Part shown: in pieces, positions 1 through 64,000 of the stretch | Numbering within the stretch: the stretch's first letter is position 1 | Layout: every line of letters starts with the position of its first letter | Virus record (IMG/VR): IMGVR_UViG_3300045988_170943 | Span: 192,001-256,000 of that record | DNA: 64,000 bases | Source of the DNA: a virus | Strand: one strand, 5' to 3' | The notes under the pieces: generated by a model | Seen by the model: only the letters and a program-made list of their open reading frames with translations | What the model was told of the DNA's origin: nothing | Databases searched by the model: none | Translations under genes and position numbers: made by a program

Positions 1-70
1 ATTCCGCCCATGATTACGGTGGTTTCGTAGAGTCGAGGGCGCACCCGGTGGCGTCAGGAAGAGGACACTG

Positions 71-1582
71 ATGGCGTTCGAGAACCCATTCCTGGATGAC
101 GACAGCCTGGACGAGGAGGACCTAGACCAGGAGTTGGGGCTCTCCTCTCCGCCCGCCAGTGACCTTGATGGCGGGTTTGGTGGTCTACCTGACCTGGGCG
201 ACCTGTCCAGCCTGACCACGCACCCACACCATGACGCTCACCCCGAGTACAGTAGCGGCGACTACGGTGAGAGGGCTGACGGTGGGGGATACATCAGTGA
301 GGATGCTACCAGTGATCCCGGGTACGCAGACGAGTACGAGGGTGGCGTTTACGACACTGACGGGTTTGATGGTGACGACAGTGTTGCTGGTGGTGATGGT
401 GAGGGTTGGGACCGCGGATACCAGAACCATGAGGCAACAGGTGTTGACGGCTACGATGTTGATGAAGAGGATGCTCTAGATGGGATAGACCTGGACACCC
501 TCATCGACCAGAAGAAGTCAGAGATCGAGCAGAAGGACTCCTCAGGATCAGCCGGTTGGGGAGGCCTCGATGGTGACGGTGACTGGGGGTTCGACGAGGA
601 GATGCCAGAGGACGACGAGCCCTACCATGACCCCCGCCTGGATGAGGACGACGATGAGGATGAGGACTGGGGGGAGAACCTGGATGGCGAGTCAGGTGGT
701 GACGACACGGGTGAGGAGTATGTTCCTCCTGCTGGAGACCTGTTCGGTGAGGCCACAACAGGCACCCGCAGCAACCAAGGGGACAGCAGCGATGACGACA
801 ACAGCAATCCCAAGGCAGGTGGTGGAGACGACGGCAGCAAGACGGATGGCCTGAAAGGCATCATTGAGAGCATCAAAGCGAAGGTGACTGAGGTCGTCTC
901 CAGTGTGCGATCCGAGTTGACTGGCAGTCCCACAGACGGCAAGAAAAACGGTGAACCCAAACCCGGCACCGAGGCCAGTACAGGAGGCGGCAGTGATGGT
1001 GAAGGCCAGGGCGGCGGCGACGCAACCGAGGTCCCGCCCAGCAAGTCCCCCATGGGTGCTGCCCTGTCGAAGGTGACCGGCCTGTACGGGAAGTTCACTG
1101 GTGTCTTTGAGCGCATGATCGCAACCCTTCTCGGTTGGGTGGGGAAGATACCGGGAATGGAGAAGCATGTGCTGCGTATCGTCATGACCACCCGCATCGT
1201 GCAGGTCACCGCCAGGCTGATCCCTGTGTTGATCATTCTTGGGGTGCTTGCCACGTTCTCCTACCTGTCGGTCGCCCGAGAGACCACCTCGGAACTGCCG
1301 GACAGTGGCTCTGTCACCATGTCCCAGTTCTCCTACAGCAATGGTGGTACCGCCCTTGGGGTCGTGAAGAACACCAGTGAGACCACAGTTGAGCCGGTCA
1401 TTAACTTCACCGTGTACTCGATTCAACCCTCCCTGAACCCGAAGACGTGGTTCATGTACCAGAAGGACCTGACCTGCCAGTCGGACCCTGTAACCCTGGA
1501 TATTGGGGAGCAGAAGGAGGCTAGTGCCCCATGCGGACAGGCCAGAGGATGGTTCCCGAGAGTCAGCAGCGCAGCAGAATGA
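71..1582 (+). CDS. Membrane protein of unknown function. The N-terminal ~380 aa are extremely acidic and low-complexity (D/E/G-rich). A hydrophobic segment (LIPVLIILGVLATF) follows, then a C-terminal tail.
   Basis: Long ORF with RBS-like aggaagagga directly upstream. Strong compositional bias. Its stop overlaps the next start as ATGA at 1579-1582. Confidence 0.55.
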   Translation: MAFENPFLDDDSLDEEDLDQELGLSSPPASDLDGGFGGLPDLGDLSSLTTHPHHDAHPEYSSGDYGERADGGGYISEDATSDPGYADEYEGGVYDTDGFDGDDSVAGGDGEGWDRGYQNHEATGVDGYDVDEEDALDGIDLDTLIDQKKSEIEQKDSSGSAGWGGLDGDGDWGFDEEMPEDDEPYHDPRLDEDDDEDEDWGENLDGESGGDDTGEEYVPPAGDLFGEATTGTRSNQGDSSDDDNSNPKAGGGDDGSKTDGLKGIIESIKAKVTEVVSSVRSELTGSPTDGKKNGEPKPGTEASTGGGSDGEGQGGGDATEVPPSKSPMGAALSKVTGLYGKFTGVFERMIATLLGWVGKIPGMEKHVLRIVMTTRIVQVTARLIPVLIILGVLATFSYLSVARETTSELPDSGSVTMSQFSYSNGGTALGVVKNTSETTVEPVINFTVYSIQPSLNPKTWFMYQKDLTCQSDPVTLDIGEQKEASAPCGQARGWFPRVSSAAE

Positions 1583-2388
1583 TGAAAAGAAGCAACATCA
1601 GGGTCACTCCATTACCATACAACCTGAGGGATAACAAGGGTGCTAACATGGTGCATGACGCCCTCGTGAAAGGCCAGCGCGTGTTCGGTACCCCTGGTGG
1701 TTTTATGAGCCATCAGGTGCACGACCCCAAGTACACTAGTGCTGAAGGGGCAGACACGAGTGCAGCGAGCGAGATGATGGACGCCGAGAAAGAGACCTAT
1801 GAGGTCATCGAGGAGTGGCTGAAGGATAAGCCTAACGGCGTCCACTTCTCCTCTGTGCGCCCCATGGATGAGCCTGTACCAGCACTAGACCCTGAGACCG
1901 GTCTCATCATGGGTCACGACTTCGATCACATCATCCTGTTCGGTAACGAGATGATCATTATTGACACATTCAGGTGGCCGAAGAACAAGACTTACACGGT
2001 AGACAGCGATCACAAGTCTATCCTCATGACTAAGCGTCACTTCCCCGGCAACCAGCCTATGACAGGTGAGTACATCGGTCGAATGACCAACCGTGAAGGG
2101 GGACTCCTGCCGGACGACGAGGACCTGAACTTCGTTGGCCTGGTCCTCGTGAACAACGACAAGGCGAAGTCCGTGTGGGACAAGAACTGGTATGAGTCCT
2201 ACAACTTCAGGCTCGTGGAGATCGACCGGTTCACCGAGTTGCTAGACAAGAAGTACGCCACACTAGGACCGGGAGACCTGGACGTCATCAACTCCAACAT
2301 CGTCTACCACATAGTGCAAAGGTGTGTACAGCCGTACAATGAGTTCCGGCGCGTAATCGGGGAGAAGCACCTCAGGGAGTTCATGTGA
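1579..2388 (+). CDS. NERD-domain (nuclease-related domain) protein, paralog 1.
   Basis: Motif HDFDHIILFGNEMIIIDTFRWPKNKTYTV fits the NERD core (D-h-l-l-i-g, v-i-E/D-x-K-x-W). ATGA overlap with upstream stop suggests coupling. Start placed at the ATG at 1579 rather than the track start at 1531. Confidence 0.55.
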   Translation: MMKRSNIRVTPLPYNLRDNKGANMVHDALVKGQRVFGTPGGFMSHQVHDPKYTSAEGADTSAASEMMDAEKETYEVIEEWLKDKPNGVHFSSVRPMDEPVPALDPETGLIMGHDFDHIILFGNEMIIIDTFRWPKNKTYTVDSDHKSILMTKRHFPGNQPMTGEYIGRMTNREGGLLPDDEDLNFVGLVLVNNDKAKSVWDKNWYESYNFRLVEIDRFTELLDKKYATLGPGDLDVINSNIVYHIVQRCVQPYNEFRRVIGEKHLREFM

Positions 2389-2404
2389 TCACCACCACAC
2401 AACC

Positions 2405-3184
2405 ATGACAACAGACGTTGAGATCACAGCCCCGAGCAGCAAAGTCACCGGGACCCGGCTACTCAGACACCAGGCCGTCCACCAGGCGCTCCAAGGCGGG
2501 CGCAGACACTTCGGGGTGGCGGGCGCGTCCCTCACCCACCAGATCGACAACCCAGCCATAACCTCCGACTTCAAACCTGGTGCGATCAAGGCTGGCATCT
2601 TGGGTGAGCAAAAGACCTCCAAGGTGATCCGACAGTGGATGATCAGGTACCCGGCGGCAGTACTCATCGACTCTGTACACATCAAAGACGCACCACAGAA
2701 CACGCCCGCCAGCACTGGATCCAGTGATGGGTATGATGACAAGCCAGACACCGACCATGTTCTCATCATTGGGAGCCACGTCATTCTCATCGACTCCAAG
2801 GCGTGGAAAAGTAAACGCAAGTACACGGTCAACGACAAGGGCGTTGTGCTGCGTGGCGGGAGAACCTTCCCTGGCGGAAACGTCCACGCCCGGCAAGCGG
2901 CCCACCTGTGGTCGCGTCACCTAGGTGGAAGCGTCAAGGTGAACAGCATCGTGTGTGTCAGCAGTGATAAGGTGTTCGTCCAGTTTAAGAAAGAGTGGCC
3001 CAAGCAAGGTTTCCAACTCGTGGCTTTGGACAACCTCACGCGCACTCTCGACTACAGGGTGGGCCGCATGAGCCCCAAGGACACTGGTCGGATCAGGACC
3101 CCGCTGGTGGCTGAGGTGGCGGCACTATGCATCAAGCCCTACATGAGATTTCAGGAGTTCTTCGGCCAGGATATACGCCTGTAG
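2405..3184 (+). CDS. NERD-domain protein, paralog 2.
   Basis: DHVLIIGSHVILIDSKAWKSKRKYTVNDKGVV...AAHLW parallels the motif block of the upstream ORF. It is a tandem paralog. Confidence 0.55.
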   Translation: MTTDVEITAPSSKVTGTRLLRHQAVHQALQGGRRHFGVAGASLTHQIDNPAITSDFKPGAIKAGILGEQKTSKVIRQWMIRYPAAVLIDSVHIKDAPQNTPASTGSSDGYDDKPDTDHVLIIGSHVILIDSKAWKSKRKYTVNDKGVVLRGGRTFPGGNVHARQAAHLWSRHLGGSVKVNSIVCVSSDKVFVQFKKEWPKQGFQLVALDNLTRTLDYRVGRMSPKDTGRIRTPLVAEVAALCIKPYMRFQEFFGQDIRL

Positions 3185-3233
3185 GCAGACCCCCGCACCA
3201 GAGGGCGCTTCATGGCCTCTCCAGGGTGTGAAA

Positions 3234-3320
3234 ACGTGACCGGGTACACCATCATCCATGCGGCAGCCAGATGAGCAGTTAAAAGGCTGCCGGATGGTTT
3301 CAGAGTGTACCCGGTCACGT
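3234..3320. terminator. Nested inverted repeat between convergent genes. Outer 16-bp stem is acgtgaccgggtacac / gtgtacccggtcacgt. Inner 8-bp stem is cggcagcc / ggctgccg.
   Basis: Perfect reverse complements read directly from the sequence. Located between the stop of the NERD gene at 3184 and the stop of the TelA-like gene at 3395. Confidence 0.5.
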
Positions 3321-3394
3321 CCCCTTGCCTAGCCCCTCAACCCGCGATAGAGTCGAGGTGACACTCAGGAAGGGAGGACTGTTGGGTCAGGACT

Positions 3395-4870
3395 TCACAG
3401 TGAGTTGATGAAGTCGTCGCCGGTCTCCATGGGAGAGGATCCGCCTCCTGATGTGGGGGCCTGGCCACTGATGATCATTGAGGCGGTCTGCACCTGACGC
3501 TTGTGGTAGGCTTCCTTGGCTGCCTCAATGTCCGCCTCGGCCTTTCTGATCCTAGCGAAGGACTCGGCGCGTTTCTGGATGCCAGCCTCCTGCTGCTTGC
3601 CCAGGGTGTCGTATACCTTCTGGAGGCTGGCGGAGATGTTGTCAATCGTACTCAGGTCGATCAGGGTTGCGCTGTTGATTTCGGCGGCCGACTCGGCCAT
3701 GGAGGCGGTCTGCTGGAAGGCGTTGGAAATCAGTTTGTTGATGTCCTGAATAATAGCCTGATTGGTTTTCGCGGAACGCTCATTATCAAGAGCCAACTGC
3801 CAGTTCACCAACTGGTGGCGGGCGGCCGGGATGGCATGCTTACGGATCATCTGACACGTTTCCAGCGTCTTCAGGCTTGTGTTGATGATCGTGGTGGAAG
3901 ACTCGATGTTCATTCGAGACAGGAAGAACTGCTGCCTCCAAGACAGCCAAGTGCGTTGAATCTCACCCAGGGCCTCAGCGTACTTCTGGTAGTAGACGCG
4001 GAACTCTTGAACCGTGTAGTACTTCCCGTCAAAGATGACTGGGGCTCCGTCGCCGTTCACCTCAGCCGCGTCCTTGATTGCACGGATCCTTTCGGCCCGC
4101 TCACTGGCGATGTTGACGACCTCCTCCAAGGCGGCGAGAACCTTCACCATATCACGCATGGTTTCTACAGTGGTCTCACGCATCAACTTGCCTCGGACAG
4201 CATTCTCGTGGAGGCGAGTCTCAGTGTCCTTCAACTTGCTGACGGCCTCCTCCATCTTCTCTGAGATGTTCATGGCGTCAATTTGCATGTCACGGCGGCG
4301 GGCCTCGAAGCGTTCCTTGCTGTCGCGGGCCTTGTTCTTCATAGCCTGGAGGAACTGGGCTATCTTACCGGGATCGTTGTACTTGTGCTGGAAGCCGTCT
4401 AGTTCGCGGATGATGTTCTTCATGATGGACTCGGCTTCGGGCACGGAGATGTCCTTCTGCTCCTCCAGTAGCCGCTTGGAGAGGGTGTCTAGTTTCTCCA
4501 TGACCTGGCGGCCGAACTCGATCCGGTAGGCGTCATCATTGATCATCATGTCGGCGATGCTGGGGGCTTTTGCCTTGATCTTCTGCTGTTGGTCCACGGG
4601 CAGGGAACCGAGGAAATTGTCTGCTGCATGTAGTTTGTTGCTGGAGGAGTTCGCGCCTTCTGGGTTCAGGGAGCCGACGACAGGTTGTGGCTTATCTGCC
4701 TTCTGTTCCTGCTGAGCCTTCATGGCCTCAACCTCAGGGTCCTTCACCTCAACGATTGTCGGTGCAGCCTCAGGCTCGTCGTCCTGGGGGATAACAATGT
4801 CATCGAAGTCCAGTGCCGCTAGTGCCGGGTCACTAGAGATGTCTGTGTTAAAGTCCGTGCTTGTGCTCAT
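3395..4870 (-). CDS. telA: TelA-family (toxic anion resistance / KlaA-like) coiled-coil protein.
   Basis: Segment HAIPAARHQLVNWQLALDNERSAKTNQAI closely matches the conserved TelA block (TIPLWKNQMIIALSLERQRNALKAQKA in Firmicute TelA). Overall helical, coiled-coil composition. Confidence 0.65.
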   Translation of the reverse strand: MSTSTDFNTDISSDPALAALDFDDIVIPQDDEPEAAPTIVEVKDPEVEAMKAQQEQKADKPQPVVGSLNPEGANSSSNKLHAADNFLGSLPVDQQQKIKAKAPSIADMMINDDAYRIEFGRQVMEKLDTLSKRLLEEQKDISVPEAESIMKNIIRELDGFQHKYNDPGKIAQFLQAMKNKARDSKERFEARRRDMQIDAMNISEKMEEAVSKLKDTETRLHENAVRGKLMRETTVETMRDMVKVLAALEEVVNIASERAERIRAIKDAAEVNGDGAPVIFDGKYYTVQEFRVYYQKYAEALGEIQRTWLSWRQQFFLSRMNIESSTTIINTSLKTLETCQMIRKHAIPAARHQLVNWQLALDNERSAKTNQAIIQDINKLISNAFQQTASMAESAAEINSATLIDLSTIDNISASLQKVYDTLGKQQEAGIQKRAESFARIRKAEADIEAAKEAYHKRQVQTASMIISGQAPTSGGGSSPMETGDDFINSL

Positions 4871-4981
4871 AGTTCTTTTCCTTTGTGCTGCTCGTCTAGA
4901 GTATGGGTTGACTTATTTTAATCTAAGGGCGTGCTGATTGTGGACCTGTGCCCCTTCGAGAGGAGGCTCTGAGGATTGGGT

Positions 4982-5707
4982 TTACATGGTAGCGGCCTGA
5001 GTGCGAGCCTCCGTCTCGATCTCAGTGGGCCATGGGGTCAGTTCCTCTACGTCCGTGGCGGGGCCGAGACTGAGGATGTCGCTGTCGTCGATTTGCTCGA
5101 TCTTGCTGTCCTCGGTGTCGCGGACGAGTGTGTCGAGGACCCTCATGTTGAAGTTGATCTCTGTGGACTCTGAGTTCTTGAAGGAGATCGTGTCCCTCTT
5201 GACTCTGGCGATCATATTGTCGATAGTCTGCTGCATACGGGCGACGTCTTTCTCTGGTTCCTTGTACTTCTTCTTAGTGTCGAAGTCGAGGATCCTTGCC
5301 ACGTACTGCCCCTTGTCCAGGTGAGGGTTCAGCATCTTCAGGGCGTTCGTGTAGAACCGGTAGATGACTGCCCTGTCCCCACTGTCCAGGGATGTCTTGG
5401 CCTGTTCGTTCATGAGGCTCAGGGCCTCACCAAGTTCGTTGATCTGCTGGGCAGCCTTCCTGATGTCCTGATTTCCCTGGTACTGCTCATTCTTCGCCAT
5501 GTCCCGGTAGATGATCTTCAGATCGTAGACAGCATTGTAGAAATCTGTCCGAGCCTCTTCCACCCACTCCTTCATCTTGTCCGGCTCCGCATCAGTATCC
5601 TCGGTTAAAACCTCGTCATCGTCCTTACCTTCGGAGAAGGCTGCCACGATCAAACCCACGAAGAAAAGGACAGCAGTGGTTACAGCCGCACCTGTGAGTA
5701 CGCTCAT
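4982..5707 (-). CDS. Membrane-anchored protein with one N-terminal TM and a cytoplasmic helical domain. It may be an XpaC-like partner of TelA.
   Basis: Start moved to internal ATG at 5705-5707, which has RBS AAGGGG and precedes the TM MSVLTGAAVTTAVLFFVGLIV. Gene order next to telA. Confidence 0.4.
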   Translation of the reverse strand: MSVLTGAAVTTAVLFFVGLIVAAFSEGKDDDEVLTEDTDAEPDKMKEWVEEARTDFYNAVYDLKIIYRDMAKNEQYQGNQDIRKAAQQINELGEALSLMNEQAKTSLDSGDRAVIYRFYTNALKMLNPHLDKGQYVARILDFDTKKKYKEPEKDVARMQQTIDNMIARVKRDTISFKNSESTEINFNMRVLDTLVRDTEDSKIEQIDDSDILSLGPATDVEELTPWPTEIETEARTQAATM

Positions 5708-5842
5708 TTCTTCACCCCTTCCAAGATTCTCTTCCCATGTCTCAGCGCCTCTACCCAGTTCATGTGACCTGGGGGACACTATCTTTCTGCGCGTAATTGT
5801 AGCATCCGCCACATCGTAATGTCAAGCACCACACCCTCCCTT

Positions 5843-7609
5843 TTACAGGGTTGCCGTGTCCTTCAAGATCTTCTCCATGGTGTCGCCACTGAGGTCACCA
5901 ATCTGGTCCAGCAACTCCACCGACTCGTCATCTGATGAGTTATTGCTCAGCATCTCCATGTCTACGTTAAGGTTGAAGGTACCAGACTCGTTGATGTTCA
6001 CGATACGCTGGTTCAACGTCCTGACGACTTTCTCCAGGACGTCAGCAACGGCACGAGCCTTCTTGTCTGGACTCTCCCAGTTCTCCGGTTTCCTGACGAA
6101 ACTCTGGAGTGCCCTCTTGCCCACAATGTTCAGCACCCTGGTGAGTTGGTCCTCTATCTCCGTGTTAATGGCGGGGAGTTCCTGCTCCTGACCCTGTTCT
6201 TGCACTGTGGCGTAGAGGCGGTTGATGGCTTTGATGAGTTGCCCCAGGGTGTCCCGGATACTCTCGGTCGCCTCCTGGATCGCGGCCAGTTTCTCCTTCT
6301 CATCCACGTTCTTCCTCGGCACCTTCGACAGCCTGGACTTCAGGATAGTGTTGGCTGCGTCAATGTCAGGTATGGTCTTCTTCAGGGCCGTCAGGAGGGT
6401 GTCAACCTTCTTGCTCTTACCGCCCAGGCGCTCCCGTTCGGCCTCCTCCGCCTTGGCTTTCTCCTCAGCGATGAGACGTTCTTTCTCGGCCTCCTCCTCA
6501 GCCGCCTTCCTAGCATCCTCGCGTTTACTCATCCAGTCAGAGAACGACTTAATCCCGGCCCCTAACGTGGCGACAATGACAACGACACCAACGAGAGAGA
6601 GCCCAAGTTCAATGGCCCCATTGAGAAATTCTTTCGCCTCCTCGTCTGCCTTCTGCTTTGCGGCTGCCGCCTGTGCATGAACCTGGGATACTGCACCAGT
6701 GATACTGCTGGCGTGACCCATGAGCCATTCACCAGACTTACCGGCCTCAACCTGAGTGTTGTCCGGGATGATGGAGCCGAGTTTCGCGGCCATCTCCTTG
6801 TTACTTGATGCGACAGCGATGGTTTCTTTGCCGTTGCCCCTGCCTTGAAGGACGACGATGGAGGCCCCGTGGCTACTGTTGCTGGCGATACGCTCAGCGA
6901 TGGACGCTGCCGTGTCGTCTGGGGCTGCGCTCTGGGGGACAACGGTCACCTTCACGTCGGAGTTTCCAAGAGCGTCAGCAACCTCTTGACCCTGATCCAG
7001 TGTGGTGCCGTCCATCTTGTACACAGTGTACTTGTCCTGTGCGTTGACAGCCTTGTCGATGTTGCTAGACACAGTGTTGTTGTACTGGTTGAGCACGCCA
7101 ACACTTTTCCCAGAAACGTCCCCGCCGAGGCTCTTGTAGCGGGCGAGGATCCTGCCGGACGAGTTGTAAAGGGTGTCTCCGGCGTCCTTGACCTCGGTGC
7201 CAGTGATGGTGGTGACAGCGTTGGCAAAGCCTTCCAGGTTGGATGAGGCGACAATCTTGTCTGTGCCGTTGTTCTGCTTGACGACCATGATAACCGTGTC
7301 ACGACTGGGGTTAGCGTTAAGGATCGCCTTAGTCGCGGTCTGCGGGTCTGCGCCACCCAGGTCGTTCTCCTTGACGACAGTCATGAAGATGTCTGTGCCT
7401 GAGAAGTTCGCACCAATGTCGTTACCGAAGGACAGTTTTGCGTCATTCTGCCGGTAGACGACGTATCTGCTCGCGTTGTCGTTGGCGTCCTTAATGATCT
7501 GGTTGACGTCTGCTGAGGCTACTGGGGATAGTGCGGTCACCCCTAGACCAACGGCAGCGGTCGCGGCACCTGCTCTTATGCCGGTCATCTGCACCTCTCT
7601 CCTGTTCAC
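5843..7609 (-). CDS. Bitopic membrane protein. It has a signal peptide, two repeated extracytoplasmic subdomains, a central TM (LVGVVVIVATLGAGI) and a cytoplasmic K/E-rich coiled-coil tail.
   Basis: Signal peptide AAVGLGVTALSPVASA. The internal repeat is Y-V/T-VY + IMVV/IVVL + IVASS/IAVASS. Same strand and tight spacing with the two downstream genes. Confidence 0.5.
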   Translation of the reverse strand: MNRREVQMTGIRAGAATAAVGLGVTALSPVASADVNQIIKDANDNASRYVVYRQNDAKLSFGNDIGANFSGTDIFMTVVKENDLGGADPQTATKAILNANPSRDTVIMVVKQNNGTDKIVASSNLEGFANAVTTITGTEVKDAGDTLYNSSGRILARYKSLGGDVSGKSVGVLNQYNNTVSSNIDKAVNAQDKYTVYKMDGTTLDQGQEVADALGNSDVKVTVVPQSAAPDDTAASIAERIASNSSHGASIVVLQGRGNGKETIAVASSNKEMAAKLGSIIPDNTQVEAGKSGEWLMGHASSITGAVSQVHAQAAAAKQKADEEAKEFLNGAIELGLSLVGVVVIVATLGAGIKSFSDWMSKREDARKAAEEEAEKERLIAEEKAKAEEAERERLGGKSKKVDTLLTALKKTIPDIDAANTILKSRLSKVPRKNVDEKEKLAAIQEATESIRDTLGQLIKAINRLYATVQEQGQEQELPAINTEIEDQLTRVLNIVGKRALQSFVRKPENWESPDKKARAVADVLEKVVRTLNQRIVNINESGTFNLNVDMEMLSNNSSDDESVELLDQIGDLSGDTMEKILKDTATL

Positions 7610-7827
7610 TCACCAATTACAGGGTGAGCGTATACTGTGCCCGAACCCCTTGACTCCTGGCTGGCCCCATGGGTTGCGGATCTGCTAGATAGTGCAGAGT
7701 GTAGCACAGGCCACACGGGTGCGCAAGCCCCTACAGCAACGATCCCCACAAGGGGCCGGTCACCCTGTGAAAGTTACGTTACACTCGTTGATATTCGCCA
7801 CATAAGTGAGTTTCAGCGCTTTCATAG

Positions 7828-8436
7828 ATGGAGATAGCAGTGCCTTTCATCCCTTACAACCAGGATGCCGCAAACAAGTTGCGTCAGGAGATGAGCAACC
7901 ACCCATTCTTCAAGGACCCGGAGACGTTCGTCGCAATCTTCAACCAGGGCTTCCTGAACAAGCGCGACGATGAGATTATGCGGCTCCTCGGTGAGATCGA
8001 GTCGGCCTTCAAGGACGTCAAGGTCGATAACCGCCTTGGTGTTATCACCATGCTCTCCGATAGTGAGGTATTCCTTGAAGATGCCGTGCTCAGGGTCGAG
8101 GCGTGGGCGTCCGTACTAAGAACTATCCGTAAGGTCCAGGACCACATTAATGCTGGTAAGTTGGGGAAGGACGCGACCCTGCACTTTTTCAAGGACAAGT
8201 CTCGCGTCACAGTCTCAGAGGTACTGCGGGACGAGGAAGGCCACACCGTCGATGGCGAGGCCCTGATGACACTGAGCAACAGCGACCTGGAGGCCGTCAG
8301 CGCGGTTGAGGGCGCACACGCCACCGAGAATGGAGTGGTTGTGCCTGTTGGCGTGCTTCTGCGTGTCGGCGATCAGTTCCTCCGCCAGGTGGCCGGATCT
8401 ATCCCTCCGATCCGTGGACAACGCGAGGGTCAGTGA
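7828..8436 (+). CDS. Hypothetical protein. The GTG at 7840 with RBS GGAGA is an alternative start.
   Basis: ORF followed by a strong hairpin terminator. No recognisable motifs. Confidence 0.4.
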   Translation: MEIAVPFIPYNQDAANKLRQEMSNHPFFKDPETFVAIFNQGFLNKRDDEIMRLLGEIESAFKDVKVDNRLGVITMLSDSEVFLEDAVLRVEAWASVLRTIRKVQDHINAGKLGKDATLHFFKDKSRVTVSEVLRDEEGHTVDGEALMTLSNSDLEAVSAVEGAHATENGVVVPVGVLLRVGDQFLRQVAGSIPPIRGQREGQ

Positions 8437-8465
8437 CCCCGAGCGCCCTTGACGCCCTCATAGGA

Positions 8466-8511
8466 CGAAGGCGGGTAAGAGAGTACGATTTGCCTCTCTT
8501 ACCCGCCTTCG
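8466..8511. terminator. Bidirectional hairpin terminator with a perfect 18-bp stem, cgaaggcgggtaagagag / ctctcttacccgccttcg, and a 10-nt loop.
   Basis: Read directly. Lies between convergent ORFs 7828-8436 (+) and 8598-8885 (-). Confidence 0.7.
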
Positions 8512-8597
8512 CTGTATCCTATATCTGCCTATGCGACTTGCCGCTCAGGCAGTGGCGCTAGGAGGGGTTACGTTTAGTCCCTGCCTGCCCCATATGC

Positions 8598-8885
8598 TCA
8601 CCATGGGTAGATGATCTCTTCCAGATCACAACGGGCAAGGCGAGTTTCTGACAGCATAGCGTCCTCATGGTCCAGGAACATGCTGGGCTCATCGAGGCAG
8701 GGGTAGTCAACCACCCTGATGGTGAACGACCGGGTAGACATGGCGTCGTCCTCTGCCCAGCCGTTCTCATTCTTCACCTCCATGTGCAGGGTGAGAGTGA
8801 TGCTGGCTGTCCCACGCATGGGATTATTGCGGGTGGCCACCCAGTGGAGGCGGCGAGGCTGACGGGATGGTGGAGGGGTTGTCAT
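8598..8885 (-). CDS. Small hypothetical protein of 95 aa.
   Basis: ORF ends just before the shared hairpin terminator. No motifs. Confidence 0.3.
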   Translation of the reverse strand: MTTPPPSRQPRRLHWVATRNNPMRGTASITLTLHMEVKNENGWAEDDAMSTRSFTIRVVDYPCLDEPSMFLDHEDAMLSETRLARCDLEEIIYPW

Positions 8886-9040
8886 AAGGCTGGCTTTCTG
8901 GCTCGGCTTGTGGCTGCTACAGACCCAACTGTCGTCCGCAGTCGCTAGAATCTATTGCGCTTCCTTGACCTGTAGTAATACAACTGATGTGCTACAATAC
9001 ACTATATAGATGCTACTAGTCAACCCAGGGAGGTGAGTCT

Positions 9041-10570
9041 GTGAGGTTCTACGATACAGTGACTAGGTACAGGTTCGCCACTGATAATGGGGTTGACGTG
9101 GAGCAGGTCAGTCGTGATCTGACCCGGATGGTTACTTGGATGGCTCAGTCGGAGCGGGAGGTGCTTGCCAGTTCAGAGTTTCACGACCTGGCAGTGAAAG
9201 TTCTACGGGGTGGCAGGCCGACCGGTTCTCTGAACTCCTGGGGTCGTAAACGCCTTAGTCGTTACGACTTTGAGTTTCAGAAACACAACATGAATGAGAT
9301 GCTGGTCTCAAACGTGGTGAGTACTCTGGAACTGTACACCATGAGTGTCGGCCTGTTTCAGGTGATGAGCACTCATTCTAAGGAGACCAGGCCAGAGAGA
9401 ATCCTCTCTTATTACAGGGGCACTTATCCTGGTGCTCCGCAGCCGACTAGCGGCATGGTTCGTGCTCACTTGAGGCGCTACCACCTTAAAGGAGACAGGA
9501 AGGCGTCACTTCCTGGAGTTAGTGCCAAATTGAACCTGGCGGTATGCGATACCTACTTTGCTCCTAAGGCGTTTAGAGGTGATAGTGATCCACTAGACGT
9601 TGTTGTTCAGGTGAAGATACCCAGTCACGGCCTCACAAAACTCTACTTTAGGCTTCCAGATAATGAGTTACGTTTTAGCGAAGGCAAGGTTTGCCGCCCA
9701 ACCATCCGCCTGAACAACAAAGGCCAGGTTGTCTTTGACCTCGCTATCGAGCACGAAGCGCAGCAGCGAGACACGAACAAGGTCGTTGGCGTTGATTTGG
9801 GTAAGGTCGAGCCTTTTGTCGCTACAGTCATTGACCCTAGGGCGAAGCACAGGTCTACTCCGTATCACGCTAACTATAAGAGACGGCTTGGATCGCTAGT
9901 CAAGAAAGAACAGCAGCGTCGCACTTTAGCCACTCATCTGTACGAGCGAGCGAATCTCTGCGAGAAGCACAGTCGAGATCAGCACGCTCTGGTTCTCAGG
10001 ACTGAGGCGAAGCGCGTCAGTGCCAAGGCCACTCGTATCAAGCATGAGATTAGCCAGTGCATCGCCAGTCAGATCGTCTCTGTGGCTGACAAGAATAATG
10101 CTCATGTTTCTCTGGAGAACCTGTCCTGGCTGGACGCCAAGGGCGGTCGCTGGCCTCACGCCGAGATACAGCACAGGATCGAAAGCACCGCTAAGCGTTA
10201 TGGCCTGAAGGTAGTCAGGGTGAGCGCCAAGGACACCTCTAGGACCTGCTCTCGTTGCGGCGGCAAGGTATCCAACAACGCGAAGAGCAGGGTCGGTACC
10301 TGTAGCGTCTGCGGTTTCTCACTGAATCGTGATGTGAGTGCCAGTCGTGAGATTGCCTTGCGTGCTGTCTCGAACGCGAGAAACCGTGATAGGATGCGTT
10401 CTCTGCTTCGCCAGAGGGCGCTAGAGCGAAGTTCGACTGTTACGCGACAGTCGAAACCGGTCACTGCCCTGAGTGGAATCCAGGGACACACCGGTACCTC
10501 CAACAATCGTTTGGAGGCGACGCTGATGATGGTGAGAGAGAATCTAGACTCTAGAGGATCCCCAACCTAG
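9041..10570 (+). CDS. tnpB: TnpB (OrfB) RuvC-like RNA-guided endonuclease/transposase accessory protein.
   Basis: GTG start with RBS GGGAGGTG. RuvC-I VVGVDLGKVEPFVATV. RuvC-II E in SLENLSWL. Zn finger CSRCG...CSVCG. RuvC-III NRDVSASREIA. Confidence 0.85.
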   Translation: MRFYDTVTRYRFATDNGVDVEQVSRDLTRMVTWMAQSEREVLASSEFHDLAVKVLRGGRPTGSLNSWGRKRLSRYDFEFQKHNMNEMLVSNVVSTLELYTMSVGLFQVMSTHSKETRPERILSYYRGTYPGAPQPTSGMVRAHLRRYHLKGDRKASLPGVSAKLNLAVCDTYFAPKAFRGDSDPLDVVVQVKIPSHGLTKLYFRLPDNELRFSEGKVCRPTIRLNNKGQVVFDLAIEHEAQQRDTNKVVGVDLGKVEPFVATVIDPRAKHRSTPYHANYKRRLGSLVKKEQQRRTLATHLYERANLCEKHSRDQHALVLRTEAKRVSAKATRIKHEISQCIASQIVSVADKNNAHVSLENLSWLDAKGGRWPHAEIQHRIESTAKRYGLKVVRVSAKDTSRTCSRCGGKVSNNAKSRVGTCSVCGFSLNRDVSASREIALRAVSNARNRDRMRSLLRQRALERSSTVTRQSKPVTALSGIQGHTGTSNNRLEATLMMVRENLDSRGSPT

Positions 10571-10745
10571 TCAGCGAGTGTATACCCTGCCATCCATCAA
10601 TGCCAACCAGAAAGATGTTTACTACGTCACACTCACACTTGTGTCCACGCATATACAAGCGATTCCCCGGAGCGGGGCTACCCCAGGGAGTCACGTTCAG
10701 GCAACTTGTGAGGTGACACATCTCACGATCTGCCTTGCAAGTTGC
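10440..10745 (+). ncRNA. Candidate omega RNA (reRNA) region, spanning the 3' end of tnpB and the right end of the element.
   Basis: Inferred only from the known architecture of TnpB elements. No structure was verified. Confidence 0.2.
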
Positions 10746-10751
10746 GTGTGA

Positions 10752-11492
10752 TCAGTCGTGCACGATCTCGTTGACCATGTGGCTGACTGCCGCGTGGGTG
10801 TCAGCGTTGGGGTCTACGAGGATTCGCCAGTTCGCGCACTCCAGCAGGGGGACGTCGCTGCGGGTGTCACCAAACGCTACAACTGAGGGGTAGCGTTCCA
10901 GGTGCAGTCCCTTCAGGTAGGTCCGCTTGGACTCGCTGGTGAACATGCCGCGGTACTCGCCGGTGAAGCGACCCTGGGAGTCTGTGAGATACCTGGTGGC
11001 GGCGGTGTCGAACCCGAACCGTGTACCGAGTTTGTCTACGAGGAACGAGGGGGAACCGCTGACGAGGACTACTCTGGTGCCTCGGCTTCGCATGAGGCGG
11101 AGCCTGTATAGTGTGGTGTAGAAGTTGGCGGGGTTGCTGGCAATGAACTTGACATACTTGTCGGCCATGATGTCGGCCTCCGTCTTGCCGATGATGGCTT
11201 CACGGTATGCCTCAGCGAGGGCCTGGATCAGGGTCTCGTTCTTCTGGTCTCGCCGCCACCGGTCTGGCAGGTCACCCAGGTCAAGGATGTTGGAGTCGTG
11301 AAGCAGGCATGCGTGCCTCAGAACGAGAGATCCTTTGATGATGGTCCCATCCACATCGGATAGGGCGATTCCGTTTGCGCGGCTGGTGCGCGGGCGTGTC
11401 GGGCGGCCAACGTTCCTCATGTTTTGGTTTTTCTTCGCGTATTTACTTGCATATTTTGGCATGGTGCGAACCATATCACGGGCTCTTAGCAC
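10752..11492 (-). CDS. HAD-superfamily hydrolase (HAD-IB / phosphoserine-phosphatase-like). The true start is probably the internal ATG near 11420.
   Basis: DVDGTI (DxDGT motif I) and GDTRSDVPLL (motif IV GDxxxD). Confidence 0.6.
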   Translation of the reverse strand: MLRARDMVRTMPKYASKYAKKNQNMRNVGRPTRPRTSRANGIALSDVDGTIIKGSLVLRHACLLHDSNILDLGDLPDRWRRDQKNETLIQALAEAYREAIIGKTEADIMADKYVKFIASNPANFYTTLYRLRLMRSRGTRVVLVSGSPSFLVDKLGTRFGFDTAATRYLTDSQGRFTGEYRGMFTSESKRTYLKGLHLERYPSVVAFGDTRSDVPLLECANWRILVDPNADTHAAVSHMVNEIVHD

Positions 11493-11579
11493 GTGTCAAG
11501 GTGATGTGCGTCTCATGCTCATGCGCTATGTCGGCGGACTAGCCCACACCAGGGTGCGTGACTACTATTTACGCTAGGT

Positions 11580-11735
11580 TTCTGCGTGACTTTTCCACTA
11601 AAGTAGCGTCATTGAATACTGTTTGTGGGTGCGTCCATCTCACGTTTTAGGTTATTGATATTTGTGCCGTTTACTGAAACGAGATAAGCGCTCTGTATTT
11701 TATGGGCGCTTTCCAGTAAAAGGGATTTATGCAGT
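11580..11735 (+). promoter_or_regulatory. AT-rich intergenic region likely holding the promoter for the secreted beta-helix gene.
   Basis: A marked AT-rich stretch (ttattgatatttgtgccgtttactgaaacgagataagc) in otherwise GC-rich DNA. Confidence 0.35.
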
Positions 11736-14273
11736 ATGAACAAAGGTGTCTACAAAACCGCGGTAGGGATCATAGCCGCAGCATCCACAATAATCACTGG
11801 TCTCACAGCACTGTCGCCAACGGCACAGGGTGAACCCACCCAGCAAATCCACGTATCCGCATCCAGAGGGAACGACGCTGGGGACGGCAGCCAGACCTAC
11901 CCATACAGGACGATCCGCACCGCCCTGAAAACAGCCAAGGATGGTGCTGACATCACTGTGGAGGGAGGAACCTACCGTGAGGGTGAGTTGTGGGCGACCA
12001 AGACTGTGAACCTGCACGCGAAGGCCGGTGAGCAGGCGGTCCTGTCCGGCGCGGAGGTGCCCACCAACTGGGTGCAGGACGGCCGCACCTACAGGGCCGA
12101 CAATCAGGTGAGACACTGCACCGTGTGCACAGTGAACTCAGACCCAAGGAGAGAAGGTCTGGCCGCGCACCCTGAGCAGGTTTACGTGGATGGCAAACCC
12201 CTCCGCCAGGTGCTTTCACTGGGAGAGGTGGACGCTGGGTCATTCTATGTGGCCGACAGTGATCCAATCACCACGAAGACCCCGAACAACAACACGTCCG
12301 GTTATAACGTGAAACCGCATCGTGGCACCAGCGTCCACATCGGCGTCAACCCGGCGGGGCACACGGTGGAAGTCGTATCTCACTCGCGTGCCCTGACCAT
12401 CACTGGCAACGACGTAGAACTATCTGGGTTCAGGGTAGAGAAGTATGCACCCCTCCAGTCGTGGAACTACCGCGACCCAGAGATCGATTCCCTTGTGGGT
12501 GGAGCCATGGTGTTTGTTGTTGGTCAGCGTAACCACATCCACGACAACACGTTCACCCAGTCCACTGCCGCGACCGCCTTAGCACTGAGTTCATCGAACG
12601 GCTCCAACGTGCACCACAACCAGTTCACAGGTAACGGTGGCGGAGGATTTGGCATCAACCGCGCCAGTGACGTCACTGTTGAATACAACACGTGGTCAAG
12701 CAACAACCAGGCCGGGTTCATCACCTCAAACTGCGGAGCATACTGCACCCTGGGGGACACGAAGATCACCCACTCTGAACGGATCCGGTACGCCTACAAC
12801 ACACACGACTACTCCAGTGTCGGCTATGACAACTCTGACCCGAACGTGAACTCACCGTACAGGCTCAACGGGGTCTGGTTCGACGAAGGCGTCATGAACT
12901 CTGCCATAGTCAACAACTTCTTCACCAATGTTGGGCGGGCCGCCATCATGGATGAGGTGTCCAGCCATAACGTGATCGCCTCCAACATTATCGAGTCTTC
13001 CAACATGGGTGTGCTCATTTCAGGTAGCGACAGGGACGACCTCTACAACAACACCATTGACGGCACCTTGGACCCTATAGTGATCCAGGAGGACGACCGC
13101 ACAAAGGGCTGCAACGCCCGCAACACTGACGGATCCTGCCAGTACCCGGAGTCATGGTCCGTTGGGAAGGGGCTGTCTTGGGACACGACCGACACCAAGG
13201 TCTACAACAACATCATCTCCAACAAGCAGACGAAGCAACTCTCCTGGGACAAGTGGCGTCACCTGCTCATGCTCAGAGTCACCGGACACACTAACTGGGA
13301 TGGCTCCAAGATCTACGCGAACCAGATGATCTCCGGGATCGACAACAATACTTATGTTCGCGCCAGCACCCAGAGCGAGCCGTACACGCTGCACTGGCAC
13401 TACGCCCCAGGTAACGGCAATAGCGTCAGTTTCAACGCCCAAAAGGTCAGTGACTTCACCAGCAACTCGAACGTCACCAAAACCATTGACGGCCGGGAGG
13501 CGCACGCTAGCGACATCATGAGGGCGCGTGGCGGCAGCGGCTTCTACCGAAACCAGGCGAGAAACATCACCGACTACAAGAGCAGCGACTACCGGCTGGC
13601 AGACAGGACTCAGGTGCGCACTGGCCGTGGGCTCCCACCCCATGTAGCCAAGGCCATCGACCCCACCGGAAGAGCCCTGAAACCAAATGCGGTGGTGGAC
13701 CGTGGCGCATTACTGAACTACTACCAGGGGTTCGCATCCACCAGTAGTAACGCCCGCACCAGTGACGTCAAGGCTCTACCCAATGGAGACCAGGACACAT
13801 CAGAGGGCGGGCAGTCGGCAGCACCCAGCAAGCCGACCACGGAGAAGCCCGCTAGCCCAACACCCTCAAGGAACCCTCAAGCGGAGCGCACCAACTACCT
13901 GAAGACCCACCCGCGCCGCGACCAGTTGAGGCAGGGAGCCCAGATCCGGCTTGCGCCAGACTACAGCACCCACGCAAAAAAGGTGGGTGAGCGCATGTAC
14001 TACACTCTCACCATCAAGAACACTGGGCAGCCAGCAGCGTTCACCTACACGAGCGGAGACCTGACTGACAAGCGATCTAAAGCCAGGTGGGGTTACGTGG
14101 GTACCGGAGAGACGAAGACACTAGCCGGGGTGCTTTATCATACAGTCACACAGGCAGACATTGACAGGGGCTACTATTCGCCTGAGGTTACGTTCACCAG
14201 GTATGGCACATGGTACAGGTGGGGTCAGGGTACGTACACGGTGAGAGGTGACGTCTGGGAGGTCGGCAAGTAG
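11736..14273 (+). CDS. Secreted right-handed parallel beta-helix protein (pectate-lyase-like / polysaccharide depolymerase-like). It has a C-terminal DUF11-like beta domain.
   Basis: Signal peptide ending in AQG. Repeated PbH1-type motifs NHIHDNTF, NVHHNQF, and repeats rich in N-x-I/V-x-N. C-terminal LTIKNTG motif. Confidence 0.6.
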   Translation: MNKGVYKTAVGIIAAASTIITGLTALSPTAQGEPTQQIHVSASRGNDAGDGSQTYPYRTIRTALKTAKDGADITVEGGTYREGELWATKTVNLHAKAGEQAVLSGAEVPTNWVQDGRTYRADNQVRHCTVCTVNSDPRREGLAAHPEQVYVDGKPLRQVLSLGEVDAGSFYVADSDPITTKTPNNNTSGYNVKPHRGTSVHIGVNPAGHTVEVVSHSRALTITGNDVELSGFRVEKYAPLQSWNYRDPEIDSLVGGAMVFVVGQRNHIHDNTFTQSTAATALALSSSNGSNVHHNQFTGNGGGGFGINRASDVTVEYNTWSSNNQAGFITSNCGAYCTLGDTKITHSERIRYAYNTHDYSSVGYDNSDPNVNSPYRLNGVWFDEGVMNSAIVNNFFTNVGRAAIMDEVSSHNVIASNIIESSNMGVLISGSDRDDLYNNTIDGTLDPIVIQEDDRTKGCNARNTDGSCQYPESWSVGKGLSWDTTDTKVYNNIISNKQTKQLSWDKWRHLLMLRVTGHTNWDGSKIYANQMISGIDNNTYVRASTQSEPYTLHWHYAPGNGNSVSFNAQKVSDFTSNSNVTKTIDGREAHASDIMRARGGSGFYRNQARNITDYKSSDYRLADRTQVRTGRGLPPHVAKAIDPTGRALKPNAVVDRGALLNYYQGFASTSSNARTSDVKALPNGDQDTSEGGQSAAPSKPTTEKPASPTPSRNPQAERTNYLKTHPRRDQLRQGAQIRLAPDYSTHAKKVGERMYYTLTIKNTGQPAAFTYTSGDLTDKRSKARWGYVGTGETKTLAGVLYHTVTQADIDRGYYSPEVTFTRYGTWYRWGQGTYTVRGDVWEVGK

Positions 14274-14299
14274 GGTCCAGTAACCTGGCCGTGTACCCC

Positions 14300-14710
14300 T
14301 TATCGGGCGGCTGGCTCATCTTTCCTGACCCACCACGCCGCAGCCAGGCCGCCGAGCACTAGCAGTGGGGGCAGCACCCACAGGAGTGTGTTAGCGACAC
14401 TGAACGACACCCGGAACAGTCCTGGAGCGCCCAGGAGGAATAGGCCGATTAGGGTGACCCACACGATAGATAGTGGGAGCCTGCTGCCGCCCTCCTTTAG
14501 CCTGCTGGTGATGACGAACCCGGAACCGATCACACCGGCGAGGATGGCGATCACGAACACGGAGGCGAGCAGGAACGCCAGCAACTTGGAGGCGAGCCCG
14601 ATTAGTGCTATCGCAACGGTCGCCAGAGGGATGAAGGCAACCAGGATCAGCAGAACCTTGAACAGGGTGCTCATGGGGCTCCCTTTGGTGTAAGAGTTGA
14701 GGAACTTCAT
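14300..14710 (-). CDS. Small polytopic membrane protein with 3-4 TM helices.
   Basis: Hydrophobic segments LLILVAFIPLATVAIALIGL, VFVIAILAGVIGSGFVI, WVTLIGLFLLGAPGLF. Confidence 0.5.
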   Translation of the reverse strand: MKFLNSYTKGSPMSTLFKVLLILVAFIPLATVAIALIGLASKLLAFLLASVFVIAILAGVIGSGFVITSRLKEGGSRLPLSIVWVTLIGLFLLGAPGLFRVSFSVANTLLWVLPPLLVLGGLAAAWWVRKDEPAAR

Positions 14711-14850
14711 GTGTGCGTCTCCGTCTTCGAAAACAGGGGTGGGTGTTTGTTACGCCGCCATGCTACCCAGTAAGATCAACCACACCTGGGCTGTGAGTCA
14801 ACGCTGGCCTGCTGGCGAGTGTGCAATGCGTCACCCCGTGTCGGCTCTTC

Positions 14851-14880
14851 TTGACACCTCCTGCTAGCCTCCCCTATAAT
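14851..14880 (+). promoter_or_regulatory. Near-consensus sigma70-type promoter. TTGACA is followed by an 18-nt spacer and then TATAAT.
   Basis: TTGACA at 14851-14856 and TATAAT at 14875-14880, about 50 nt upstream of the 14930 start. Confidence 0.6.
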
Positions 14881-14929
14881 GCCTGGCAGAAGTGTACTTG
14901 GCGTACAAATGAAAGAACAGGAATCTTAG

Positions 14930-16993
14930 ATGACGAAGGATAACTCCAACACTGCCAACAGTAAGGGCAACAACTATGAGGGTATCGACACTCATTTCCT
15001 GGAGCCTTACCTGGAGTTTGACGAGACAGTGCCTCTCCAGGAGTGGTACAAGACGTTGAAGGGGTTCATCAGGGCGCGCGGTGAGGACCCGGAGTATCAG
15101 GAGATGCTTCGCCAGCGTGACGAGTTGCGGGAGCGCATCTGGGGGCACAACAAGAGGATTGAGAAACTGCGGGACCCGAAAAAGCGCGACCCGCTGGTTG
15201 ACAACATGGAAGATGCGACCCAGGTGCAGATCCGGGACGCGATTCTTGAGGTGCGACCCGACTTTGAGGAATATGCGGCTCTGCGCAACCGAATCGACCA
15301 ATGGCGGGCACCTGCTGCTGCCGCAGCCCTCGTCGCCTCCCAGATCCGAGACAGGTTGGACAAGGATGCGGGCGTGTTCCTTGAGTATGATGATGACTCT
15401 ATCGGGGACCTTGTGACTATTGGCGAGTTCGAGATCGGCTCACCTGAGTGGCACGCTGCACGTAATGTGGGTGTGGGAGGATCTGACGTGGGTCGTATCT
15501 TGAAGGCTGGTGACCCGGAGTACGTCAACGAGGAGTACAGGGCGTTCCTGACCGAGAAGGCTGGGGTGGCTGAGGTAGAGGAGCATGACCGGTACGACTT
15601 CACTACCGCCATCGGCCGTGGATGCTCGTGGGAGGAGTATATTCGGCAGATGTTCACCGACATGCACCCAGAACTGAACGTGGCGTTCTGCAAGACGTCC
15701 TGGGCTGGGGCTGGCTTGGACGCCTACCGGCATGCGAACTTTGACGGCCTGCTGCTGAATGATGACGGTACCCCTGAGGGTGTCCTGGAGATCAAGACCG
15801 GCACCGTGGACCCCAGAAAGTGGGGGCCGTCCGGCGACCTGGATGTGCGCGACTACTACTCGCCGCTTCGTGAGGGTCCCATCAACACTGACATGTGGCA
15901 TAGTGACACCCCTTGGGATTGTCCGTTCATCCCCGCCCAATACCTGCTACAGGTCCTCTGGTACGCGGTGAACGCTGGCCTCAAGTACGGGATCCTGTTC
16001 GCTGTGCTTGACGACCATGATGTGCGTGAATACCGGATCGATGTAGCGAAGTTCAGTAAGTTCTTCCACTGGGTTGATCAAGAAGTCGAGAAGGCTTGGG
16101 CTAAGGTCGAGAAGTACCAGGAGAAGATCGCGGAAGGTAAGAACCCGTTCCCTCAGCCACGGAAGGGGTTTGCGAGGAAAACCAGTGTCAGTTCTGTCAG
16201 CAAGTGGCTCAGCCCCTACCTGGACATTGACGTCAAGGACGCTGGGGCCATCATCAGGGACTTCCATATGGATCTTGACCCTTACCGGCTGGCACTGGCG
16301 AGTGAGAAGACCGGTAACGATGACGACTTTGGGTGCGACTACCACCCCTATAACGACCTGTTCTTCAAGTACACCGAGATGTACCGGGAGCGCCCGTTCA
16401 TAGGTATCGACCTGGAGACGAACCACCTGGCAACAAAGTTTGGTCGCATCATCGAGACCGGCGTTGTCAGCCTGGACAAACGCGGGAAGATTGAGGTCCT
16501 TGTTGACCAGTTGCATGGAGTGCCGGACCTGACCCTGGCTGGTGTCTCCACCGGTATGGTTGACGTACACCGCATCACCCCAGAGATGTTGAAGGATAAG
16601 CCACCGTTCGAGGAGCCCCAGTTCCAGAAGGATCTACTGGATATGCTCACTAGTGGCGTCATGGTTGCCCACAACGCTGGTTTTGAGAAACAGTGGCTCG
16701 CCGTGAACCTGAAGGGCTTCGCCGAAGCAATGGACAAGGACGGCATCAGGGTCCTTGACACTAGGATGCTCACATGGAAGTTCATGATGGATGCACCAGA
16801 CAACACCCTGGAGTCATTCGCCGAGTACAACGGTATCCCATATGAGGGGGCTCACGCCGCCACCCAGGACACGATCATCATGATGCGCGCCCTGTGGCGG
16901 TTCATGACTTGCGTGCGCGAGAACGGCAGGTTCATCACGCTACGTCCGACTGATGAGCAGAGGAAGAAAGAAGCCGCCCAGGTCACCCGGTAG
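14930..16993 (+). CDS. Fusion protein. The N-terminal half is a YqaJ/lambda-exonuclease-type PD-(D/E)xK recombination exonuclease. The C-terminal half is a DnaQ-like DEDDh 3'-5' exonuclease.
   Basis: N-terminal half: GGSDVGRIL (YqaJ signature), DGLL...LEIKTG, QVLWY. C-terminal half: IGIDLETN (Exo I DxE), AHNAGFEKQWL (Exo II), HAATQDT (Exo III H-x4-D). Confidence 0.7.
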   Translation: MTKDNSNTANSKGNNYEGIDTHFLEPYLEFDETVPLQEWYKTLKGFIRARGEDPEYQEMLRQRDELRERIWGHNKRIEKLRDPKKRDPLVDNMEDATQVQIRDAILEVRPDFEEYAALRNRIDQWRAPAAAAALVASQIRDRLDKDAGVFLEYDDDSIGDLVTIGEFEIGSPEWHAARNVGVGGSDVGRILKAGDPEYVNEEYRAFLTEKAGVAEVEEHDRYDFTTAIGRGCSWEEYIRQMFTDMHPELNVAFCKTSWAGAGLDAYRHANFDGLLLNDDGTPEGVLEIKTGTVDPRKWGPSGDLDVRDYYSPLREGPINTDMWHSDTPWDCPFIPAQYLLQVLWYAVNAGLKYGILFAVLDDHDVREYRIDVAKFSKFFHWVDQEVEKAWAKVEKYQEKIAEGKNPFPQPRKGFARKTSVSSVSKWLSPYLDIDVKDAGAIIRDFHMDLDPYRLALASEKTGNDDDFGCDYHPYNDLFFKYTEMYRERPFIGIDLETNHLATKFGRIIETGVVSLDKRGKIEVLVDQLHGVPDLTLAGVSTGMVDVHRITPEMLKDKPPFEEPQFQKDLLDMLTSGVMVAHNAGFEKQWLAVNLKGFAEAMDKDGIRVLDTRMLTWKFMMDAPDNTLESFAEYNGIPYEGAHAATQDTIIMMRALWRFMTCVRENGRFITLRPTDEQRKKEAAQVTR

Positions 16994-17097
16994 AGGAAGA
17001 GAACCTTTAGTGGCGGACGTCACTTGTACCCTGATTTTCTGTGGTGATATAGTCGCGTGCGAGCGTCGTCAAGCCCAATCTTGAAAAGGAGAAGAAA

Positions 17098-17476
17098 GAT
17101 GTCGCGCACCGACAAGGACGCCCCTAGCAGGGTGAAGATCGAGCAGATGGCTCGTCGAGGGGACCTTAGGGTTGAGCACTCGCACGGGAAGGATGAGCCG
17201 TGCCCTCTTGATCACATGACTCCTGGGGCTGGTGTGAACAGTTCTCGCTACGGGTGTTTCGTCCCTGTCTCTGAGTTCAGGAGGACGAACCTTATTGACG
17301 GTTGCGACTGCTACCAGGACACCAATAGGAGCATGAGTACGAGGCGTCAGGCTACCCTGAGGCGTGCCGCTGACGCCTACAACTCGGGCGATGATGACGA
17401 GTTTGACGCCCTGGTTGAGGACTACTCTATGGGGCGTGCTCCGCATGACTACCACTGCCCTTACCGTGGACACTGA
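17098..17476 (+). CDS. Small Cys-rich hypothetical protein of 126 aa.
   Basis: ATG with RBS AAGGAG. Contains Cys pairs (CPLDH, GCDCYQ, HCPY). Confidence 0.4.
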
Positions 17477-17493
17477 GGGTCATCATGTCATCG

Positions 17494-17546
17494 CTTCCTG
17501 AGGCTGCGTCGGAAGTTGCTCTAACATCCGACGCAGCCTCAGGAAG
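17494..17546 (+). promoter_or_regulatory. Perfect 20-bp inverted repeat (cttcctgaggctgcgtcgga / tccgacgcagcctcaggaag) with a 13-nt loop. It may be a terminator, attenuator or protein-binding palindrome.
   Basis: Read directly. Sits between the stop at 17476 and the next CDS. Confidence 0.55.
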
Positions 17547-17624
17547 TGCTAGTCGGTGGTCACAATTGACGCCTGAATGCAGCAGTCAACTGTCCAGACG
17601 GCAGGCTGAGGTTCTTCTAGGACG

Positions 17625-18227
17625 TTGTGGCGCACACATAGGGAGGGCAGAATCGTCGCCTATGGGCTCACTGGATCTACCCTGTACAACCTGCACACGC
17701 CATCCAGTGACCGGGATGCGACCATCATCACTGACGTCAAGTCAAGGAAGGATTGGCACCGCGTCTTTGATGACGGCGAGGACGTGCGTGTCGTGTCAGT
17801 CCACTCTTTCGCCAGCCGCATCCTGAACTCGCAGCCAACAGATGTTGACTTCCTGATGTCGGGGGCCCTCACCTTCGACACCTCACCTTACGAGACATAC
17901 CTCAGGTCGTTGCGTTTCGACGCGAACACCTACCTTGACAGGTGCGAATCGCACTCTATCGAATACATTAAGAAAGCGGCCGGTGACAAGAACGACAGAC
18001 GGAAGCACAAGAGCCTCAAGACGGCTTTCCGTAACGCGGTCCTGTTCAACCGGGTTCGACGCGACGGGACCAGGTATACGTCTTGGTTCAATGAGGAGCA
18101 ACGTATACGTTTCTATGATCATCTTGGTGGCATCTATACGAACTTTGAGGTGCACGGCAGAGGACAGCACTCGACCCATGTGTTCGAGATGCTTCTTGAG
18201 GTGGCGAAAGATGTTGACGGGGCGTAG
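17625..18227 (+). CDS. Minimal nucleotidyltransferase-fold protein (Pol-beta-like NTase, phage RlaP/PF10127-like).
   Basis: GLTGSTLYNLHTPSSDRD matches the G-S-x9-13-D-x-D NTase signature. The start may lie upstream. Confidence 0.45.
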   Translation: MWRTHREGRIVAYGLTGSTLYNLHTPSSDRDATIITDVKSRKDWHRVFDDGEDVRVVSVHSFASRILNSQPTDVDFLMSGALTFDTSPYETYLRSLRFDANTYLDRCESHSIEYIKKAAGDKNDRRKHKSLKTAFRNAVLFNRVRRDGTRYTSWFNEEQRIRFYDHLGGIYTNFEVHGRGQHSTHVFEMLLEVAKDVDGA

Positions 18228-18410
18228 TGGCCCCTTAACCAAGGAAGGTCAGCATAGGGTGTTGCGCTTGCGTCCTTAGCATCCGTGACCCTTGGGGCCA
18301 GTACGTGGCCGTGTATTTCGTGCTATTGACCTTACTTCAATATAGATATATCCTAGTGTTATCAATGAAGTCATAGGGTGAACCACGCCCGGAAAAATCC
18401 TAGGAGAATC

Positions 18411-18764
18411 ATGAGTAGAGTACACGTGCTTGCTGGGGCTTGCCTGATTGGACTGGCAGTAGGAGCCATAACCAGAGCCGTCATACCCAAAACCAGTGAT
18501 GCTGCGATCGTGGAGTCACCGTCGGGCGAGTTGCCCATGGTTTCGGATGCTTGTCAAGGTGGGGTGCTGATCTTTCGTAGTGAGGTTGATCACAATGGGG
18601 TCGCGTGGGCCGTGGAGTCGGCGGCCGTAGAAAACGGTTGTCTTTACCTGAAGGTTTCACCACGAATCCAGTATCCTGGGTGCGGTAACGTCATTCAGTG
18701 CGTCATTCCGGCGGACAGTAAGGTGCTGTGCCGTAAGCCCAAAGTGATCGTTGCCTTCCAGTAG
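18411..18764 (+). CDS. Small secreted or lipo-protein of 117 aa.
   Basis: RBS AGGAGA before the ATG. Signal-like MSRVHVLAGACLIGLAVGAITRA. Several Cys. Confidence 0.4.
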   Translation: MSRVHVLAGACLIGLAVGAITRAVIPKTSDAAIVESPSGELPMVSDACQGGVLIFRSEVDHNGVAWAVESAAVENGCLYLKVSPRIQYPGCGNVIQCVIPADSKVLCRKPKVIVAFQ

Positions 18765-18974
18765 TTTAAACCTGTAGGACGCCACCTGACCTGGAGATAT
18801 GCGCACATCCGCCATGCGCCGTGGATATTGAGTTGATGCCAAGCAAGAAAATCCGCGCCTGCTATTAAGGTGAGGTAACTATTGATTTTTGTGTTTGCAA
18901 AAACGATGCAGATGCTATAAGGTAACCCACGTATCAACTACGTACACCCTCAACACATAGGGAGGCACCCAGGA

Positions 18975-21281
18975 ATGGGCATTCTTCACTCAACCGCTGG
19001 CCGGTCCACCATCGCTATGGCTATGGTCGCACTATCACTGGCAGCCTGCTCCAGCCCGGCCCCTAAGAACAGTGCAACCACAAAGCCAACTGCTAAGGCG
19101 ACAGCCAGCACTAACGACAAGACGAAGGTTAAGAAGGACTCGGCGAAGAACAACCTGGGTAAGAAGTCTGACCCTAAGGGTGCTAACAGTCCCACTGTCC
19201 CTGGTCAGCCTGGTTCTGCCGCCTCCCCTGCCCCGGCTTTCCCGTCACCTGCTGTCAACGGCACCACTGGCACGGTTGTCAGCCCGTTCGGATCATTCAG
19301 TGCTGGCCCGGCCCTGCCTAAGCCGCCAATGCCTGTTCCGTTTGTGAACGTCCCTGGTAACCCCTCAGGTGGCGCCAGTATCGCCATCGCTGACCCCACT
19401 CAGGGTGATGGTGGGCAGGTTGGCTCTGCGGTCACGAACCCGGCCGCCCCGTGGACCCCACCGACCACCACGTACCCGGCGTCATCCAGCAAGGATGAGG
19501 GTGTCACTACTGATGTTCCGCACACTGTGCCGTCACTGGCCCCTGGTGGTACGAGCCAGCCAGATGCGGCAACCCCTGGCGGTAACGACTGGGGTACAGA
19601 CGACCCGTCTGGCATCCCGCCGATCAGCATCCCGGACACTCCTGACCTGCCAGTAAACCCGTCCACTCCTGGTAATGAGGGCGGCAACCAGACTGAGCCC
19701 ACAAACCCGGTGACGCCGGACGTCCCTGTGGCTCCGCCGACCCCTGGTGGGGACCCGGCCGCCCCGGTCAACCCTGGTGGCAACAATGGTGGTGGCGACA
19801 AGCCCGTGACCCCACCGGTGAAGCCCGTCAGCCCAGCACAGCAGGCACGTATCGACGCGGCCCAGAAGGTCCTGTCTGATGCGTCCGCGAAGGTCGTTCA
19901 GGCGAAGACTGACCTGGCCGCCGCGCAGTCTAAGAGTGCCGCCGCCCACAAGACTCTCAACCAGGCCCGTAAGGATCTTGCTGCCGCTAAGGCCCGGCAG
20001 GCTGACGCTATCGCAAACCTGGCGACTGTGCAGGCTGAGGTTGACTCCACCAGCGGCATGGTGAGTATGCGAGCACAGTACGCTGATGCTGCCGCGCGCT
20101 CTCAGTTCTCCAAGGCTGGGGCCATTGACTGGAGTAAGGTCAGTGAGAATGATCGTGCCCGTATCACTGCGTCGATCCTGGCGGCGAAGATCAACTCCTA
20201 CCGTGAGAACATGGGGCTGCCTGCTCTGCCTTCTGTGGAGTCACTGACCGAGTTCTCCCAGGAGTGGTCTACGGCAATGGCTACTGGTAAGGTCGGGTTC
20301 GGGCATGATCGTGCACGCCTGTCCGGGTACCTGGGTAACAAGCCGACTGGTGCTCGCATCACGAACATCAACGAGAATGTGGCGTACACCAACAGCAATA
20401 ACCCGGTGTCCGACGCAAACTACCTGTTCTCCCTGTGGCGCAACAGCGATGAGCATAACAAGAACATGAAGGCTGACGACACGAACGCTATGGGTGTGTC
20501 TGTCGCCTATGATCAGGAGCGGGGCGTGTACGCTACCATGAACATGGTTCGTTTCCAGGGTGGTGACCCGCACGAGAAGGCCACGTTCACTGACGTGTCT
20601 GAGGTTGATGGTAATGTCGCCTGGAACACGAACACGAAGGAGCGTCACCTGCCGTCCGTCACCCCGCAGATCAAGGGTGCTGAGACCAAGGTTGTGAAGG
20701 CTGAGGACCTGCCGAAGCGGGCCACCTCGGAGTTCACTGTCGCTGACATTCAGAAGCCGGTCATTGAGAAGGACATCGCTGACCGCGAGGCGGCTGCTAG
20801 GGTTGATCGCGCTGAGGCTGTCCTGAACCAGGCGAACGCGGATGCAGCCCGCGCTGACACGATTGTCCACAACGCGGAGGACGCCGCCGGGTATGCTGAT
20901 GTGGATGTGCACCACGCCCAGGATGCTCTTGAGGATGCCCAGGGTGAGCAGGCCCAGGCTCAGGCTGCCCTTGACGAGGTGATCGCCAACCCGGTTGAGG
21001 AGCCTGCCGGTGCTCCGGTTGAGGGGGAGTCCCCTGTGGCGGCTGTGTCCGAGGAGAGCCCCATGATGTCAACGGATGTTGAGTCGGAGGCTGTTTCTGA
21101 GGCCTCGGTTGAGGATCACGCTGAGCCGGTCGCTGAGGAGGCTGCACCTACTGAGGAAGTAGCGCCAGTCGATAAGGCTGAGGCTCCGGCTACTGGTGCG
21201 GAGGCACCCCAGGCTGACGCTGACGCTGACGCTGGCGCTGGTGATGTCGAGGCCGCACCTGAGGCACCTGCCGCTAAGTGA
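18975..21281 (+). CDS. Lipoprotein with a long Pro/Thr/Gly-rich linker, a CAP/SCP/PR-1-like domain and an acidic low-complexity C-terminus.
   Basis: Lipobox LSLAAC. CAP-like block YLFSLWRNSDEHNKNM...AMGVSVAYDQERGVYATMNMVRF. C-terminal (AD)n encoded by a GCTGAC hexanucleotide repeat. Confidence 0.55.
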   Translation: MGILHSTAGRSTIAMAMVALSLAACSSPAPKNSATTKPTAKATASTNDKTKVKKDSAKNNLGKKSDPKGANSPTVPGQPGSAASPAPAFPSPAVNGTTGTVVSPFGSFSAGPALPKPPMPVPFVNVPGNPSGGASIAIADPTQGDGGQVGSAVTNPAAPWTPPTTTYPASSSKDEGVTTDVPHTVPSLAPGGTSQPDAATPGGNDWGTDDPSGIPPISIPDTPDLPVNPSTPGNEGGNQTEPTNPVTPDVPVAPPTPGGDPAAPVNPGGNNGGGDKPVTPPVKPVSPAQQARIDAAQKVLSDASAKVVQAKTDLAAAQSKSAAAHKTLNQARKDLAAAKARQADAIANLATVQAEVDSTSGMVSMRAQYADAAARSQFSKAGAIDWSKVSENDRARITASILAAKINSYRENMGLPALPSVESLTEFSQEWSTAMATGKVGFGHDRARLSGYLGNKPTGARITNINENVAYTNSNNPVSDANYLFSLWRNSDEHNKNMKADDTNAMGVSVAYDQERGVYATMNMVRFQGGDPHEKATFTDVSEVDGNVAWNTNTKERHLPSVTPQIKGAETKVVKAEDLPKRATSEFTVADIQKPVIEKDIADREAAARVDRAEAVLNQANADAARADTIVHNAEDAAGYADVDVHHAQDALEDAQGEQAQAQAALDEVIANPVEEPAGAPVEGESPVAAVSEESPMMSTDVESEAVSEASVEDHAEPVAEEAAPTEEVAPVDKAEAPATGAEAPQADADADAGAGDVEAAPEAPAAK

Positions 21282-21339
21282 CACTCCTTCGTGCACTCGT
21301 CATAAGACTCTAGCCTGACGGCACAAGGGTCTCATGTCT

Positions 21340-21384
21340 GGGGCTGGTAGTGGAAAATAACTTCTGCTACCAGCCCCATTTCTG
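21340..21384 (+). terminator. Rho-independent terminator. Stem ggggctggtag / ctaccagcccc, 16-nt loop, then a T-rich tail.
   Basis: Read directly. Follows the stop at 21281. Confidence 0.55.
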
Positions 21385-21505
21385 TGTCTGTGAACCTTGG
21401 GCGCCCTGGCAACAAGGCCTACATGATTCGACTAGGGTGTTATGTGTGATACATCACTGCCGGACGTTTTGGTGGCACGTCCACTACTGCGCTATCATCG
21501 GGTAC

Positions 21506-22210
21506 ATGACCGACATTACCTCTCCTGTCATCGTTAAACCTATCGAGCCGTCCAAGGAGGAGATTCAGTTTCTCCTTCATGCTGTCAATGAGTATGCGGT
21601 CTCGTATGGGACTGCCGGTCTTCAGGAGGTGATGGACTACGTGTTCACTATCCTGTCTGGGCAGATCCCGGAGGCTGTACCTGATCTCCTTGTTCATGAC
21701 TCTGGGGCCATGTCAGTGCTCGGGATCCGTGTCCACACGTTCCTCACCCAGGAGGCGGGCTACTATGCTCGCGTAACCCGCCAGTTCGCGGAAACACTGT
21801 CTAATGCTATCGGCCCTGATGCAAGAGTGCTTGACCCTATGGCTGGTCGGGGACTCCTGGTGAAGGCACTCCAGGAGCAGGGCGTCGAGGTGCTGGGGAC
21901 GGACAACAACTCATGGGGGCTTTCTGATTCCATTGAGGTCATGGATGTCCTGAAGTCCATTAGGGCGCATGGGGGCTGGGCTACACACCTGGTGCTGGCG
22001 TGGCCGCCCTACAATGACAGTGTTGACGTGAAGATCCTTCAGGAGGTGCGCACCAACTTCCCACATCTGAAGGTTGTATACATTGGTGAGGTTGACGGGT
22101 GCACCGGGTCGGAGGGATTCTGGGAGGTCGCCCAGGTATCCGAGTTCGATTCTCCGGTCATGTACGAGACCTTTGGATGCGTGCATGACTATGTGTACCT
22201 GGTGAAGTGA
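21506..22210 (+). CDS. SAM-dependent methyltransferase-like protein with a non-canonical motif IV (AWPPY).
   Basis: VLDPMAGRGLL (motif I-like GxG) and LVLAWPPYN (resembles D/N/SPPY). Start moved from the track's 21350 because that overlaps the terminator hairpin. Confidence 0.3.
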   Translation: MTDITSPVIVKPIEPSKEEIQFLLHAVNEYAVSYGTAGLQEVMDYVFTILSGQIPEAVPDLLVHDSGAMSVLGIRVHTFLTQEAGYYARVTRQFAETLSNAIGPDARVLDPMAGRGLLVKALQEQGVEVLGTDNNSWGLSDSIEVMDVLKSIRAHGGWATHLVLAWPPYNDSVDVKILQEVRTNFPHLKVVYIGEVDGCTGSEGFWEVAQVSEFDSPVMYETFGCVHDYVYLVK

Positions 22211-22343
22211 GACCAGGCCATTTATCGCAGCCTCACTGTGCTCCCGCCACTACCCCCAACCGGTTCCTGTTTAGATAGGGACAGGATGGGGAGGGAGCAC
22301 ACACCGATACGAAGTTAACACCCCCAGAAGAAGGATCCCACCC

Positions 22344-23546
22344 GTGAGTAACAGCAAACGACTCATCATGTGTCACGGACTGCCCGGCTCGGGTAAGTCC
22401 ACGTGGGCTGCCCGCTATGTCGAGGCTAATCCTGGAACGGTTATCGTCAACAAGGACGTGCTGCGCACTGAGGTCGCGGGCGAGAACTACCACCGGGCGG
22501 GGCACGATCCGAGAGTGGAGAAGCGAGTCGCCCAGTTGCAGCGTGAGCGCCTGGAGGCCGCTTTCACTGACCCCAATGTGCTTGTTGTGGTCAGTGATGA
22601 CACGAACCTGGACGCAAAGGATGTGAAGCGCGTGTGGGACCTGGCTGAGGCCCATGGGGTGCAGGTTGAGCACAAGTACCTGGATGTGCCTGTCAGCGTG
22701 TGCAAGGAACGCAACCGCGCTCGTGCGACTGCCGGTGGGCGCCTTGTCCCAGAGAACATGATTGACGCCATGGCCGTGAAGGGCTACGACGAGCCGATCC
22801 ACCTGTTCGGTGACGACGGAGTAGTTGAGCCGGGCCACATCAAGCACTTCATTCGTGATGAGCGCAATGGTCAGGTGATGGCGGTGTCGCACATTCATCA
22901 GGGGAGTGTGGACCTGGATGCGTTCAATCAGGCTGCCGCACTTGCCTACCCGATCCGTGGGCGCTCGGTTGTGATACTGGATGCTGACGGCACCCTATTC
23001 AACAACAAGGACGACTCTAGGCGGTTTCTGAATCGTAGTCGCCCTGACTTCCCTGGGTTCTACCGGTCCATTGCGAACGCCTCAGTGAACCAGAAGGTGT
23101 TGCGGCTGGTTCAGGAGATGCGAGACTGTGACGGCCTGAACATTATCCTGGTGACGGGCCGGTCGAACGACTACGCCAGGGCCTTGATTGACGCCGTGTC
23201 CAGGTCTGGCGCCCCAGTGTCCAGGGTGATCATGAAGCGTGCTGGTGATGCCAGGCCATCTAGTGTCCACAAGGAGGAGGCCCTGAGGTCACTGCGGGGT
23301 GAGGGCCTGGTTGTGGTGCATGCTGTGGATGACCGGGGTAAGGACATCGCCATGTTTGAGCGTAACGGGGTCATGGTGTCCAGGGTTGCTGAGCCGGACA
23401 CTGACGGTGTGGAGCCGGATGTGGACACCATGTATGGTTCTGGAAGGTGTATCCGTTGCGGTCGGCCTTTGTCAGGTGGTGGCAGTATTGGGAGGACCTG
23501 CCGCACAAAGATGGATTCATGGTGGCAGATTGTGACTGGACAGTAA
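22344..23546 (+). CDS. pnkP: Polynucleotide 5'-kinase / 3'-phosphatase (T4 Pnk-like) with a C-terminal Cys-rich tail.
   Basis: P-loop GLPGSGKST in the N-terminal half. HAD phosphatase motif ILDADGTL in the C-terminal half. Tail CIRCGRP...CRTK. GTG start with RBS GAAGGA. Confidence 0.7.
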   Translation: MSNSKRLIMCHGLPGSGKSTWAARYVEANPGTVIVNKDVLRTEVAGENYHRAGHDPRVEKRVAQLQRERLEAAFTDPNVLVVVSDDTNLDAKDVKRVWDLAEAHGVQVEHKYLDVPVSVCKERNRARATAGGRLVPENMIDAMAVKGYDEPIHLFGDDGVVEPGHIKHFIRDERNGQVMAVSHIHQGSVDLDAFNQAAALAYPIRGRSVVILDADGTLFNNKDDSRRFLNRSRPDFPGFYRSIANASVNQKVLRLVQEMRDCDGLNIILVTGRSNDYARALIDAVSRSGAPVSRVIMKRAGDARPSSVHKEEALRSLRGEGLVVVHAVDDRGKDIAMFERNGVMVSRVAEPDTDGVEPDVDTMYGSGRCIRCGRPLSGGGSIGRTCRTKMDSWWQIVTGQ

Positions 23547-23630
23547 GCACTGGCCGCCAGGTGAGGACATTGCATCCTTCTGGCGGTCAGTGCTGTACGC
23601 GACGGGGTGTGGTTGCAAGGATAAGATGAT

Positions 23631-24785
23631 CTACTCAATGACGACTGTGCTCGTGTCCTTAGGGCGGTCGTGGACGTCCCATCCTTCAAACCCAATAGTG
23701 ACATGGTAGTCATATTTCGGCAGGCCAAGTGACTCACGGATCTGGTCGGCCTGTGGGCACGTGGCGACAACATACCATGTCTCCTTCGCGCGACTCCCCC
23801 TCCCTCTGCTGATGGTTCCGATGCCGCCGAGAGTGAAGTCCAAGTCGTGACCCCTGAACGCCTCACGCACCTTGTCAAGTCCGACCTGCTGCATCTCTGA
23901 TGGCCTGACAACAGTGATGTGGCGGCCGCTGTCTCGGTCACGACGGACCCGGTTGTCCGCTAGACGTTTGGCGTTCTCTTCACCGACGTACCGAGCCCAT
24001 GCTTTCAGCCTGGATTCCATGGCCTCATCCGGGAGGGCGACTGATGCGTACTGACCTCCGACATTCATCTCCACTGGTAGGGCGCCTGTCTGTGTCGCGT
24101 TGGGGCCACTGACCTGCTGTTGCGGGAAGTCATCGTAGTCATAGGATCTGCTCTCGTGGTCGAGGACGATTGCCTGTCTGGCAAAACCGTTCAGGGATTC
24201 GTCATCATCTAGCAGCGTGCGCATGATGTCCAGGTTGCTTCCAGCGTCCATGATGTTTGCGTCGCCACCGTAGAATTTCTTGACCTCATCGGCCGTGTGC
24301 ACCCCGTATGCATCCAGGTAGACGCCCGGCTGCCTGGTGGTGACCATGACGTGCGCGATCTGGCTGGTGTCACCAGGGTTGGCCTCCAGGTGTGCATCCA
24401 GCCTGTCACTGGTATCTAGGTCATAGGTGACGAACACGGGACGCCTGGTTGGGTCCTTCCTGATGATGGCTGCCGCGAGGTCCCCACATAGCCCGTTGGC
24501 GAGCGCGTACCGGTTCCTGGGGTCGGCAAGATCTCCGTCACGCATCCTCATTGTGCCCCACAGGCTGGTCGGGACATCCACGAACCTACCTGCCCCACTG
24601 ATACCGCCCGTGGTCGGGGTATGATCAATGGTCTGTGTGAGGTCAGTGCGGAGACCTCTCCTTTTGAGGTCGTTGTACTGGCGAGCCTCTTCCATGGAGG
24701 TGAACTGGGGACCGAACGGACATCGCCCCAGTTTCGCCTCGCACGGGCCGGAGACCCCTTGGGTATTGGTGTGGATGAGTGTCAT
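23631..24785 (-). CDS. Hypothetical protein carrying the shared N-terminal Cys module (GPCEAKLGRCPF...EEA).
   Basis: The N-terminal 45 aa align with the N-termini of ORFs 35579 and 44192. The remainder is unknown. Confidence 0.45.
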   Translation of the reverse strand: MTLIHTNTQGVSGPCEAKLGRCPFGPQFTSMEEARQYNDLKRRGLRTDLTQTIDHTPTTGGISGAGRFVDVPTSLWGTMRMRDGDLADPRNRYALANGLCGDLAAAIIRKDPTRRPVFVTYDLDTSDRLDAHLEANPGDTSQIAHVMVTTRQPGVYLDAYGVHTADEVKKFYGGDANIMDAGSNLDIMRTLLDDDESLNGFARQAIVLDHESRSYDYDDFPQQQVSGPNATQTGALPVEMNVGGQYASVALPDEAMESRLKAWARYVGEENAKRLADNRVRRDRDSGRHITVVRPSEMQQVGLDKVREAFRGHDLDFTLGGIGTISRGRGSRAKETWYVVATCPQADQIRESLGLPKYDYHVTIGFEGWDVHDRPKDTSTVVIE

Positions 24786-25020
24786 AACAGGAATCTCCTT
24801 TAGGTTTCAACCCCTGTTGCTCGCCTCGCAGTCGTGTTGACTTGAGATATATCCTCTCATTGTGGCATTAGTCCTGGACTCTTGTCAACACCCTCAACCA
24901 CCTGGGTGGATACGGAAACTCACGACGTCGCCATAGCTTTTGTTGAACATTCACCTCAGCGATATTTTGTACGATTCACATAATTTTCAGAATGGAGAAG
25001 GAACATTGTCCCAGCAGGAC

Positions 25021-25650
25021 CAGATGCCGGAAGAGGATAGTTTGGCAGATGGCGACACCATTGATAATGTCACCACTGTTGACCTGACAGAGGGGGAGAT
25101 TAGGGAAAGGGCCAATGACCTTCTCAGTATGGCCCAGCAGTTGCACGACCAGTACATCACGAACGCCAAGCGTGAAGCGTCAGTCACAGTGAAGTCGGCA
25201 CAGACTGAGGCTGATTACATGCTCCGGGAGGCCGAGATGAAGGCTGAGCGTATCGTCAACGAGGCTCGGGCGGATGCTGAACGTATCCTGGACAATTTGG
25301 AGACGCGCAAACAGGCCCTTCTGGGGGATGTCGCAAAACTCCAGACGTTCGAGTCTCAGTATCGGAGCAGGTTACTGGCTCTGGTATCTGAGGCTGCTGA
25401 GACACTGGAGGTGGATGCGCTTATTGACAACGACAATGGGGTCGAAGACGGCGGTGGCAATTCTGCTGCTGACTCACCCGTAGCGAAGGACCTGCCAGAC
25501 GGGGAGGATGTTTCGGAGACCGTGCCTCTTGGGGGCGCCCTAAGCGAGATGGACGTGCCTCCTGTCGCCGACTATGTGTCTGCTGACAGTGACTCCGTAG
25601 AGGACGAGGCGGACGGTTCGACGGCAGGTGGTGTTCTCATGGTGGAGTAG
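25021..25650 (+). CDS. DivIVA-like coiled-coil protein. The start is uncertain; the ORF opens at 24940.
   Basis: Helical block AERILDNLETRKQALLGDVAKLQTFESQYRSRLLALVSEAAETLE resembles actinobacterial DivIVA/Wag31 C-terminal coiled-coils. Acidic tail. Confidence 0.35.
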   Translation, partial: QMPEEDSLADGDTIDNVTTVDLTEGEIRERANDLLSMAQQLHDQYITNAKREASVTVKSAQTEADYMLREAEMKAERIVNEARADAERILDNLETRKQALLGDVAKLQTFESQYRSRLLALVSEAAETLEVDALIDNDNGVEDGGGNSAADSPVAKDLPDGEDVSETVPLGGALSEMDVPPVADYVSADSDSVEDEADGSTAGGVLMVE

Positions 25651-25670
25651 TGTTGGCTTTTGTTGGTATT

Positions 25671-25708
25671 CCGGGGTTCAGAATGGTTCCTGAGCCCCGG
25701 TTTTCTTG
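25671..25708 (+). terminator. Rho-independent terminator. Stem ccggggttcag / ctgagccccgg with one mismatch, followed by TTTT.
   Basis: Read directly after the stop at 25650. Confidence 0.5.
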
Positions 25709-25746
25709 CTCCTGGAGGGTTAGGGGTTTCAATGTTCGTGTTGTGC

Positions 25747-25789
25747 TGATATAATAGATGCAAGAGTAAAGGTCAAAGTGACCTTTACT
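25747..25789 (+). promoter_or_regulatory. Extended -10 promoter (TGATATAAT) followed by a perfect palindrome, AGTAAAGGTCA-aag-TGACCTTTACT. The palindrome is a candidate NrtR operator.
   Basis: Palindrome at 25765-25789, about 30 nt before the pncB start. NrtR is encoded as the last gene of the operon. Confidence 0.5.
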
Positions 25790-25821
25790 GGTTCGGGTGA
25801 GATAACGACAGGAAGACAACT

Positions 25822-27126
25822 ATGGAGACTACCGCTTTCCTCACAGACAAGTACGAAGTGACGATGCTCCAAGCCATGCTTCGTGCTGGCCGGGCGGACC
25901 ACAGAGCAGTCTTTGACCTGTTCGCCCGCCGCCTGCCTAAGGGTCGCCGGTACGGGGTCGTTGGTGGAGTCGGCCGCGTCGTCAAGGCGGTCAAGAACTT
26001 CAGGTTCACAAATGAGCAGATCGCCTACCTTGAGGCCGACCCGATCATTGATGAGGCGACAGTCAGATACCTCCGCGACTACAAGTTCCGCGGCATCATC
26101 GTCGGCCAGCCGGAAGGATCCCTGTACTTCCCGAACACCCCCATTCTCACGGTTATTGGCACGTTCGTTGACTGTGTGCTGCTGGAGACGCTGCTGCTGT
26201 CCATCATGAACCACGACAGTGCGGTCATGTCTGCTGCCAGCCGAATGGTGACCGCCGCCGAGGGTATACCCATGATCGAGATGGGATCCAGGCGCACCAG
26301 TGAGACCAGCGCCGTCGCCGCAACCAGGGCCGCCTATATCGCTGGGTTCAATGCGACCAGCAACCTTCAGGCCGGGCACCTGTACCAGATCCCCACGACC
26401 GGGACCAGCGCCCACGCCTACACGCTCGCTTATGGGCCGGACGGTGAGGAGCAGTCCTTCTACGACCAGATGGTAGCGCTCGGCACAGGCACCACGATCC
26501 TGGTTGACACCTACAACATTCCTGAGGGTATCCGGCGAGCCGTCCACGCCGCCAACGCCCTGGGTGCCAGCGGGCCAGGAGGGATCCGCATCGACTCTGG
26601 TGACCTGCATGAGGAGGCCGTCAATGCCAGGACGCTACTAGACTCCTTGGGGGCTATAGACACGAAGATCGTGCTCTCATCTGACATCGACGAGTACACG
26701 ATCTCAGAGATGAAGGAGCGTGGAACACCGGTTGACGCTGTGGGGGCGGGCACTAGGGTTGTCACTGGCTCTGGTGCCCCGACGGCGGAGATGGTGTACA
26801 AGTTGGTGCAGATCAACGATACGCCGGTGTCGAAGCGGGCTGAGGGGAAGGTCTCTACTGGTGGTATCAAGGTCACCTACCGTGAGTTCCATGAGGATGG
26901 GACCATGGCTGGTGAGTTCTTCAAGGTCGGGGCCACTAGCGCCCCGTTCACCAGTGGACAGCACCCCACCCAGGTTCTTCTTGTGGATGGGCAGAGCGGC
27001 TACTTTCACCAGGAGGACATTGAGGTGTCTCGGGCTCGTCACAAGGAGCAGGTTGCGTACCTGCCTGAGAGTGCGCGCCTGATCCTCGCTGGTGATGCCG
27101 CGTTCACCGCTCAGCAGGCAGACTGA
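25822..27126 (+). CDS. pncB: Nicotinate phosphoribosyltransferase.
   Basis: N-terminus LTDKYEVTMLQA and overall NAPRTase-like sequence (SAHAYTLAYG, GIRIDSGD). Confidence 0.8.
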   Translation: METTAFLTDKYEVTMLQAMLRAGRADHRAVFDLFARRLPKGRRYGVVGGVGRVVKAVKNFRFTNEQIAYLEADPIIDEATVRYLRDYKFRGIIVGQPEGSLYFPNTPILTVIGTFVDCVLLETLLLSIMNHDSAVMSAASRMVTAAEGIPMIEMGSRRTSETSAVAATRAAYIAGFNATSNLQAGHLYQIPTTGTSAHAYTLAYGPDGEEQSFYDQMVALGTGTTILVDTYNIPEGIRRAVHAANALGASGPGGIRIDSGDLHEEAVNARTLLDSLGAIDTKIVLSSDIDEYTISEMKERGTPVDAVGAGTRVVTGSGAPTAEMVYKLVQINDTPVSKRAEGKVSTGGIKVTYREFHEDGTMAGEFFKVGATSAPFTSGQHPTQVLLVDGQSGYFHQEDIEVSRARHKEQVAYLPESARLILAGDAAFTAQQAD

Positions 27127-27167
27127 CACACCCCAACCCATAGGATCTGAGAAAAAGAGGTGCAGTT

Positions 27168-28679
27168 ATGAAGGTAGCAGTAGGACAGATCAACCCGCTC
27201 ACTGGGGACTGGGATGGCAACGCGGACAGGATTATTGCTGCTGCCAGCAGTATAGATCAGGCGTGGTTCCGTGGCAGCGAGCCGGTTCTTGTGCTCCCAA
27301 GGTTCGCTCTATCTGGCACAGGGTTGGGTGACATGACTGGTAGTCCTGACATGGTGAAGGGTATGCGGGCCGCTGAGACGAAGATTGCCGTCAGCGTGCC
27401 CGCGTGGTTGACAGTTGTCTATGGGACTGTGAGCCCGCTGGGTGTTGAAGAGGTCATTGTGGCCCGTGCGGGGGTGGTGAAGCGTCTGGCGGGTGATGGA
27501 ACATCGAATCTGGTGTCACTGGGTGAGGACTGGGTTCAGATCGTTCTGGAGGGGAAGGGGGTCAACTACAAGGATGTGACAGAGGAGAACCTTATTGTTC
27601 TGGCTGCTGATCCTTACACGCCTGATGCCATTGGGGAGCGTGTGAAACGGGTGGATGATCTCATGTGGGCGACCTGGTGCCGTAATGCTGTCTATGTGAA
27701 TCTTGTGGGTGGTCAGGATGAACTTGTCTATGATGGTATGTCCCTGATTATGGACCGTAATGGGGCGGTCGTGGATCATCTGCCGCGTTTTGAGGAGGAG
27801 GTCAGGTTTGTGGACACTGACGCCTTGGTTGCGGGTAGACGCTGCGATCTGGCCCGTGATGAGGTTGCTGACACGTACCGGGCTATCGTCCTGGGTGTTC
27901 GGGACTATGCTCGACGTAACCAGATGGGGAAGGTGGTGCTTGGTGCTTCTGGTGGTATCGACAGCGCCTTGGTTCTGACGATTGCTGCTGACGCCATTGG
28001 GGCGGAGAATGTGATCGGTATCTCTATGCCTAGCGAGTATTCTTCCCAGCACTCCCAGGATGATGCGGAGGAGTTGATGCGCCGTTTGGAGGGTGAGTTC
28101 CGTAAGGTGCCTATCGCCCCGATGGTTGACGTCTTCCAGGATGCGCTCGCACTGGACGGGGTTGCTGAGGAGAACCTTCAGGCTCGTGTGCGTGGCGTCA
28201 TTGTGATGGGGGTTGCAAACACGGAGAACGCCCTGCTGCTAGAGCCTGGTAACGCCTCAGAAGCGGCCGTGGGGTATGCGACGATCTATGGTGACACGGT
28301 TGGGGGTTACGCTCCAATCAGTGACGTGTACAAGACGGATGTGTACCGGCTGGCGGCCTGGAGGAATACGCTCCCTGACTCGCCAATCCCTGAGTCAACG
28401 ATGATGAAGGCCCCAAGTGCGGAACTGCGCCCTGGGCAGGTGGACTCTGACTCTCTGCCGGACTATGAGGTACTGGATGCTGTACTGCGGGACATGTTTG
28501 AGGGCGGGCTGGAGTTTGACCGTGACGCCTTGTACGCCCACCATGATAAGGATGTGGTTGACTTGGTGCTGTGGAAGGTGCGTACCGCTGAGTGGAAACG
28601 TCGCCAGACAGCGTTCGGCCCTAGAGTGTCATCGTACTCGTTCGCCCACGACCGGCGAGTACCAGTGAGTCGAGCGTGA
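27168..28679 (+). CDS. nadE: NAD+ synthetase with an N-terminal nitrilase/CN-hydrolase-like domain.
   Basis: PP-loop VVLGASGGIDSALV, which is the SGGxDS motif. Confidence 0.8.
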   Translation: MKVAVGQINPLTGDWDGNADRIIAAASSIDQAWFRGSEPVLVLPRFALSGTGLGDMTGSPDMVKGMRAAETKIAVSVPAWLTVVYGTVSPLGVEEVIVARAGVVKRLAGDGTSNLVSLGEDWVQIVLEGKGVNYKDVTEENLIVLAADPYTPDAIGERVKRVDDLMWATWCRNAVYVNLVGGQDELVYDGMSLIMDRNGAVVDHLPRFEEEVRFVDTDALVAGRRCDLARDEVADTYRAIVLGVRDYARRNQMGKVVLGASGGIDSALVLTIAADAIGAENVIGISMPSEYSSQHSQDDAEELMRRLEGEFRKVPIAPMVDVFQDALALDGVAEENLQARVRGVIVMGVANTENALLLEPGNASEAAVGYATIYGDTVGGYAPISDVYKTDVYRLAAWRNTLPDSPIPESTMMKAPSAELRPGQVDSDSLPDYEVLDAVLRDMFEGGLEFDRDALYAHHDKDVVDLVLWKVRTAEWKRRQTAFGPRVSSYSFAHDRRVPVSRA

Positions 28680-28789
28680 GTGCCATGGAACCTATAAAAC
28701 CAGCAAAAGCGACCACATGGCAGAAACCAGTGAAAGGCCCTGGGGAGACAACACCTGGGCAGAGAATCTACAACAAGGGAGACGAGCAC

Positions 28790-29416
28790 ATGAGTGTACA
28801 GAACAGCAGGAAGACCGGGCGAGCACTGATCGTCGTTGACGTCCAGAACGACTTCGTGGAGGGCGGTGCGCTCGCCGTCACCGGAGGCAATGACCTGGCG
28901 GCACGTATCGCCGTCCTCTTGAAGGACCCAGATTTCATGGGACGCTACGATCAGATCATCCTCACCCGCGACTGGCACATCGACCCCGGCAGCCACTTCT
29001 CTGACTCCCCAGACTACGTTAAATCCTGGCCTGTTCACTGCGTCGCCGGGACACCTGGGGCAGCCTTCGTTGACCCTCTTGAGCAGGCCCGCCACGGCAT
29101 CAAGGTCACCATTGTAGACAAGGGTATGTTTGACGACGCCTACTCCGGGTTTCAGGGCATCACCTCTTTCAGTACGCCACTGGCAGGGTTCCTTCGTAGC
29201 AGGGGCGTCAAGGCTGTGGATGTTGTGGGTATCGCCACTGACTACTGCGTGAAAGCAACCGCCCTGGACGCAGCGCGCGAGGGGTTCGACACCACTGTCA
29301 TCGCCAGCCTGTGTGTTGGCATCAACCCGGACAGCATCACACAGGCCCTAAAGGTGGACCTGCCAGCCGCCGGAGTGAACGTCACGGACACCATTCCAAC
29401 TGAGGGCGCGGTATGA
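28790..29416 (+). CDS. pncA: Nicotinamidase/pyrazinamidase of the isochorismatase family.
   Basis: LIVVDVQNDF and ATDYCV are typical of PncA. RBS AAGGGA precedes the ATG at 28790. Confidence 0.75.
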   Translation: MSVQNSRKTGRALIVVDVQNDFVEGGALAVTGGNDLAARIAVLLKDPDFMGRYDQIILTRDWHIDPGSHFSDSPDYVKSWPVHCVAGTPGAAFVDPLEQARHGIKVTIVDKGMFDDAYSGFQGITSFSTPLAGFLRSRGVKAVDVVGIATDYCVKATALDAAREGFDTTVIASLCVGINPDSITQALKVDLPAAGVNVTDTIPTEGAV

Positions 29417-30240
29417 CAGGATCCCAGCCAGTGGTGTACAATCAGAACAGGCCAACAGCAGAAGGATCACACATGAGTAACCTTGACTACGAGCAGGCAG
29501 ATACGGAAGAGGAGTTCCTGAAGGAATACGACCTCAAGAACTTCCCCAGCGTGGGTTTAACGGTGGACCTTCTCATCTTCACTATCCGTGACGGACGACT
29601 GTCCCTGCTGCTCATCCGCCGTGGGGCCCACCCAGAGAAGGGTAAGTGGGCTCTACCAGGCGGGTTCGTGAATACCACAGAATCGTTGGATGAGGCGGCA
29701 GCCCGCGAACTCACGGAAGAGACAGGCCTGGAGATGGCTGGGTACCTGGAGCAGTTACGCACCTATGGGTACCCTGGGCGTGACAAGAGGGGTTTCATCG
29801 CCTCCACCGCATATGTGGCCCTCGTCCCAAATGCCAGCACTCCGCACGCTGGCGACGACGCGGCAGATGCCCACTTCTTCGCTGTCGAGGATGTTCTGGG
29901 TGACGAGGATGGTGTGGAGTTCGATCTCGCGTTTGATCACCGCGACATCATAGTGGATGGCCTGGAGCGGGTGCGCGCAAAGATCGAGTACGCGCCCGTT
30001 GCACACAAGTTCCTCTCTGGGGAGACGTTCACTATCCCAGAGATCCGTAAGGTGTACGAGATCATCTGGGGGCGGGAACTGAACGCCTCGAACTTCCGGC
30101 GTAAGATGCTGTCTACACCAGGTCTGCTGGAGTCGGTGGGTGAGAAGAACCGGGATAACCCATGGCGTCCCTCTCACCTGTATCGGGCCGGTGAGGCGAC
30201 CGAGATCTTCCCGCCTCTTCAACGTAACCGCATCAAGTGA
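29413..30240 (+). CDS. nrtR: NrtR, the Nudix-related transcriptional regulator of NAD metabolism. A Nudix domain is followed by a C-terminal winged HTH.
   Basis: Nudix box GGFVNTTESLDEAAARELTEETGL. C-terminus FTIPEIRKVYEIIWGRELNASNFRRKMLSTPGLLESVGEK...PSHLYR matches the NrtR wHTH pattern. ATGA overlap with the pncA stop. Confidence 0.7.
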   Translation: MTGSQPVVYNQNRPTAEGSHMSNLDYEQADTEEEFLKEYDLKNFPSVGLTVDLLIFTIRDGRLSLLLIRRGAHPEKGKWALPGGFVNTTESLDEAAARELTEETGLEMAGYLEQLRTYGYPGRDKRGFIASTAYVALVPNASTPHAGDDAADAHFFAVEDVLGDEDGVEFDLAFDHRDIIVDGLERVRAKIEYAPVAHKFLSGETFTIPEIRKVYEIIWGRELNASNFRRKMLSTPGLLESVGEKNRDNPWRPSHLYRAGEATEIFPPLQRNRIK

Positions 30241-30270
30241 TCTGAGAGGCCATAGCGAGTACAGAATCGG

Positions 30271-30320
30271 GTGGGCCGCATTGGTAGCATCATCTACTAC
30301 CAATGCGGCCCACTTTCCGT
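30271..30320. terminator. Strong hairpin terminator. 17-bp stem gtgggccgcattggtag / ctaccaatgcggcccac.
   Basis: Read directly after the nrtR stop. Confidence 0.65.
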
Positions 30321-30577
30321 TGTCCTGTTACTCCACCCACACCTGGACCTTATCAACATCTGTGGATAAACCTGTGGACGGTTTCATGTAAGGTGTCCGT
30401 CACCAGTAGACACACTCAGGCACAGGAATAGTTCGAGGAGCGCTGTTCACCTGATGCGGTAGTAGTGGCCTACATTCACATGATCGCGCATGGCACTCAC
30501 CGCGAGTCCCAGAGACGACACCGCTGACTCCGCAACCAGAGCCCCCATTGTAAATGCCCAGATGAAGTCAGTCACAG

Positions 30578-31339
30578 TCACGACCCGCTCACCTCGTTCC
30601 TCATTATCTCGGCCATGTGTTCCAGGATCAGCCCCACCGGCCCTGTCACCTCATCCTCATCATTGCGGACAACCAGGTCGAAACAGTGATCATCCAGGGC
30701 TGTCTCGGAGGCATGTGACTGCATGTGGTGGTAGTACCAAGGCGGTGCTGGTGGCTGCCCTGGACGGTCCCTGGCGTCGAGGCGGGCGTTACGGACGTGA
30801 ATGTCCGCCTCGATACGAACTAGTGTCCCGCTGTTGTTCCTGATGTAGGCGGCCTCGTCTGGGAAGCGCACGTCGGTCACCACCACTGAGTCCCCGCCAG
30901 TCATGATTCTGTCTACCTCTTGGGCCAGCAGGTCGATCCAGTATGACGGGTTGCTGGCTTTGCGGACGTTCGTGCCCCAGTATTGGAATGCTTCACGTCG
31001 CCTAGATGTCTTCTCCCCGTTCAAGACCATCTCTCGCCCGTTCTCCAGTACGTCCAGGAAGATGGTGTCTGCGATGTGTGTCGCCTCGTCCTGTGTGCAT
31101 CCTGTGGCTGCCATGATGTCCTTGGCTGCGTCGCCTGGGTCGAAGTCGTGCTGGTCCATGATCTGAATCAGATGGGAGACCTCGTTCTTGAGTCCTGCCG
31201 CGAAAGATACTGTGGCGGTGCTGGTCTTATGGGGTAGACGTGGTGCCAGGTGTGTGGCCACTGTGTCCTTACCGGCTGCCATCTTTCCAGACAGTCCGAT
31301 CAGGACAGGGGTCTTCTCTTGTGTGGGGGTGTCTGTCAT
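30578..31339 (-). CDS. P-loop kinase, dNMP-kinase-like.
   Basis: Walker A GLSGKMAAGKDT. VVVTDVRFPDEAAYI resembles the DVRFPNE block of phage deoxynucleotide monophosphate kinases. Start set at the internal ATG at 31339 (MTDTPTQEK). Confidence 0.45.
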   Translation of the reverse strand: MTDTPTQEKTPVLIGLSGKMAAGKDTVATHLAPRLPHKTSTATVSFAAGLKNEVSHLIQIMDQHDFDPGDAAKDIMAATGCTQDEATHIADTIFLDVLENGREMVLNGEKTSRRREAFQYWGTNVRKASNPSYWIDLLAQEVDRIMTGGDSVVVTDVRFPDEAAYIRNNSGTLVRIEADIHVRNARLDARDRPGQPPAPPWYYHHMQSHASETALDDHCFDLVVRNDEDEVTGPVGLILEHMAEIMRNEVSGS

Positions 31340-32226
31340 ATGTTTGTCTTTGTTGTGCTTGTACCTGTAGGGCGCGACCAATCGTATCACAGTCTGGGCT
31401 GAGGTGCCACATCGTGATAGGGAGGGGCGGGTCTCGTCTGGTTTCTGTGGGGCGTCAGTTGTGGCACTCTGTGCTATGCTGCTGCGTGTCGGTACGGCTG
31501 AGTTCGCTTGCGTGCTGAAACCCGGCACGTACATCTACTTTTCGTTGCTATTGCAACATAAGCCTCGTGCACATAAGGTCGTGTACGCTAGTCTCGTCCT
31601 TGCGGTTAGGGGAACCTAATCTGAGAGGGTCATGTCTCGCTCTCCTCCTCGCCGTAACAAACCGGTCTTTGAGGCTTGGTTCGTTGCGACGGTAAGGGAA
31701 CGTCGCCGTGCGTAAGGTTGACTCAATCAGTGTGATCCTGTGCAGGTAACAGGGTTTTGAGCGTACACCATATGAAAAAGAGATCTTGTATATAAGAGTA
31801 CGCTGCACGGGCAACTCATTATTCTGACTCACCACTTTCTCGCCCACTTCCCGCAAGTACCTCCAGCCCACACACTCAGAGGCCTCTGCACCCGTCTAGA
31901 GTGGTTCCAGGAGGGAGTTCTGCATCGAGAGGATCCTGGGTGGGCCAACTGGTGGGTGTCCGGGCACTGTAGCCTTGCGGACGGCCTGCTAGCATTCATC
32001 CCACTGGGGGAGTGTGTCACTGCCATGAAATCGTCTCTGTGTGGCCTACATGGCTTCTGAGGGGTGGCTCAGGTTCCCAGTGGTGTGCCTGCTGTTGCTT
32101 GGTGATGGTCGAGGTGGGGTCGTCTGTCTCCTATGCCTGGTGGTGGCCGATCTTGATGTGGTTAGTCCGGCAAAGTGCCCCTACAGGGTTTGGGTCGGTT
32201 ACCAGTACAGGAAGCAAGGTGTCACT

Positions 32227-33036
32227 ATGGCGGTTCTCCCTCCTCCGACGAAGCGTTATCTTTTGGGGCGTCGTCCCACGCATTCGACGACTAAGGTTTT
32301 GACGAGCAACTACAGTCAGCCCGAGTCGGGGAGGATAACCGCGGTACTTCAACAGGGCGGCTACTTGTCGGGAGAGGGTAAGCCGACTAGGAGGGCTCTT
32401 GATGATGGTTTGGTGGATCAGTGTGGTAGGCACCTGATCTGGAATCTTGATCGTGTGTCGCAGTGTCTTGCGACTCAGGGGTGCGAGGTCGTGCGACGGA
32501 GCGTGAATCAGGAGGTTGCGACACCTCGTGGTGGGGGTCCTTCGTGGGTGAACCTGGCTACCATCGGCACCTATTTTAGTGCTTCTGCCCGGCAGGTTGG
32601 TTCTTGGTTGTCTGAGGTTGGGTTGCGTGATGCTCAGGGTGGTCCGACGAGGGAGGCTGTTGATCGGGGCTTGGCAAGTGTGGTTCAGATGAGTGCTGGG
32701 GGTGACCGGACGAGGCCTGTGACGTTGTGGGACCTGTACCTGACTCAGAGGGTTCTTATGGAGTGTGGACATGAACTGGATTTTGATTATGAGAGCACGT
32801 TGAGGGGGACTGGCCGTAATAGTGATGTGACGGTGACTGAGGGGATGGATGCGCGGGTGCGTGAGGTGGCGGGGAGGTTTTTGGCCTTGTTCAGGGATCC
32901 TGGCACTCGTTATCAGTGTGTGCGCCTTGTGGGGACGACTCCTAGGCCTGTGCTTCGTGAGGTTGAGCGTTTGCTGGGGCGGGAGCCTGGGTGGCTCACT
33001 GAGGGGCGTTACAAGGAGCACATCAGGTACCGGTAG
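32227..33036 (+). CDS. Hypothetical protein.
   Basis: ORF with RBS AGGAAGCAAGG. The track ORF starts at 32041 in low-complexity sequence, so the start was moved to the first ATG with an RBS. Confidence 0.35.
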   Translation: MAVLPPPTKRYLLGRRPTHSTTKVLTSNYSQPESGRITAVLQQGGYLSGEGKPTRRALDDGLVDQCGRHLIWNLDRVSQCLATQGCEVVRRSVNQEVATPRGGGPSWVNLATIGTYFSASARQVGSWLSEVGLRDAQGGPTREAVDRGLASVVQMSAGGDRTRPVTLWDLYLTQRVLMECGHELDFDYESTLRGTGRNSDVTVTEGMDARVREVAGRFLALFRDPGTRYQCVRLVGTTPRPVLREVERLLGREPGWLTEGRYKEHIRYR

Positions 33037-33187
33037 GGCTGCTTCCTGACTCGCTGTTGAGGGGGTGGCCCTCCTGGGGTTGCCGAGTATGCGTGTTTGT
33101 GGGTTTTTGCTATGATAGTGTTGGATGCTGGGCTTGTTCTTTCATGTTTGGGCCTGGTTGTATCTTGTTTTCTGTTGCCGATTGTGA

Positions 33188-35326
33188 TTGGTGGTTGTTG
33201 TGGCTGGTTCCCGGTCTTATGATTCGAGTAGTATTCAGGCTTTGTCGCCTCATCAGCACTTGTTGAAGCGTATCTCGTTGACGTTTGGGTCTGAGTCCGG
33301 GGATTCCGGGCACCCGTTTTCCAGCCAGAAGTCAACAGCGATCCGTGAGGTTGTGGATAATGCTGTGGATGAGGTGTCTGCGGGGTTCGGTGACCGGGTG
33401 CGGGTGACGTTCTTTAAGGACGGTAGCGTGCAGGTTGAGGACTCTGGGCGTGGTATCCCTGTGGATTCTTCTCTGGACGCGAATGGTCGCATGGTGTCTG
33501 GGGTGTTCAAGGCCTTGGGGATCATCCAGTCTGGCGGTAAGTTCGGTGGCTCTGGGTTCTCGGCCGGTTTGAATGGGGTTGGGGCTGCGTCAACGAACCA
33601 CTTGTCGCGGCGTATGGATGTGTCGGTGTTCCGTGACGGTAAGTGCCACAGGGTGTCGTTTCGGGATGGGGTGCCGGGTTTCTTTGACGTTGAGGGCGAC
33701 CCGGACGCTGGTTTCACGGAGTTGGGTGACTATGCTCACCTGGAGGTCAGTGAGGACAGGCGGCCCAGGGGCGAGCGTGACCTGTTTCCGACGGGTACGA
33801 CGATCCGCCTGTGGCTGCGTGACGAGGTGTTTCAGTCTCCGTACCCGGTTGATGTGGATGACCTGGTGGAGCGGCTTCGTAGTACCGCCTACCTGATCCC
33901 TGGTATCTGGGTGGAGGTCGTCAATGAGCACCGGCAGGTGAAGGATCCTGAGACCGGGGCGGTGGGGCCTCAGCGTGAAGTGTTTCATTTTGAGGATGGC
34001 CTGGTGGATCTGGCGTCCGCTAACCTGTCGTCAGCCCCGATCTGTGACCCGGTGCACGTGTCCTGTGAGGGCCGGTACATGGAGCGGAACGTACCCGTGG
34101 TGAAGGATGACGGGACTGTGGCTCATGAGGACGTGGAGCGTACCGTACCGGTCGAGGCGGTCATGGTGTGGGGGGACGGTTTCGAGGGGCATGTGGCATC
34201 GTTCGTGAACACGATCCACACGAAACTGGGGGGCGTGCACGAGGATGCTTTCGCTAAGGCGGTAGTGGCGGCCTTCGGTGAGAAACTGGCGTCAGTGCGG
34301 GGACTGATGACCCGAAAGGACTCCTTGCCGATTTGGGAGGACTACCTGGAGGGCCTGTCGCTGGTCCTGTCGGTGAGGGTTTCTGAGCCGTCTTTCACGT
34401 CGCAGACGAAGGAGCAACTGGGGGGCACTGCTGTGCGTAAGGCCATCCAGGAGGCTGCGACCGAGGCACTGGCGGCATGGGTGGGGCAGCGCGCTAACAG
34501 TGAGGCCGTGCAGATCATTGGCCGTAAGGTCGTGGAGGCCGCTAGGGCCAGGGTTCGGGCGAAGGAGCGTCGGGATGCTGCCCGCACGAAGTCGCAGATC
34601 AGTGGCCTGTCCCTGCCGTCGAAACTGGTGGACTGTGAACTGGCCGGTACCGATGAGGCATCACTGTACATCTGTGAGGGTAACTCGGCCCTGTCCTCCC
34701 TGAAGGCCGCCAGGGATGGTCGTGTGGACGCTATCTTGCCGATCCGGGGGAAGATCATTGAGGCGTCCTCGAACAGCATGTCGAAGGTGCTGGCGAACAG
34801 TGAGGTGCAAGACATCATCAAGACTCTGGGCGCGGGGTACGGGGATGACTTCGACATTGACCGGATGAGGTACGCGCGTGTCCTCATCGCGGTGGACGCT
34901 GACCCTGACGGTAACAGCATCGCCTGCCTGATCTACTCTCTGTTCTGGCATCTTTTCCGTCCTGTTGTGGAGGAGGGGCGCCTGTTCAAGATTGAGACCC
35001 CACTGTTCTCTATCGCCACCCGTGAGGGGCGCAACTCCCGTAAGGTGTACGCTCGTGACGATGCGGAGCGGGATGAGCGGATGCGTGAACTCGATGAGGC
35101 GGGTGTGAAGTATGATGTGTCACGCCTCAAGGGGCTCGGTGAGGTTGAGGCCGACATCCTTGAAGAGACTGCTATCGACCCCGCCACGAGGGTGCTCACA
35201 CAGATAACCCTCCCGGACATTGGTGCGGCCGAGTCTGCTCTGAGTCTCCTGTTCGGTAAGAGCCAGACGGATGCTCGTAAGGAGTGGATGACAGGTGAGC
35301 GGGTTGACGAGGAGGACCTGATCTAA
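33188..35326 (+). CDS. Type IIA topoisomerase ATPase/TOPRIM subunit (GyrB/ParE/T4 gp39-like).
   Basis: YDSSSIQAL N-terminus. Bergerat box EVVDNAVDE. GRGIP. GGKFGG. TOPRIM YICEGNSA and AVDADPDG. Tail PIRGKII...LFKIETPLFS. Confidence 0.8.
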   Translation: MVVVVAGSRSYDSSSIQALSPHQHLLKRISLTFGSESGDSGHPFSSQKSTAIREVVDNAVDEVSAGFGDRVRVTFFKDGSVQVEDSGRGIPVDSSLDANGRMVSGVFKALGIIQSGGKFGGSGFSAGLNGVGAASTNHLSRRMDVSVFRDGKCHRVSFRDGVPGFFDVEGDPDAGFTELGDYAHLEVSEDRRPRGERDLFPTGTTIRLWLRDEVFQSPYPVDVDDLVERLRSTAYLIPGIWVEVVNEHRQVKDPETGAVGPQREVFHFEDGLVDLASANLSSAPICDPVHVSCEGRYMERNVPVVKDDGTVAHEDVERTVPVEAVMVWGDGFEGHVASFVNTIHTKLGGVHEDAFAKAVVAAFGEKLASVRGLMTRKDSLPIWEDYLEGLSLVLSVRVSEPSFTSQTKEQLGGTAVRKAIQEAATEALAAWVGQRANSEAVQIIGRKVVEAARARVRAKERRDAARTKSQISGLSLPSKLVDCELAGTDEASLYICEGNSALSSLKAARDGRVDAILPIRGKIIEASSNSMSKVLANSEVQDIIKTLGAGYGDDFDIDRMRYARVLIAVDADPDGNSIACLIYSLFWHLFRPVVEEGRLFKIETPLFSIATREGRNSRKVYARDDAERDERMRELDEAGVKYDVSRLKGLGEVEADILEETAIDPATRVLTQITLPDIGAAESALSLLFGKSQTDARKEWMTGERVDEEDLI

Positions 35327-35346
35327 ACCGCCCACCCCCCCTGGGC

Positions 35347-35393
35347 GACTCCCACCGGTCGAAACAATCGGTGGGAGTTTTGTTGTCTTTTTC
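35347..35393 (+). terminator. Rho-independent terminator. Stem gactcccaccg / cggtgggagt, followed by tttgttgtcttttt.
   Basis: Read directly after the stop at 35326. Confidence 0.6.
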
Positions 35394-35578
35394 ACTCTTC
35401 CGCGGGTTCTGATGTGGCCATTTCTTCATGCGGACCAGAGTGTAATAGGCGCCGCTCTGAGGTCACACAGGGTGATGTTGTTTAGATAACCAAGAGAATC
35501 AATATTTAACTCGGTTAGAACCTGATTAACCACGTTTCCCCTGCAATCTTTCTGTCTTCATTCTTTAGGGCGGTCCCC

Positions 35579-36901
35579 ATGTACTGGCACATCAACACCA
35601 ACAAGGGCAACATTGTGGAGCCATGCGGCCGAACAACTGGCAGGTGCCATTTCATTGAGCACTACCCATCCGAGGAGGAAGCCAGAATCGCGTCTGCTGC
35701 TATGAGACGCAAGAATGACTGGAAGACCCTCATGGCCCAGTACAAGCGCGCCGAGAGGGCGTCAGAGAGACGCATGGTGGTGCCAACGAACCGGTACAAC
35801 CCGTTCCTAGATGACGGAATGGTCGGTGCGTGGCGGAAACTGGATGCGCTGGAAGCAGAAGGATTCTCACCCCAGTGGCAGTCATACAGGATCCCGATCA
35901 TCTACCCCGGCTGGGAGAAGGACGACAAGATCCTCTACCTTGAGCGCACCCCGTACACAGACACGGCGGACGGGACCGTGGAGAACAAGTACAGGATCGT
36001 CGCCTATGACAAACTACACGAGGAGGAGATGACGGTAGACGTGGATCCTTTCGACTTCGAGGAGACACTGAAACTTCAGATGAACTCCTCTGGCCTGTCA
36101 CGCCGCCATGACGCACCCCCTGAGGAGCAGGAGGCGGCACGTAGAGCGGCTGCGAACGCCATCATAGACGCCCGGTTGCAGGCGGAAGACCAGGTGTGCA
36201 CGGACTTCTCCGGCTACTGCGCACCCAGTGATAGTGTGGAGCGTGAACTCTACGAGAACAGGCTCCCAAGCAACCACTACTATATTGGCGACAACCCGAG
36301 CCACTACCCGTACAACCATGGGGACGTGGCCATGTCGTTCTTCCGCCACCCTGACCCGTTCAGGGTGGGTGACTTCAACCTGGCGAACACGCTAGCACGC
36401 CCTAGCCTGCTCCGACGGTTCATGCTCACTGACGACCAGGCGTCCAACGTCGGGTTTGGGACTCGCCCACGCATAGGGTTCTCCTGGACGAACGACGAGG
36501 CGGGCACGTCGAAGGCCAGTTGGACCTTGAAGTACGCGCCACCGTTCCGTCAGGGCAGCCAGACACCGTGGTCAATGATTACCAGGGAGGCTGACGGTAC
36601 CGTGAAGGAGACACCGATCACTGACCCTGAGGACGCCGCAATGCGTCTGGCCGTGTTCAATCGGGACCACATGCCTCATGGGGCCGGTGTCAACACTGAG
36701 GATCATGTGAGACAGTGGGTGAAGTCAACTATCCGTGAGATTGACGAGATCGCTGAGGAGGCGAGGGTTCTGCGCGAGAGGAACACCGCCAGGCACAGCG
36801 CCAGCCTGGAGGAGGAGTACGGCCTTGGTAGCAGTGGTGGCGAAGCGGGCAGTAAGCGCGGGAGAGGGTTCCTGGGCAGGGTGCGATCCCTCATGGGGTG
36901 A
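35579..36901 (+). CDS. Hypothetical protein with the shared N-terminal Cys module (EPCGRTTGRCHF...EEEA).
   Basis: N-terminal alignment with ORFs 23631(-) and 44192. The rest is unknown. Confidence 0.45.
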   Translation: MYWHINTNKGNIVEPCGRTTGRCHFIEHYPSEEEARIASAAMRRKNDWKTLMAQYKRAERASERRMVVPTNRYNPFLDDGMVGAWRKLDALEAEGFSPQWQSYRIPIIYPGWEKDDKILYLERTPYTDTADGTVENKYRIVAYDKLHEEEMTVDVDPFDFEETLKLQMNSSGLSRRHDAPPEEQEAARRAAANAIIDARLQAEDQVCTDFSGYCAPSDSVERELYENRLPSNHYYIGDNPSHYPYNHGDVAMSFFRHPDPFRVGDFNLANTLARPSLLRRFMLTDDQASNVGFGTRPRIGFSWTNDEAGTSKASWTLKYAPPFRQGSQTPWSMITREADGTVKETPITDPEDAAMRLAVFNRDHMPHGAGVNTEDHVRQWVKSTIREIDEIAEEARVLRERNTARHSASLEEEYGLGSSGGEAGSKRGRGFLGRVRSLMG

Positions 36902-37248
36902 CCCTGCTGCGAGTCATTGCTGGTCGCTGATGATCCTTCGTACTCCTGCCGTTTCACTTCAGGTGGCGGCATTGTTGCGCACATTTTTGGTGGGTGTGTC
37001 GCTCATTTTTGGGGGTGGCGGCAGTGGGGTTGGTACCCTCATGGGTGTGTGTAGAGCGTGGCTGCGTGATTGAGTGCGTTAGATAGGGTTGTGTTGGTGG
37101 GCCTGGGTGTGGTACCCTTTCCCCCAGCAACCACAAGGTCACAGCATGGTCACATAGTGTGATATACTATGCGCGACCACACGGTAGATTAACACGGTTA
37201 AAGTATTAGAAAACGTTAGGCCAAAAGGGAAAGAGGGGCAACACGCAA

Positions 37249-39792
37249 GTGAAACTCAACGTTGATGGTGACATGATCCCCTCCCTTGAGAGTACCTACT
37301 GGTCCACCCCGGAGTGCCCCGTCCCCGAGAAACACTCGTCACGAGAAGCCCGAGCAGTGTTCGCCAGCCTGATGCCTGAAGGGGCTACCGGATACTTCCC
37401 CACCAAGGACAAGAAACCAGTTGAGGATCACTGGGACCCGGCCCCCTTCCTTCAGGAACCCAAGGGCGGTGACAAAGAGAACCCCGGCAGGTGGTACCTC
37501 TTTGAGGACGGCAAGTGGGAGGACGGCACCAACTACACGTACGCGGTCTACATCACACCTGGCAGCAACATCTGCGTCTTCGATCTCGACCCCCCCAGAG
37601 ACCTGACAGGAAACCCGGACATGAAGTACCGGGTAGTAGAAAAAATGCGCGACAGGTTCTCCAAGATGCTGAAGACCGACCTGTCCGAGACAACGACCGT
37701 GCGCACCCCAAGCGGAGGGATGCACCTCACCGTCGAACTCCCCAAAAGGTTCACCCCATCCCCCAACACCAGCACCCACAGGGCCCCAGGAAAAGGGTTC
37801 CCCATCAAAACACTCGCCAAGTACAACCGGCACTTCGAGAAGATCACAGGCATCAACCCCCACCTGAACGGCGACATCCGCTCCGCCCACTCCAAAGGGT
37901 ACGTGAACGGCCCAACCCGACTCTGGGACTGGGAGAACCCCGCACGTAACTACACGGCCGGGAAGAACGCCTACTTCCTAATGAACCGCAAGAAGCCACT
38001 CAAGTTGTCGGTGAAGGCGTGCCAGATCCTCAGGGACGGAGCCTACCTGGAGTACAAGCAAGCCAGCAAAAGAGACCGCAAAAAAAGAGCAGAGTCAGAA
38101 AAGCGACGTAACGCCAAGCACGAGCAAGGCGACCGTGACCGGCGGCCACTAGGCTACTGGCTCAACAAACACCTAGACAACACCAAGCACCTTGAAGCCG
38201 ACTACAAGAACCTCTTCGGTGGCGACAGTTACGCCAGCACCCTCCTGAATGAAGCCCCAGGCGTTGAGGTCCTAGACATCCTCGCCAAGCAGATCACCCA
38301 GTTCTATGAGGGCGAGGACACCCTAGAGACGTTCCACGGGTGGCGATCCATCATCACCCAGTCCATGGCCTGCCACTACAGCAACAAGCAGATCATGGGA
38401 GCATGCATCGCCCTGAGAGCAGATAGGGACACGCACCGTGGAAGCCGCATCAGCACCAAGGAACTGCGACAGGACATCAGGAAGGTGCTGTGGAAGGCCA
38501 AAAAGCGTGAGGGCGGCATATTCCACGGGCCAGCCTGCCCAGAGAGCATCCTCCGCAACACCAAGATGGCCGGTAAACCCAAGCCCCAGGACCGCATTGA
38601 CGCCACCGGTGACAAAGGGCAGGCGGAACTTGACGCATTCCTGAAGTACCGGAGAGACAAGATCCTTGAAGGCACATGGGGTCGTCGTGGCGCCGGTTTC
38701 ACCTCCTTCTACAACCCCAGGGTCATTGACATCGTGAAGGCATCCGATGCGCTCATGTCCCCACGTGGCGGCATGTTCACCCAGAAGTACCGTGACGCGA
38801 TGGGCATCCTTGACGCTATCGCCCAGCCCTTGTGCAACGTCGGCGACCACATGTTCCCCATGGCATACAACTTCACTGCCGGGATGCTGAAACTTGACGG
38901 CCCTAACGCCCACGACCGGGTAAAGGAAGCCCTCAGGTACCTCAGGGACCAGAAGGTGCTGGAGGTCACCAACAAGCAATACGAGGGGCTGGCCGCTACA
39001 TACACGGTCGCGGACGAGTTCATCAACGACACTCTCACCAGGGCACTTAAGTCATCATGGCGCAACCAGTTACCTGACGCCAACAATGAGCGGGAGCCAC
39101 TATTCTTCGACCGCCGGTCCGGTGAGTTCCGCCAGGTGTTCACAGGCGCTATCGTCACCAGCAAGTTCAACTACAACAAAGAGGTCCAGGAGATCATCAA
39201 CTGCGTGAACCTGGACTACACCGACCCCAGCCTGGTTGGGCCTGCTACCGCGATCCGGTACCTGAAAGATGAGCGCATGACCCGTGGCGTCATGCTCGCC
39301 GAGGACAACACCACCTTGTACAACGAGGCTACTGGCGAAGTCGTGGAGCAAGTCCCGTGCGTGACAACCCATGGGGCCGCCGCCCAGGTCATGGGTGTGG
39401 CATGGGCAAGGCCCGTTGACTTTGTGAGCGACCTGGAACAGATCTGGGCGGACTGCCCAGCACCTGAGGAGATCGCATACGACGAGTTCAACGACCCGGA
39501 CCATGCGCTGGAGGTTGACGAGCGGTGGCAGCCCGACGCGATGGAACCCGACCCTGTGGCAGACTCAGCGCCCGCACGATTCATAGGGCCACCGGGCACT
39601 CCTTACACCTCTCCCAGTAATGATGGCTGGACCAAGGGTGGGGTTGACAGCGTGTGCTACAATGGTTACGGAAGCGTCAATAAAGATAACAATAAAGATA
39701 AACAGGCGCTTCACTACCACCACATGACTGAGGAGATAGAATGCCTAAGAAGCGGAAGTCGCGTAAGCGCAATGGCAGGGGCGCCACTTTAG
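37249..39792 (+). CDS. Primase-polymerase (archaeo-eukaryotic primase, Prim-Pol) domain protein with a large C-terminal extension.
   Basis: NICVFDLDPP (DxD) and TPSGGMHLTV (sGG-H) are Prim-Pol motifs. GTG start with RBS AAGAGGGG. Confidence 0.6.
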   Translation: MKLNVDGDMIPSLESTYWSTPECPVPEKHSSREARAVFASLMPEGATGYFPTKDKKPVEDHWDPAPFLQEPKGGDKENPGRWYLFEDGKWEDGTNYTYAVYITPGSNICVFDLDPPRDLTGNPDMKYRVVEKMRDRFSKMLKTDLSETTTVRTPSGGMHLTVELPKRFTPSPNTSTHRAPGKGFPIKTLAKYNRHFEKITGINPHLNGDIRSAHSKGYVNGPTRLWDWENPARNYTAGKNAYFLMNRKKPLKLSVKACQILRDGAYLEYKQASKRDRKKRAESEKRRNAKHEQGDRDRRPLGYWLNKHLDNTKHLEADYKNLFGGDSYASTLLNEAPGVEVLDILAKQITQFYEGEDTLETFHGWRSIITQSMACHYSNKQIMGACIALRADRDTHRGSRISTKELRQDIRKVLWKAKKREGGIFHGPACPESILRNTKMAGKPKPQDRIDATGDKGQAELDAFLKYRRDKILEGTWGRRGAGFTSFYNPRVIDIVKASDALMSPRGGMFTQKYRDAMGILDAIAQPLCNVGDHMFPMAYNFTAGMLKLDGPNAHDRVKEALRYLRDQKVLEVTNKQYEGLAATYTVADEFINDTLTRALKSSWRNQLPDANNEREPLFFDRRSGEFRQVFTGAIVTSKFNYNKEVQEIINCVNLDYTDPSLVGPATAIRYLKDERMTRGVMLAEDNTTLYNEATGEVVEQVPCVTTHGAAAQVMGVAWARPVDFVSDLEQIWADCPAPEEIAYDEFNDPDHALEVDERWQPDAMEPDPVADSAPARFIGPPGTPYTSPSNDGWTKGGVDSVCYNGYGSVNKDNNKDKQALHYHHMTEEIECLRSGSRVSAMAGAPL

Positions 39793-39998
39793 GTTCTGAC
39801 TGGAGAACCCGCCACCTGGTGACAGACCAGAACCCACTGTATGTGCGTGACGAGAAGGCCGCAGAGGAACTTCGTGCCTTTTTCGCGTCCGGGGCTGTCA
39901 GGATGATAGGTGGCGACGGGCTCTTCTCCGACATGGAGGACCATTACGGGTACGACTGGCGTGACAGCGTAGACGAGATGGGCGACCCAGAGGACTAG
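39741..39998 (+). CDS. Small basic protein of 85 aa that overlaps the 3' end of the Prim-Pol gene.
   Basis: RBS GAGGAG before the ATG. Basic N-terminus KKRKSRKRNGRG and acidic C-terminus. Confidence 0.35.
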   Translation: MPKKRKSRKRNGRGATLGSDWRTRHLVTDQNPLYVRDEKAAEELRAFFASGAVRMIGGDGLFSDMEDHYGYDWRDSVDEMGDPED

Positions 39999-40239
39999 AC
40001 CCGCCCCCTGAACCCTGAGATCAGATACGCCCTCCCTTGGGTGAGGCGGCACACACCCTAGTGCGAGTGCGAAACCACTTGGACGCGACATGCCCCATAC
40101 AGGGAATGTGATCATCACAACAAGGGGTGACCCCTCATAGTTTGTGCCCACTAGATTAATCCGTGCTAACATACGTGACCGTATAGGCCCCGCCCGTTTG
40201 CGTGCGCGGGGCGGGAATCTAGAAATGAGGGGCGGCAAG

Positions 40240-42741
40240 ATGCTGACAAAGACACCGCAAAGGACCTACCCGGAGGAGACCCACCTGGTAGGGAAGGTCG
40301 TTGATATGACTGTGGCGCCGGAGGCCATGGGGCACATCGTGCAGCGGTTGACAGACATTTACGCCGACCCGCTGGTGGCTGCTGTCCGTGAGGTGGTGTC
40401 GAATGCTCAGGATGCCACCAAAGCCGCCGGTAGCGACCGTCTGGTTGAGGTCTCGTCCCCAACGTACAGCGACCCACACCTGACGGTCATCGATCATGGT
40501 ACGGGCATGACCCCTGACATCATGGAGTCCATCTACCTGACCTATGGTGTGTCCACGAAGAGCACAGACATGGGGCAGGTGGGTGCGTATGGGCTTGGCG
40601 CGAAGGCCCCGCTTGCCTACAGTGACCGGTTCCAGGTAACCAGTGTCCGGGGCGGGGTGAAGACGTTCGCTGAGATCTACCTGGATGACGCTGGGCCGCA
40701 CGCGAATGTTCGCACCGCCAGCACAGGGGGGCCGGACGGGACCATGGTGCGTATCCCCATTCAGGGGAAGGACTTCGAGAAAGCCAATGAGACACTAGCG
40801 TCGTACAGCAAGTACGGCGGCATGTCCCCCATCGTCATCAACGGCATCACCTATGACACGTGCAAGGATCTAGTGTATGTGGGAGAGGTGGTCCTGGATG
40901 CCGTGTCGGGTGTGAAGGGCGGCCTGTGGGTGCGCGACCCGTACACTGTCGGTGATGGCATACCGAGTCTGATTGATAACGTCATCCACCGGTGGGAGGA
41001 CCCGGAACTGGTTCTGTGCGGATACAAGTACAACCACAAAGGCGAGAAGGACGGCTACAGTCGCCTGACGGTGCAGATAGAGCCTGGCGTGGTAGACTTC
41101 CCGTCCTCCAGGGACACCATCATCAACAACAGTCGTCTCACTGATCTGGTTGGCAGTGTGAAGAACCAGGCCGCTGAGGGCGATCTGCTAACGAGGTTGC
41201 GGGCGATTCACGTGTCGCACCAGAAGCCCTGCAATGTGCACAAGGCTGCTGAGGGAAGCATGCTGCTGGCCCACAAGGATGGCACCATGAGCCTCGACGG
41301 GGAGGTGTTTGACCCTGCCCTGCTGGACGGCCCTATGGGGGTGGATGCGTCCAGGGTAATGCGTGAGCCTGGTAACGTGTTCGCCACTGTCCGGTTGGAC
41401 AAATATGAGCGCAAGTGCTTCACCCAGGTTGTTGACGACTATGATGGAGGCGAGACTGATGTGCCTTACCCGATAGTCGCGGGTGATGTCTATAGCGTGA
41501 GCGTGTTGAAACCAAAGGTGAAGGCCGCGTTCACCAAGGGTGCTGGGGTGTCGGCCCTGTCGTTCGTTGCGGGCATGAAGTACGACCCACTGCGCCCGAT
41601 CCTGGTGGGATGCTCCAGTGAACGGGATATCGAACATGTGATCCGGTGGCGTCAGGAGATCCTGAACACATACGGTAGCAAGGTTAACCTGTTCATGGTT
41701 CGTGGCACCCCAACCCTGAGTGACGCTGATGAGGCCCACCGGCACCTGTGGGACCCTAACGACACGCTCCGGGAGATGACCGCGACCGAACTGCTGGATA
41801 GTGTCGGAGCCACCGGCAAGAAGTCCCAGGCGACTGAGCGCATGTTCGATGGTGTCACCTTGTTTGACAACCGACACGAAACCGTGGTGACTTCCCGTGA
41901 AGTGACCGACCCTAGCGCGATCTATAGGTTCGGCTGCAACAGTGAAGATGCGTCCTCCACCAGGAACACACTGACTTTCCGTGATGTGACCAGTGACCCT
42001 AACACGCTGATCCTCATTGACAATAACCCCATATACTCCGATGTGAAAGACGTACTGAATGGCTACCTACACGCTGAGGGTGACAGAGCGCTAGAAGGTA
42101 AGCGCCTAGTCCAGGGGAAGTCGCTGACGAAGACTCTGCTCAGCGCGGTCCCGAAAGAACGGCTCCTTGTCGGTGGTGACCCACGTGTCCGCGATAAGAA
42201 CCTGCTGAAATCACTCGATGACCGCCGGTTCCGCCTCGACCACAAGTTCGATCACATGCTGGCCCAGGACAAGGCCATGATGATGGTCGCAGCATTGAAG
42301 CGCCACAGGTGCAGGACTCAAGCGTTCCTTCCTCACCTCGTCACAAAGGAGACGTACCCGAACCTGTGGGAGATGAACCAAATCCTTGGTGCAGTCAACA
42401 AGCACTACGGGAAGAAGGTGTTCATCCCGGATTACAGGGTGAAATACGGGCGCGTCATGGGTGAGGAGAACGCCGCATGGGTGGAGACCATCATCGCCAT
42501 GGAAAACTCCAGCGAATGGTCTTCCACTGGCCTGTTCCATGTGATCAACGACGTAAGGACCTACTACAGGGGAATGCCGCAGCGGGTCGTGAACGCAGTT
42601 ATGGGTGAGTTCGAGGCTGAATGCCAGAAGATCCTTGATAAGGGGCACCGTCGCGTGAAGGCCGACATGGAGGCACTTGAAGATGAGTCCATGGTTGAGA
42701 TGTTCCGGAAGAAGCAGTCCATTATCACCGAGCAGGTATGA
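40240..42741 (+). CDS. GHKL-superfamily ATPase (HATPase_c_3, Hsp90/MORC-like N-terminus) with a long domain of unknown function.
   Basis: N-box REVVSNAQDA. G1 DHGTGM. G2 IGQVGAYGLGAKAP (compare Hsp90 GQFGVGFYS). Start chosen at the ATG at 40240, which has an RBS. The ORF is open from 40144. Confidence 0.55.
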   Translation: MLTKTPQRTYPEETHLVGKVVDMTVAPEAMGHIVQRLTDIYADPLVAAVREVVSNAQDATKAAGSDRLVEVSSPTYSDPHLTVIDHGTGMTPDIMESIYLTYGVSTKSTDMGQVGAYGLGAKAPLAYSDRFQVTSVRGGVKTFAEIYLDDAGPHANVRTASTGGPDGTMVRIPIQGKDFEKANETLASYSKYGGMSPIVINGITYDTCKDLVYVGEVVLDAVSGVKGGLWVRDPYTVGDGIPSLIDNVIHRWEDPELVLCGYKYNHKGEKDGYSRLTVQIEPGVVDFPSSRDTIINNSRLTDLVGSVKNQAAEGDLLTRLRAIHVSHQKPCNVHKAAEGSMLLAHKDGTMSLDGEVFDPALLDGPMGVDASRVMREPGNVFATVRLDKYERKCFTQVVDDYDGGETDVPYPIVAGDVYSVSVLKPKVKAAFTKGAGVSALSFVAGMKYDPLRPILVGCSSERDIEHVIRWRQEILNTYGSKVNLFMVRGTPTLSDADEAHRHLWDPNDTLREMTATELLDSVGATGKKSQATERMFDGVTLFDNRHETVVTSREVTDPSAIYRFGCNSEDASSTRNTLTFRDVTSDPNTLILIDNNPIYSDVKDVLNGYLHAEGDRALEGKRLVQGKSLTKTLLSAVPKERLLVGGDPRVRDKNLLKSLDDRRFRLDHKFDHMLAQDKAMMMVAALKRHRCRTQAFLPHLVTKETYPNLWEMNQILGAVNKHYGKKVFIPDYRVKYGRVMGEENAAWVETIIAMENSSEWSSTGLFHVINDVRTYYRGMPQRVVNAVMGEFEAECQKILDKGHRRVKADMEALEDESMVEMFRKKQSIITEQV

Positions 42742-42903
42742 TGCCCTAGAGGAAAGGCAGAGCCCAGGCCACAACAGGGGCACATGCAAGATTGGAAAAT
42801 AGTGAAAAAGACACACCACGCCTGTGCAGTTTAGCCCCAACGCTACCCCTCTGACCTGACCCCACCCCCTTTGGCGTCAAGCACCCACCTAGGAGAAGCA
42901 AGC

Positions 42904-43950
42904 ATGTACGACTTCGACTCGATCACCACCAGTCAGGTCACTCTACCCTACCGAGACAGGCCCTACCTGAGAACCAACTACAGTGACCCGCACCTGGCCG
43001 GTTACGAGGTCACAGTAGTTGAGGACACGCGACTGGACCGACCCGAGAACATGGGTGACGAAGGAGTGCGGTGCCTGACCCTGATCGCCCGGTTCCCGAG
43101 GTGCATCCTCCCAGAAGTGAATACGCACCGGGTCATCTCCAAGAACAGTGCCTCCAGCCGCGCCAGAAGCGTCAAAGCAACCATTGGTGCCGTCATGCGT
43201 GACCCCTATGTGCCCCTATTCACCTCCAACCAGAAAGGCATGTCCGGCAGGTTCCTAACCGGCAGGAAACGTGACGCCGCAGAGACAAGGTGGCTGGCGG
43301 GCCGCGACCTAGCCGTCTCCACTGAACTATCCCTCCTAACAGGTAAGCCACTAGACCCGGATCTGTACCTCGACTGGGAGGGCCGCCTAGACTCCTACTA
43401 CAAGGACGTCTACCAGGCGGATACCCCAGGAGCGTATGCTTTAAGCGTCCACAAACAGAACGCGAACCGAGTCATCGAACCATACATGTGGCATGAGGCC
43501 CTACTGACCTCAACCATGTGGGACAACTTCATCCATCTGCGTACCGACCTGGCGACAGCCCAGCCAGAGATCGTAGCCCTGGCGCGGCTCATCCAGGCAG
43601 CCCTGAAGGAATCTACCCCGGACACGTCATGGATCCACCTGCCGTTTGCTAAAAACCGCCCCCAGGAGACCACCGATTTTGTGTCTCTACGTGACGAACT
43701 GATGATGGCAGCCACCCAGTGCGCCCAAATCTCATACCGGGACAAGTCCACCGCAACAGCCTCCACCGCCACCACCGCCCTAGGTGAGCGACTACTGGCG
43801 TCAGGTCACATGTCACCGTTCGAGCACGTAGCGTTCGACGCCCGGAAGTACGCCGAGTTCACAGATGAAGACCTACCTAGGGACGCTCAGCGGCTACGCA
43901 GCAACCTTGGTGACGAGTGGGTGCAGTTACGGCACGCCCTCACCAGGTAG
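42904..43950 (+). CDS. ThyX-like flavin-dependent thymidylate synthase, apparently circularly permuted.
   Basis: THRVISKNSASSR matches the ThyX RHRxxSxxxxSxR motif. WDNFIHLRTDLATAQPEIVALARL matches the ThyX C-terminal WRHFI...EIR block. The first ThyX motif GHxSxxEH appears at the C-terminus as KSTATASTATTALGERLLASGHMSPFEHVAF. Confidence 0.5.
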   Translation: MYDFDSITTSQVTLPYRDRPYLRTNYSDPHLAGYEVTVVEDTRLDRPENMGDEGVRCLTLIARFPRCILPEVNTHRVISKNSASSRARSVKATIGAVMRDPYVPLFTSNQKGMSGRFLTGRKRDAAETRWLAGRDLAVSTELSLLTGKPLDPDLYLDWEGRLDSYYKDVYQADTPGAYALSVHKQNANRVIEPYMWHEALLTSTMWDNFIHLRTDLATAQPEIVALARLIQAALKESTPDTSWIHLPFAKNRPQETTDFVSLRDELMMAATQCAQISYRDKSTATASTATTALGERLLASGHMSPFEHVAFDARKYAEFTDEDLPRDAQRLRSNLGDEWVQLRHALTR

Positions 43951-44191
43951 GACACCACCAACACTTACTTACCTCTCACCTACCTTCACCCTTCCCTGCT
44001 ACTTGGCTCTTGCTCATAGCATTAATGGGATAAGAGTGGAAAAGACACAAGGTAAGCCGCCTGCAAGCGTACTGAGATGCGTCTTGCAGGCGGCTTACCT
44101 GCTTCTAGGACAAAATGCTTAGATACTAGGCCAGAACACTTGATGAATACCCACGAAAACACGGTAGGGTCAGGCAGAGAAGGTACGACAC

Positions 44192-44761
44192 ATGTGGCAT
44201 TTCAGCACTAAAAAGGACGGGGTGATGCCTTGCGGCGCCAAGACTCCAGACAAGTGCGACTACAAGGACCAGCCCCACTTCGCTACAGAGCAGGAGGCAA
44301 ACCGGGCATGGCATGAGACGAAACAGATCACTCACGGCCTGTTCGCCAACGCCAGCAGCAGAAACAGAAGAAAAACGGTCAAACACCCCACTAACATCAC
44401 CCACGGGGAGGACCCGGCAGCCAAGACACAGGGGACCAACACCCAAAACCAGCAGGCCAGCCGTGACACGCGGAACGAGCCTGACCGTGACGACAGGCGG
44501 ATTCAAGCACTGACCTCAATGACCCCAGACGAGGCCAGGCGCTACATCTCCAGCAGCCCAACGAGAGAAGAGATCACCGCTAACATCGTGGGCTCCAGGA
44601 TCAGTGAACTGGGCGTCAAGGTCGGTCACGTGAAGAGAGCCGCCACCAACGGGCACTGCGACACGGAAACACTACGATCCTATGCCGAGTCCATCCAGGG
44701 GGATGTTGACGATACCGTTTCGCTAACGGAAGCGCTCATGTTCTCCAAGAGTGGCAACTAG
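44192..44761 (+). CDS. Hypothetical protein with the shared N-terminal Cys module (MPCGAKTPDKCDY...EQEA).
   Basis: N-terminal alignment with ORFs 23631(-) and 35579. Confidence 0.45.
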   Translation: MWHFSTKKDGVMPCGAKTPDKCDYKDQPHFATEQEANRAWHETKQITHGLFANASSRNRRKTVKHPTNITHGEDPAAKTQGTNTQNQQASRDTRNEPDRDDRRIQALTSMTPDEARRYISSSPTREEITANIVGSRISELGVKVGHVKRAATNGHCDTETLRSYAESIQGDVDDTVSLTEALMFSKSGN

Positions 44762-44873
44762 TGCTACAATGACAACCATCCTGTCGTCTCTGTTGTGTAA
44801 AGCGTAGAACAGCCTAGAACAGGGCGATAGGATCCAAGGCAAGAGAAAACACACCTGGAGAGAAGACAACAAA

Positions 44874-45413
44874 ATGGGGAGGATCAGCCCCGAGGTCAAG
44901 ACGGCCCGGAGGATCAGACGCAGACTCAAGGCCGTCTCCGGCACAGTGGCCACTATCATGGTGATAGCCGTCACCCTCATCATTAGCCTCTACGCTGCCG
45001 GTGTCCGCACCTCCTACACGGTGTCAGGGTCCATGGAGCCCACCATTTACCGGGGAGACCTCATCCTGTCCTCCACCCGGTACAACGCCATCGACAAGGG
45101 TGACATCATCGTCTATCAAGCACACTGGTTCCAAGACAAGCCAGTCCTCCACAGAGTCAAAGACAAGGCCCTCAACAAGGATACGGGCGAGTTTCGCGGC
45201 TACATCACACGCGGCGACAACAACGACGCGGACGACCCTGAAACCGTCACCCCCAGCCAAGTAACCTCAGAGGTCATGGCAGTCATCCCCTATGCTGGCT
45301 GGGTTATCAACCCGTGGACGTTCGCGGCCGCTGCCACCCTCGTCATAACACTGACCCTGGCGACGCTCATCAACTGGGAGCAGGTGGCGGCACGTAGAAG
45401 AAAAACACCCTGA
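44874..45413 (+). CDS. Signal peptidase I of the S26B / SipW / ER type.
   Basis: Catalytic-Ser box SGSMEPT. RGDLIL. TRGDNNDADD. Flanking TM segments. Confidence 0.7.
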   Translation: MGRISPEVKTARRIRRRLKAVSGTVATIMVIAVTLIISLYAAGVRTSYTVSGSMEPTIYRGDLILSSTRYNAIDKGDIIVYQAHWFQDKPVLHRVKDKALNKDTGEFRGYITRGDNNDADDPETVTPSQVTSEVMAVIPYAGWVINPWTFAAAATLVITLTLATLINWEQVAARRRKTP

Positions 45414-45499
45414 CCCCAACCCTCTTTCCTCTATTCGGATTTGTGGGATATTGCCTACCTGACACAAGAAAGTCATGTCGGAGAGGCAGCAGGGCACCC

Positions 45500-45760
45500 A
45501 TGAGTTCATTCACCAAGTTAGTGGACGCAATCACGCAGCGCGCCACCGAACTAGAAGAAGCACCCAACGGTCGCCTCACCCTGGACGCCCTGTTCCTCAA
45601 AGCCCTCCACAAAACCATCAACGAGGTCCACAAGGGCGCTGAGCCTGACGACTTCACCGCCCTGGCCGTCATCAACCTTGTCATCATGGGCGCAGATGAG
45701 GGGCACACCGCCGAGGACATCAAGGCGTACATCACCCAGTTACGCACCGAGAGCAACTGA
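45500..45760 (+). CDS. Small hypothetical protein of 86 aa.
   Basis: ORF only. Confidence 0.3.
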   Translation: MSSFTKLVDAITQRATELEEAPNGRLTLDALFLKALHKTINEVHKGAEPDDFTALAVINLVIMGADEGHTAEDIKAYITQLRTESN

Positions 45761-45850
45761 CCTCTGGTGAGACGCCAGCACAGCAGCAAAACACGACACC
45801 ACCACAACACCAACGGTAACAGTGATTGTGGTGCGTCTCAGGCGGGGAAG

Positions 45851-46396
45851 ATGATCGCCTGGGTAGACGTAGAATCAACCGGCACCAGCGCAGACAAAGA
45901 CATGATCCTGGAGGTTGGCGGCATCATCACCGACATGCAAGGCCACCAGGTCGGCGACGAGTACACAACCCTCATCAACGTGGACCCAGTGTCAACAGCA
46001 ATCGCACTCGCCGACACCAAGGTCCGCACAATGCACGACACCTCCGGACTGTGGGCCGCACTCTGGTCCACCCCCAGCACCAACCTCAACCAGGTGGACG
46101 CCCAAATGGCTCACTGGATCGACACCACCACCCACGGGACACCAGTCCTCCTTGGTGGAAACTCCCCACACCTGGACCGCAACCTGATCTCAGTGAACCT
46201 GCCAGCAACCTACAGTCGCCTATCGCACAGAAGCATCGACGTCACCTCAATCGCCCTCATGCTCCAAGAGAACACGCCCATCAGCCGCTACCAGAAGAGT
46301 GGAACCCACAGGGCCCTGGAGGACGCTAGAGACTCCCTCAACGAGTACCGCTACTACCTGACCCAGTTAAACGGCCACCCACACCCCTGGGCCTGA
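45851..46396 (+). CDS. orn: Oligoribonuclease-like DEDDh 3'-5' exonuclease.
   Basis: WVDVESTG (DxE). HRALEDA (H-x4-D). Size and layout are Orn-like. Confidence 0.6.
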   Translation: MIAWVDVESTGTSADKDMILEVGGIITDMQGHQVGDEYTTLINVDPVSTAIALADTKVRTMHDTSGLWAALWSTPSTNLNQVDAQMAHWIDTTTHGTPVLLGGNSPHLDRNLISVNLPATYSRLSHRSIDVTSIALMLQENTPISRYQKSGTHRALEDARDSLNEYRYYLTQLNGHPHPWA

Positions 46397-46542
46397 AATA
46401 CGACACAAGAGGTGTGGGTCAAATCAGGTGGCCGGTGACTACCCAGAGCAAAGACCACCTCATAGTGTGACGCGGGTAGGATGACAGCCGACACGCACCA
46501 ACAACCAAGTAACATAGCAAACCCCTACAGATGAGGTAATGA

Positions 46543-46794
46543 ATGTCTGTCACCGTCTACACACTCCCCCACTGCTCCCAGTGCGAGGCAACCAAGCGTC
46601 TTCTCGACAAGAAGGGCGTCAGTTACACGGTCGCCGACCTGGACGGCGACAAACTGGCCGAGTTCAAGGCCCGCGGCCACCAGCAGGCACCCATCGTGAT
46701 CACCAGCGACGGCCAGGAGTGGAGCGGACTACGCCGAGACCTGATCGAGACCCTAACTGTTGAGGGTGAGTCCGAGAACCCATGGAACTTCTGA
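46543..46794 (+). CDS. nrdH: NrdH-like glutaredoxin.
   Basis: 83 aa. CSQC active site at the N-terminus. MSVTVYTLPHC. Confidence 0.65.
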   Translation: MSVTVYTLPHCSQCEATKRLLDKKGVSYTVADLDGDKLAEFKARGHQQAPIVITSDGQEWSGLRRDLIETLTVEGESENPWNF

Positions 46795-46849
46795 TACCCT
46801 GAGTTGATATAATAGAGCATGAGCGACAAAGATGATCCGCTCACAAGGC

Positions 46850-46903
46850 AAACCGCCCGCCGGTCCTCCTCCCTCCCCCTTTCCCAGGACCGGCGGGCGG
46901 TTT
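46850..46903 (+). terminator. Hairpin with a perfect 18-bp stem (aaaccgcccgccggtcct / aggaccggcgggcggttt) and an 18-nt polypyrimidine loop.
   Basis: Read directly. Lies between nrdH and dnaG. Confidence 0.55.
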
Positions 46904-46984
46904 CTTCATCCCTGAACCCGGGTATCCTGACAAAGTAGGCACCACACGAGCAACACGAGATGGGAACACAAGGGGGCGGCACGC

Positions 46985-48862
46985 ATGATAGAAGGGGAAG
47001 GCTTCAAGAACGCGGTAGCGGAGATCAAGCACGCATACGACATCCGCGACTACATTGAGGCCGCTGGGGTAACTCTCAAACCGGCCGGTGCGGGCAGGTG
47101 GAAAGGGCTATGCCCGTTCCACGACGAGAAAACCCCCTCCTTCACTGTTGACGAGTCCTTCCAGAACTACAGGTGCTTCGGGTGTGGCGCGAGCGGGGAC
47201 CTCATCACCTTCACCCAGGAGCATGATGGGCTAGGTTTCATGGATGCCCTCACCATGCTCGCCGCCGATAAAGGCATCACCATCCCAGACGCCAAAAGCA
47301 AGGATGATGACACGCTCAGTGTTGACTACGCTGCGTTACGTGAGTGCGTGCGGGCGGCAGCGAACTACTTCTGGACTCAGTACCGAAAACTGCCTGAGGA
47401 GCACCCGGCTGTACGTGAGGTCACCAGCCGTGGACTCAACCCGAACTCCGGCATGTACGGCTACGCCCCAGAAGGCAGGACAGACCTCTACCAGCATCTC
47501 AAGTCCAGAGGGTTCAGTGACGACACCATCATCACCGTGGGTGTCTGCTCACGTACCGAACGCGGTAGCATCATCGACTTCTGGTCCGGGCGCCTCATCT
47601 TCTACATTCAGGACACTATGGGGAAAGTCGTCGGATTTTCCGGCCGGAGGCTTTACGACACAGACTTCAAACAGGGAAAGTACGTCAACTCTCCCGCCAC
47701 ACCCCTGTTCCACAAGTCGAAGATCCTGTACAACCTGCCCCAGGCTCGCAAGAACCTCAAAAACAGCAGCACCCTGTATGTGGCAGAGGGACAGTTCGAC
47801 GTGATCGCCCTGGCCGAATCCGGTATCGGCGCGGTCGTTGCCGGACTGGGGACAGCATTCACACCCGAGCAAGGATCCCTATGCCGCCGAATGGTTGGCG
47901 ACGACGGCCGGATCGTGTTCTGTTTCGACGGGGACCAGGCCGGGATCAAGGCCGCCCTCAAGGTATTCACCAACGTGCCAGTTGTCCACTCATGCGCCTA
48001 TGTGTCCGCAATGCCGGAAAGCACCGACCCATGCGACCTGAGAATGAAGGAAGGCCCTGACGCACTCAAGGAGCATGTGGAGACTCATCAGGTTCCGCTC
48101 GCTGAGTTCGTCCTTGACGCTGCCGCACAAGACTACAACCTGGGCGACACCAGCCAGCGAGCCAGGTACATTGAGCGTGCCGCCAGCGTCATCAAGACGA
48201 TCTCCTCCCATATCCTGAGTGAAGAAATGATCAGGAAAGTGTCACTGGACACATTCTCCCCCACTGAGGTCATCAGGGACGCAGTAAACCGGGCTGAGCG
48301 GGTCACCGCAGACGCCTTCGATCAGGCCACCACCCCACGCGACACCACACCTGAACGCCCCGACCTCGACGACCCCAGCAGCAATAACGACAGCATCAGT
48401 GGTAGGACGGTTGTAGACCAGGACGACACTATCAGCCTCATCGACACTGACTCCACGTATGCGGCAGCAGCCCGAAGCATACTCCTTGCCATACGGTTCC
48501 CCCAGTTCCGGGAAGAGACCATCAAACAGCACAAGGTGTTCCCGCCCGCACTCCTCCCCATGCTGAAAGATCTACACCAGGCGTGCACCAGAGAACGCAT
48601 AATCCCAGAGGACTTCACCCACACGAAGATCGCCACCCACATCATGTCCGCGAACCTCATCCCAACCATGACCATCATGAGTGACGACGAGACAAGTCAC
48701 CTAAACGCCTACCTGCTGCGCTACCTCACCAAAGCCAAGGACGCGGATCAGAAACGCAAGGTGCAAGAGGCCATCATGGCGACACTCAACAGCAGCGAAT
48801 CCTCTATCAGCATGCTACGCAAAGCCATCAGCGAGGAGAACCGGCTACTCGGGAAACAATAA
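46985..48862 (+). CDS. dnaG: DNA primase DnaG (zinc finger plus TOPRIM).
   Basis: CHC2 zinc finger CPFHDEKTPSF...CFGCG. The RNA-polymerase and TOPRIM region has LYVAEGQFDVIAL and FDGDQAG. Confidence 0.8.
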   Translation: MIEGEGFKNAVAEIKHAYDIRDYIEAAGVTLKPAGAGRWKGLCPFHDEKTPSFTVDESFQNYRCFGCGASGDLITFTQEHDGLGFMDALTMLAADKGITIPDAKSKDDDTLSVDYAALRECVRAAANYFWTQYRKLPEEHPAVREVTSRGLNPNSGMYGYAPEGRTDLYQHLKSRGFSDDTIITVGVCSRTERGSIIDFWSGRLIFYIQDTMGKVVGFSGRRLYDTDFKQGKYVNSPATPLFHKSKILYNLPQARKNLKNSSTLYVAEGQFDVIALAESGIGAVVAGLGTAFTPEQGSLCRRMVGDDGRIVFCFDGDQAGIKAALKVFTNVPVVHSCAYVSAMPESTDPCDLRMKEGPDALKEHVETHQVPLAEFVLDAAAQDYNLGDTSQRARYIERAASVIKTISSHILSEEMIRKVSLDTFSPTEVIRDAVNRAERVTADAFDQATTPRDTTPERPDLDDPSSNNDSISGRTVVDQDDTISLIDTDSTYAAAARSILLAIRFPQFREETIKQHKVFPPALLPMLKDLHQACTRERIIPEDFTHTKIATHIMSANLIPTMTIMSDDETSHLNAYLLRYLTKAKDADQKRKVQEAIMATLNSSESSISMLRKAISEENRLLGKQ

Positions 48863-49043
48863 GATGACGAAGCCCCAACTAACACGCAACCTGGAACCGA
48901 TCACACCAACCACACTCTGACCCCAGCCAAGAGGTACCAGAGGAAACACCAGAAACTTCCCCACATCCTTAAACTAACGCCACGATATTTCGGTGAGCGC
49001 CCACCTATGGGGGGTTAAACCAGCGAGGACGAAAGACAGGGCA

Positions 49044-50882
49044 ATGGGATTCTTCTCAAGACGAAACAAGCGCGACTTCAACGTTGATGCGGTCAAAGTC
49101 CCAGAAGTCACCTACCCGGACCTCCAAACCGCACTCCAGTCCGTCACCAACGGCGGAGCAAAAGACACCAAATCCGTCACCATCACCTGGCAGGACGGCA
49201 CCAGTGCGCAAGCCGTCATCTACGGTGACACCCTCAAGTACCTTAACCAGGGCGTCATCAACAGTGAACTGGCCCAGATCATCGAGTCCAGGGTCTCCAC
49301 GTCCCGCACCGACATCCACCCCGGAGCCCTCGACGCCCTCAAAAAGGCTCTTGCAGACGAGGAAACCAGCCACATCGCCGCCGTCGAGCGGGTAGACCAG
49401 GTGTCACCTATGCTCGCAGCATTCATGAACATGATCCTCGGTGAACTCGCAGAGAACCACATCATGCGGCTCCACGACCACGGCCCCGTCACAGAGGTAG
49501 AAGCGGACTGGTCTGTCGATTTCACCCCCACATTCATGCAGAGGTTCACCGGTGTGGACATCCGTGTTGAGCAGGTTAACAGCATGGCTGAGCATGGGCG
49601 GCGTGACCTCCAGCGGGCCGAGACCATCACGCGCGGGGAACCCCTAGGTGACGTCCTGATAGAAAACACTGGCCCACAGCCCGCAGATCCCAGTGAGGAG
49701 CAGCACCTCATCCTTGACCTGCTACTAGACCGAGGCGGACCCATTAGCCTGGAGGACCTGCAACAGCACGCTACCGGCTACATCTGGTCGCACGTGCTCA
49801 AAGCCGCAGAAAACCTGATGTACGACGGTGCAATCGACATCACCTACCCGAACCGTCAGGAGTCGTCACTACCTGACCTCGGCCCACTCACGGTAGCCAA
49901 ACCAGCCACCAACAGTAGCCAAGACGACACTGGCACACAGGACGAGCACGACAGCACCCCAACTGAGGATGGCGCGGCACCCACAACAGGCAGCACCCCA
50001 GAGTCAAGCCAGGTGGAGGACCCCAACCAGAAGCCCACACCTCAGGGCGCCCCCCAGCCAGAAGAAACAGTGCCCCCCGAAGCCCCAGACACAGTGGCCG
50101 TCAGTGCCTTCGACAAGATCATCACAGGCTCAGACGAAGACGACAGCGACGGGTTCACGTTCTTCATGCCAGACGATAACGACCTCACTGACGAAGGAGG
50201 CTTTGACTTCACTGACGAGGATGAAACCCTCACAACAACCATGGCGGGTGAAGACCTAAGGCCCCTCATCAACCAGATCGTGCGCGAATCCACAAACGTC
50301 GATCAGACCATCATCCCTGTACTCACTGAGGAGATTGAGTACAACGCCGAGTTGGAGGCAGGTGTCATCGACCTGGACAACCGCATCAGCGAAGTCCGCC
50401 AAACCTACCAGGAAGACTTCGGCCGTTACAACATCATGGCAATGGACATCATCGGGGATCAGGCCCAGAAAGGTCAGGATGTCACCCTCGAAGGGGCCGG
50501 TGAACCCATCGAGCATGCCCGCGAGGACGCCAACGACCAGTTCTTCACCCTGGAGGACCTAGAGCACCGCCGATTCAACCTCAACGCCACCAGGATCAAC
50601 CTCCTTAAAAGCATCCTAGAGCGCATTACTCACCTTGACGGAGCACACGTCCAGGAGTGCGTCAACCTGATCGAGATGAAGATCCAGGGCATCCAGGACG
50701 TTACTGACACCGCGTTTCACTCCCCCAAGGACGATGAGGCTATCGCCAAGAAAACAGACCTCAAACTCATTGAGTCCGTACTCGTCCCCGAAACCATCAC
50801 CCCAGACGACTCCCCCCTGTTCTACAGGCTCGTCAGCACCATGGGGTTCAACCCGTTCGACAGCACCAGCAGCCAGCAGTGA
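49044..50882 (+). CDS. Acidic hypothetical protein of 612 aa.
   Basis: ORF. Start moved to the internal ATG at 49044. No recognised motifs. Confidence 0.35.
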   Translation: MGFFSRRNKRDFNVDAVKVPEVTYPDLQTALQSVTNGGAKDTKSVTITWQDGTSAQAVIYGDTLKYLNQGVINSELAQIIESRVSTSRTDIHPGALDALKKALADEETSHIAAVERVDQVSPMLAAFMNMILGELAENHIMRLHDHGPVTEVEADWSVDFTPTFMQRFTGVDIRVEQVNSMAEHGRRDLQRAETITRGEPLGDVLIENTGPQPADPSEEQHLILDLLLDRGGPISLEDLQQHATGYIWSHVLKAAENLMYDGAIDITYPNRQESSLPDLGPLTVAKPATNSSQDDTGTQDEHDSTPTEDGAAPTTGSTPESSQVEDPNQKPTPQGAPQPEETVPPEAPDTVAVSAFDKIITGSDEDDSDGFTFFMPDDNDLTDEGGFDFTDEDETLTTTMAGEDLRPLINQIVRESTNVDQTIIPVLTEEIEYNAELEAGVIDLDNRISEVRQTYQEDFGRYNIMAMDIIGDQAQKGQDVTLEGAGEPIEHAREDANDQFFTLEDLEHRRFNLNATRINLLKSILERITHLDGAHVQECVNLIEMKIQGIQDVTDTAFHSPKDDEAIAKKTDLKLIESVLVPETITPDDSPLFYRLVSTMGFNPFDSTSSQQ

Positions 50883-50941
50883 AAACAACAGAGTAGAAAG
50901 ACGCCAGTAGAACATAGCACCGGCCAGGCAAGGAGAACCCA

Positions 50942-53395
50942 TTGGCGGTCGATACCGACAGAGATTACGACTTCGACGACGACACCCCCCGCAATAACGA
51001 ACCTGAAGGTGACGGCGGCGGCAGAATCCTGGTTGCTGTCCTAGCCGTCCTGTTTCTGCCCGCCATCATCATCGCATGGGCCATCTACTACCTGGGGCTC
51101 GCAAAGGGGCGCCAGAAAAGGTCTGTGATCCTCTCCGGCACCCTCACCATGATCGTGATCGCCCTCATGTACGGGTCCCTGTCCAATGCCACAGCCAGAG
51201 CCAGTGCCGCACTAAGTGACGTCACAGGCATCACCCAGAACTGGACCGAGTACATTCCCCTACTAGTCGTCGTCAGTGTCATCCTCGGCGCAGTCGGCGG
51301 GTTCACCCTGACCGTGATCCAGGTTGGCAGACTCATCAAAAACCCGTACCTGCTGCACATGGAAGGCCCCTGGAAGAACTTCACGTTCCGGCCAACCCCA
51401 CTGGAGAACAGGCGCACCAAAAAACTCGTCACCCAGTTGAAAGACGGGTCACTGTCAGACAAGGACAAAGCCCCCCTTGGCATCACCACCAAAATCTATG
51501 AAGACCCCGAGGAGAACAAGAATACAGGTGGACTGAAAACCAAGGCCACATGCGAGGTCGCCTACCGGTACCAGGCGGACGCACGCAAAAACACCGTCAT
51601 GTCCGGTGGTGTCGGATCCGGTAAGACCATCACCATGCTGTCCATGATCCGCTCCGACATCGTGCACGGACTCCCCGTCATCATGATCGACATGAAACGC
51701 GACCCTGAGGTGTCAGCGAAACTCGCCCGCTGGTCCAAGGAGAACGGACGCAACTTCTACCACTTCGTGAACGGAGACCCCCAGGACTACGACGTACCTC
51801 ACTCCGCCGGGCAAGCCTCCTATGACCCACTCATCAACGGCGGTGCAGCCAAGGCAGACATGATCCTCGGGATGCGCGAGTGGGACACCAGCAGCGAAGT
51901 ATACAAGGGCAATGTCCGCCAGTTGCTCCAGGTCACCTTCCAGATGCTTAGACAAGCCGACCGCACCAGAGCAGACCGCATCGACTGGAGCCACGGAGGC
52001 ATCAGCCAACTCGCCTCCGCCATCAAAGACAACAACGCCTTCACTGACCTACTCATGGCCTGCAAAGGGCGCCCTATCTACGACGACGCACAGGCAGTAG
52101 ACCAAGGATCCCGCCACAAGTCCGGGAAACTCTACGGCGCCATGGATGAGGTGCAAGGGTACATGCGCACCCTCACCGCGTCAGCCTATGGCCCATGGCT
52201 ACGTACCGGCGTCACCGACCGTAACATCGACCTCTACGAACTCACAAAGGACGAAAACAGCGGGAACGTCATCCTGTTCTCCATCAACTCCGACAGTGAG
52301 AAAGACTTCGCCGCCTACCTGGGTGCACTCATCATGGCGGACATCAGCGCTGTCAGTGCTCTCAGGCGAAACCGCGGACTGAAGAACCCAGTCAACATCT
52401 ACATCGACGAATTCCAGATCATCCCCCCCACCACACTGGGCGGCATCCTAGAAAAAGCGCGCGCATCCGGGTTCGCCACCACCCTAGCCAGCCAGTCGTT
52501 GGAGCAGGTTATCGTCAAGTCCGAACGCAACGGCGAAGCAAACGTCAACAACATCCTCGACACATCCAGCCACTTCATCATCCACAACGGCGCCTACTTT
52601 GACTCCGCCACCAGGCTAGCGAAAATCGTCGGCGAGGCATGGTTCCCGAAATGGTCCACAGTCAACGACTCCAAGACACACTTCTTCTCGTTCAACTGGA
52701 ACAACAGACGTGACAGCATTGTCCGCAACGACCGAGAACAACGGTACATTGTTGACCCATCTGAGTTCCAGAAACTCAGCGCGCCTTCCCCATCAAACGG
52801 GTTCCTGACCGAAGCGATCATCATCGACAAGTCCACGGTTGACCCACGCTACTCCGGCAGGCCCAGGGCGCTAGCACGCAAGGTGCGGATGATCCCAGAC
52901 GACGCAGTACTCGCCTCATACCCACTGTCCAGAGTCGGAGAGAGCGACTATGCGGGACAGCAGCCAGACAATAAGGAGATGCACCTAGTTGTTGACGGTG
53001 ATACAACTGAGGGCCAGCATGGCGACCACATCTGGGAGGATGACGCCTTCCAGACCGAACCGGACACACAAGGGTACGACCCTGCTGGTTACGGCGACGA
53101 GGATGAGGACGGCGGATTCGGCTGGGTCAGTGACGACAAGGAGCCAGCAGACCCCCAAGAGGTAGAACAGGGCAAGACTGAAACAGGCTACAGCGCACCC
53201 GCCACCAGCAGTCCTGATCGCTCCCGCATCGATTACACCACACCAGCCCATGAGGAACCAGTCTACAACCAGCCTGAGCCCACGACACCCCCAGAGGAAG
53301 ACTATGGTGCCGGGTTCGGGTGGGTCACAGACAGCAGCGACAATACCGAACAGGAAGACCCCAGGACAGTGGGGCTTCCAGAACTTGGTTTCTGA
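50942..53395 (+). CDS. Membrane-anchored P-loop ATPase that looks like a type IV coupling protein (VirD4/TraD/TraG-like). It has an acidic C-terminal tail with two GFGWV-S/T-D repeats.
   Basis: Two N-terminal TM helices. Walker A GGVGSGKT. Walker B NIYIDEFQ. TTG start with RBS AGGAGAA. Confidence 0.55.
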   Translation: MAVDTDRDYDFDDDTPRNNEPEGDGGGRILVAVLAVLFLPAIIIAWAIYYLGLAKGRQKRSVILSGTLTMIVIALMYGSLSNATARASAALSDVTGITQNWTEYIPLLVVVSVILGAVGGFTLTVIQVGRLIKNPYLLHMEGPWKNFTFRPTPLENRRTKKLVTQLKDGSLSDKDKAPLGITTKIYEDPEENKNTGGLKTKATCEVAYRYQADARKNTVMSGGVGSGKTITMLSMIRSDIVHGLPVIMIDMKRDPEVSAKLARWSKENGRNFYHFVNGDPQDYDVPHSAGQASYDPLINGGAAKADMILGMREWDTSSEVYKGNVRQLLQVTFQMLRQADRTRADRIDWSHGGISQLASAIKDNNAFTDLLMACKGRPIYDDAQAVDQGSRHKSGKLYGAMDEVQGYMRTLTASAYGPWLRTGVTDRNIDLYELTKDENSGNVILFSINSDSEKDFAAYLGALIMADISAVSALRRNRGLKNPVNIYIDEFQIIPPTTLGGILEKARASGFATTLASQSLEQVIVKSERNGEANVNNILDTSSHFIIHNGAYFDSATRLAKIVGEAWFPKWSTVNDSKTHFFSFNWNNRRDSIVRNDREQRYIVDPSEFQKLSAPSPSNGFLTEAIIIDKSTVDPRYSGRPRALARKVRMIPDDAVLASYPLSRVGESDYAGQQPDNKEMHLVVDGDTTEGQHGDHIWEDDAFQTEPDTQGYDPAGYGDEDEDGGFGWVSDDKEPADPQEVEQGKTETGYSAPATSSPDRSRIDYTTPAHEEPVYNQPEPTTPPEEDYGAGFGWVTDSSDNTEQEDPRTVGLPELGF

Positions 53396-53490
53396 GGGGC
53401 AAGCACCGCACGCATTGCCACGTAAACACACCAGACGCACGTTTCCTCGATATTTTTTGCGATTCTACTTAACATTTTTATGGAGGGGTA

Positions 53491-55338
53491 ATGCCAGACC
53501 CGATCAACGTCCCTACACCCCCATCCAGGAGAAGGGGAGATATGACGCCACCTAGGAGAGGCGCCACCAACAACCGTGGGCGCACAACCCTGGGGACCCC
53601 TCCGTCCGTGCCTTCAGCACCCGGTGCCCTACCAGACCTTGGCAACATTCCAGGCCCCCGGCAGCGCCCAGGTAGGGCACCGGAGGCTAATGCTACGCCA
53701 CGCCGTACCCCCGCCAGCAGCCTCAAGGTTCCTGGGCTCGCACCAAGCCGCGGCCCAGTACGCACCCCTGACAGGGCAACCACTCCTGACAGGGTGGTAC
53801 GCCAGGAAAGAGTCGTCAACCAGTACGATGATGGGGAAGACCCTTTTGAGCAGATTCCCGTCCGAGACCAGGTTGATGTTGAAGACTACGAGGACTATGA
53901 GGCTGAGCACGTAGAGGTGGACACCACCCCCGAACGTCAACCATCTCTCCGCACCCCCACACCCAGTAGCGCTGACAGTGGCGAGGATGACCATGAGGAC
54001 ACCACCGAGCCTGCACCTAAGAAGAAGGGCATGTTCGGTCGCAAAGCCAAGAGCAGCGAATCCGCGTCGAAAAAGCACACCAAGTCCAGTGCACCCACTA
54101 AAACCAGCACCCCATCCATCCTGGATGATGACGAAGACGAACTCGGGTTCAAGAGGAACTTCATCGACAAGAAGAACAAACGCCTCCTCCCATTCGGCAA
54201 GAATACCGGCAGCAGCGGAGACCGAAGAAAAGGCCGCAAGGTCCGCAATAAGGACATCGACCCCCGCAAAAACAGGATCATCAAGATCAACGGGTACCGC
54301 ATCTTCTTCCTCACTGCCTGTCTCGCACTATTGGCGCTAGGAGCCTACAATGCCTGGTTCCCACAGAAAGCACTCACCGTCGATGAGACAGCACAGGTAG
54401 CCCAGCAGGCCCTCGGCAGGACAAACTTCCCAGAAGCACGAGGAGAAGGATTCGCCAAGGACTTTCTGCAAGCCTACCTGACCACCAGCGACGAAACCTC
54501 CCAGCAGGCCCTCGCATACTTCTTCAACGGAACCCTAGAGAACGCGAACAACTCCAGCGCGGAGACAAACCGTCAGACATCAGCCGACTATAAGCAACAA
54601 ATCCTGTACGGCCCAACAGTCTACTCAGCCACCAGCGTCACAGACCAGGTTGCCACCTATGTGGTTGGAGCACTCGTGAAGGCAGTCCCAGCGGACGGCA
54701 GCACCCCCGCCCCGGACAGCAACGGAAAAACCGGCGGCGAGGCAACATGGATGTTCTACTCCATCAACGTCTTCTACGACAAGGCCAGCGACCGACTGTT
54801 CATCACACCAGACTCCCCTACCGTCGTACCGAACATGAACGTTGGTAGTTCCCGCGACCTTCCAGGGCCGCAGTCACTCGGAACTGGGGAATCGGACTCC
54901 GACCTCAAGTCGAAGGTGTCATCCACCGTCCTCGGGTTCATGTCCGCTTATGCGACCTCCTCCCCCCAGGACCACACGGCACTCGACCAGTACGTAGTCA
55001 ACGATGCACCCCAGGAACTCAAGACGGGCCTGTCTGGTACGTACTCGTTCGACGGAAATGTGAACAATGCGGTCACCTTTGAGGCGTTCCCCACAAAGGA
55101 CGCTAACGTAGCCAAGGTGAAGGTGACTGTCAACTGGAAGAGATCACTGGGCGCTAACGGTAGCCAGTCAGCGAGGTACACGTCAACCTATGTGATGACG
55201 CTACAGAACGTGTCCGGTAAGTGGCAGGTGTCAAAGTTCTCGCCGTTCACGTACCTTCCTGACGAATCCGAGTCCGTCAACAACAGTAATGGAGACCAGA
55301 AGGCGGCCGCATCGGATGGCAGCACCAGCGGATCCTGA
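53491..55338 (+). CDS. Bitopic membrane protein. The Pro/Arg-rich cytoplasmic N-terminus is followed by one TM and a ~340-aa extracytoplasmic domain. It may be a TcpC/VirB8-like transfer protein.
   Basis: TM FFLTACLALLALGAYNAWF. The family assignment is a guess from layout and context. Confidence 0.3.
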   Translation: MPDPINVPTPPSRRRGDMTPPRRGATNNRGRTTLGTPPSVPSAPGALPDLGNIPGPRQRPGRAPEANATPRRTPASSLKVPGLAPSRGPVRTPDRATTPDRVVRQERVVNQYDDGEDPFEQIPVRDQVDVEDYEDYEAEHVEVDTTPERQPSLRTPTPSSADSGEDDHEDTTEPAPKKKGMFGRKAKSSESASKKHTKSSAPTKTSTPSILDDDEDELGFKRNFIDKKNKRLLPFGKNTGSSGDRRKGRKVRNKDIDPRKNRIIKINGYRIFFLTACLALLALGAYNAWFPQKALTVDETAQVAQQALGRTNFPEARGEGFAKDFLQAYLTTSDETSQQALAYFFNGTLENANNSSAETNRQTSADYKQQILYGPTVYSATSVTDQVATYVVGALVKAVPADGSTPAPDSNGKTGGEATWMFYSINVFYDKASDRLFITPDSPTVVPNMNVGSSRDLPGPQSLGTGESDSDLKSKVSSTVLGFMSAYATSSPQDHTALDQYVVNDAPQELKTGLSGTYSFDGNVNNAVTFEAFPTKDANVAKVKVTVNWKRSLGANGSQSARYTSTYVMTLQNVSGKWQVSKFSPFTYLPDESESVNNSNGDQKAAASDGSTSGS

Positions 55339-55459
55339 CAGCAAACAGAAGCATTTATCAAAAACATGTAGAAATATTTGATATTGGTCAGAAACTCTTA
55401 CACAACCGGTTAACTGTGAGAGTTAATCTGATCAGATACACACAAACGGAGAAGAAGAA

Positions 55460-55780
55460 ATGATCCTAGGAGCAATTCTAAGCGGGTTGCTGAGTATCCC
55501 CGCTGGCGGTCTTGCAGCCCTACAGAACGACCTGGTTCGTAACTGGATCGGACCAGCCGCACTGATTGTTGTTGCCGCTGTCGCAGTGAAGCACCTGATT
55601 AAGGGTGAGCCACGTAAGATGGCCATCTATGCTGTTGCCGCTATTCTCGGCTTCGTTATCATCTACGGTGCTCCAGTACTTGTCGGTGGCGAGGACGCAA
55701 GCGTAACCAGGACCGTCGTTAACACGACTAAGAACAACATTAACGTCGCTACAGCACCCTTGGTACTCGACGCGAGTTGA
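55460..55780 (+). CDS. Small two-TM membrane protein, a pilin-like (VirB2/TrbC-like) candidate.
   Basis: 106 aa, two hydrophobic helices, RBS GGAGAAGAAGAAATG, followed by a strong terminator. Confidence 0.35.
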   Translation: MILGAILSGLLSIPAGGLAALQNDLVRNWIGPAALIVVAAVAVKHLIKGEPRKMAIYAVAAILGFVIIYGAPVLVGGEDASVTRTVVNTTKNNINVATAPLVLDAS

Positions 55781-55811
55781 TCAACACATGTTGTGAACTC
55801 AGCATGATTCA

Positions 55812-55853
55812 GGTGGCCCACCAGTCAGGCACAGTCCAGGCTGGTGGGCCACC
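55812..55853 (+). terminator. Hairpin terminator. 13-bp perfect stem ggtggcccaccag / ctggtgggccacc.
   Basis: Read directly after the stop at 55780. Confidence 0.6.
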
Positions 55854-55940
55854 ATCATTTACTAGAACGAATACATTTTGTGGGGAGGAGTGTGCGCTGA
55901 TACATGATATTCCATGCTAGTCAAATGAAGAGGAAACCTA

Positions 55941-57296
55941 ATGCTAGGACATAGAAGCAAACTTGACGTTGCAGTACAGTCAGCCGTGGACAACATTCTC
56001 TTCTCGAAGAAAGAAGCGTGGGCCTACTATCGCCTATCAACAACTGTTTACGACTTCCTGGCGTCTCAGCAGAAAATAGAAACCGGCCTGAGAATCACCA
56101 GCGCGTTCGCCAACATCATGTCCAACAAACAAGACTCCGTTGACGGGCACCTCATCGTCACAAACGTCCCCCTCGATGTTGACGCCTGGGAGGCCCAAAT
56201 CCTGGGAGTCATGGAGGACCACCCTGAAGGCCCAGGGTTTAAACGATTCATGGCCCAACAGAACGCCTTCCTCCGCAAGCGCGAGTACTCCAGGCGCGTC
56301 TGCTACGTGGGAATCAACCTAGGAGGCAGGAATACCCTCGACTTCACAAACCTTAACGTCCTGGAGTCGGGCTTCAAGAACGCCACAGAGACACTGAAAC
56401 AGTGGATCGACAAGATGTGGCACCAAAAGGACGGCACTGTTGACAAGGCTGAGGAGGACATGTACCGGCGTCGAGAGGAGGATATGTACGCAATCCTGTC
56501 CAATGGTGCTCTCCAGGCGCAGCGGGCCACCACTGAGGAGATACTGTTGGCGATTAAGCGCATGTTCTACCCACACATGCCCGCACCTCATCTCGAAATT
56601 GATCACAGTAACAGACTGTCGCAAGGTGACATGGACATTGAGATGCTGGGGCAGATCACCCCCAAGGCAAGGTTCCTGAAGTTCACGCAGCCATATGAGA
56701 ACATCGAGTTAGAGTCCTACCGGGCGTGCCTGACGTTTACCAGGTTCCCGAAGACATTCACGTTCCCCTATGACAACTTCCCGTTCCTGTACCTCCCAGC
56801 GACAATGAACGTCCCATTCACCGCTTTCAGCCGATTCACGCTCTACCCTAACGCCAAGATGAAATCTGATGTTGAACGCAAGTCCAAAGAGATGCGCGAC
56901 GAGGTTGACAACATCATGGCGACCCGTGACGCCAGTGACGGGATGATGAGTGGCCTACCAGCCGGTGTCGCTGAGACCATTGAGGACCTGGAGCAGATCA
57001 AGGCGATGCTGGAGGAAGACAAGGTGCCGTGGCTACGGGCCTCCTACCACCTCGTCCTTGAAGGGCCGACAGAGAAGTTCATTCAAGATGTCTACGCCGC
57101 GTTACGCCAGGAGTACCAGGACCGGGATACGGTGATCACCTGGACGTCCGGCGACCAGATGGACCTGTTCTTGGAGCAGATGCCAGGCGACACGAAGCGA
57201 ATCAAGTCTTTTGAGTTTATCACGAACCTGGCTCTATTAACAACCAGCGGTTTCAACTTCGCGTCCGAGATCGGGGACCGAATTTACGGCCTGTGA
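55941..57296 (+). CDS. Hypothetical protein of 451 aa with no P-loop.
   Basis: ORF with RBS GAGGAAACCTAATG. Confidence 0.35.
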   Translation: MLGHRSKLDVAVQSAVDNILFSKKEAWAYYRLSTTVYDFLASQQKIETGLRITSAFANIMSNKQDSVDGHLIVTNVPLDVDAWEAQILGVMEDHPEGPGFKRFMAQQNAFLRKREYSRRVCYVGINLGGRNTLDFTNLNVLESGFKNATETLKQWIDKMWHQKDGTVDKAEEDMYRRREEDMYAILSNGALQAQRATTEEILLAIKRMFYPHMPAPHLEIDHSNRLSQGDMDIEMLGQITPKARFLKFTQPYENIELESYRACLTFTRFPKTFTFPYDNFPFLYLPATMNVPFTAFSRFTLYPNAKMKSDVERKSKEMRDEVDNIMATRDASDGMMSGLPAGVAETIEDLEQIKAMLEEDKVPWLRASYHLVLEGPTEKFIQDVYAALRQEYQDRDTVITWTSGDQMDLFLEQMPGDTKRIKSFEFITNLALLTTSGFNFASEIGDRIYGL

Positions 57297-57397
57297 AGAA
57301 GCGGATAGAAACACAGTGAGCAAAGACGCAACGCAAAGAGTTAAGTAGGTGCAGGTAAATGGCTAGAAGACGTTCACGCGGTCGTGGAGGATCCGCC

Positions 57398-58237
57398 ATG
57401 AAGCGATTCGTCATGACCCCAGTCGCTTTCTTGATCGTTGTGGGCCTGATCTATGGGGTAGCCCAGATCAACGGAATTCACAGCATCAAGGACGCCCTGA
57501 ACTACATGCGCGTGATCAGTGACGAAACGGGCACGAAAGTCAACAACTGCGTTGGCGGGAAGGACTGCAAGATCCTGCCTGACGGGTCCACCACACCAAC
57601 AGGATCCGCGGACCAGGGGGCAGTCAGCAGCGGCAGTCAGGCCGATACGAGCGGGGGAAGCACCTCAAACGGGCAGGAGAGCAACAGTGGGGCTGAGGCA
57701 CCCACTGGTGACAACAAGTACCAGGCGGCCCTGAATAACCTGGCCATTGCGCCAGCAAAAAAGGTCGCCTACAAGCGTAGCGAGTGGAAGCACTGGGTGG
57801 ACGTCAACGGCAAGTGCAACGCCCGCGAGCAGACCCTTGTCAACCAGGGTAAGAACGTCAAGACCGACACCAAAACCTGCCGGGTTCTCAGTGGCACCTG
57901 GGTTGACCCCTACAGTGGGGAAACCATCACCAACCCCAAGAACATCGACATTGATCACGTAATCCCCCTGGGGTATGTGGCGAGAAGCGGCGGGCAGGAC
58001 TGGAGTCCACAGAAGAAACAGGAGTACGCCAATGACGTGGACACTGTTCTGCTGGTGACATCCGCGAAGGAGAACCGGTCCAAGTCTGACAAGGGACCAG
58101 CCGACTACATGCCACCAAACAGTGCTTACGCCTGCACATACGCCCAGAAGTGGATCGACATTGCCGGAAAGTACCAGATCAGCATCACTCAGGCTGACAA
58201 ACAGACCCTATCCGACGCTCTCACCAAGTGTAAATGA
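57398..58237 (+). CDS. Secreted His-Me finger (HNH/DUF1524-type) nuclease.
   Basis: Signal peptide MKRFVMTPVAFLIVVGL. KNIDIDHVIPLGYVARSGG...DVDTVLLVTSAKENRSKSDKGPADYMP matches the DUF1524 / GmrSD C-terminal nuclease pattern (D-H-x-x-P ... N). Confidence 0.55.
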   Translation: MKRFVMTPVAFLIVVGLIYGVAQINGIHSIKDALNYMRVISDETGTKVNNCVGGKDCKILPDGSTTPTGSADQGAVSSGSQADTSGGSTSNGQESNSGAEAPTGDNKYQAALNNLAIAPAKKVAYKRSEWKHWVDVNGKCNAREQTLVNQGKNVKTDTKTCRVLSGTWVDPYSGETITNPKNIDIDHVIPLGYVARSGGQDWSPQKKQEYANDVDTVLLVTSAKENRSKSDKGPADYMPPNSAYACTYAQKWIDIAGKYQISITQADKQTLSDALTKCK

Positions 58238-58284
58238 GCGCCCCTGTAGTTAACCCCGAACGTCAGTAACCAAGGAAGGTTCAC

Positions 58285-59142
58285 ATGTCAACAGCCGCCA
58301 ACCGAGCCAAGGCTGCCGAAAGGTTCAGGCAGCAGAAGAACCAGGCGGAACACAGTAACTACGATGTTGGTGCCAGCCATATGAGCATCGAAGGGAAGTT
58401 GCGCCTCCTAGAGGAGATGGACCGTGGCGACCTTGTTGGCATCTTCAAGGAATGGCAGCCTAAGGTATCGAAGCGTCGCCGCCGTGGCGCTCCGCTGGAT
58501 CAGCGTGTCTCCATCACCGTCACCGACATGGAGCGCACCAACCTGAACGACGAAATCAAGACGATCAAGATGACTGAGAACATAAGCATGAGCCAGTTCA
58601 TCCGTAACAGGGCCATAGCCTCCGTCGATATCGTTGGGTGGCGTGACATCGCAGAAAAGGCGCTCGCGGAGATCGAGGACACAGTAAAGAACCAGGCGGC
58701 CATGCGCAAAAAGCGGTCCGCCTTGAACCTCCAGGCAGACGAGGAGACAGACCCCGCGACCGCAGCCTACATTCGGGCACAGGTTGACGACATCACCCGC
58801 CGCCTGGATCGCATCGTCTCCAAGCCACAATCCCGTAAACGTCGCCTGTCAGGCCGCATGTCTATGCCTGAGGCGGAGCAGGTGAAGTGGCGCGCACAAC
58901 GCCTCTGCATCTCTACGAGTGACTATCTGCGGATGATGATCTTCAACCTGGAGCCGAACGGTATTGCCGACTGTCACATGAGCCTGGACGCGAAGCGCCT
59001 CTTCTACATCTCGATCATCGAGGTTGCTCAGAACGGTTGGGGTACTCCACCATCTATCTACCAGTGCTCCCAGTGTGAGAACTACATGGATGAGATTAGG
59101 CGTCTGCGCAGTGAGGTTGACCAGTTGCGCGCATTCACGTAA
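58285..59142 (+). CDS. Tandem ribbon-helix-helix protein, a MobC-like relaxosome accessory candidate.
   Basis: Two RHH-like blocks: RVSITVTDMERTNLNDEI and RLSGRMSMPEAEQVKWRAQRLCISTSDYLRMMI. The second resembles MobC R-x-V-R-L-T-P-E-E...S-x-S-x-Y-x-R. Confidence 0.45.
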   Translation: MSTAANRAKAAERFRQQKNQAEHSNYDVGASHMSIEGKLRLLEEMDRGDLVGIFKEWQPKVSKRRRRGAPLDQRVSITVTDMERTNLNDEIKTIKMTENISMSQFIRNRAIASVDIVGWRDIAEKALAEIEDTVKNQAAMRKKRSALNLQADEETDPATAAYIRAQVDDITRRLDRIVSKPQSRKRRLSGRMSMPEAEQVKWRAQRLCISTSDYLRMMIFNLEPNGIADCHMSLDAKRLFYISIIEVAQNGWGTPPSIYQCSQCENYMDEIRRLRSEVDQLRAFT

Positions 59143-59196
59143 ACCACACCACCCCAAAAGGAAATATGGTTAGGGCAGTAAACCCCAAACACAACG

Positions 59197-59232
59197 AAAA
59201 GACCTCCTCGTTATAATTAGGGGGTCTTTTTT
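59197..59232 (+). terminator. Rho-independent terminator. Stem aaaagacctcct / agggggtctttt with one G-U wobble, then a T tract.
   Basis: Read directly after the stop at 59142. Confidence 0.6.
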
Positions 59233-59292
59233 GTTGTGATATTGCGGAGTACTGTATCGCGTACTGAAAGTTCCAGGAGGGGCTGCAAAATA

Positions 59293-59823
59293 ATGAGAAA
59301 GTTCCTCAAGGGCCTTAACTCAGACCGGGGAGAATCCCTCGTGTCAGTGCTCATCGTCATGCCGCTACTCGTCGTCATGCTTGTCACCATGGTTGACTTC
59401 AGCGTCTACATCCTCAACCAGGGGCAGGTACGCGCAGCAGCCCGAGACGCAGCCCGAACCGTCGCCATCTACGGAGGAAACGGAACCAGCAGCGGACAGA
59501 TCACCCCCATCGCCAAAGCATACGGCACTATCGAGTCATGCCCCAACCACACGTCGGCAGAGTGCTCCCTCATCAAGAAACTAGACAAGGACAGCGCCCT
59601 CGTCCACTCCCAGGTGAAAAACGTTCAGTGCACCCCTAGCATCGCCACCAAAATAGGTCAGAACGTCCACTGTGACGTCACCTGGGAGTACAAGGGCATC
59701 GCCGGATCCGCTCTACCGCTCATGCGCACCATCGGCGGGCTCAGCGGAGAAGTCAGCACACGAGGCACATCCGAGTCCGAGGTCCGCTACGACGGGGCAC
59801 AGGACCTCGTTTACACCAACTGA
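59293..59823 (+). CDS. TadE/TadG-like pseudopilin (Flp pilus assembly).
   Basis: RBS AGGAGG. N-terminus GESLVSVLIVMPLLVVMLVTMVDFSVYIL...AAARDAARTVAI is typical of the TadE-like N-terminal domain. Confidence 0.55.
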   Translation: MRKFLKGLNSDRGESLVSVLIVMPLLVVMLVTMVDFSVYILNQGQVRAAARDAARTVAIYGGNGTSSGQITPIAKAYGTIESCPNHTSAECSLIKKLDKDSALVHSQVKNVQCTPSIATKIGQNVHCDVTWEYKGIAGSALPLMRTIGGLSGEVSTRGTSESEVRYDGAQDLVYTN

Positions 59824-59843
59824 CGGCAGAGGGACGAGAACAC

Positions 59844-60506
59844 ATGCGAACATTCCGCCGCTACCGCCTCAAAAACCTACTAAACCACCTCTGCCGTAAC
59901 ACCAGCCTGGGTTTCAAGTCCGACGACGGCGATGGGGCCCTCACCCTGTCTATCGTGTTCGTGCCACTCGCCGTCATCTGTCTTGGGCTCACCATCAACA
60001 CGAGCCAGGTCGTGTCCAACAAATTCGAGTACGACACGATAGCCCAGTCATCCGCCGAGACCGCAGTGAAAACCATTGACGCGCGCGGAAACCTCGACGA
60101 GAAAGCCATCAAGGCACTCATCCGGGAGCACCGAGAACAGATGGAAGCCAGCACCGCATACTCCGGGACCTGCAACATCCAAGAGATCAATGGGAAGAAA
60201 GTCACCCTCCCCTACTACGAAGTGCGGCTAGAGACATCACGCAACGTCAAAGGTCGCCGCGTCAGCAGCACCTACAAGATAGACTCCTCCAACCCGAACA
60301 CTGTTGACGTGCCCGACATTGAAAACAAGAACACCCCATACAGGGTCATCTCAGCGGAAGTGTACACGGCCACATCCTCCCCATTCGTCGCTATCGGACT
60401 GCAACCCTGCAACTATCACAAGTCCACCGTAAGCGCCATCAGTTTCGGAAGCAACAGGGACCTCGGCGGCACCCACACCAAAGCAAAAAAGACCCCGAAA
60501 CCCTAA
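59844..60506 (+). CDS. Second TadE-like/pseudopilin-like membrane protein.
   Basis: N-terminus GALTLSIVFVPLAVICLGLTINTSQVV, which has a similar layout. Confidence 0.4.
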   Translation: MRTFRRYRLKNLLNHLCRNTSLGFKSDDGDGALTLSIVFVPLAVICLGLTINTSQVVSNKFEYDTIAQSSAETAVKTIDARGNLDEKAIKALIREHREQMEASTAYSGTCNIQEINGKKVTLPYYEVRLETSRNVKGRRVSSTYKIDSSNPNTVDVPDIENKNTPYRVISAEVYTATSSPFVAIGLQPCNYHKSTVSAISFGSNRDLGGTHTKAKKTPKP

Positions 60507-60701
60507 CAGAACAAGCCATACACTCCACCCGCGTTACCCGCAGCCCATCGCAAAAGCCGCGCACTTAGGGGTGCGGGTAACATGTGCATGAGCGTGGATA
60601 TTCGCTCACAAGAATCGACAGGCCAAGACCCACCGAAACAAGAAGAGGCGACAGCCAAAACTGGTGGGCCACTGGTACCATCGGGACGTTAGGACAACAC
60701 A

Positions 60702-62132
60702 ATGGGCGATCACAGCACCCCCGTCGGGCTCACAGAGGAACTACGCGGGAGGACGGTGGTCGCAGACACATCCAGCCTCCTCATGGTAGGTACGGGACTT
60801 CTCAACGTCCTCCAAGACTGCACCCTCGTCATCCCAGCGGTCGTTGTCCGTGAACTAGAAGACAAACGGTCCCACCCAACAATCGGTCTCCTGTCCCGCC
60901 AATGGATCCGTCTCCTCGAAGAATTACGGGTCACCCAAGGCGGAAAACTCGCCGAAGGAGTATCAGCACCCGCGCCCTGGGAAGACATCACCATCCGTGT
61001 CGAACCCAACCACAGGGATCAGAAGTCCCTCCCCGAGCACCTACAGGACGGAAGCCACGACAGCACCATCCTCGCAGTCGCCAACAACCTCCGCCAGGAC
61101 GGAGACAAGAACGTCATCCTCCTGTCCAACGACACCCCCATGCGCCTGCACTCCACCCTCGACTTGAACATTGACGCCATCGAGTTCAACGCCACAAGAG
61201 TTCTTGACGCCACCCCATTCGACGGGCGCTACACAGTGACCCTCACCAGCAGCGAGTGTGCCAACAGCAACTACTGGGGCGAGAAAGACGGCAGCAAGGG
61301 CCTGGAGCGGGTAGAAGACCTGATCCTGTCCCGCCTCCCAGAGGACAGGGCAGAGAACGCCTACATCACCATCACCCTGGATGATGCTGACAGCAAGCCC
61401 ATCGCGCACCTGATCCTCACTGGAGACACGCTCACCCCGGTCGCACGCAAGGTGAAGTCAGAGAGCATCACTGGCCGCACCATCGAACAGGACGTCGCCA
61501 TGACCTGGCTGAAGATGCCCGCTAGCCAGGTACCCATCGTGTCCCTCGGAGGGTCAGCAGGAACCGGCAAGACTCTCGTCGCTGTCGCCACCGGCATCAA
61601 CGAACTCAAGTACCACTACGACAAGATCATCGTGTTCAGGTCCCTGCACGAACTCGGGCAAGGGCAGGAGATCGGTTTCCTTCCTGGAGACGTCAATGAC
61701 AAGATGGCCGCATGGTCCGGGGCAGTGTTTGACGCCATCGACGTTATCGCCTCCAAGGGCCGCAGCAAGACCCAGGGTAAACCTGACGACAACAAGATCA
61801 AAAAGTACAAGGAAATGGTGGAGATTGCACCCATCACATTCCTCCGAGGCCGGTCCCTGGCGCGCACATTCATGATCCTGGAAGAGGCACAAAACTTCTC
61901 ACGCAACGAAATTCTGAACATCCTGTCCCGCGCTGGTGAGGGGTCCAAGGTGGTCCTCACGTTCGACGCAGCCCAGGTTGACAACCGGTTCCTCCAGTCC
62001 GGGAAGCACGCAGACATCTGGAGCGTTGTTGACAGTCTCAAGGACAGTGACCTTTTCGCACACATCACCCTGAAGCAAACTGAACGCTCCGAGGTAGCAG
62101 AACTGGCTGCATCAATACTGGAGAACCAGTGA
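60702..62132 (+). CDS. PhoH2-type protein, with an N-terminal PIN domain fused to a PhoH-like P-loop ATPase.
   Basis: PIN VVADTSSLL...NDTPMRL. Walker A LGGSAGTGKT. PhoH-like block ITFLRGRSL...ILEEAQN. Confidence 0.65.
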   Translation: MGDHSTPVGLTEELRGRTVVADTSSLLMVGTGLLNVLQDCTLVIPAVVVRELEDKRSHPTIGLLSRQWIRLLEELRVTQGGKLAEGVSAPAPWEDITIRVEPNHRDQKSLPEHLQDGSHDSTILAVANNLRQDGDKNVILLSNDTPMRLHSTLDLNIDAIEFNATRVLDATPFDGRYTVTLTSSECANSNYWGEKDGSKGLERVEDLILSRLPEDRAENAYITITLDDADSKPIAHLILTGDTLTPVARKVKSESITGRTIEQDVAMTWLKMPASQVPIVSLGGSAGTGKTLVAVATGINELKYHYDKIIVFRSLHELGQGQEIGFLPGDVNDKMAAWSGAVFDAIDVIASKGRSKTQGKPDDNKIKKYKEMVEIAPITFLRGRSLARTFMILEEAQNFSRNEILNILSRAGEGSKVVLTFDAAQVDNRFLQSGKHADIWSVVDSLKDSDLFAHITLKQTERSEVAELAASILENQ

Positions 62133-62272
62133 CCTAAAACTAGCCGCAAACAGGCAGTGGCAAAAAGAAGGCGGTCGATATTTTTCGGGATATTGGCCGC
62201 CTTCTCGCACATATTTTGACACATCGGGCTGGCCTAAGAACACCCGCGAACTAACATTTTGAGGTTTGGCAG

Positions 62273-64000
62273 ATGGTCGCAGAGAACGGCACATTCTACA
62301 TCACCCCAGGTGTAGGTACCAGTACACACAGTGCCGTCAACCGTGCATGGACAAGGGTGGCGTCCACTGTCGCCGTATTCTTCGCGCTCGTCGCCATCAT
62401 ACTGTCCACCATCACCGCCACCCCCCTGGGGCAAGCAACAGCATCCAGCCACACTGCACAAGCCGGAACATTCGGGATCTTCTGCTCAGAGATAATGGGC
62501 AGCAACATGGACTCCCAGGCGAAATGGTACCAGTGGCTCAAGTCCTACCCGGCCTCAGACAAGGATGGCCGTCGTCTCACCGCCCAGGAGGCCCTAGAGA
62601 ACGGGCTTTTCTTTGTCAACTACCATGGCGAAGGTAAAGGTGATTTCCTGGTCAAAGACAAGTCTGACGAATCCTACAAGGAGCACTCTAAGACTGATGA
62701 GGCCAAACTGAAGGCCAGCAGAACTCTCAATAACTGCGCCCTCAACTCTATCGGTGTCTGGACTGCCAATGATCTTCTTGGTATTGCCAACGGGCTGTCC
62801 GGCATCACCCAGTACATTGTGATGCACACGTTCGACTCGAACATGATCTGCTCCGATGCGAAAGACACGACCGGCGACTGTTTCAACATGCTGAAAATCA
62901 TTGGTGGTACAGGAGCAAACGGCCGCGAGTCAGCGAACGCCAACAAAGGCGGAATCATCGGGGCGCTCACCGGGTCACTGTTCTTCCCGCTCGCGTCGCT
63001 CGTATTCATCGCAGTTGGTGTCGGAGTATTCATTAAACTAGCAAAGATGAAAATCCGGGACATCTTCTTCGGTGTCCTGTGGGCGTTCATCGCCTACATG
63101 GTCAGTCTCATCATGCTGCTGAACCCGTCCCTGCTCGCTAAAGCCCCACTGGCAGTATCCAACACAATAGCGTCCTGTGTGATCGGGGCGTTCAGTGGTG
63201 GCGTCTGCGGAACAAACAACTCTGGAACCCTCCAGGAGAACGAATCCACGTCAGACGCCGTTTGTCGTGCGTATGCGAACAACAGCGACCCGTCCAGCGA
63301 CATGCAGATGATCGCTGGGTCGCTCACCTGTAAGATCTGGAAAGCGTTCGTGCTGAACATGTACGCTGAGGGATCTTTCGGGACGGGGTTCGACAACCTG
63401 GACACACTTGACAAGAACAGGCCCACCAATAAAATACTCACCGATGCTGGTCTCAAACCAGAAGACTACTGTGTGAACTTGTACACAGAAAAGAGCATCG
63501 ACAGCCAGAAGAACGGGGTACTCACCACCACCGACAACGGTGACGGAAACAAGATCTGTAACCTAGTCACATACCAGATGTACCTGGAAACCAGCGTGAA
63601 ATCCGGTGAAGACACCCTGCCGGACACAGGGAAGATAGACACCCGCTGGTACGAGGTAATTGACGCGGCAGCCGCCAACAACGGGTTCTGGTCCTCCTGG
63701 TCCGGCAGCATGTCCAGCACGTTCAACAAGAACGGTATCGCCCTCCTTGCCATCTTCGTTGTCGTCCTCGGCGGTCTCGTCCTCATCGTCACATCCCTGT
63801 ACGCCGCCGTCTACTTCATCTCCTCCATTATCCTCATGGCTTTCAGCCCGATCTTCCTGCTCATCGGCATCGACCCTGACAGGGGGCGCAGAATCCTCCT
63901 CGGGTTCTTCCAGAAGGTCGCCACCAACGTGATGAAGTACATCGCGTCCGCTGGGTTCCTCGTCGCCAGCATCGCCATGTATGGGGGCATCCTCGATGAC
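62273..64000 (+). CDS. Polytopic membrane protein that continues past the window end. It is VirB6/TrbL-like (a conjugal transfer channel component).
   Basis: Open reading frame from the ATG at 62273 to beyond 64000, not listed in the track. Signal/TM VASTVAVFFALVAIILSTITA and at least four further hydrophobic helices (IIGALTGSLFFPLASLVFIAVGVGVFI, VLWAFIAYMVSLIMLL, IALLAIFVVVLGGLVLIV, SSIILMAFSPIFLLIGI). Confidence 0.5.
   Translation, partial: MVAENGTFYITPGVGTSTHSAVNRAWTRVASTVAVFFALVAIILSTITATPLGQATASSHTAQAGTFGIFCSEIMGSNMDSQAKWYQWLKSYPASDKDGRRLTAQEALENGLFFVNYHGEGKGDFLVKDKSDESYKEHSKTDEAKLKASRTLNNCALNSIGVWTANDLLGIANGLSGITQYIVMHTFDSNMICSDAKDTTGDCFNMLKIIGGTGANGRESANANKGGIIGALTGSLFFPLASLVFIAVGVGVFIKLAKMKIRDIFFGVLWAFIAYMVSLIMLLNPSLLAKAPLAVSNTIASCVIGAFSGGVCGTNNSGTLQENESTSDAVCRAYANNSDPSSDMQMIAGSLTCKIWKAFVLNMYAEGSFGTGFDNLDTLDKNRPTNKILTDAGLKPEDYCVNLYTEKSIDSQKNGVLTTTDNGDGNKICNLVTYQMYLETSVKSGEDTLPDTGKIDTRWYEVIDAAAANNGFWSSWSGSMSSTFNKNGIALLAIFVVVLGGLVLIVTSLYAAVYFISSIILMAFSPIFLLIGIDPDRGRRILLGFFQKVATNVMKYIASAGFLVASIAMYGGILDD

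Follow-up and report, generated by a model that had tools for sequence, protein, structure and literature searches.

A candidate NrtR-repressed NAD salvage operon on a roughly 420-kb extrachromosomal element

The window analyzed here, i.e., the whole stretch of 64 kb, carries the genes pncB, nadE, pncA, and nrtR in what appears to be a self-contained NAD salvage operon, which would be repressed by its own last gene product and which lies on an extrachromosomal element of roughly 420 kb, where it may buffer against NAD depletion. Taken as a whole, this reading has in our view an even chance of being correct. The regulatory circuit by itself can be proposed with good confidence, while the benefit against depletion falls slightly short of an even chance.

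Gene content and boundaries of the operon

The four genes form one co-directional unit (25822-30240, plus strand) with its own promoter and with hairpins on both flanks (Table 1), in agreement with the single operon proposed in an earlier note on this DNA, whose gene assignments were likewise borne out by matches to protein profiles and to homologues of known structure. The pncB product scores above the cut-offs of NCBIfam NF006698 (536.8 versus 531 bits) and TIGR01513 (399.8 versus 297.4 bits) and matches the phage NAMPT family weakly (phrog_448, E 1.1e-10). PncA matches PncA of M. tuberculosis (3PL1) with an E value of 3e-52; the Asp/Lys/Cys triad and the Asp/His/His/His metal site are aligned, as are the motifs VVDVQNDF, DWHIDPGSHF...HCV, DKG, and GIATDYCV, and the nicotinamidase is, judged by its sequence, fully intact. 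Its start is ambiguous between GTG 28676, ATG 28685, and ATG 28787 (an alternative gene call is among the evidence), and, counted in the longest ORF, the catalytic core starts at residue 49. The genes had also been described as translationally linked, which holds for nadE/pncA and pncA/nrtR, each pair with a 4-nt overlap, but not for pncB and nadE, which are 41 nt apart.

Table 1. Features of the NAD salvage operon and its surroundings (positions in the window)
Feature	Position	Strand	Description
RNA-repair pair (context outside the operon)	22344-24785		Polynucleotide kinase-phosphatase, 22344-23546 (+); 2H-SAK phosphoesterase, 23631-24785 (-)
Intrinsic terminator of the upstream DivIVA-like gene	25671-25700	+	11-bp stem, then TTTTCTT (terminator scan)
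-35 hexamer	25727-25732	+	TTTCAA, weak; 17 nt upstream of the -10 element
Extended -10 element	25747-25755	+	TGaTATAAT; invariant in nine clade A variants and in clade B
Candidate NrtR operator	25765-25789	none	AGTAAAGGTCAaagTGACCTTTACT; perfect 11-3-11 palindrome
Ribosome-binding site	25810-25815	+	AGGAAG; 6 nt 5' of the pncB ATG
pncB	25822-27126	+	Nicotinate phosphoribosyltransferase, 434 aa; nicotinate + PRPP -> NaMN
nadE	27168-28679	+	NAD synthetase, 503 aa
pncA	28676-29416	+	Nicotinamidase, Isochorismatase family; nicotinamide -> nicotinate + NH3
nrtR	29413-30240	+	Nudix domain and winged helix, 275 aa; possibly 255 aa from Met21
Stem-loop 3' of nrtR	30269-30315	+	19-bp stem, then TTTCC; -41 kcal/mol, z -7.5

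The intrinsic terminator that ends the upstream DivIVA-like gene (-22 kcal/mol, z -3.5) is kept in clade A relatives and would insulate the operon from upstream transcription. At the other end, the stem-loop 3' of nrtR probably terminates both the operon and the convergent gene downstream of it; the consensus terminator scan missed it because its T tract is short. Purifying selection acts on each of the four genes, with dN/dS ratios of 0.0-0.16 where divergence is informative, at a dS of at least 0.05 (pncB, 0.08-0.15; nadE, about 0.1; pncA, 0.06-0.16; nrtR, 0-0.05).

The synthetase domain of NadE is intact (Pfam NAD_synthase, PF02540, 201.6 bits), and its N-terminal CN-hydrolase (glutaminase) domain is degenerate: PRF stands in place of the catalytic PE[LM], with Arg45 replacing the catalytic Glu, the ICED segment with its cysteine is deleted, and no Cys occurs in residues 1-165. 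Given this loss of the glutaminase catalytic residues, NadE is predicted to be ammonia dependent. No match to NadD or to a cytidylyltransferase-like domain was found in roughly 47 scanned ORFs of the 64-kb window, and NadD is also absent from the gene tables of relatives (10-kb flanks). The salvage pathway is incomplete without NadD, and the enzyme would presumably be the host's.

NrtR and its candidate operator

NrtR consists of an N-terminal Nudix domain (PF00293, 67.8 bits) and a C-terminal NrtR_WHD domain (PF21906, 60.4 bits versus a cut-off of 27), and it aligns over both domains with NrtR of S. oneidensis (3GZ5 residues 5-225, E 1.4e-35). It scores 152 bits against the NCBIfam equivalog NF050029 (TransRepNtr), below the cut-off of 400; it is a member of the family and not of that orthologous group. 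The Nudix catalytic motif, which is degenerate in NrtR of Shewanella, Mycobacterium, and S. suis, is intact here (G-x5-E-x7-REUxEExGU) and invariant in an alignment of 41 homologues; the winged-helix motif NFRRK is also invariant. Some relatives of NrtR answer other ligands; in C. glutamicum, the NrtR relative NdnR is reported to use NAD as a corepressor. ADP-ribose is the presumed effector here by analogy with other family members, which it releases from DNA (PMC2330246, PMC6800001).

The -35 hexamer of the operon is weak, and aligned relatives show TTGACT or TTGACA at this position. The palindrome that the earlier note had placed between the extended -10 element and pncB is present there and unique in the window (one occurrence; 0 expected from shuffles), and it is the sole perfect inverted repeat in the 64 kb with arms of at least 11 nt and a short spacer. 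Its conserved 21-bp core, TAAAGGTCA-N3-TGACCTTTA (25767-25787, TAAAGGTCAaagTGACCTTTA), lies 35 nt 5' of pncB, and, counted from the predicted transcription start, the full site spans about +3 to +27. A comparison with NrtR motifs, proposed earlier as a check, gave agreement in both the 21-bp geometry and the family core: the center of the palindrome, GTcaaagtgAC, fits the GT-N7-AC core published for 21-bp NrtR palindromes (PMC2330246). Together with the domain order of Nudix followed by winged helix and the linkage to NAD genes, these are traits shared with the NrtR family (S. oneidensis 3GZ5/3GZ6, Synechocystis Slr1690, and M. smegmatis), while the operator arm TAAAGGTCA differs from that of mycobacterial NrtR, GTTTTCGA-N7-TCGAAAAC.

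The position of the palindrome next to pncB is kept in four or five diverged relatives, in which both half-sites vary symmetrically (GGTCA/TGACC, CATCA/TGATG, and ACTCA/TGAGT). In relatives with 48-76% NrtR identity, it lies 26-66 nt upstream of pncB and, where the promoter is recognizable (clades A-C and locus L116), directly 3' of the -10 element. Within clade A, the nine variants are identical at all 18 arm bases of the 21-bp core despite a dS of 0.1-0.28, and positions 2 and 24 of the 25-mer covary. Sites of this class occur 36 times in 1.63 Mb of fetched loci, against a calculated expectation of about 2, most of them 24-90 nt ahead of pncB, nrtR, or whichever gene opens the cluster and a few 0.6-4 kb away. 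The GT-N7-AC core, the kept position, and the symmetric covariation in diverged relatives support the earlier prediction that the palindrome is an NrtR-type operator, and we infer that NrtR binds it.

A very improbable alternative is that the palindrome acts as a 5' RNA stem-loop (in stability or attenuation) or as the site of another protein, with NrtR acting elsewhere or mainly as an ADP-ribose pyrophosphatase. The site lies just 3' of the predicted start and would also fold as a 5' mRNA hairpin (-14.3 kcal/mol, z -4.3), whose pairing would likewise be preserved by symmetric covariation, and the intact, invariant Nudix box is consistent with an enzymatic role. However, conservation across clades extends beyond pairing to the sequence itself (TAAAnnTCA-N3-TGAnnTTTA), the published NrtR core and 21-bp geometry are present, the same site class is found upstream of nrtR itself in three unrelated loci (L039, L061, and L025), and the winged helix is strongly constrained (dN/dS up to 0.05; NFRRK invariant), all of which argue for an operator.

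The carrier element

The operon resides on a roughly 420-kb extrachromosomal element that is known from metagenomes only and is probably circular. The same sequence is found on contigs whose lengths reach a ceiling at 392-424 kb, none exceeding 1 Mb, and two assemblies of 418,686 and 420,306 bp are broken at different points. Near-identical contigs are classed as viral by IMG/VR, and no close relative of the element was found in GTDB, PLSDB, or INPHARED. The element has a GC content of 58% and carries its own genes for DnaE, DnaG, a GyrB-like protein, a phage rIIA-like protein, a coupling protein (T4CP), and TcpC, in addition to other nucleotide and replication genes. The coupling-protein-like gene matches PF10412 (30.8 bits) and PF12696 (29.2 bits), its closest counterpart in PLSDB being 24% identical, and TcpC reaches 44.4 bits. 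No VirB4 or relaxase was recognized among the scanned ORFs, and no capsid, portal, or terminase gene was seen in the 64-kb window and roughly 20 kb of flanks; the T4CP, TcpC, NikA-like, and TadE genes point to conjugation. The contig sizes, the replication and conjugation-like genes, and the lack of close database relatives agree with the mobile element suggested earlier, and the window lies on these contigs rather than in a core chromosome.

By description, the element resembles the Inocles of oral Streptococcus (PMC12340149), which are likewise extrachromosomal, several hundred kilobases in size, and recovered from human metagenomes, and the two have in common a coupling protein of the VirD4 type, an element-encoded DNA polymerase III alpha, and a signal peptidase. 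Inocles differ in GC content (24-32% versus 58%), size (245-368 kb versus about 420 kb), and their Streptococcus host, and the paper describing them makes no mention of NAD genes (PMC12340149).

Relation to known NAD salvage systems

Similar gene sets are already known, and the novelty claimed in the earlier note was overstated. NAD salvage pathway I of P. aeruginosa (pncB1, nadD2, and nadE) involves the same enzymes, save for NadD, and the same repressor family. There, NatT, a toxin that degrades NAD, lifts NrtR repression of the pncB/nadD2/nadE operon, the pathway neutralizes NatT, and deletion of nrtR weakens the NatT effect (PMC11535050). That system belongs to the chromosomal core genome and has its own NadD, whereas the operon described here lies on a giant extrachromosomal element without NadD and combines a glutaminase-dead NadE with an NrtR that has an intact Nudix box and reaches 152 bits versus the equivalog cut-off of 400.

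Preiss-Handler clusters (pncB-nadD-nadE, and pncA) were reported from jumbo phages in 2024 (Microbiome, PMC11662467). These phages are likewise metagenome assembled, larger than 200 kb, and equipped with clustered pncB, nadE, and pncA, and counter-defense is one of the roles suggested for them. At 392-424 kb, the contigs studied here exceed that size, are classed as viral by IMG/VR, and carry an rIIA-like gene, along with conjugation-type genes. In contrast to the phage clusters, which have the order pncB-nadD-nadE, come mostly from phages with predicted Bacteroidota hosts, and are described with no mention of NrtR or a regulator (PMC11662467), our window contains no NadD, and structural phage genes are absent from it and from roughly 20 kb of flanks.

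The claimed difference from NARP1 (Adps and Namat) and NARP2 (Nampt and Nmnat) stands and extends to NARP3 (PnuC and a NadR-like protein). In these systems, too, mobile-element genes rebuild NAD from NADase products or precursors, and NARP2 also starts from nicotinamide; the operon, which comprises PncB, NadE, PncA, and NrtR only, lacks the enzyme pairs that define them. It would instead take a deamidated route via nicotinate and NaAD in four steps, one of them host supplied, with a dedicated repressor and with ADP-ribose as the proposed signal rather than a substrate. Counter-defense has been demonstrated by experiment for NARP2 and is a candidate role here.

Proposed mechanism and role

In the mechanism that we propose, an NrtR dimer would block the promoter by binding the palindrome, which lies immediately 3' of the extended -10 element and overlaps the transcription start. 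Upon NAD breakdown, ADP-ribose would occupy the Nudix domain and NrtR would leave the DNA. PncA from the derepressed operon would convert nicotinamide to nicotinate and PncB would yield NaMN, which host NadD would turn into NaAD for amidation to NAD by NadE. The glutaminase-dead NadE would probably take free ammonia, which PncA would give in equal amounts. With its intact Nudix box, NrtR may hydrolyze ADP-ribose and, with nrtR in the last position of the operon, the response should be self-terminating.

The most likely role would then be to cushion both the element and its host cell from a loss of NAD, including loss caused by SIR2, TIR, and short Argonaute immunity or by NADase toxins. Defense NADases yield nicotinamide and ADP-ribose, and the operon may plausibly protect the element from NAD-destroying immunity. 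Against a benefit under depletion, the route is slow and ATP-costly compared with NARP1, and a fast NADase may outpace induction at the level of transcription. No NADase defense was identified, which counts against counter-defense, and nothing requires a role in conflict, since chromosomes use these genes and this regulatory logic for ordinary NAD homeostasis.

A serious contender, although with appreciably less than an even chance, is an ordinary auxiliary metabolic module that increases or steadies host NAD for replication of the 420-kb element or lends niacin scavenging to a host that makes little NAD, with a homeostatic NrtR and no link to immunity. Comparable cellular arrangements are pncB-nadD-nrtR-nadE in cyanobacteria, nrtR-pncA-pncB-nadD-nadE in Clostridium, and the P. 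aeruginosa salvage operon; Firmicutes chromosomal MAG loci have nrtR near pncB and nadE, the element carries other nucleotide and replication genes, and the authors of the jumbo-phage study take the clusters to complement host pathways in supplying phage propagation (PMC11662467). On the other hand, the pathway begins at nicotinamide, an NADase product, and includes neither a de novo step nor a transporter. PncA and NrtR are fused into one protein in some relatives (P0004, P0064, P0067, and P0072), and RNA-repair genes stay adjacent to the operon. Moreover, nrtR is paired with NAMPT on other IMG/VR contigs of 10-512 kb: among 80 IMG/VR loci with an NrtR or Nudix homologue, 15 have NAMPT within 7 kb, directly downstream in 12 of these, and 7 also contain an NMNAT-like gene. 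By gene content, the loci that combine nrtR, NAMPT, and an NMNAT-like gene are NARP2-like sets. The nicotinamide start, the fusions, the RNA-repair adjacency, and the nrtR-NAMPT operons lean toward conflict, and both roles can coexist.

We consider it unlikely, if worth stating, that the operon is a counter-defense circuit with the immune effector's own activity as its input, in which a catalytically competent NrtR would detect ADP-ribose or ADP-ribose-derived signals from host SIR2, TIR, or Argonaute NADases, induce nicotinamide salvage, destroy the inducer, and reset. If so, nrtR with pncA/pncB/nadE, nrtR with NAMPT, and the PncA-NrtR fusions would represent one regulatory solution, recurring across largely undescribed elements of up to about 0.7 Mb in hosts of 34 to 64% GC.

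It is improbable that the operon recycles nicotinamide released by the element's own NAD consumers, such as NAD-dependent DNA ligase, ADP-ribosyltransferases, or, in concert with the RNA-repair neighbors, a Tpt1-type RNA 2'-phosphotransferase. At least 15 kinds of NAD consumers have been reported from the NAD-jumbo phages (PMC11662467). A kinase-phosphatase and a 2H phosphoesterase lie immediately upstream of the operon, and in one relative (L006) HAD_SAK_2 and RNA ligase genes are interleaved with or adjoin pncB, pncA, and nrtR. However, LigA, Tpt1, macro, ART, and SIR2 domains were not found in the scanned ORFs of the window, and the kinase-phosphatase has a T4-type HAD 3'-phosphatase domain; T4 Pnkp heals RNA ends so that no 2'-phosphate is left and hence no NAD is needed. 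The operon is found beside RNA-repair genes across clades spanning 34-58% GC, the 2H-SAK gene adjoining it in clades A, B, and C and the kinase-phosphatase being seen in clades A and B only.

A NAD salvage operon that encodes its own candidate repressor

An earlier note, made from the sequence alone, had proposed a NAD salvage operon with an in-operon NrtR as a candidate counter-defense against NADases. The four genes, pncB, nadE, pncA and nrtR, share one direction and were confirmed by profile and structure-sequence matches, with the Asp/Lys/Cys triad and four of four metal ligands of PncA aligned with those of the Mycobacterium tuberculosis enzyme. The translational linkage claimed for them holds for nadE/pncA and pncA/nrtR, which overlap by 4 nt each (the true pncA start possibly lies further downstream), but not for pncB and nadE, which are 41 nt apart. 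Purifying selection acts on all four genes (dN/dS of 0 to 0.16 where dS is at least 0.05), with the lowest values for nrtR. The pncB promoter was not called by a consensus promoter scan, since its −35 element matches only three of six positions; we accept it because the extended −10 element is present and conserved.

Features of the window and of related loci (window coordinates unless a fetched locus, L, is named)
Feature	Position	Strand	Remarks
TnpB	9041-10570		Cas12f1-like TNB domain; apparently alone
YqaJ-like recombination exonuclease + DEDDh (RNase T) exonuclease fusion	14930-16993		687 aa
Polynucleotide kinase-phosphatase (T4 type) and 2H-SAK phosphoesterase	within 22344-24785		adjoin NAD operon
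Intrinsic terminator, clear	25671-25700		end of upstream DivIVA-like gene
−35 element, TTTCAA	25727-25732		weak
Extended −10, TGaTATAAT	25747-25755
Perfect 11-3-11 palindrome	25765-25789		between extended −10 and ribosome-binding site
Ribosome-binding site, AGGAAG			3' of palindrome
pncB	25822-27126	+	nicotinate phosphoribosyltransferase; two NCBIfam equivalog cutoffs passed
nadE	27168-28679	+	NAD_synthase domain, strong match
pncA	28676-29416	+	M. tuberculosis PncA (3PL1), E 3e-52
nrtR	29413-30240	+	NUDIX domain and NrtR winged helix; S. oneidensis NrtR (3GZ5), E 1.4e-35, alignment spans both domains
19-bp hairpin	30269-30315		3' of nrtR; −41 kcal/mol, z −7.5
GyrB-like, then 440-aa and 847-aa proteins	within 33188-39792
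rIIA-like	40144-42741		865 aa; phage rIIA families, phrog_612 E 3.7e-39
Conjugation/pilus cluster, very divergent	50942-59823		coupling-protein-like ATPase, TcpC, GmrSD_C/HNH, NikA-like, TadE-like
PncA-NrtR fusion	L008 10001-11422		protein cluster P0004; also P0064, P0067, P0072
nrtR then NAMPT	L061 6933-10247
nrtR then NAMPT	L044 6983-9096
nrtR then NAMPT			L042, L043, L045, L055, L056, L059, L065, L103, L108

The N-terminal CN-hydrolase domain of NadE (residues 1 to 235, window 27168-27870) is altered in clades A to C, three groups of related operon-bearing elements of which A is the window's own: PRF replaces PE[LM], the catalytic Glu is changed to Arg, and the Cys segment (ICED) is deleted, while a more distant relative, L041, retains the ICED motif. 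Judged by these residues, the glutaminase domain is catalytically dead in clades A to C; it is still under purifying selection. Loss of the catalytic Glu and of the ICED segment means that free ammonia should be needed, and we infer that PncA, which yields one ammonia per nicotinamide, balances this demand. The scanned open reading frames (ORFs) of the window yielded no NadD, and the pathway relies on the host or another part of the element for this step.

NrtR has an intact Nudix box, without variation among 41 homologues, in contrast to the degenerate boxes of the Shewanella and Mycobacterium proteins, so that the window's NrtR is predicted to be possibly able to hydrolyze ADP-ribose as well. 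Some relatives encode PncA-NrtR fusions of 445 to 473 aa (isochorismatase, Nudix and winged-helix domains), which unite in one polypeptide domains handling both products of NADases.

A conserved palindrome as candidate NrtR operator

The perfect palindrome that the earlier note had placed after the extended −10 element and before pncB is indeed there, and it is present as a single copy in the 64 kb, where none is expected from shuffles. The window contains no other perfect short-spaced inverted repeat of equal arm length. NrtR motifs are mostly 21-bp palindromes with a conserved GT-N7-AC core (Rodionov et al. 2008, PMC2330246), which the palindrome center, GTcaaagtgAC, fits exactly.

We derived the operator motif by footprinting relatives. 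NrtR homologues with 48 to 76% identity occur on other large contigs, with pncB, pncA and usually nadE as neighbors. When the regions 5' of pncB were aligned, the intergenic DNA had diverged, but the promoter hexamers and the palindrome directly after the −10 element were kept, and the half-sites change simultaneously on both sides among lineages. The winged-helix motif NFRRK is invariant across all footprinted NrtR relatives, matching the invariant TCA/TGA core of their sites.

Operator sequences by lineage
Lineage	Operator
Clade A	TAAAGGTCA-aag-TGACCTTTA
Clade B	TAAAGGTCA-tag-TGACCTTAA
Clade C	TAAACATCA-gag-TGATGTTAA
L008	TAAAACTCA-atg-TGAGTATTA
L116	TAATACTCA-caa-TGAGTTTTA
L041	GTCA-N3-TGAC sites, two in tandem

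Among nine natural variants of clade A, the 21-bp core keeps all 18 of its arm bases at a synonymous divergence of 0.1 to 0.28, and the nine bases separating the −10 element from the palindrome vary. Within the 25-mer, positions 2 and 24 change jointly from G/C to C/G; the operator alleles of the window and of loci L010, L113, L114 and L112 differ by this symmetric swap and by an inverted spacer (AAG versus CTT). This allele pattern would fit a palindrome flipped by recombination with its binding site kept. When all 1.63 Mb of fetched loci were searched for TCA-N3-TGA flanked by five or more complementary pairs out of six, 36 sites emerged against about 2 expected by our own calculation; many of the loci are redundant, and about 11 lineages are independent. 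Most of these sites precede pncB, nrtR or the cluster's first gene by 24 to 90 nt, including in the unrelated lineages L039, L061 and L025, and a few lie 0.6 to 4 kb from the nearest NAD gene. The GT-N7-AC core, the conserved position, the symmetric half-site changes and the enrichment near NAD genes thus all support an NrtR-type operator, as had been suspected.

The palindrome spans about +3 to +27 of the predicted transcription start, and an NrtR dimer on this site would block the promoter, a repression architecture that is well supported. In the transcript, the same sequence would fold as a hairpin at the mRNA 5' end and may have a second role as RNA; conservation extends to the palindrome sequence itself, beyond pairing alone, which favors recognition by a protein.

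nrtR-NAMPT loci and the proposed function

Other IMG/VR contigs, of 10 to 512 kb, offer a parallel arrangement, in which a NAMPT gene lies within 7 kb of the NrtR/Nudix homologue in 15 of 80 loci, directly downstream of nrtR in 12 of them. Seven of the NAMPT loci additionally contain an NMNAT-like gene, whose Pfam matches fall below the cutoff. In L061, the palindrome CCATGGTCAtcgTGACCATGG precedes the nrtR match by 48 nt. From their gene content, the nrtR-NAMPT loci look like a regulated module of the NARP2 type, a phage NAD reconstitution pathway that is proven counter-defense.

By analogy with other members of the NrtR family, ADP-ribose would be the effector, relieving repression and switching on the nicotinamide-to-NAD route. 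In Pseudomonas aeruginosa, the NAD-degrading toxin NatT derepresses an NrtR-controlled pncB1/nadD2/nadE operon, loss of these genes raises NatT toxicity, and deletion of nrtR suppresses the NatT effect (PMC11535050). Defense NADases give the same two products, nicotinamide and ADP-ribose. Because of the NatT precedent, the shared products and the nrtR-NAMPT loci, a role in countering NAD depletion is the best single reading of the operon. Plain NAD homeostasis or auxiliary metabolism is a strong rival, which can coexist with such a role. We regard the regulatory circuit itself as very probable and a counter-defense benefit as tentative, with a little short of an even chance.

If ADP-ribose derepresses the operon, a mobile element would turn on counter-defense only when a NAD-destroying effector of the host fires, which would be cheap and self-limiting. 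This kind of control could be widespread, given that half of the NrtR/Nudix homologues fetched from IMG/VR have NAD-synthesis genes within 7 kb. The 25-bp operator, one repressor and one small-molecule ligand also offer a simple experimental handle. Should the operon instead serve plain homeostasis, giant elements would still import complete host-style regulatory circuits, beyond enzymes.

With the Preiss-Handler-type enzymes PncA, PncB and NadE, the route is distinct from NARP1 and NARP2, as originally claimed, and from NARP3. As described, the three NARP pathways consist of enzyme pairs and lack a dedicated sensor, whereas the window operon includes NrtR. Preiss-Handler clusters on jumbo phages have already been described, with a mention of counter-defense (PMC11662467), and Iyer et al. 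(2022) predicted that conflict systems contain NrtR-type ADP-ribose sensors. In the literature searched, we found no mobile-element salvage operon with a dedicated NrtR and a conserved operator, nor glutaminase-dead NadE, PncA-NrtR fusions or nrtR-NAMPT operons on large viral contigs.

The carrier element

The window (1-64000; L120 to L123) is part of a widespread, so far uncultured replicon of about 420 kb known only from metagenomes, and not core chromosome, which would have spoken against the earlier proposal. More than 90 PncB protein clusters (P0121 to P0212; 94 to 97% identity) all come from metagenome assemblies, their longest contigs piling up at 392 to 424 kb, with none above 1 Mb and none from NCBI or UniRef. 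Assemblies of 418,686 and 420,306 bp differ in their breakpoints, which we read as a probable circular molecule. Near-identical contigs of up to 394,300 bp are classed as viral by IMG/VR; several of their identifiers resemble those of Human Microbiome Project samples.

Close relatives were absent from GTDB species representatives, PLSDB and INPHARED, and a megablast of the operon against the latter two gave no matches. In tblastn searches of plasmids, no PncB match exceeded 51.7% identity, every one being on an actinobacterial or unrelated replicon, and the coupling protein reached about 24% at best; the neighboring 847-aa protein had no match in phages. Among GTDB species representatives, NrtR has only relatives of 32 to 50% identity, mostly from Firmicutes metagenome-assembled genomes, with neither a host nor chromosomal synteny. 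In PDB and NCBIfam, the top matches come from actinobacteria (M. tuberculosis PncA, Streptomyces NadE, Wag31-like DivIVA), no more than a hint that the host belongs to the Actinomycetota. Possibly the replicon is a high-GC equivalent of giant elements like the Inocles of oral Streptococcus, from which it differs in GC content and host.

The GC content of the window is uniform, and tRNA and Rfam scans of it gave no matches. The window's gene products include DnaG, a dNMP kinase, a divergent GyrB, an rIIA-like protein, TnpB and a conjugation-type set (coupling-protein-like ATPase, TcpC, NikA-like and TadE-like proteins), and many of its ORFs are unmatched. Just outside the window are a DNA polymerase III alpha gene (DnaE) with an intein on the left and a lysozyme and a sigma factor on the right. 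Related elements with 34 to 64% GC retain the NAD module, and in clades A to C the 2H-SAK gene, the DivIVA-like gene and the dNMP kinase are also kept beside it, which argues for long-term retention across different hosts.

Other genes of the window

In clades A to C the 2H-SAK gene adjoins the operon, and clades A and B also show the kinase-phosphatase; locus L006 has HAD_SAK_2 and RNA ligase genes interspersed among the NAD genes or beside them. The set is probably an RNA-repair (anti-ribonuclease) module. A Tpt1-linked RNA-repair role for the NAD operon ranks low: the kinase-phosphatase belongs to the T4 HAD type, and the scanned window ORFs showed no Tpt1. The 2H-SAK protein has a 275-aa N-terminal part without an assigned family.

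PADLOC detected no NADase or other defense system among the ten ORFs tried; the DEDDh part of the 687-aa exonuclease fusion matches PDC-S48, a candidate defense family of PADLOC (E 2.4e-19). The conjugation cluster includes a small TrbC/VirB2-like ORF with a weak match, and neither VirB4 nor a relaxase was recognized in it. The rIIA-like gene is of phage type on an element otherwise showing conjugation-type genes. The GyrB-like protein scores well under all NCBIfam gyrase and topoisomerase IV cutoffs, and no GyrA was recognized alongside it; the 440-aa and 847-aa proteins that follow have no family match, apart from one relative with a weak Prim-Pol match. The GC skew, mostly positive between about 14 and 36 kb, is negative past about 42 kb, with genes staying mostly on the + strand, and the cumulative maximum near 41 to 43 kb of the window may mark a replication origin or terminus.

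Follow-up and report, generated by a model that had tools for sequence, protein, structure and literature searches.

A Gram-positive-type (Tcp-like) type IV secretion module with Tad-pilus genes and a VirB4 encoded by two genes on a 419-kb element from the human mouth

Genes and features of the locus

The window analysed is a 64,000-nucleotide stretch of contig k119_16908 (418,686 bp), which originates from the human mouth. Eleven co-directional ORFs are present in its final part, and these, the primase gene that precedes them and two stem-loops are all on the + strand; the last ORF starts at 62273 and leaves the window. An earlier note, made without database searches, had described a conjugation-like gene row here. 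The ORFs are real and nearly every assignment is backed by profile or structure searches, none of which reassigned the genes to phage morphogenesis.

[quoted passage not shown] A SipW-type signal peptidase is encoded at 44874-45413. The first of the eleven ORFs (49044..50882) encodes an acidic protein of 612 aa (pI 4.26) with no Pfam, NCBIfam or PHROG match, whose N-terminal MGFFSR motif is followed by an acidic linker (containing GGFDF) and by a coiled coil at the C-terminus. Its orthologues are found in the nearer clades only and are missing from the deeper-branching L058 and L075, as for a clade-specific accessory; dN/dS is 0.18-0.19 and the single-sequence AF2 model has a pLDDT of 41. The protein had been put forward as a candidate relaxase or VirB4, and this was rejected on the lack of a family match, of a P-loop and of an invariant His in the family alignment, and on its absence from the deeper branches.

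The VirD4/TraD-type coupling protein (T4CP; 50942..53395) matches Pfam TrwB_AAD_bind (1.8e-7) and TraG-D_C (1e-6), both over the cut-offs, and NCBIfam SXT_TraD (4e-18). It has three N-terminal transmembrane (TM) segments, the Walker A motif GGVGSGKT, a Walker B motif and an acidic tail, in which GFGW occurs at aa 725 and again at aa 791 and which ends in a conserved LP(D/E)L. In the family alignment GSGKT and YIDEFQ are invariant, as is the L-P at the C-terminus (dN/dS 0.09-0.11). The profiles and the two GFGW motifs agree with the original description of a T4CP-like ATPase with a repeated tail motif, and the same is true of the TcpC-like bitopic protein that follows. This VirB8-like TcpC (53491..55338) consists of a long basic, Pro-rich cytoplasmic N-region, a single TM segment at approximately aa 265-290 and an external domain matching Pfam TpcC (PF12642; 2.2e-11 at aa 321-580, above the cut-off).

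A small TcpD/VirB2-like membrane protein of 106 aa (55460..55780) has three hydrophobic segments and is found in the same position in all T4CP-type loci. It had first been described as pilin-like; its profile matches are weak (TrbC/VirB2, 0.006; TcpD, 0.007, with a score far under the cut-off). Directly 3' of this gene is a stem-loop (55812..55853) with 18-nt arms that are 89% complementary. The gene had been described as having its own terminator; the hairpin is terminator-like but has no T-run, for which reason a simple terminator scan did not call it.

Following ORF 55941 (55941..57296, 451 aa), which is discussed below, is a gene for a membrane-anchored, predicted extracytoplasmic HNH nuclease of the GmrSD_C/DUF1524 type (57359..58237; Pfam GmrSD_C, 3.1e-12), confirming the nuclease call made at this position and adding an N-terminal TM anchor. 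An alignment of 11 orthologues shows a basic N-tail, one TM segment, an S/G-rich linker and a conserved DIDH...NR.K core, with six or seven Cys in each protein at largely conserved positions. In every locus examined this gene lies directly downstream of the ORF 55941 homolog. The next product (58285..59142) is a NikA/MbpA-like ribbon-helix-helix (RHH) protein of the relaxosome-accessory type, with matches to Pfam NikA-like (2.9e-6 at aa 184-229) and NCBIfam MbpA (8.6e-4) and a dN/dS of 0.02-0.03. It had been described as a tandem-RHH, MobC-like protein; the second RHH was found by profile, and the first is suggested by pattern alone.

Two TadE-like proteins are encoded next. The first (59236..59823; the gene caller places the start at 59293, giving 176 aa) matches Pfam TadE at 4.7e-8, and the second (59844..60506) has no Pfam match. 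The second is a paralogue of the first, as the window's first protein matches orthologues of the second in the related loci L009-L017 at ~1e-4, and each has one N-terminal TM segment; two TadE-like pseudopilins had also been listed in the earlier note. The expected PIN-PhoH ATPase was also recovered (60702..62132; Pfam PIN_4, 1.7e-13; PhoH, 2e-39). It is an accessory nuclease-ATPase of the PhoH2/YlaK type, carried in some clades only and not in the module of L058, L075 and L018. A stem-loop with 16-nt arms (62166..62205) lies after this gene.

The window ends within a VirB6/TcpH-like polytopic membrane protein (62273..64000), which is 1143 aa long in full and has its first 576 aa inside the window. 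The protein's own match, to the CD3337/EF1877 family, is below the cut-off (1.7e-4), and its orthologues match TrbL/VirB6 (PF04610); it has six TM segments, with a coiled coil at its C-terminus, and is polytopic as first described. Inspection beyond position 64000 completed this gene and placed next to it, just outside the window (adjoining segment L001, 15060-16964), a membrane-anchored lysozyme of 634 aa (Phage_lysozyme2, 2.1e-27; TM at aa 197-215), which fits a TcpG/CwlT-like hydrolase. The module is a Gram-positive Tcp-like (MPF-FA-like) T4SS, and the component profiles bear out the first reading of it as conjugation-type.

VirB4 is encoded by two genes

No VirB4 had been recognised in the row, and ORF 55941 had been listed as a candidate for either VirB4 or a relaxase, or for a novel component. 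It encodes the VirB4/TcpF N-terminal half as a stand-alone protein. The protein matches NCBIfam ATPase_TcpF at 5.1e-8 (residues 17-447 on profile positions 8-429 of 813) and, by phmmer, an actinobacterial VirB4 of 827 aa (8e-26, over residues 13-404 of the latter protein). This VirB4 is annotated as an 'ATP-binding protein' on the Nocardiopsis exhalans plasmid NZ_CP099838. The AF2 model (pLDDT 77.9) has TrwK/VirB4 structures as all of its top 14 Foldseek hits (best 2.5e-13), including those of R388 (PDB 8rtb and 7o42). The candidacy was thus right as to VirB4, but for one half only, as neither Walker A nor an ATPase domain was found in ORF 55941, and no VirB4 ATPase domain is present in the window or in the adjoining segment L001.

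The ATPase half is a separate gene on the same contig. The N-half lies at 176,774-178,129 of k119_16908, and a 401-aa AAA_10 protein with intact Walker A and B motifs is encoded 143 kb away at 321,214-322,419. Stand-alone AAA_10 proteins align to residues 430-783 of the Nocardiopsis VirB4, so that the break falls exactly at the domain boundary. TcpE (PF12648), found at this second locus only, directly precedes the AAA_10 gene, and both lie among Tad-type genes (for T2SSF, T2SSE and a ParA/TadZ-like protein). Four further IMG/VR contigs share the two-locus layout, at spacings of ~142-210 kb. Following the logic of CONJscan, a VirB4-family ATPase is present in split form only. Encoding VirB4 as two genes 143 kb apart is unusual, as is the presence of Tad-pilus genes and an anchored nuclease gene in among those of the T4SS; known VirB4s are single polypeptides of ~800 aa.

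Whether the locus is a decayed T4SS remnant, with ORF 55941 a truncated VirB4 pseudogene and the whole non-functional, was also considered, as this would fit the missing ATPase domain and the lack of a relaxase nearby. The conservation data contradict it, and it is highly improbable. Purifying selection acts on all the module genes (dN/dS 0.02-0.2), and ORF 55941 is the most constrained of them, with the lowest dN/dS (0.017-0.019). The N-domain-only form is itself a conserved family, which clusters into ~48 representatives at 50% identity and into 90 clusters at 90%; fragments aside, its members are 444-501 aa long. The ATPase half is intact on the same contig.

Comparison with known transfer systems

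The closest likeness is to pCW3 Tcp of C. perfringens, ICEBs1 Con, Tn916 and the MPF-FA/FATA systems, with which the module shares TcpC, TcpF/VirB4, a TcpH/VirB6-like protein, a TcpG/CwlT-like hydrolase and a similar gene order, with a small membrane protein weakly similar to TcpD; at the second locus, a TcpE gene immediately precedes that of the VirB4 ATPase. The pCW3 order, tcpC-tcpD-tcpF...tcpH/tcpG, is collinear with the module in the window, as is an actinobacterial plasmid row annotated 'conjugal transfer protein - conjugal transfer protein - VirB4'. The differences are that the coupling protein is of the VirD4/TraD type, whereas that of Tcp is the FtsK-like TcpA; that TcpF is split in two; that the HNH nuclease, TadE-like proteins, PIN-PhoH and DnaG are added; and that the carrier is a 419-kb element, with no TcpM-type or other relaxase seen.

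Neither a relaxase nor an oriT was found in ~103 kb of the element (the window and segments L001, L088 and L112), and the proteins of these segments have no Pfam or NCBIfam match to MOB, Rep_trans or HUH families, in agreement with the earlier note, which had no relaxase in view.

The mixture of T4SS and Tad-pilus parts that had been pointed out is real and is a conserved trait of the whole lineage; neither a Flp pilin nor an A24 prepilin peptidase was identified in the inspected parts of the element. A T4SS together with a type IV thin pilus is known from R64 (IncI1), which has a NikA/NikB relaxosome. R64 resembles the present element as a conjugative element with both systems and a NikA-type RHH protein. 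In R64, however, the pil and tra genes are in separate operons and the pilus is of type IVb, whereas both loci of the present element have T4SS genes interspersed with Tad-type (type IVc-like) ones. A NikB-type relaxase was not seen here; nor were a secretin or outer-membrane parts, the envelope context being of the Gram-positive type.

Such tight interleaving could instead point to a T4SS-like machine for DNA exchange or import (or for non-conjugative secretion or adhesion) in place of classical relaxase-driven conjugation. Such a machine would cooperate with a type IV (Tad) pilus, after the manner of Ced with Ups pili or of ComB in Helicobacter, and the external nuclease would process incoming or outgoing DNA. 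The module's nuclease resembles the entry nucleases EndA and NucA of competence systems. The invariable coupling of an extracytoplasmic, anchored nuclease to the VirB4 N-half gene and the lack of a relaxase in the ~103 kb inspected would both suit this explanation. A further parallel is Ced/Ups of Sulfolobales, a T4SS-like DNA transporter dependent on type IV pili, in which CedB and CedD, a pair of proteins, share VirB4 function; the archaeal systems have no known relaxase (PMC11868833). Ced/Ups differs in being archaeal and in importing chromosomal DNA; both Ced proteins retain the ATPase domain, and Ced is without a coupling protein, TcpC or RHH protein. The module, however, has a coupling protein of the VirD4/TraD type together with the NikA-like RHH protein, both of them hallmarks of export substrate recruitment, and giant elements need horizontal spread, related ones being read as conjugative (PMC12340149, PMC12934698). 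This alternative is considered unlikely.

The carrier element and its distribution

The ~419-kb carrier is a giant extrachromosomal element from the oral microbiome of humans; it is uncultured and probably circular. Synteny of the module extends over many giant elements that have diverged deeply from one another (GC 26-58%, with contigs of up to 727 kb). The arrangement, repeated in many independent contigs with proteins 32-99% identical, is far beyond chance. The module was not found in phage and plasmid reference sets and is carried by one of 185,579 species genomes, isolate genomes being without the family save for one MAG contig.

The element's contig and its relatives are classed as viral in IMG/VR, and they could be huge phages as catalogued, using the T4SS/Tad genes, for instance, to spread a phage-plasmid between cells, to remodel the host envelope or to control superinfection. 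Hard-to-classify oral 'huge phages' have been reported (PMC12297358), the near absence from isolate genomes would be in keeping with this, and the element carries phage-like auxiliary genes (ThyX, PNKP, NAD salvage, an intein-bearing PolIII alpha, the Phage_lysozyme2 domain and a GHKL ATPase matching rIIA PHROGs). The rIIA match, however, is confined to the ATPase domain. In the ~103 kb inspected, a quarter of the genome, Pfam and PHROGs gave no match to capsid, portal, terminase or tail families, although novel capsids can escape such profiles, and searches of 50,697 phage records with the coupling protein and ORF 55941 (tblastn) and with the region (megablast) were empty. Hodor megaplasmids were likewise drawn from a huge-phage catalogue for want of TerL (PMC12934698). 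On the quarter of the genome inspected, a phage is considered unlikely.

[quoted passage not shown] Compared by gene content and lifestyle, they share with the present element a size of several hundred kb, recovery from metagenomes only with no isolates, and VirB4 and VirD4; a gyrase, exonuclease, PolIII and sigma factor are encoded here as in Inocles. The GC content here is higher (56-58%), and a split VirB4, the nuclease and Tad interleaving are undescribed in PMC12340149 and PMC12934698. Rep_3/ParAB and a MOBH-like HD relaxase, which are features of Hodors, were not seen in the inspected parts of the present element. By gene content and lifestyle the element is Inocle-like, and it bears a T4SS/Tad hybrid that is divided, as is its VirB4, between two loci.

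A proposed role in element transfer

From the sequence evidence, the region is probably one of two loci of a Gram-positive (Tcp/MPF-FA-like) T4SS, the likeliest role of which would be transfer of the element from cell to cell. The locus in the window supplies the coupling ATPase, TcpC, the TcpD/VirB2-like protein, the VirB4 N-half, the VirB6-like channel and the adjoining hydrolase, to which the NikA-like RHH protein, two pseudopilins, the external nuclease and PIN-PhoH are added, and the second locus supplies TcpE (VirB3-like), the VirB4 ATPase half and the Tad-type machinery. At the membrane, the VirB4 halves may come together in trans, along with TcpE, TcpC and VirB6; we know of no tested precedent for a VirB4 divided between two distant genes, and assembly in trans is therefore an assumption.

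In F the tail of TraD docks TraM, and the acidic tail of the coupling protein, with its GFGW and LP(D/E)L motifs, may similarly dock the RHH-bound DNA substrate. The roles of the nuclease, the TadE-like proteins and PIN-PhoH are proposed on account of position and topology: the nuclease may be tethered to the machine via its cytoplasmic tail, and the Tad-type parts may form a pilus or pseudopilus that aids mating contact, as the thin pilus of R64 does. DnaG primase could serve replication or the priming of transferred DNA.

More tentatively, the two loci might form a deeply conserved T4SS/Tad hybrid, in which the N-half of a two-part VirB4 complex acts as a membrane scaffold tethering the extracellular HNH nuclease, and which moves elements of 200-700 kb between cells without a canonical relaxase. 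If true, this hybrid would represent a distinct class of DNA-transfer machine, belonging to an uncultured lineage of giant elements that would span low-GC and high-GC hosts.

VirB4 is divided between two loci

The earlier note had described the genes at 49044-64000 as a conjugation-like module in which no VirB4 ATPase was recognisable. Half of a VirB4 is supplied by ORF 55941 (55941-57296, +; 451 aa), whose match to the TcpF (VirB4) model spans profile positions 8-429 of 813 (5e-8) and which aligns with residues 13-404 of an 827-aa VirB4 from a Nocardiopsis plasmid (8e-26). A PDB sequence search with the family profile gave no match and a fold search was therefore needed; among solved structures the AlphaFold model (pLDDT 77.9) matched only TrwK/VirB4 of R388 (14 matches, best 2.5e-13). 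The Walker A motif is absent from ORF 55941. Its family (VirB4-N) forms 90 clusters at 90% identity with lengths of 448-501 aa, the sole exception being one 405-aa fragment, and when 1.84 billion representatives were searched exhaustively, the top ~48 matches, fragments aside, were 444-492 aa long. Full-length VirB4s of ~820 aa ranked after these and were matched over their first ~440 residues. The dN/dS of ORF 55941, at 0.017-0.019 against relatives 96-99% identical, is the lowest of the module. Because length is uniform across the family and dN/dS is low, the N-domain-only form is, by these measures, no truncation accident.

When all ORFs of the window and of L001, a locus on its own contig that overlaps it and runs on downstream, were searched for the VirB4 ATPase (phmmer and hmmsearch --max, three profiles), only the Walker A of the coupling protein was matched. 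The low-GC relative L018 encodes, 3 kb upstream, a stand-alone AAA_10 protein of 401 aa, to which residues 430-783 of the reference VirB4 align. The ATPase half of window-type elements was located with a profile built from closer relatives; it shares its IMG/VR contigs with the window-type module, and the two loci are 142-210 kb apart. A member of the AAA_10 cluster maps to the window's contig at 321,214-322,419, on the same strand and 143 kb from ORF 55941. VirB4 is thus split at the domain boundary into two genes. The PIN-PhoH protein, considered as a stand-in for the VirB4 ATPase, was dropped, as several clades lack it and the actual ATPase half is present.

In order, the second locus encodes T2SSF, T2SSE, a 319-aa protein, a 205-aa protein, TcpE, AAA_10, a 281-aa protein and a ParA/TadZ-like protein. 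At each of the two loci T4SS genes alternate with Tad-type genes, with TadE-like genes amid the T4SS genes in the window and TcpE and the VirB4 C-terminal half amid Tad genes at the second locus. Directly after the TadZ-like gene, and convergent with it, is a second, much larger T2SSE-family ATPase (953 aa; 14144-17005 of L112, minus strand).

A block of PrimPol-like protein (847 aa, with no Pfam match of its own), GHKL ATPase (865 aa) and ThyX, at 37249-43950 in the window and 15496-20873 in the related locus L086, is syntenic with a 573-kb Logan contig, on which it comes directly after the TcpE - AAA_10 - TadZ cluster.

Composition of the module

All eleven co-directional + strand ORFs proposed for 49044-64000 were confirmed, the last starting at 62273 and leaving the window, and profile searches backed nearly all of the labels given to them. 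The coupling protein is of VirD4/TraD type (817 aa; 50942-53395, +; TrwB_AAD_bind 1.8e-7, TraG-D_C 1e-6, SXT_TraD 4e-18), with three N-terminal TM segments, the Walker A sequence GGVGSGKT, and GFGW at aa 725 and 791. Profile matches were also obtained for TcpC (615 aa, 2.2e-11), a GmrSD_C/HNH nuclease (292 aa, 3e-12), a NikA-like RHH protein (285 aa, 2.9e-6), TadE (195 aa, 4.7e-8) and the PIN and PhoH domains of a 476-aa protein. The second TadE-like protein had no Pfam match; the two are taken as paralogues because the window's first matches orthologues of the second in related loci at ~1e-4. The VirB6-like protein (1143 aa at full length, starting at 62273 and continuing past the window) matches the CD3337/EF1877 family (1.7e-4), its orthologues match TrbL, and its sequence contains six TM segments together with a coiled coil on the cytoplasmic side. 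Downstream of it, outside the window, are a membrane-anchored Phage_lysozyme2 hydrolase (634 aa), small membrane proteins and then a sigma-70 gene. No tRNA and no Rfam match was found in the window.

Some of the earlier labels fared less well. The RHH protein had been called tandem, and its internal repeat alignment scored no better than shuffles. For the 106-aa small protein, described as pilin-like with its own terminator, a hairpin with 18-nt arms is present 3' on the + strand, while likeness to a pilin is limited to weak VirB2 (0.006) and TcpD (0.007) matches. The acidic protein (49044-50882; pI 4.26) had been put forward as a relaxase or VirB4 candidate; this was rejected, as it has no P-loop, no invariant His and no family match in profile searches. 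Its single-sequence AF2 model (pLDDT 41) was unusable.

A SipW/archaeal-type signal peptidase I (TIGR02228, 6e-25) is encoded near the T4SS genes at 44874-45413 in the window and at 6577-7128 in the distant relative L004. Its type weakens the idea that this S26 peptidase is a TraF-like pilin-maturing enzyme; the small membrane protein or the TadE-like proteins may be its substrates.

Conservation and pairing with a nuclease

The recurrent gene order is exonuclease - DnaG - (acidic protein) - T4CP - TcpC - TcpD-like - VirB4-N - HNH - RHH - TadE - TadE - (PIN-PhoH) - VirB6 - lysozyme. Contigs whose VirB4-N is 52%, 47% and 39% identical keep it, among them one of 727 kb, as does a GC-32% digester MAG contig, minus the acidic protein and PIN-PhoH, both of which are clade-specific accessories. 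RHH and TadE genes were not detectable in a compact GC-49% version of the module, and more distant low-GC groups retain VirB4-N - HNH - RHH - VirB6 or just VirB4-N - HNH. Since HNH stays beside VirB4-N even in distant groups, the nuclease is its most faithful neighbour, and in some loci the two genes overlap. These conservation data exclude a reading of the module as a decaying remnant.

All 11 aligned nuclease orthologues have a basic N-terminal tail, one TM segment, a Ser/Gly-rich linker and a conserved DIDH...NR.K catalytic core, and each sequence has six or seven cysteines whose positions are mostly conserved. From the positive-inside rule and the cysteine pattern we infer that the catalytic domain is extracytoplasmic and membrane-anchored.

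In the aligned coupling proteins an acidic tail leads to LP(D/E)L at the extreme C-terminus, of which L-P is invariant, and three of six carry the motif (E/D)DGGFG(W/F). The acidic protein has an invariant GGFDF-type motif akin to it. An acidic short motif GGF(D/G)(F/W) is common to the acidic protein (aa 385-389) and the coupling-protein tail (aa 724-728 and 791-794), is conserved in orthologues, and may be a docking peptide shared by the two proteins.

Several relatives show features of their own. The coupling-protein orthologue of a Clostridiales MAG (DUQJ01000040.1; 5011-7845 of L058) has a ~130-aa insertion inside Walker A (GSGK / ALHID...THN / T), which has the look of a mini-intein, with an HN end followed by Thr. 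SecA, SecY and SecG stand in a row immediately upstream of VirB4-N and HNH at 15066-18707 of L087 (ENA k141_400906, GC 26%). Low-GC relatives carry a SpaA/T-Q ester-domain surface adhesin near the VirB6 gene (17824-20016 of L018, minus strand), which is reminiscent of a sortase-anchored surface module described in Hodor megaplasmids (PMC12934698).

The element that carries the module

Nine contigs of 0.2-1 Mb encode a protein identical to the window's PIN-PhoH at every residue. Two of these, of 418,686 bp (ENA ERZ27262911, k119_16908) and 420,306 bp, have their ends at different points, as would be expected if the genome were a circle of ~419 kb. L001, on the 418,686-bp contig, is identical to the window across 13,299 bases, which places window position 1 at contig position 120,834. 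A human oral metagenome is the source of one sister contig. IMG/VR lists relatives as viral contigs of 80-437 kb, and many of their sample ids are HMP-style.

At the DNA level, megablast of the region against 72,556 plasmid and 50,697 phage records found nothing similar. No phage match was obtained by tblastn with the coupling protein and ORF 55941, and the best plasmid matches of the coupling protein were Spiroplasma proteins (24% identical). Among 185,579 species genomes the VirB4-N family is present in only one, a MAG. Capsid, portal, terminase and tail families were not found in the ~103 kb inspected (the window and three further loci of its contig), and an rIIA PHROG match is confined to the ATPase domain of the GHKL protein; a phage-borne role of the apparatus is considered improbable. 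Genes for GyrB, PrimPol-like protein, GHKL ATPase, ThyX, SipW-type signal peptidase, exonuclease and DnaG lie inside the window.

Two groups of giant plasmid-like elements of several hundred kb, known from metagenomes only, encode VirB4 and VirD4. Inocles are oral, have a GC content of 24-32%, carry gyrase, a sigma factor, PolIII and an exonuclease, and do not persist in culture (PMC12340149); Hodor megaplasmids are from the gut and were taken from a huge-phage catalogue because they lack TerL (PMC12934698). Because no virion family was found in the ~103 kb and these elements have the same profile, the window's element can, by analogy, be read as a giant extrachromosomal element of Inocle-like kind with a high-GC host. 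Since the T4SS parts are of Gram-positive type, this host is probably a Gram-positive bacterium of the mouth.

Other features were observed on the contig. Just upstream of the window is a DnaE-type PolIII alpha of 1337 aa with an Intein_splicing domain (5822-9835 of L088, contig k119_16908). Within the window are a NAD salvage operon (25822-30240: NAPRTase, NAD synthase, an isochorismatase/nicotinamidase-like protein and a Nudix-wHTH NrtR-type regulator), a TnpB/Cas12f-like protein (9041-10570; Cas12f1-like_TNB, 2e-16), probably of an IS200/IS605-type insertion, and a polynucleotide kinase-phosphatase (22344-24785; AAA_33 and HAD_PNKP) adjoining a convergent 2H phosphoesterase, which look like an RNA-repair pair. 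Cumulative GC skew peaks at ~36000-44000, where the + strand passes from G-rich to C-rich and strongly A-rich with the genes still on +; the replication genes are close by, and the shift may mark a switch linked to replication. The related record IMGVR_UViG_3300012642_000011 (437,576 bp; L016/L023, L069/L072) holds the module twice as mirror images in opposite orientation, each at 15.4 kb from one end of the contig; this suggests an assembly artefact, an inverted duplication (foldback) of a ~218-kb genome.

Proposed mechanism and significance

Across the two loci a full set of Gram-positive T4SS structural parts is present, with the TcpD-like protein as a putative member, together with a coupling protein and a relaxosome-type RHH protein, and all module genes are under purifying selection. 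The VirB4 halves would assemble in trans with TcpE, TcpC and VirB6 into an inner-membrane complex; in R388 (PDB 7o41, 8rtb) the VirB4 N-domain reportedly contacts VirB3 and the VirB8 tails. The coupling-protein tail would dock the RHH-DNA complex, and in F the TraD tail docks TraM. Tad-type parts would build a pilus or pseudopilus for mating contact, a purpose served in R64 by the thin pilus, the nuclease would be tethered to the transfer machine, and DnaG would support priming.

A Ced/Ups- or ComB-like role in DNA exchange or import would agree with the lack of a recognised relaxase in the ~103 kb inspected, the coupling of a T4SS with pilus genes and the predicted external nuclease, and in Ced the VirB4 function is likewise spread across two proteins (PMC11868833); such a role is judged unlikely.

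For the proposed conjugative machine, the parts are known already. Phrase searches of a literature collection for split or truncated VirB4 returned nothing comparable except the Ced case, and the arrangement, in which VirB4 is stably divided between distant genes, a nuclease is tied to its N-terminal half and T4SS and Tad genes are interleaved at two loci, appears to be undescribed; it is conserved across a wide lineage of giant elements. VirB4 is regarded as the sole protein universal to T4SSs and is the marker for finding and classifying them (PMC4027160). With the halves stably split and 140-210 kb apart, marker surveys would score the window locus as having no VirB4 and the other as an orphan ATPase, and the potential of this widespread group of giant elements for conjugation would go unseen. 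The split is also a natural experiment on the function of the VirB4 N-domain alone, and the invariant pairing of the N-terminal half with an external nuclease and the Tad interleaving offer testable leads on the spread of very large DNA among Gram-positive oral and gut bacteria. [quoted passage not shown]
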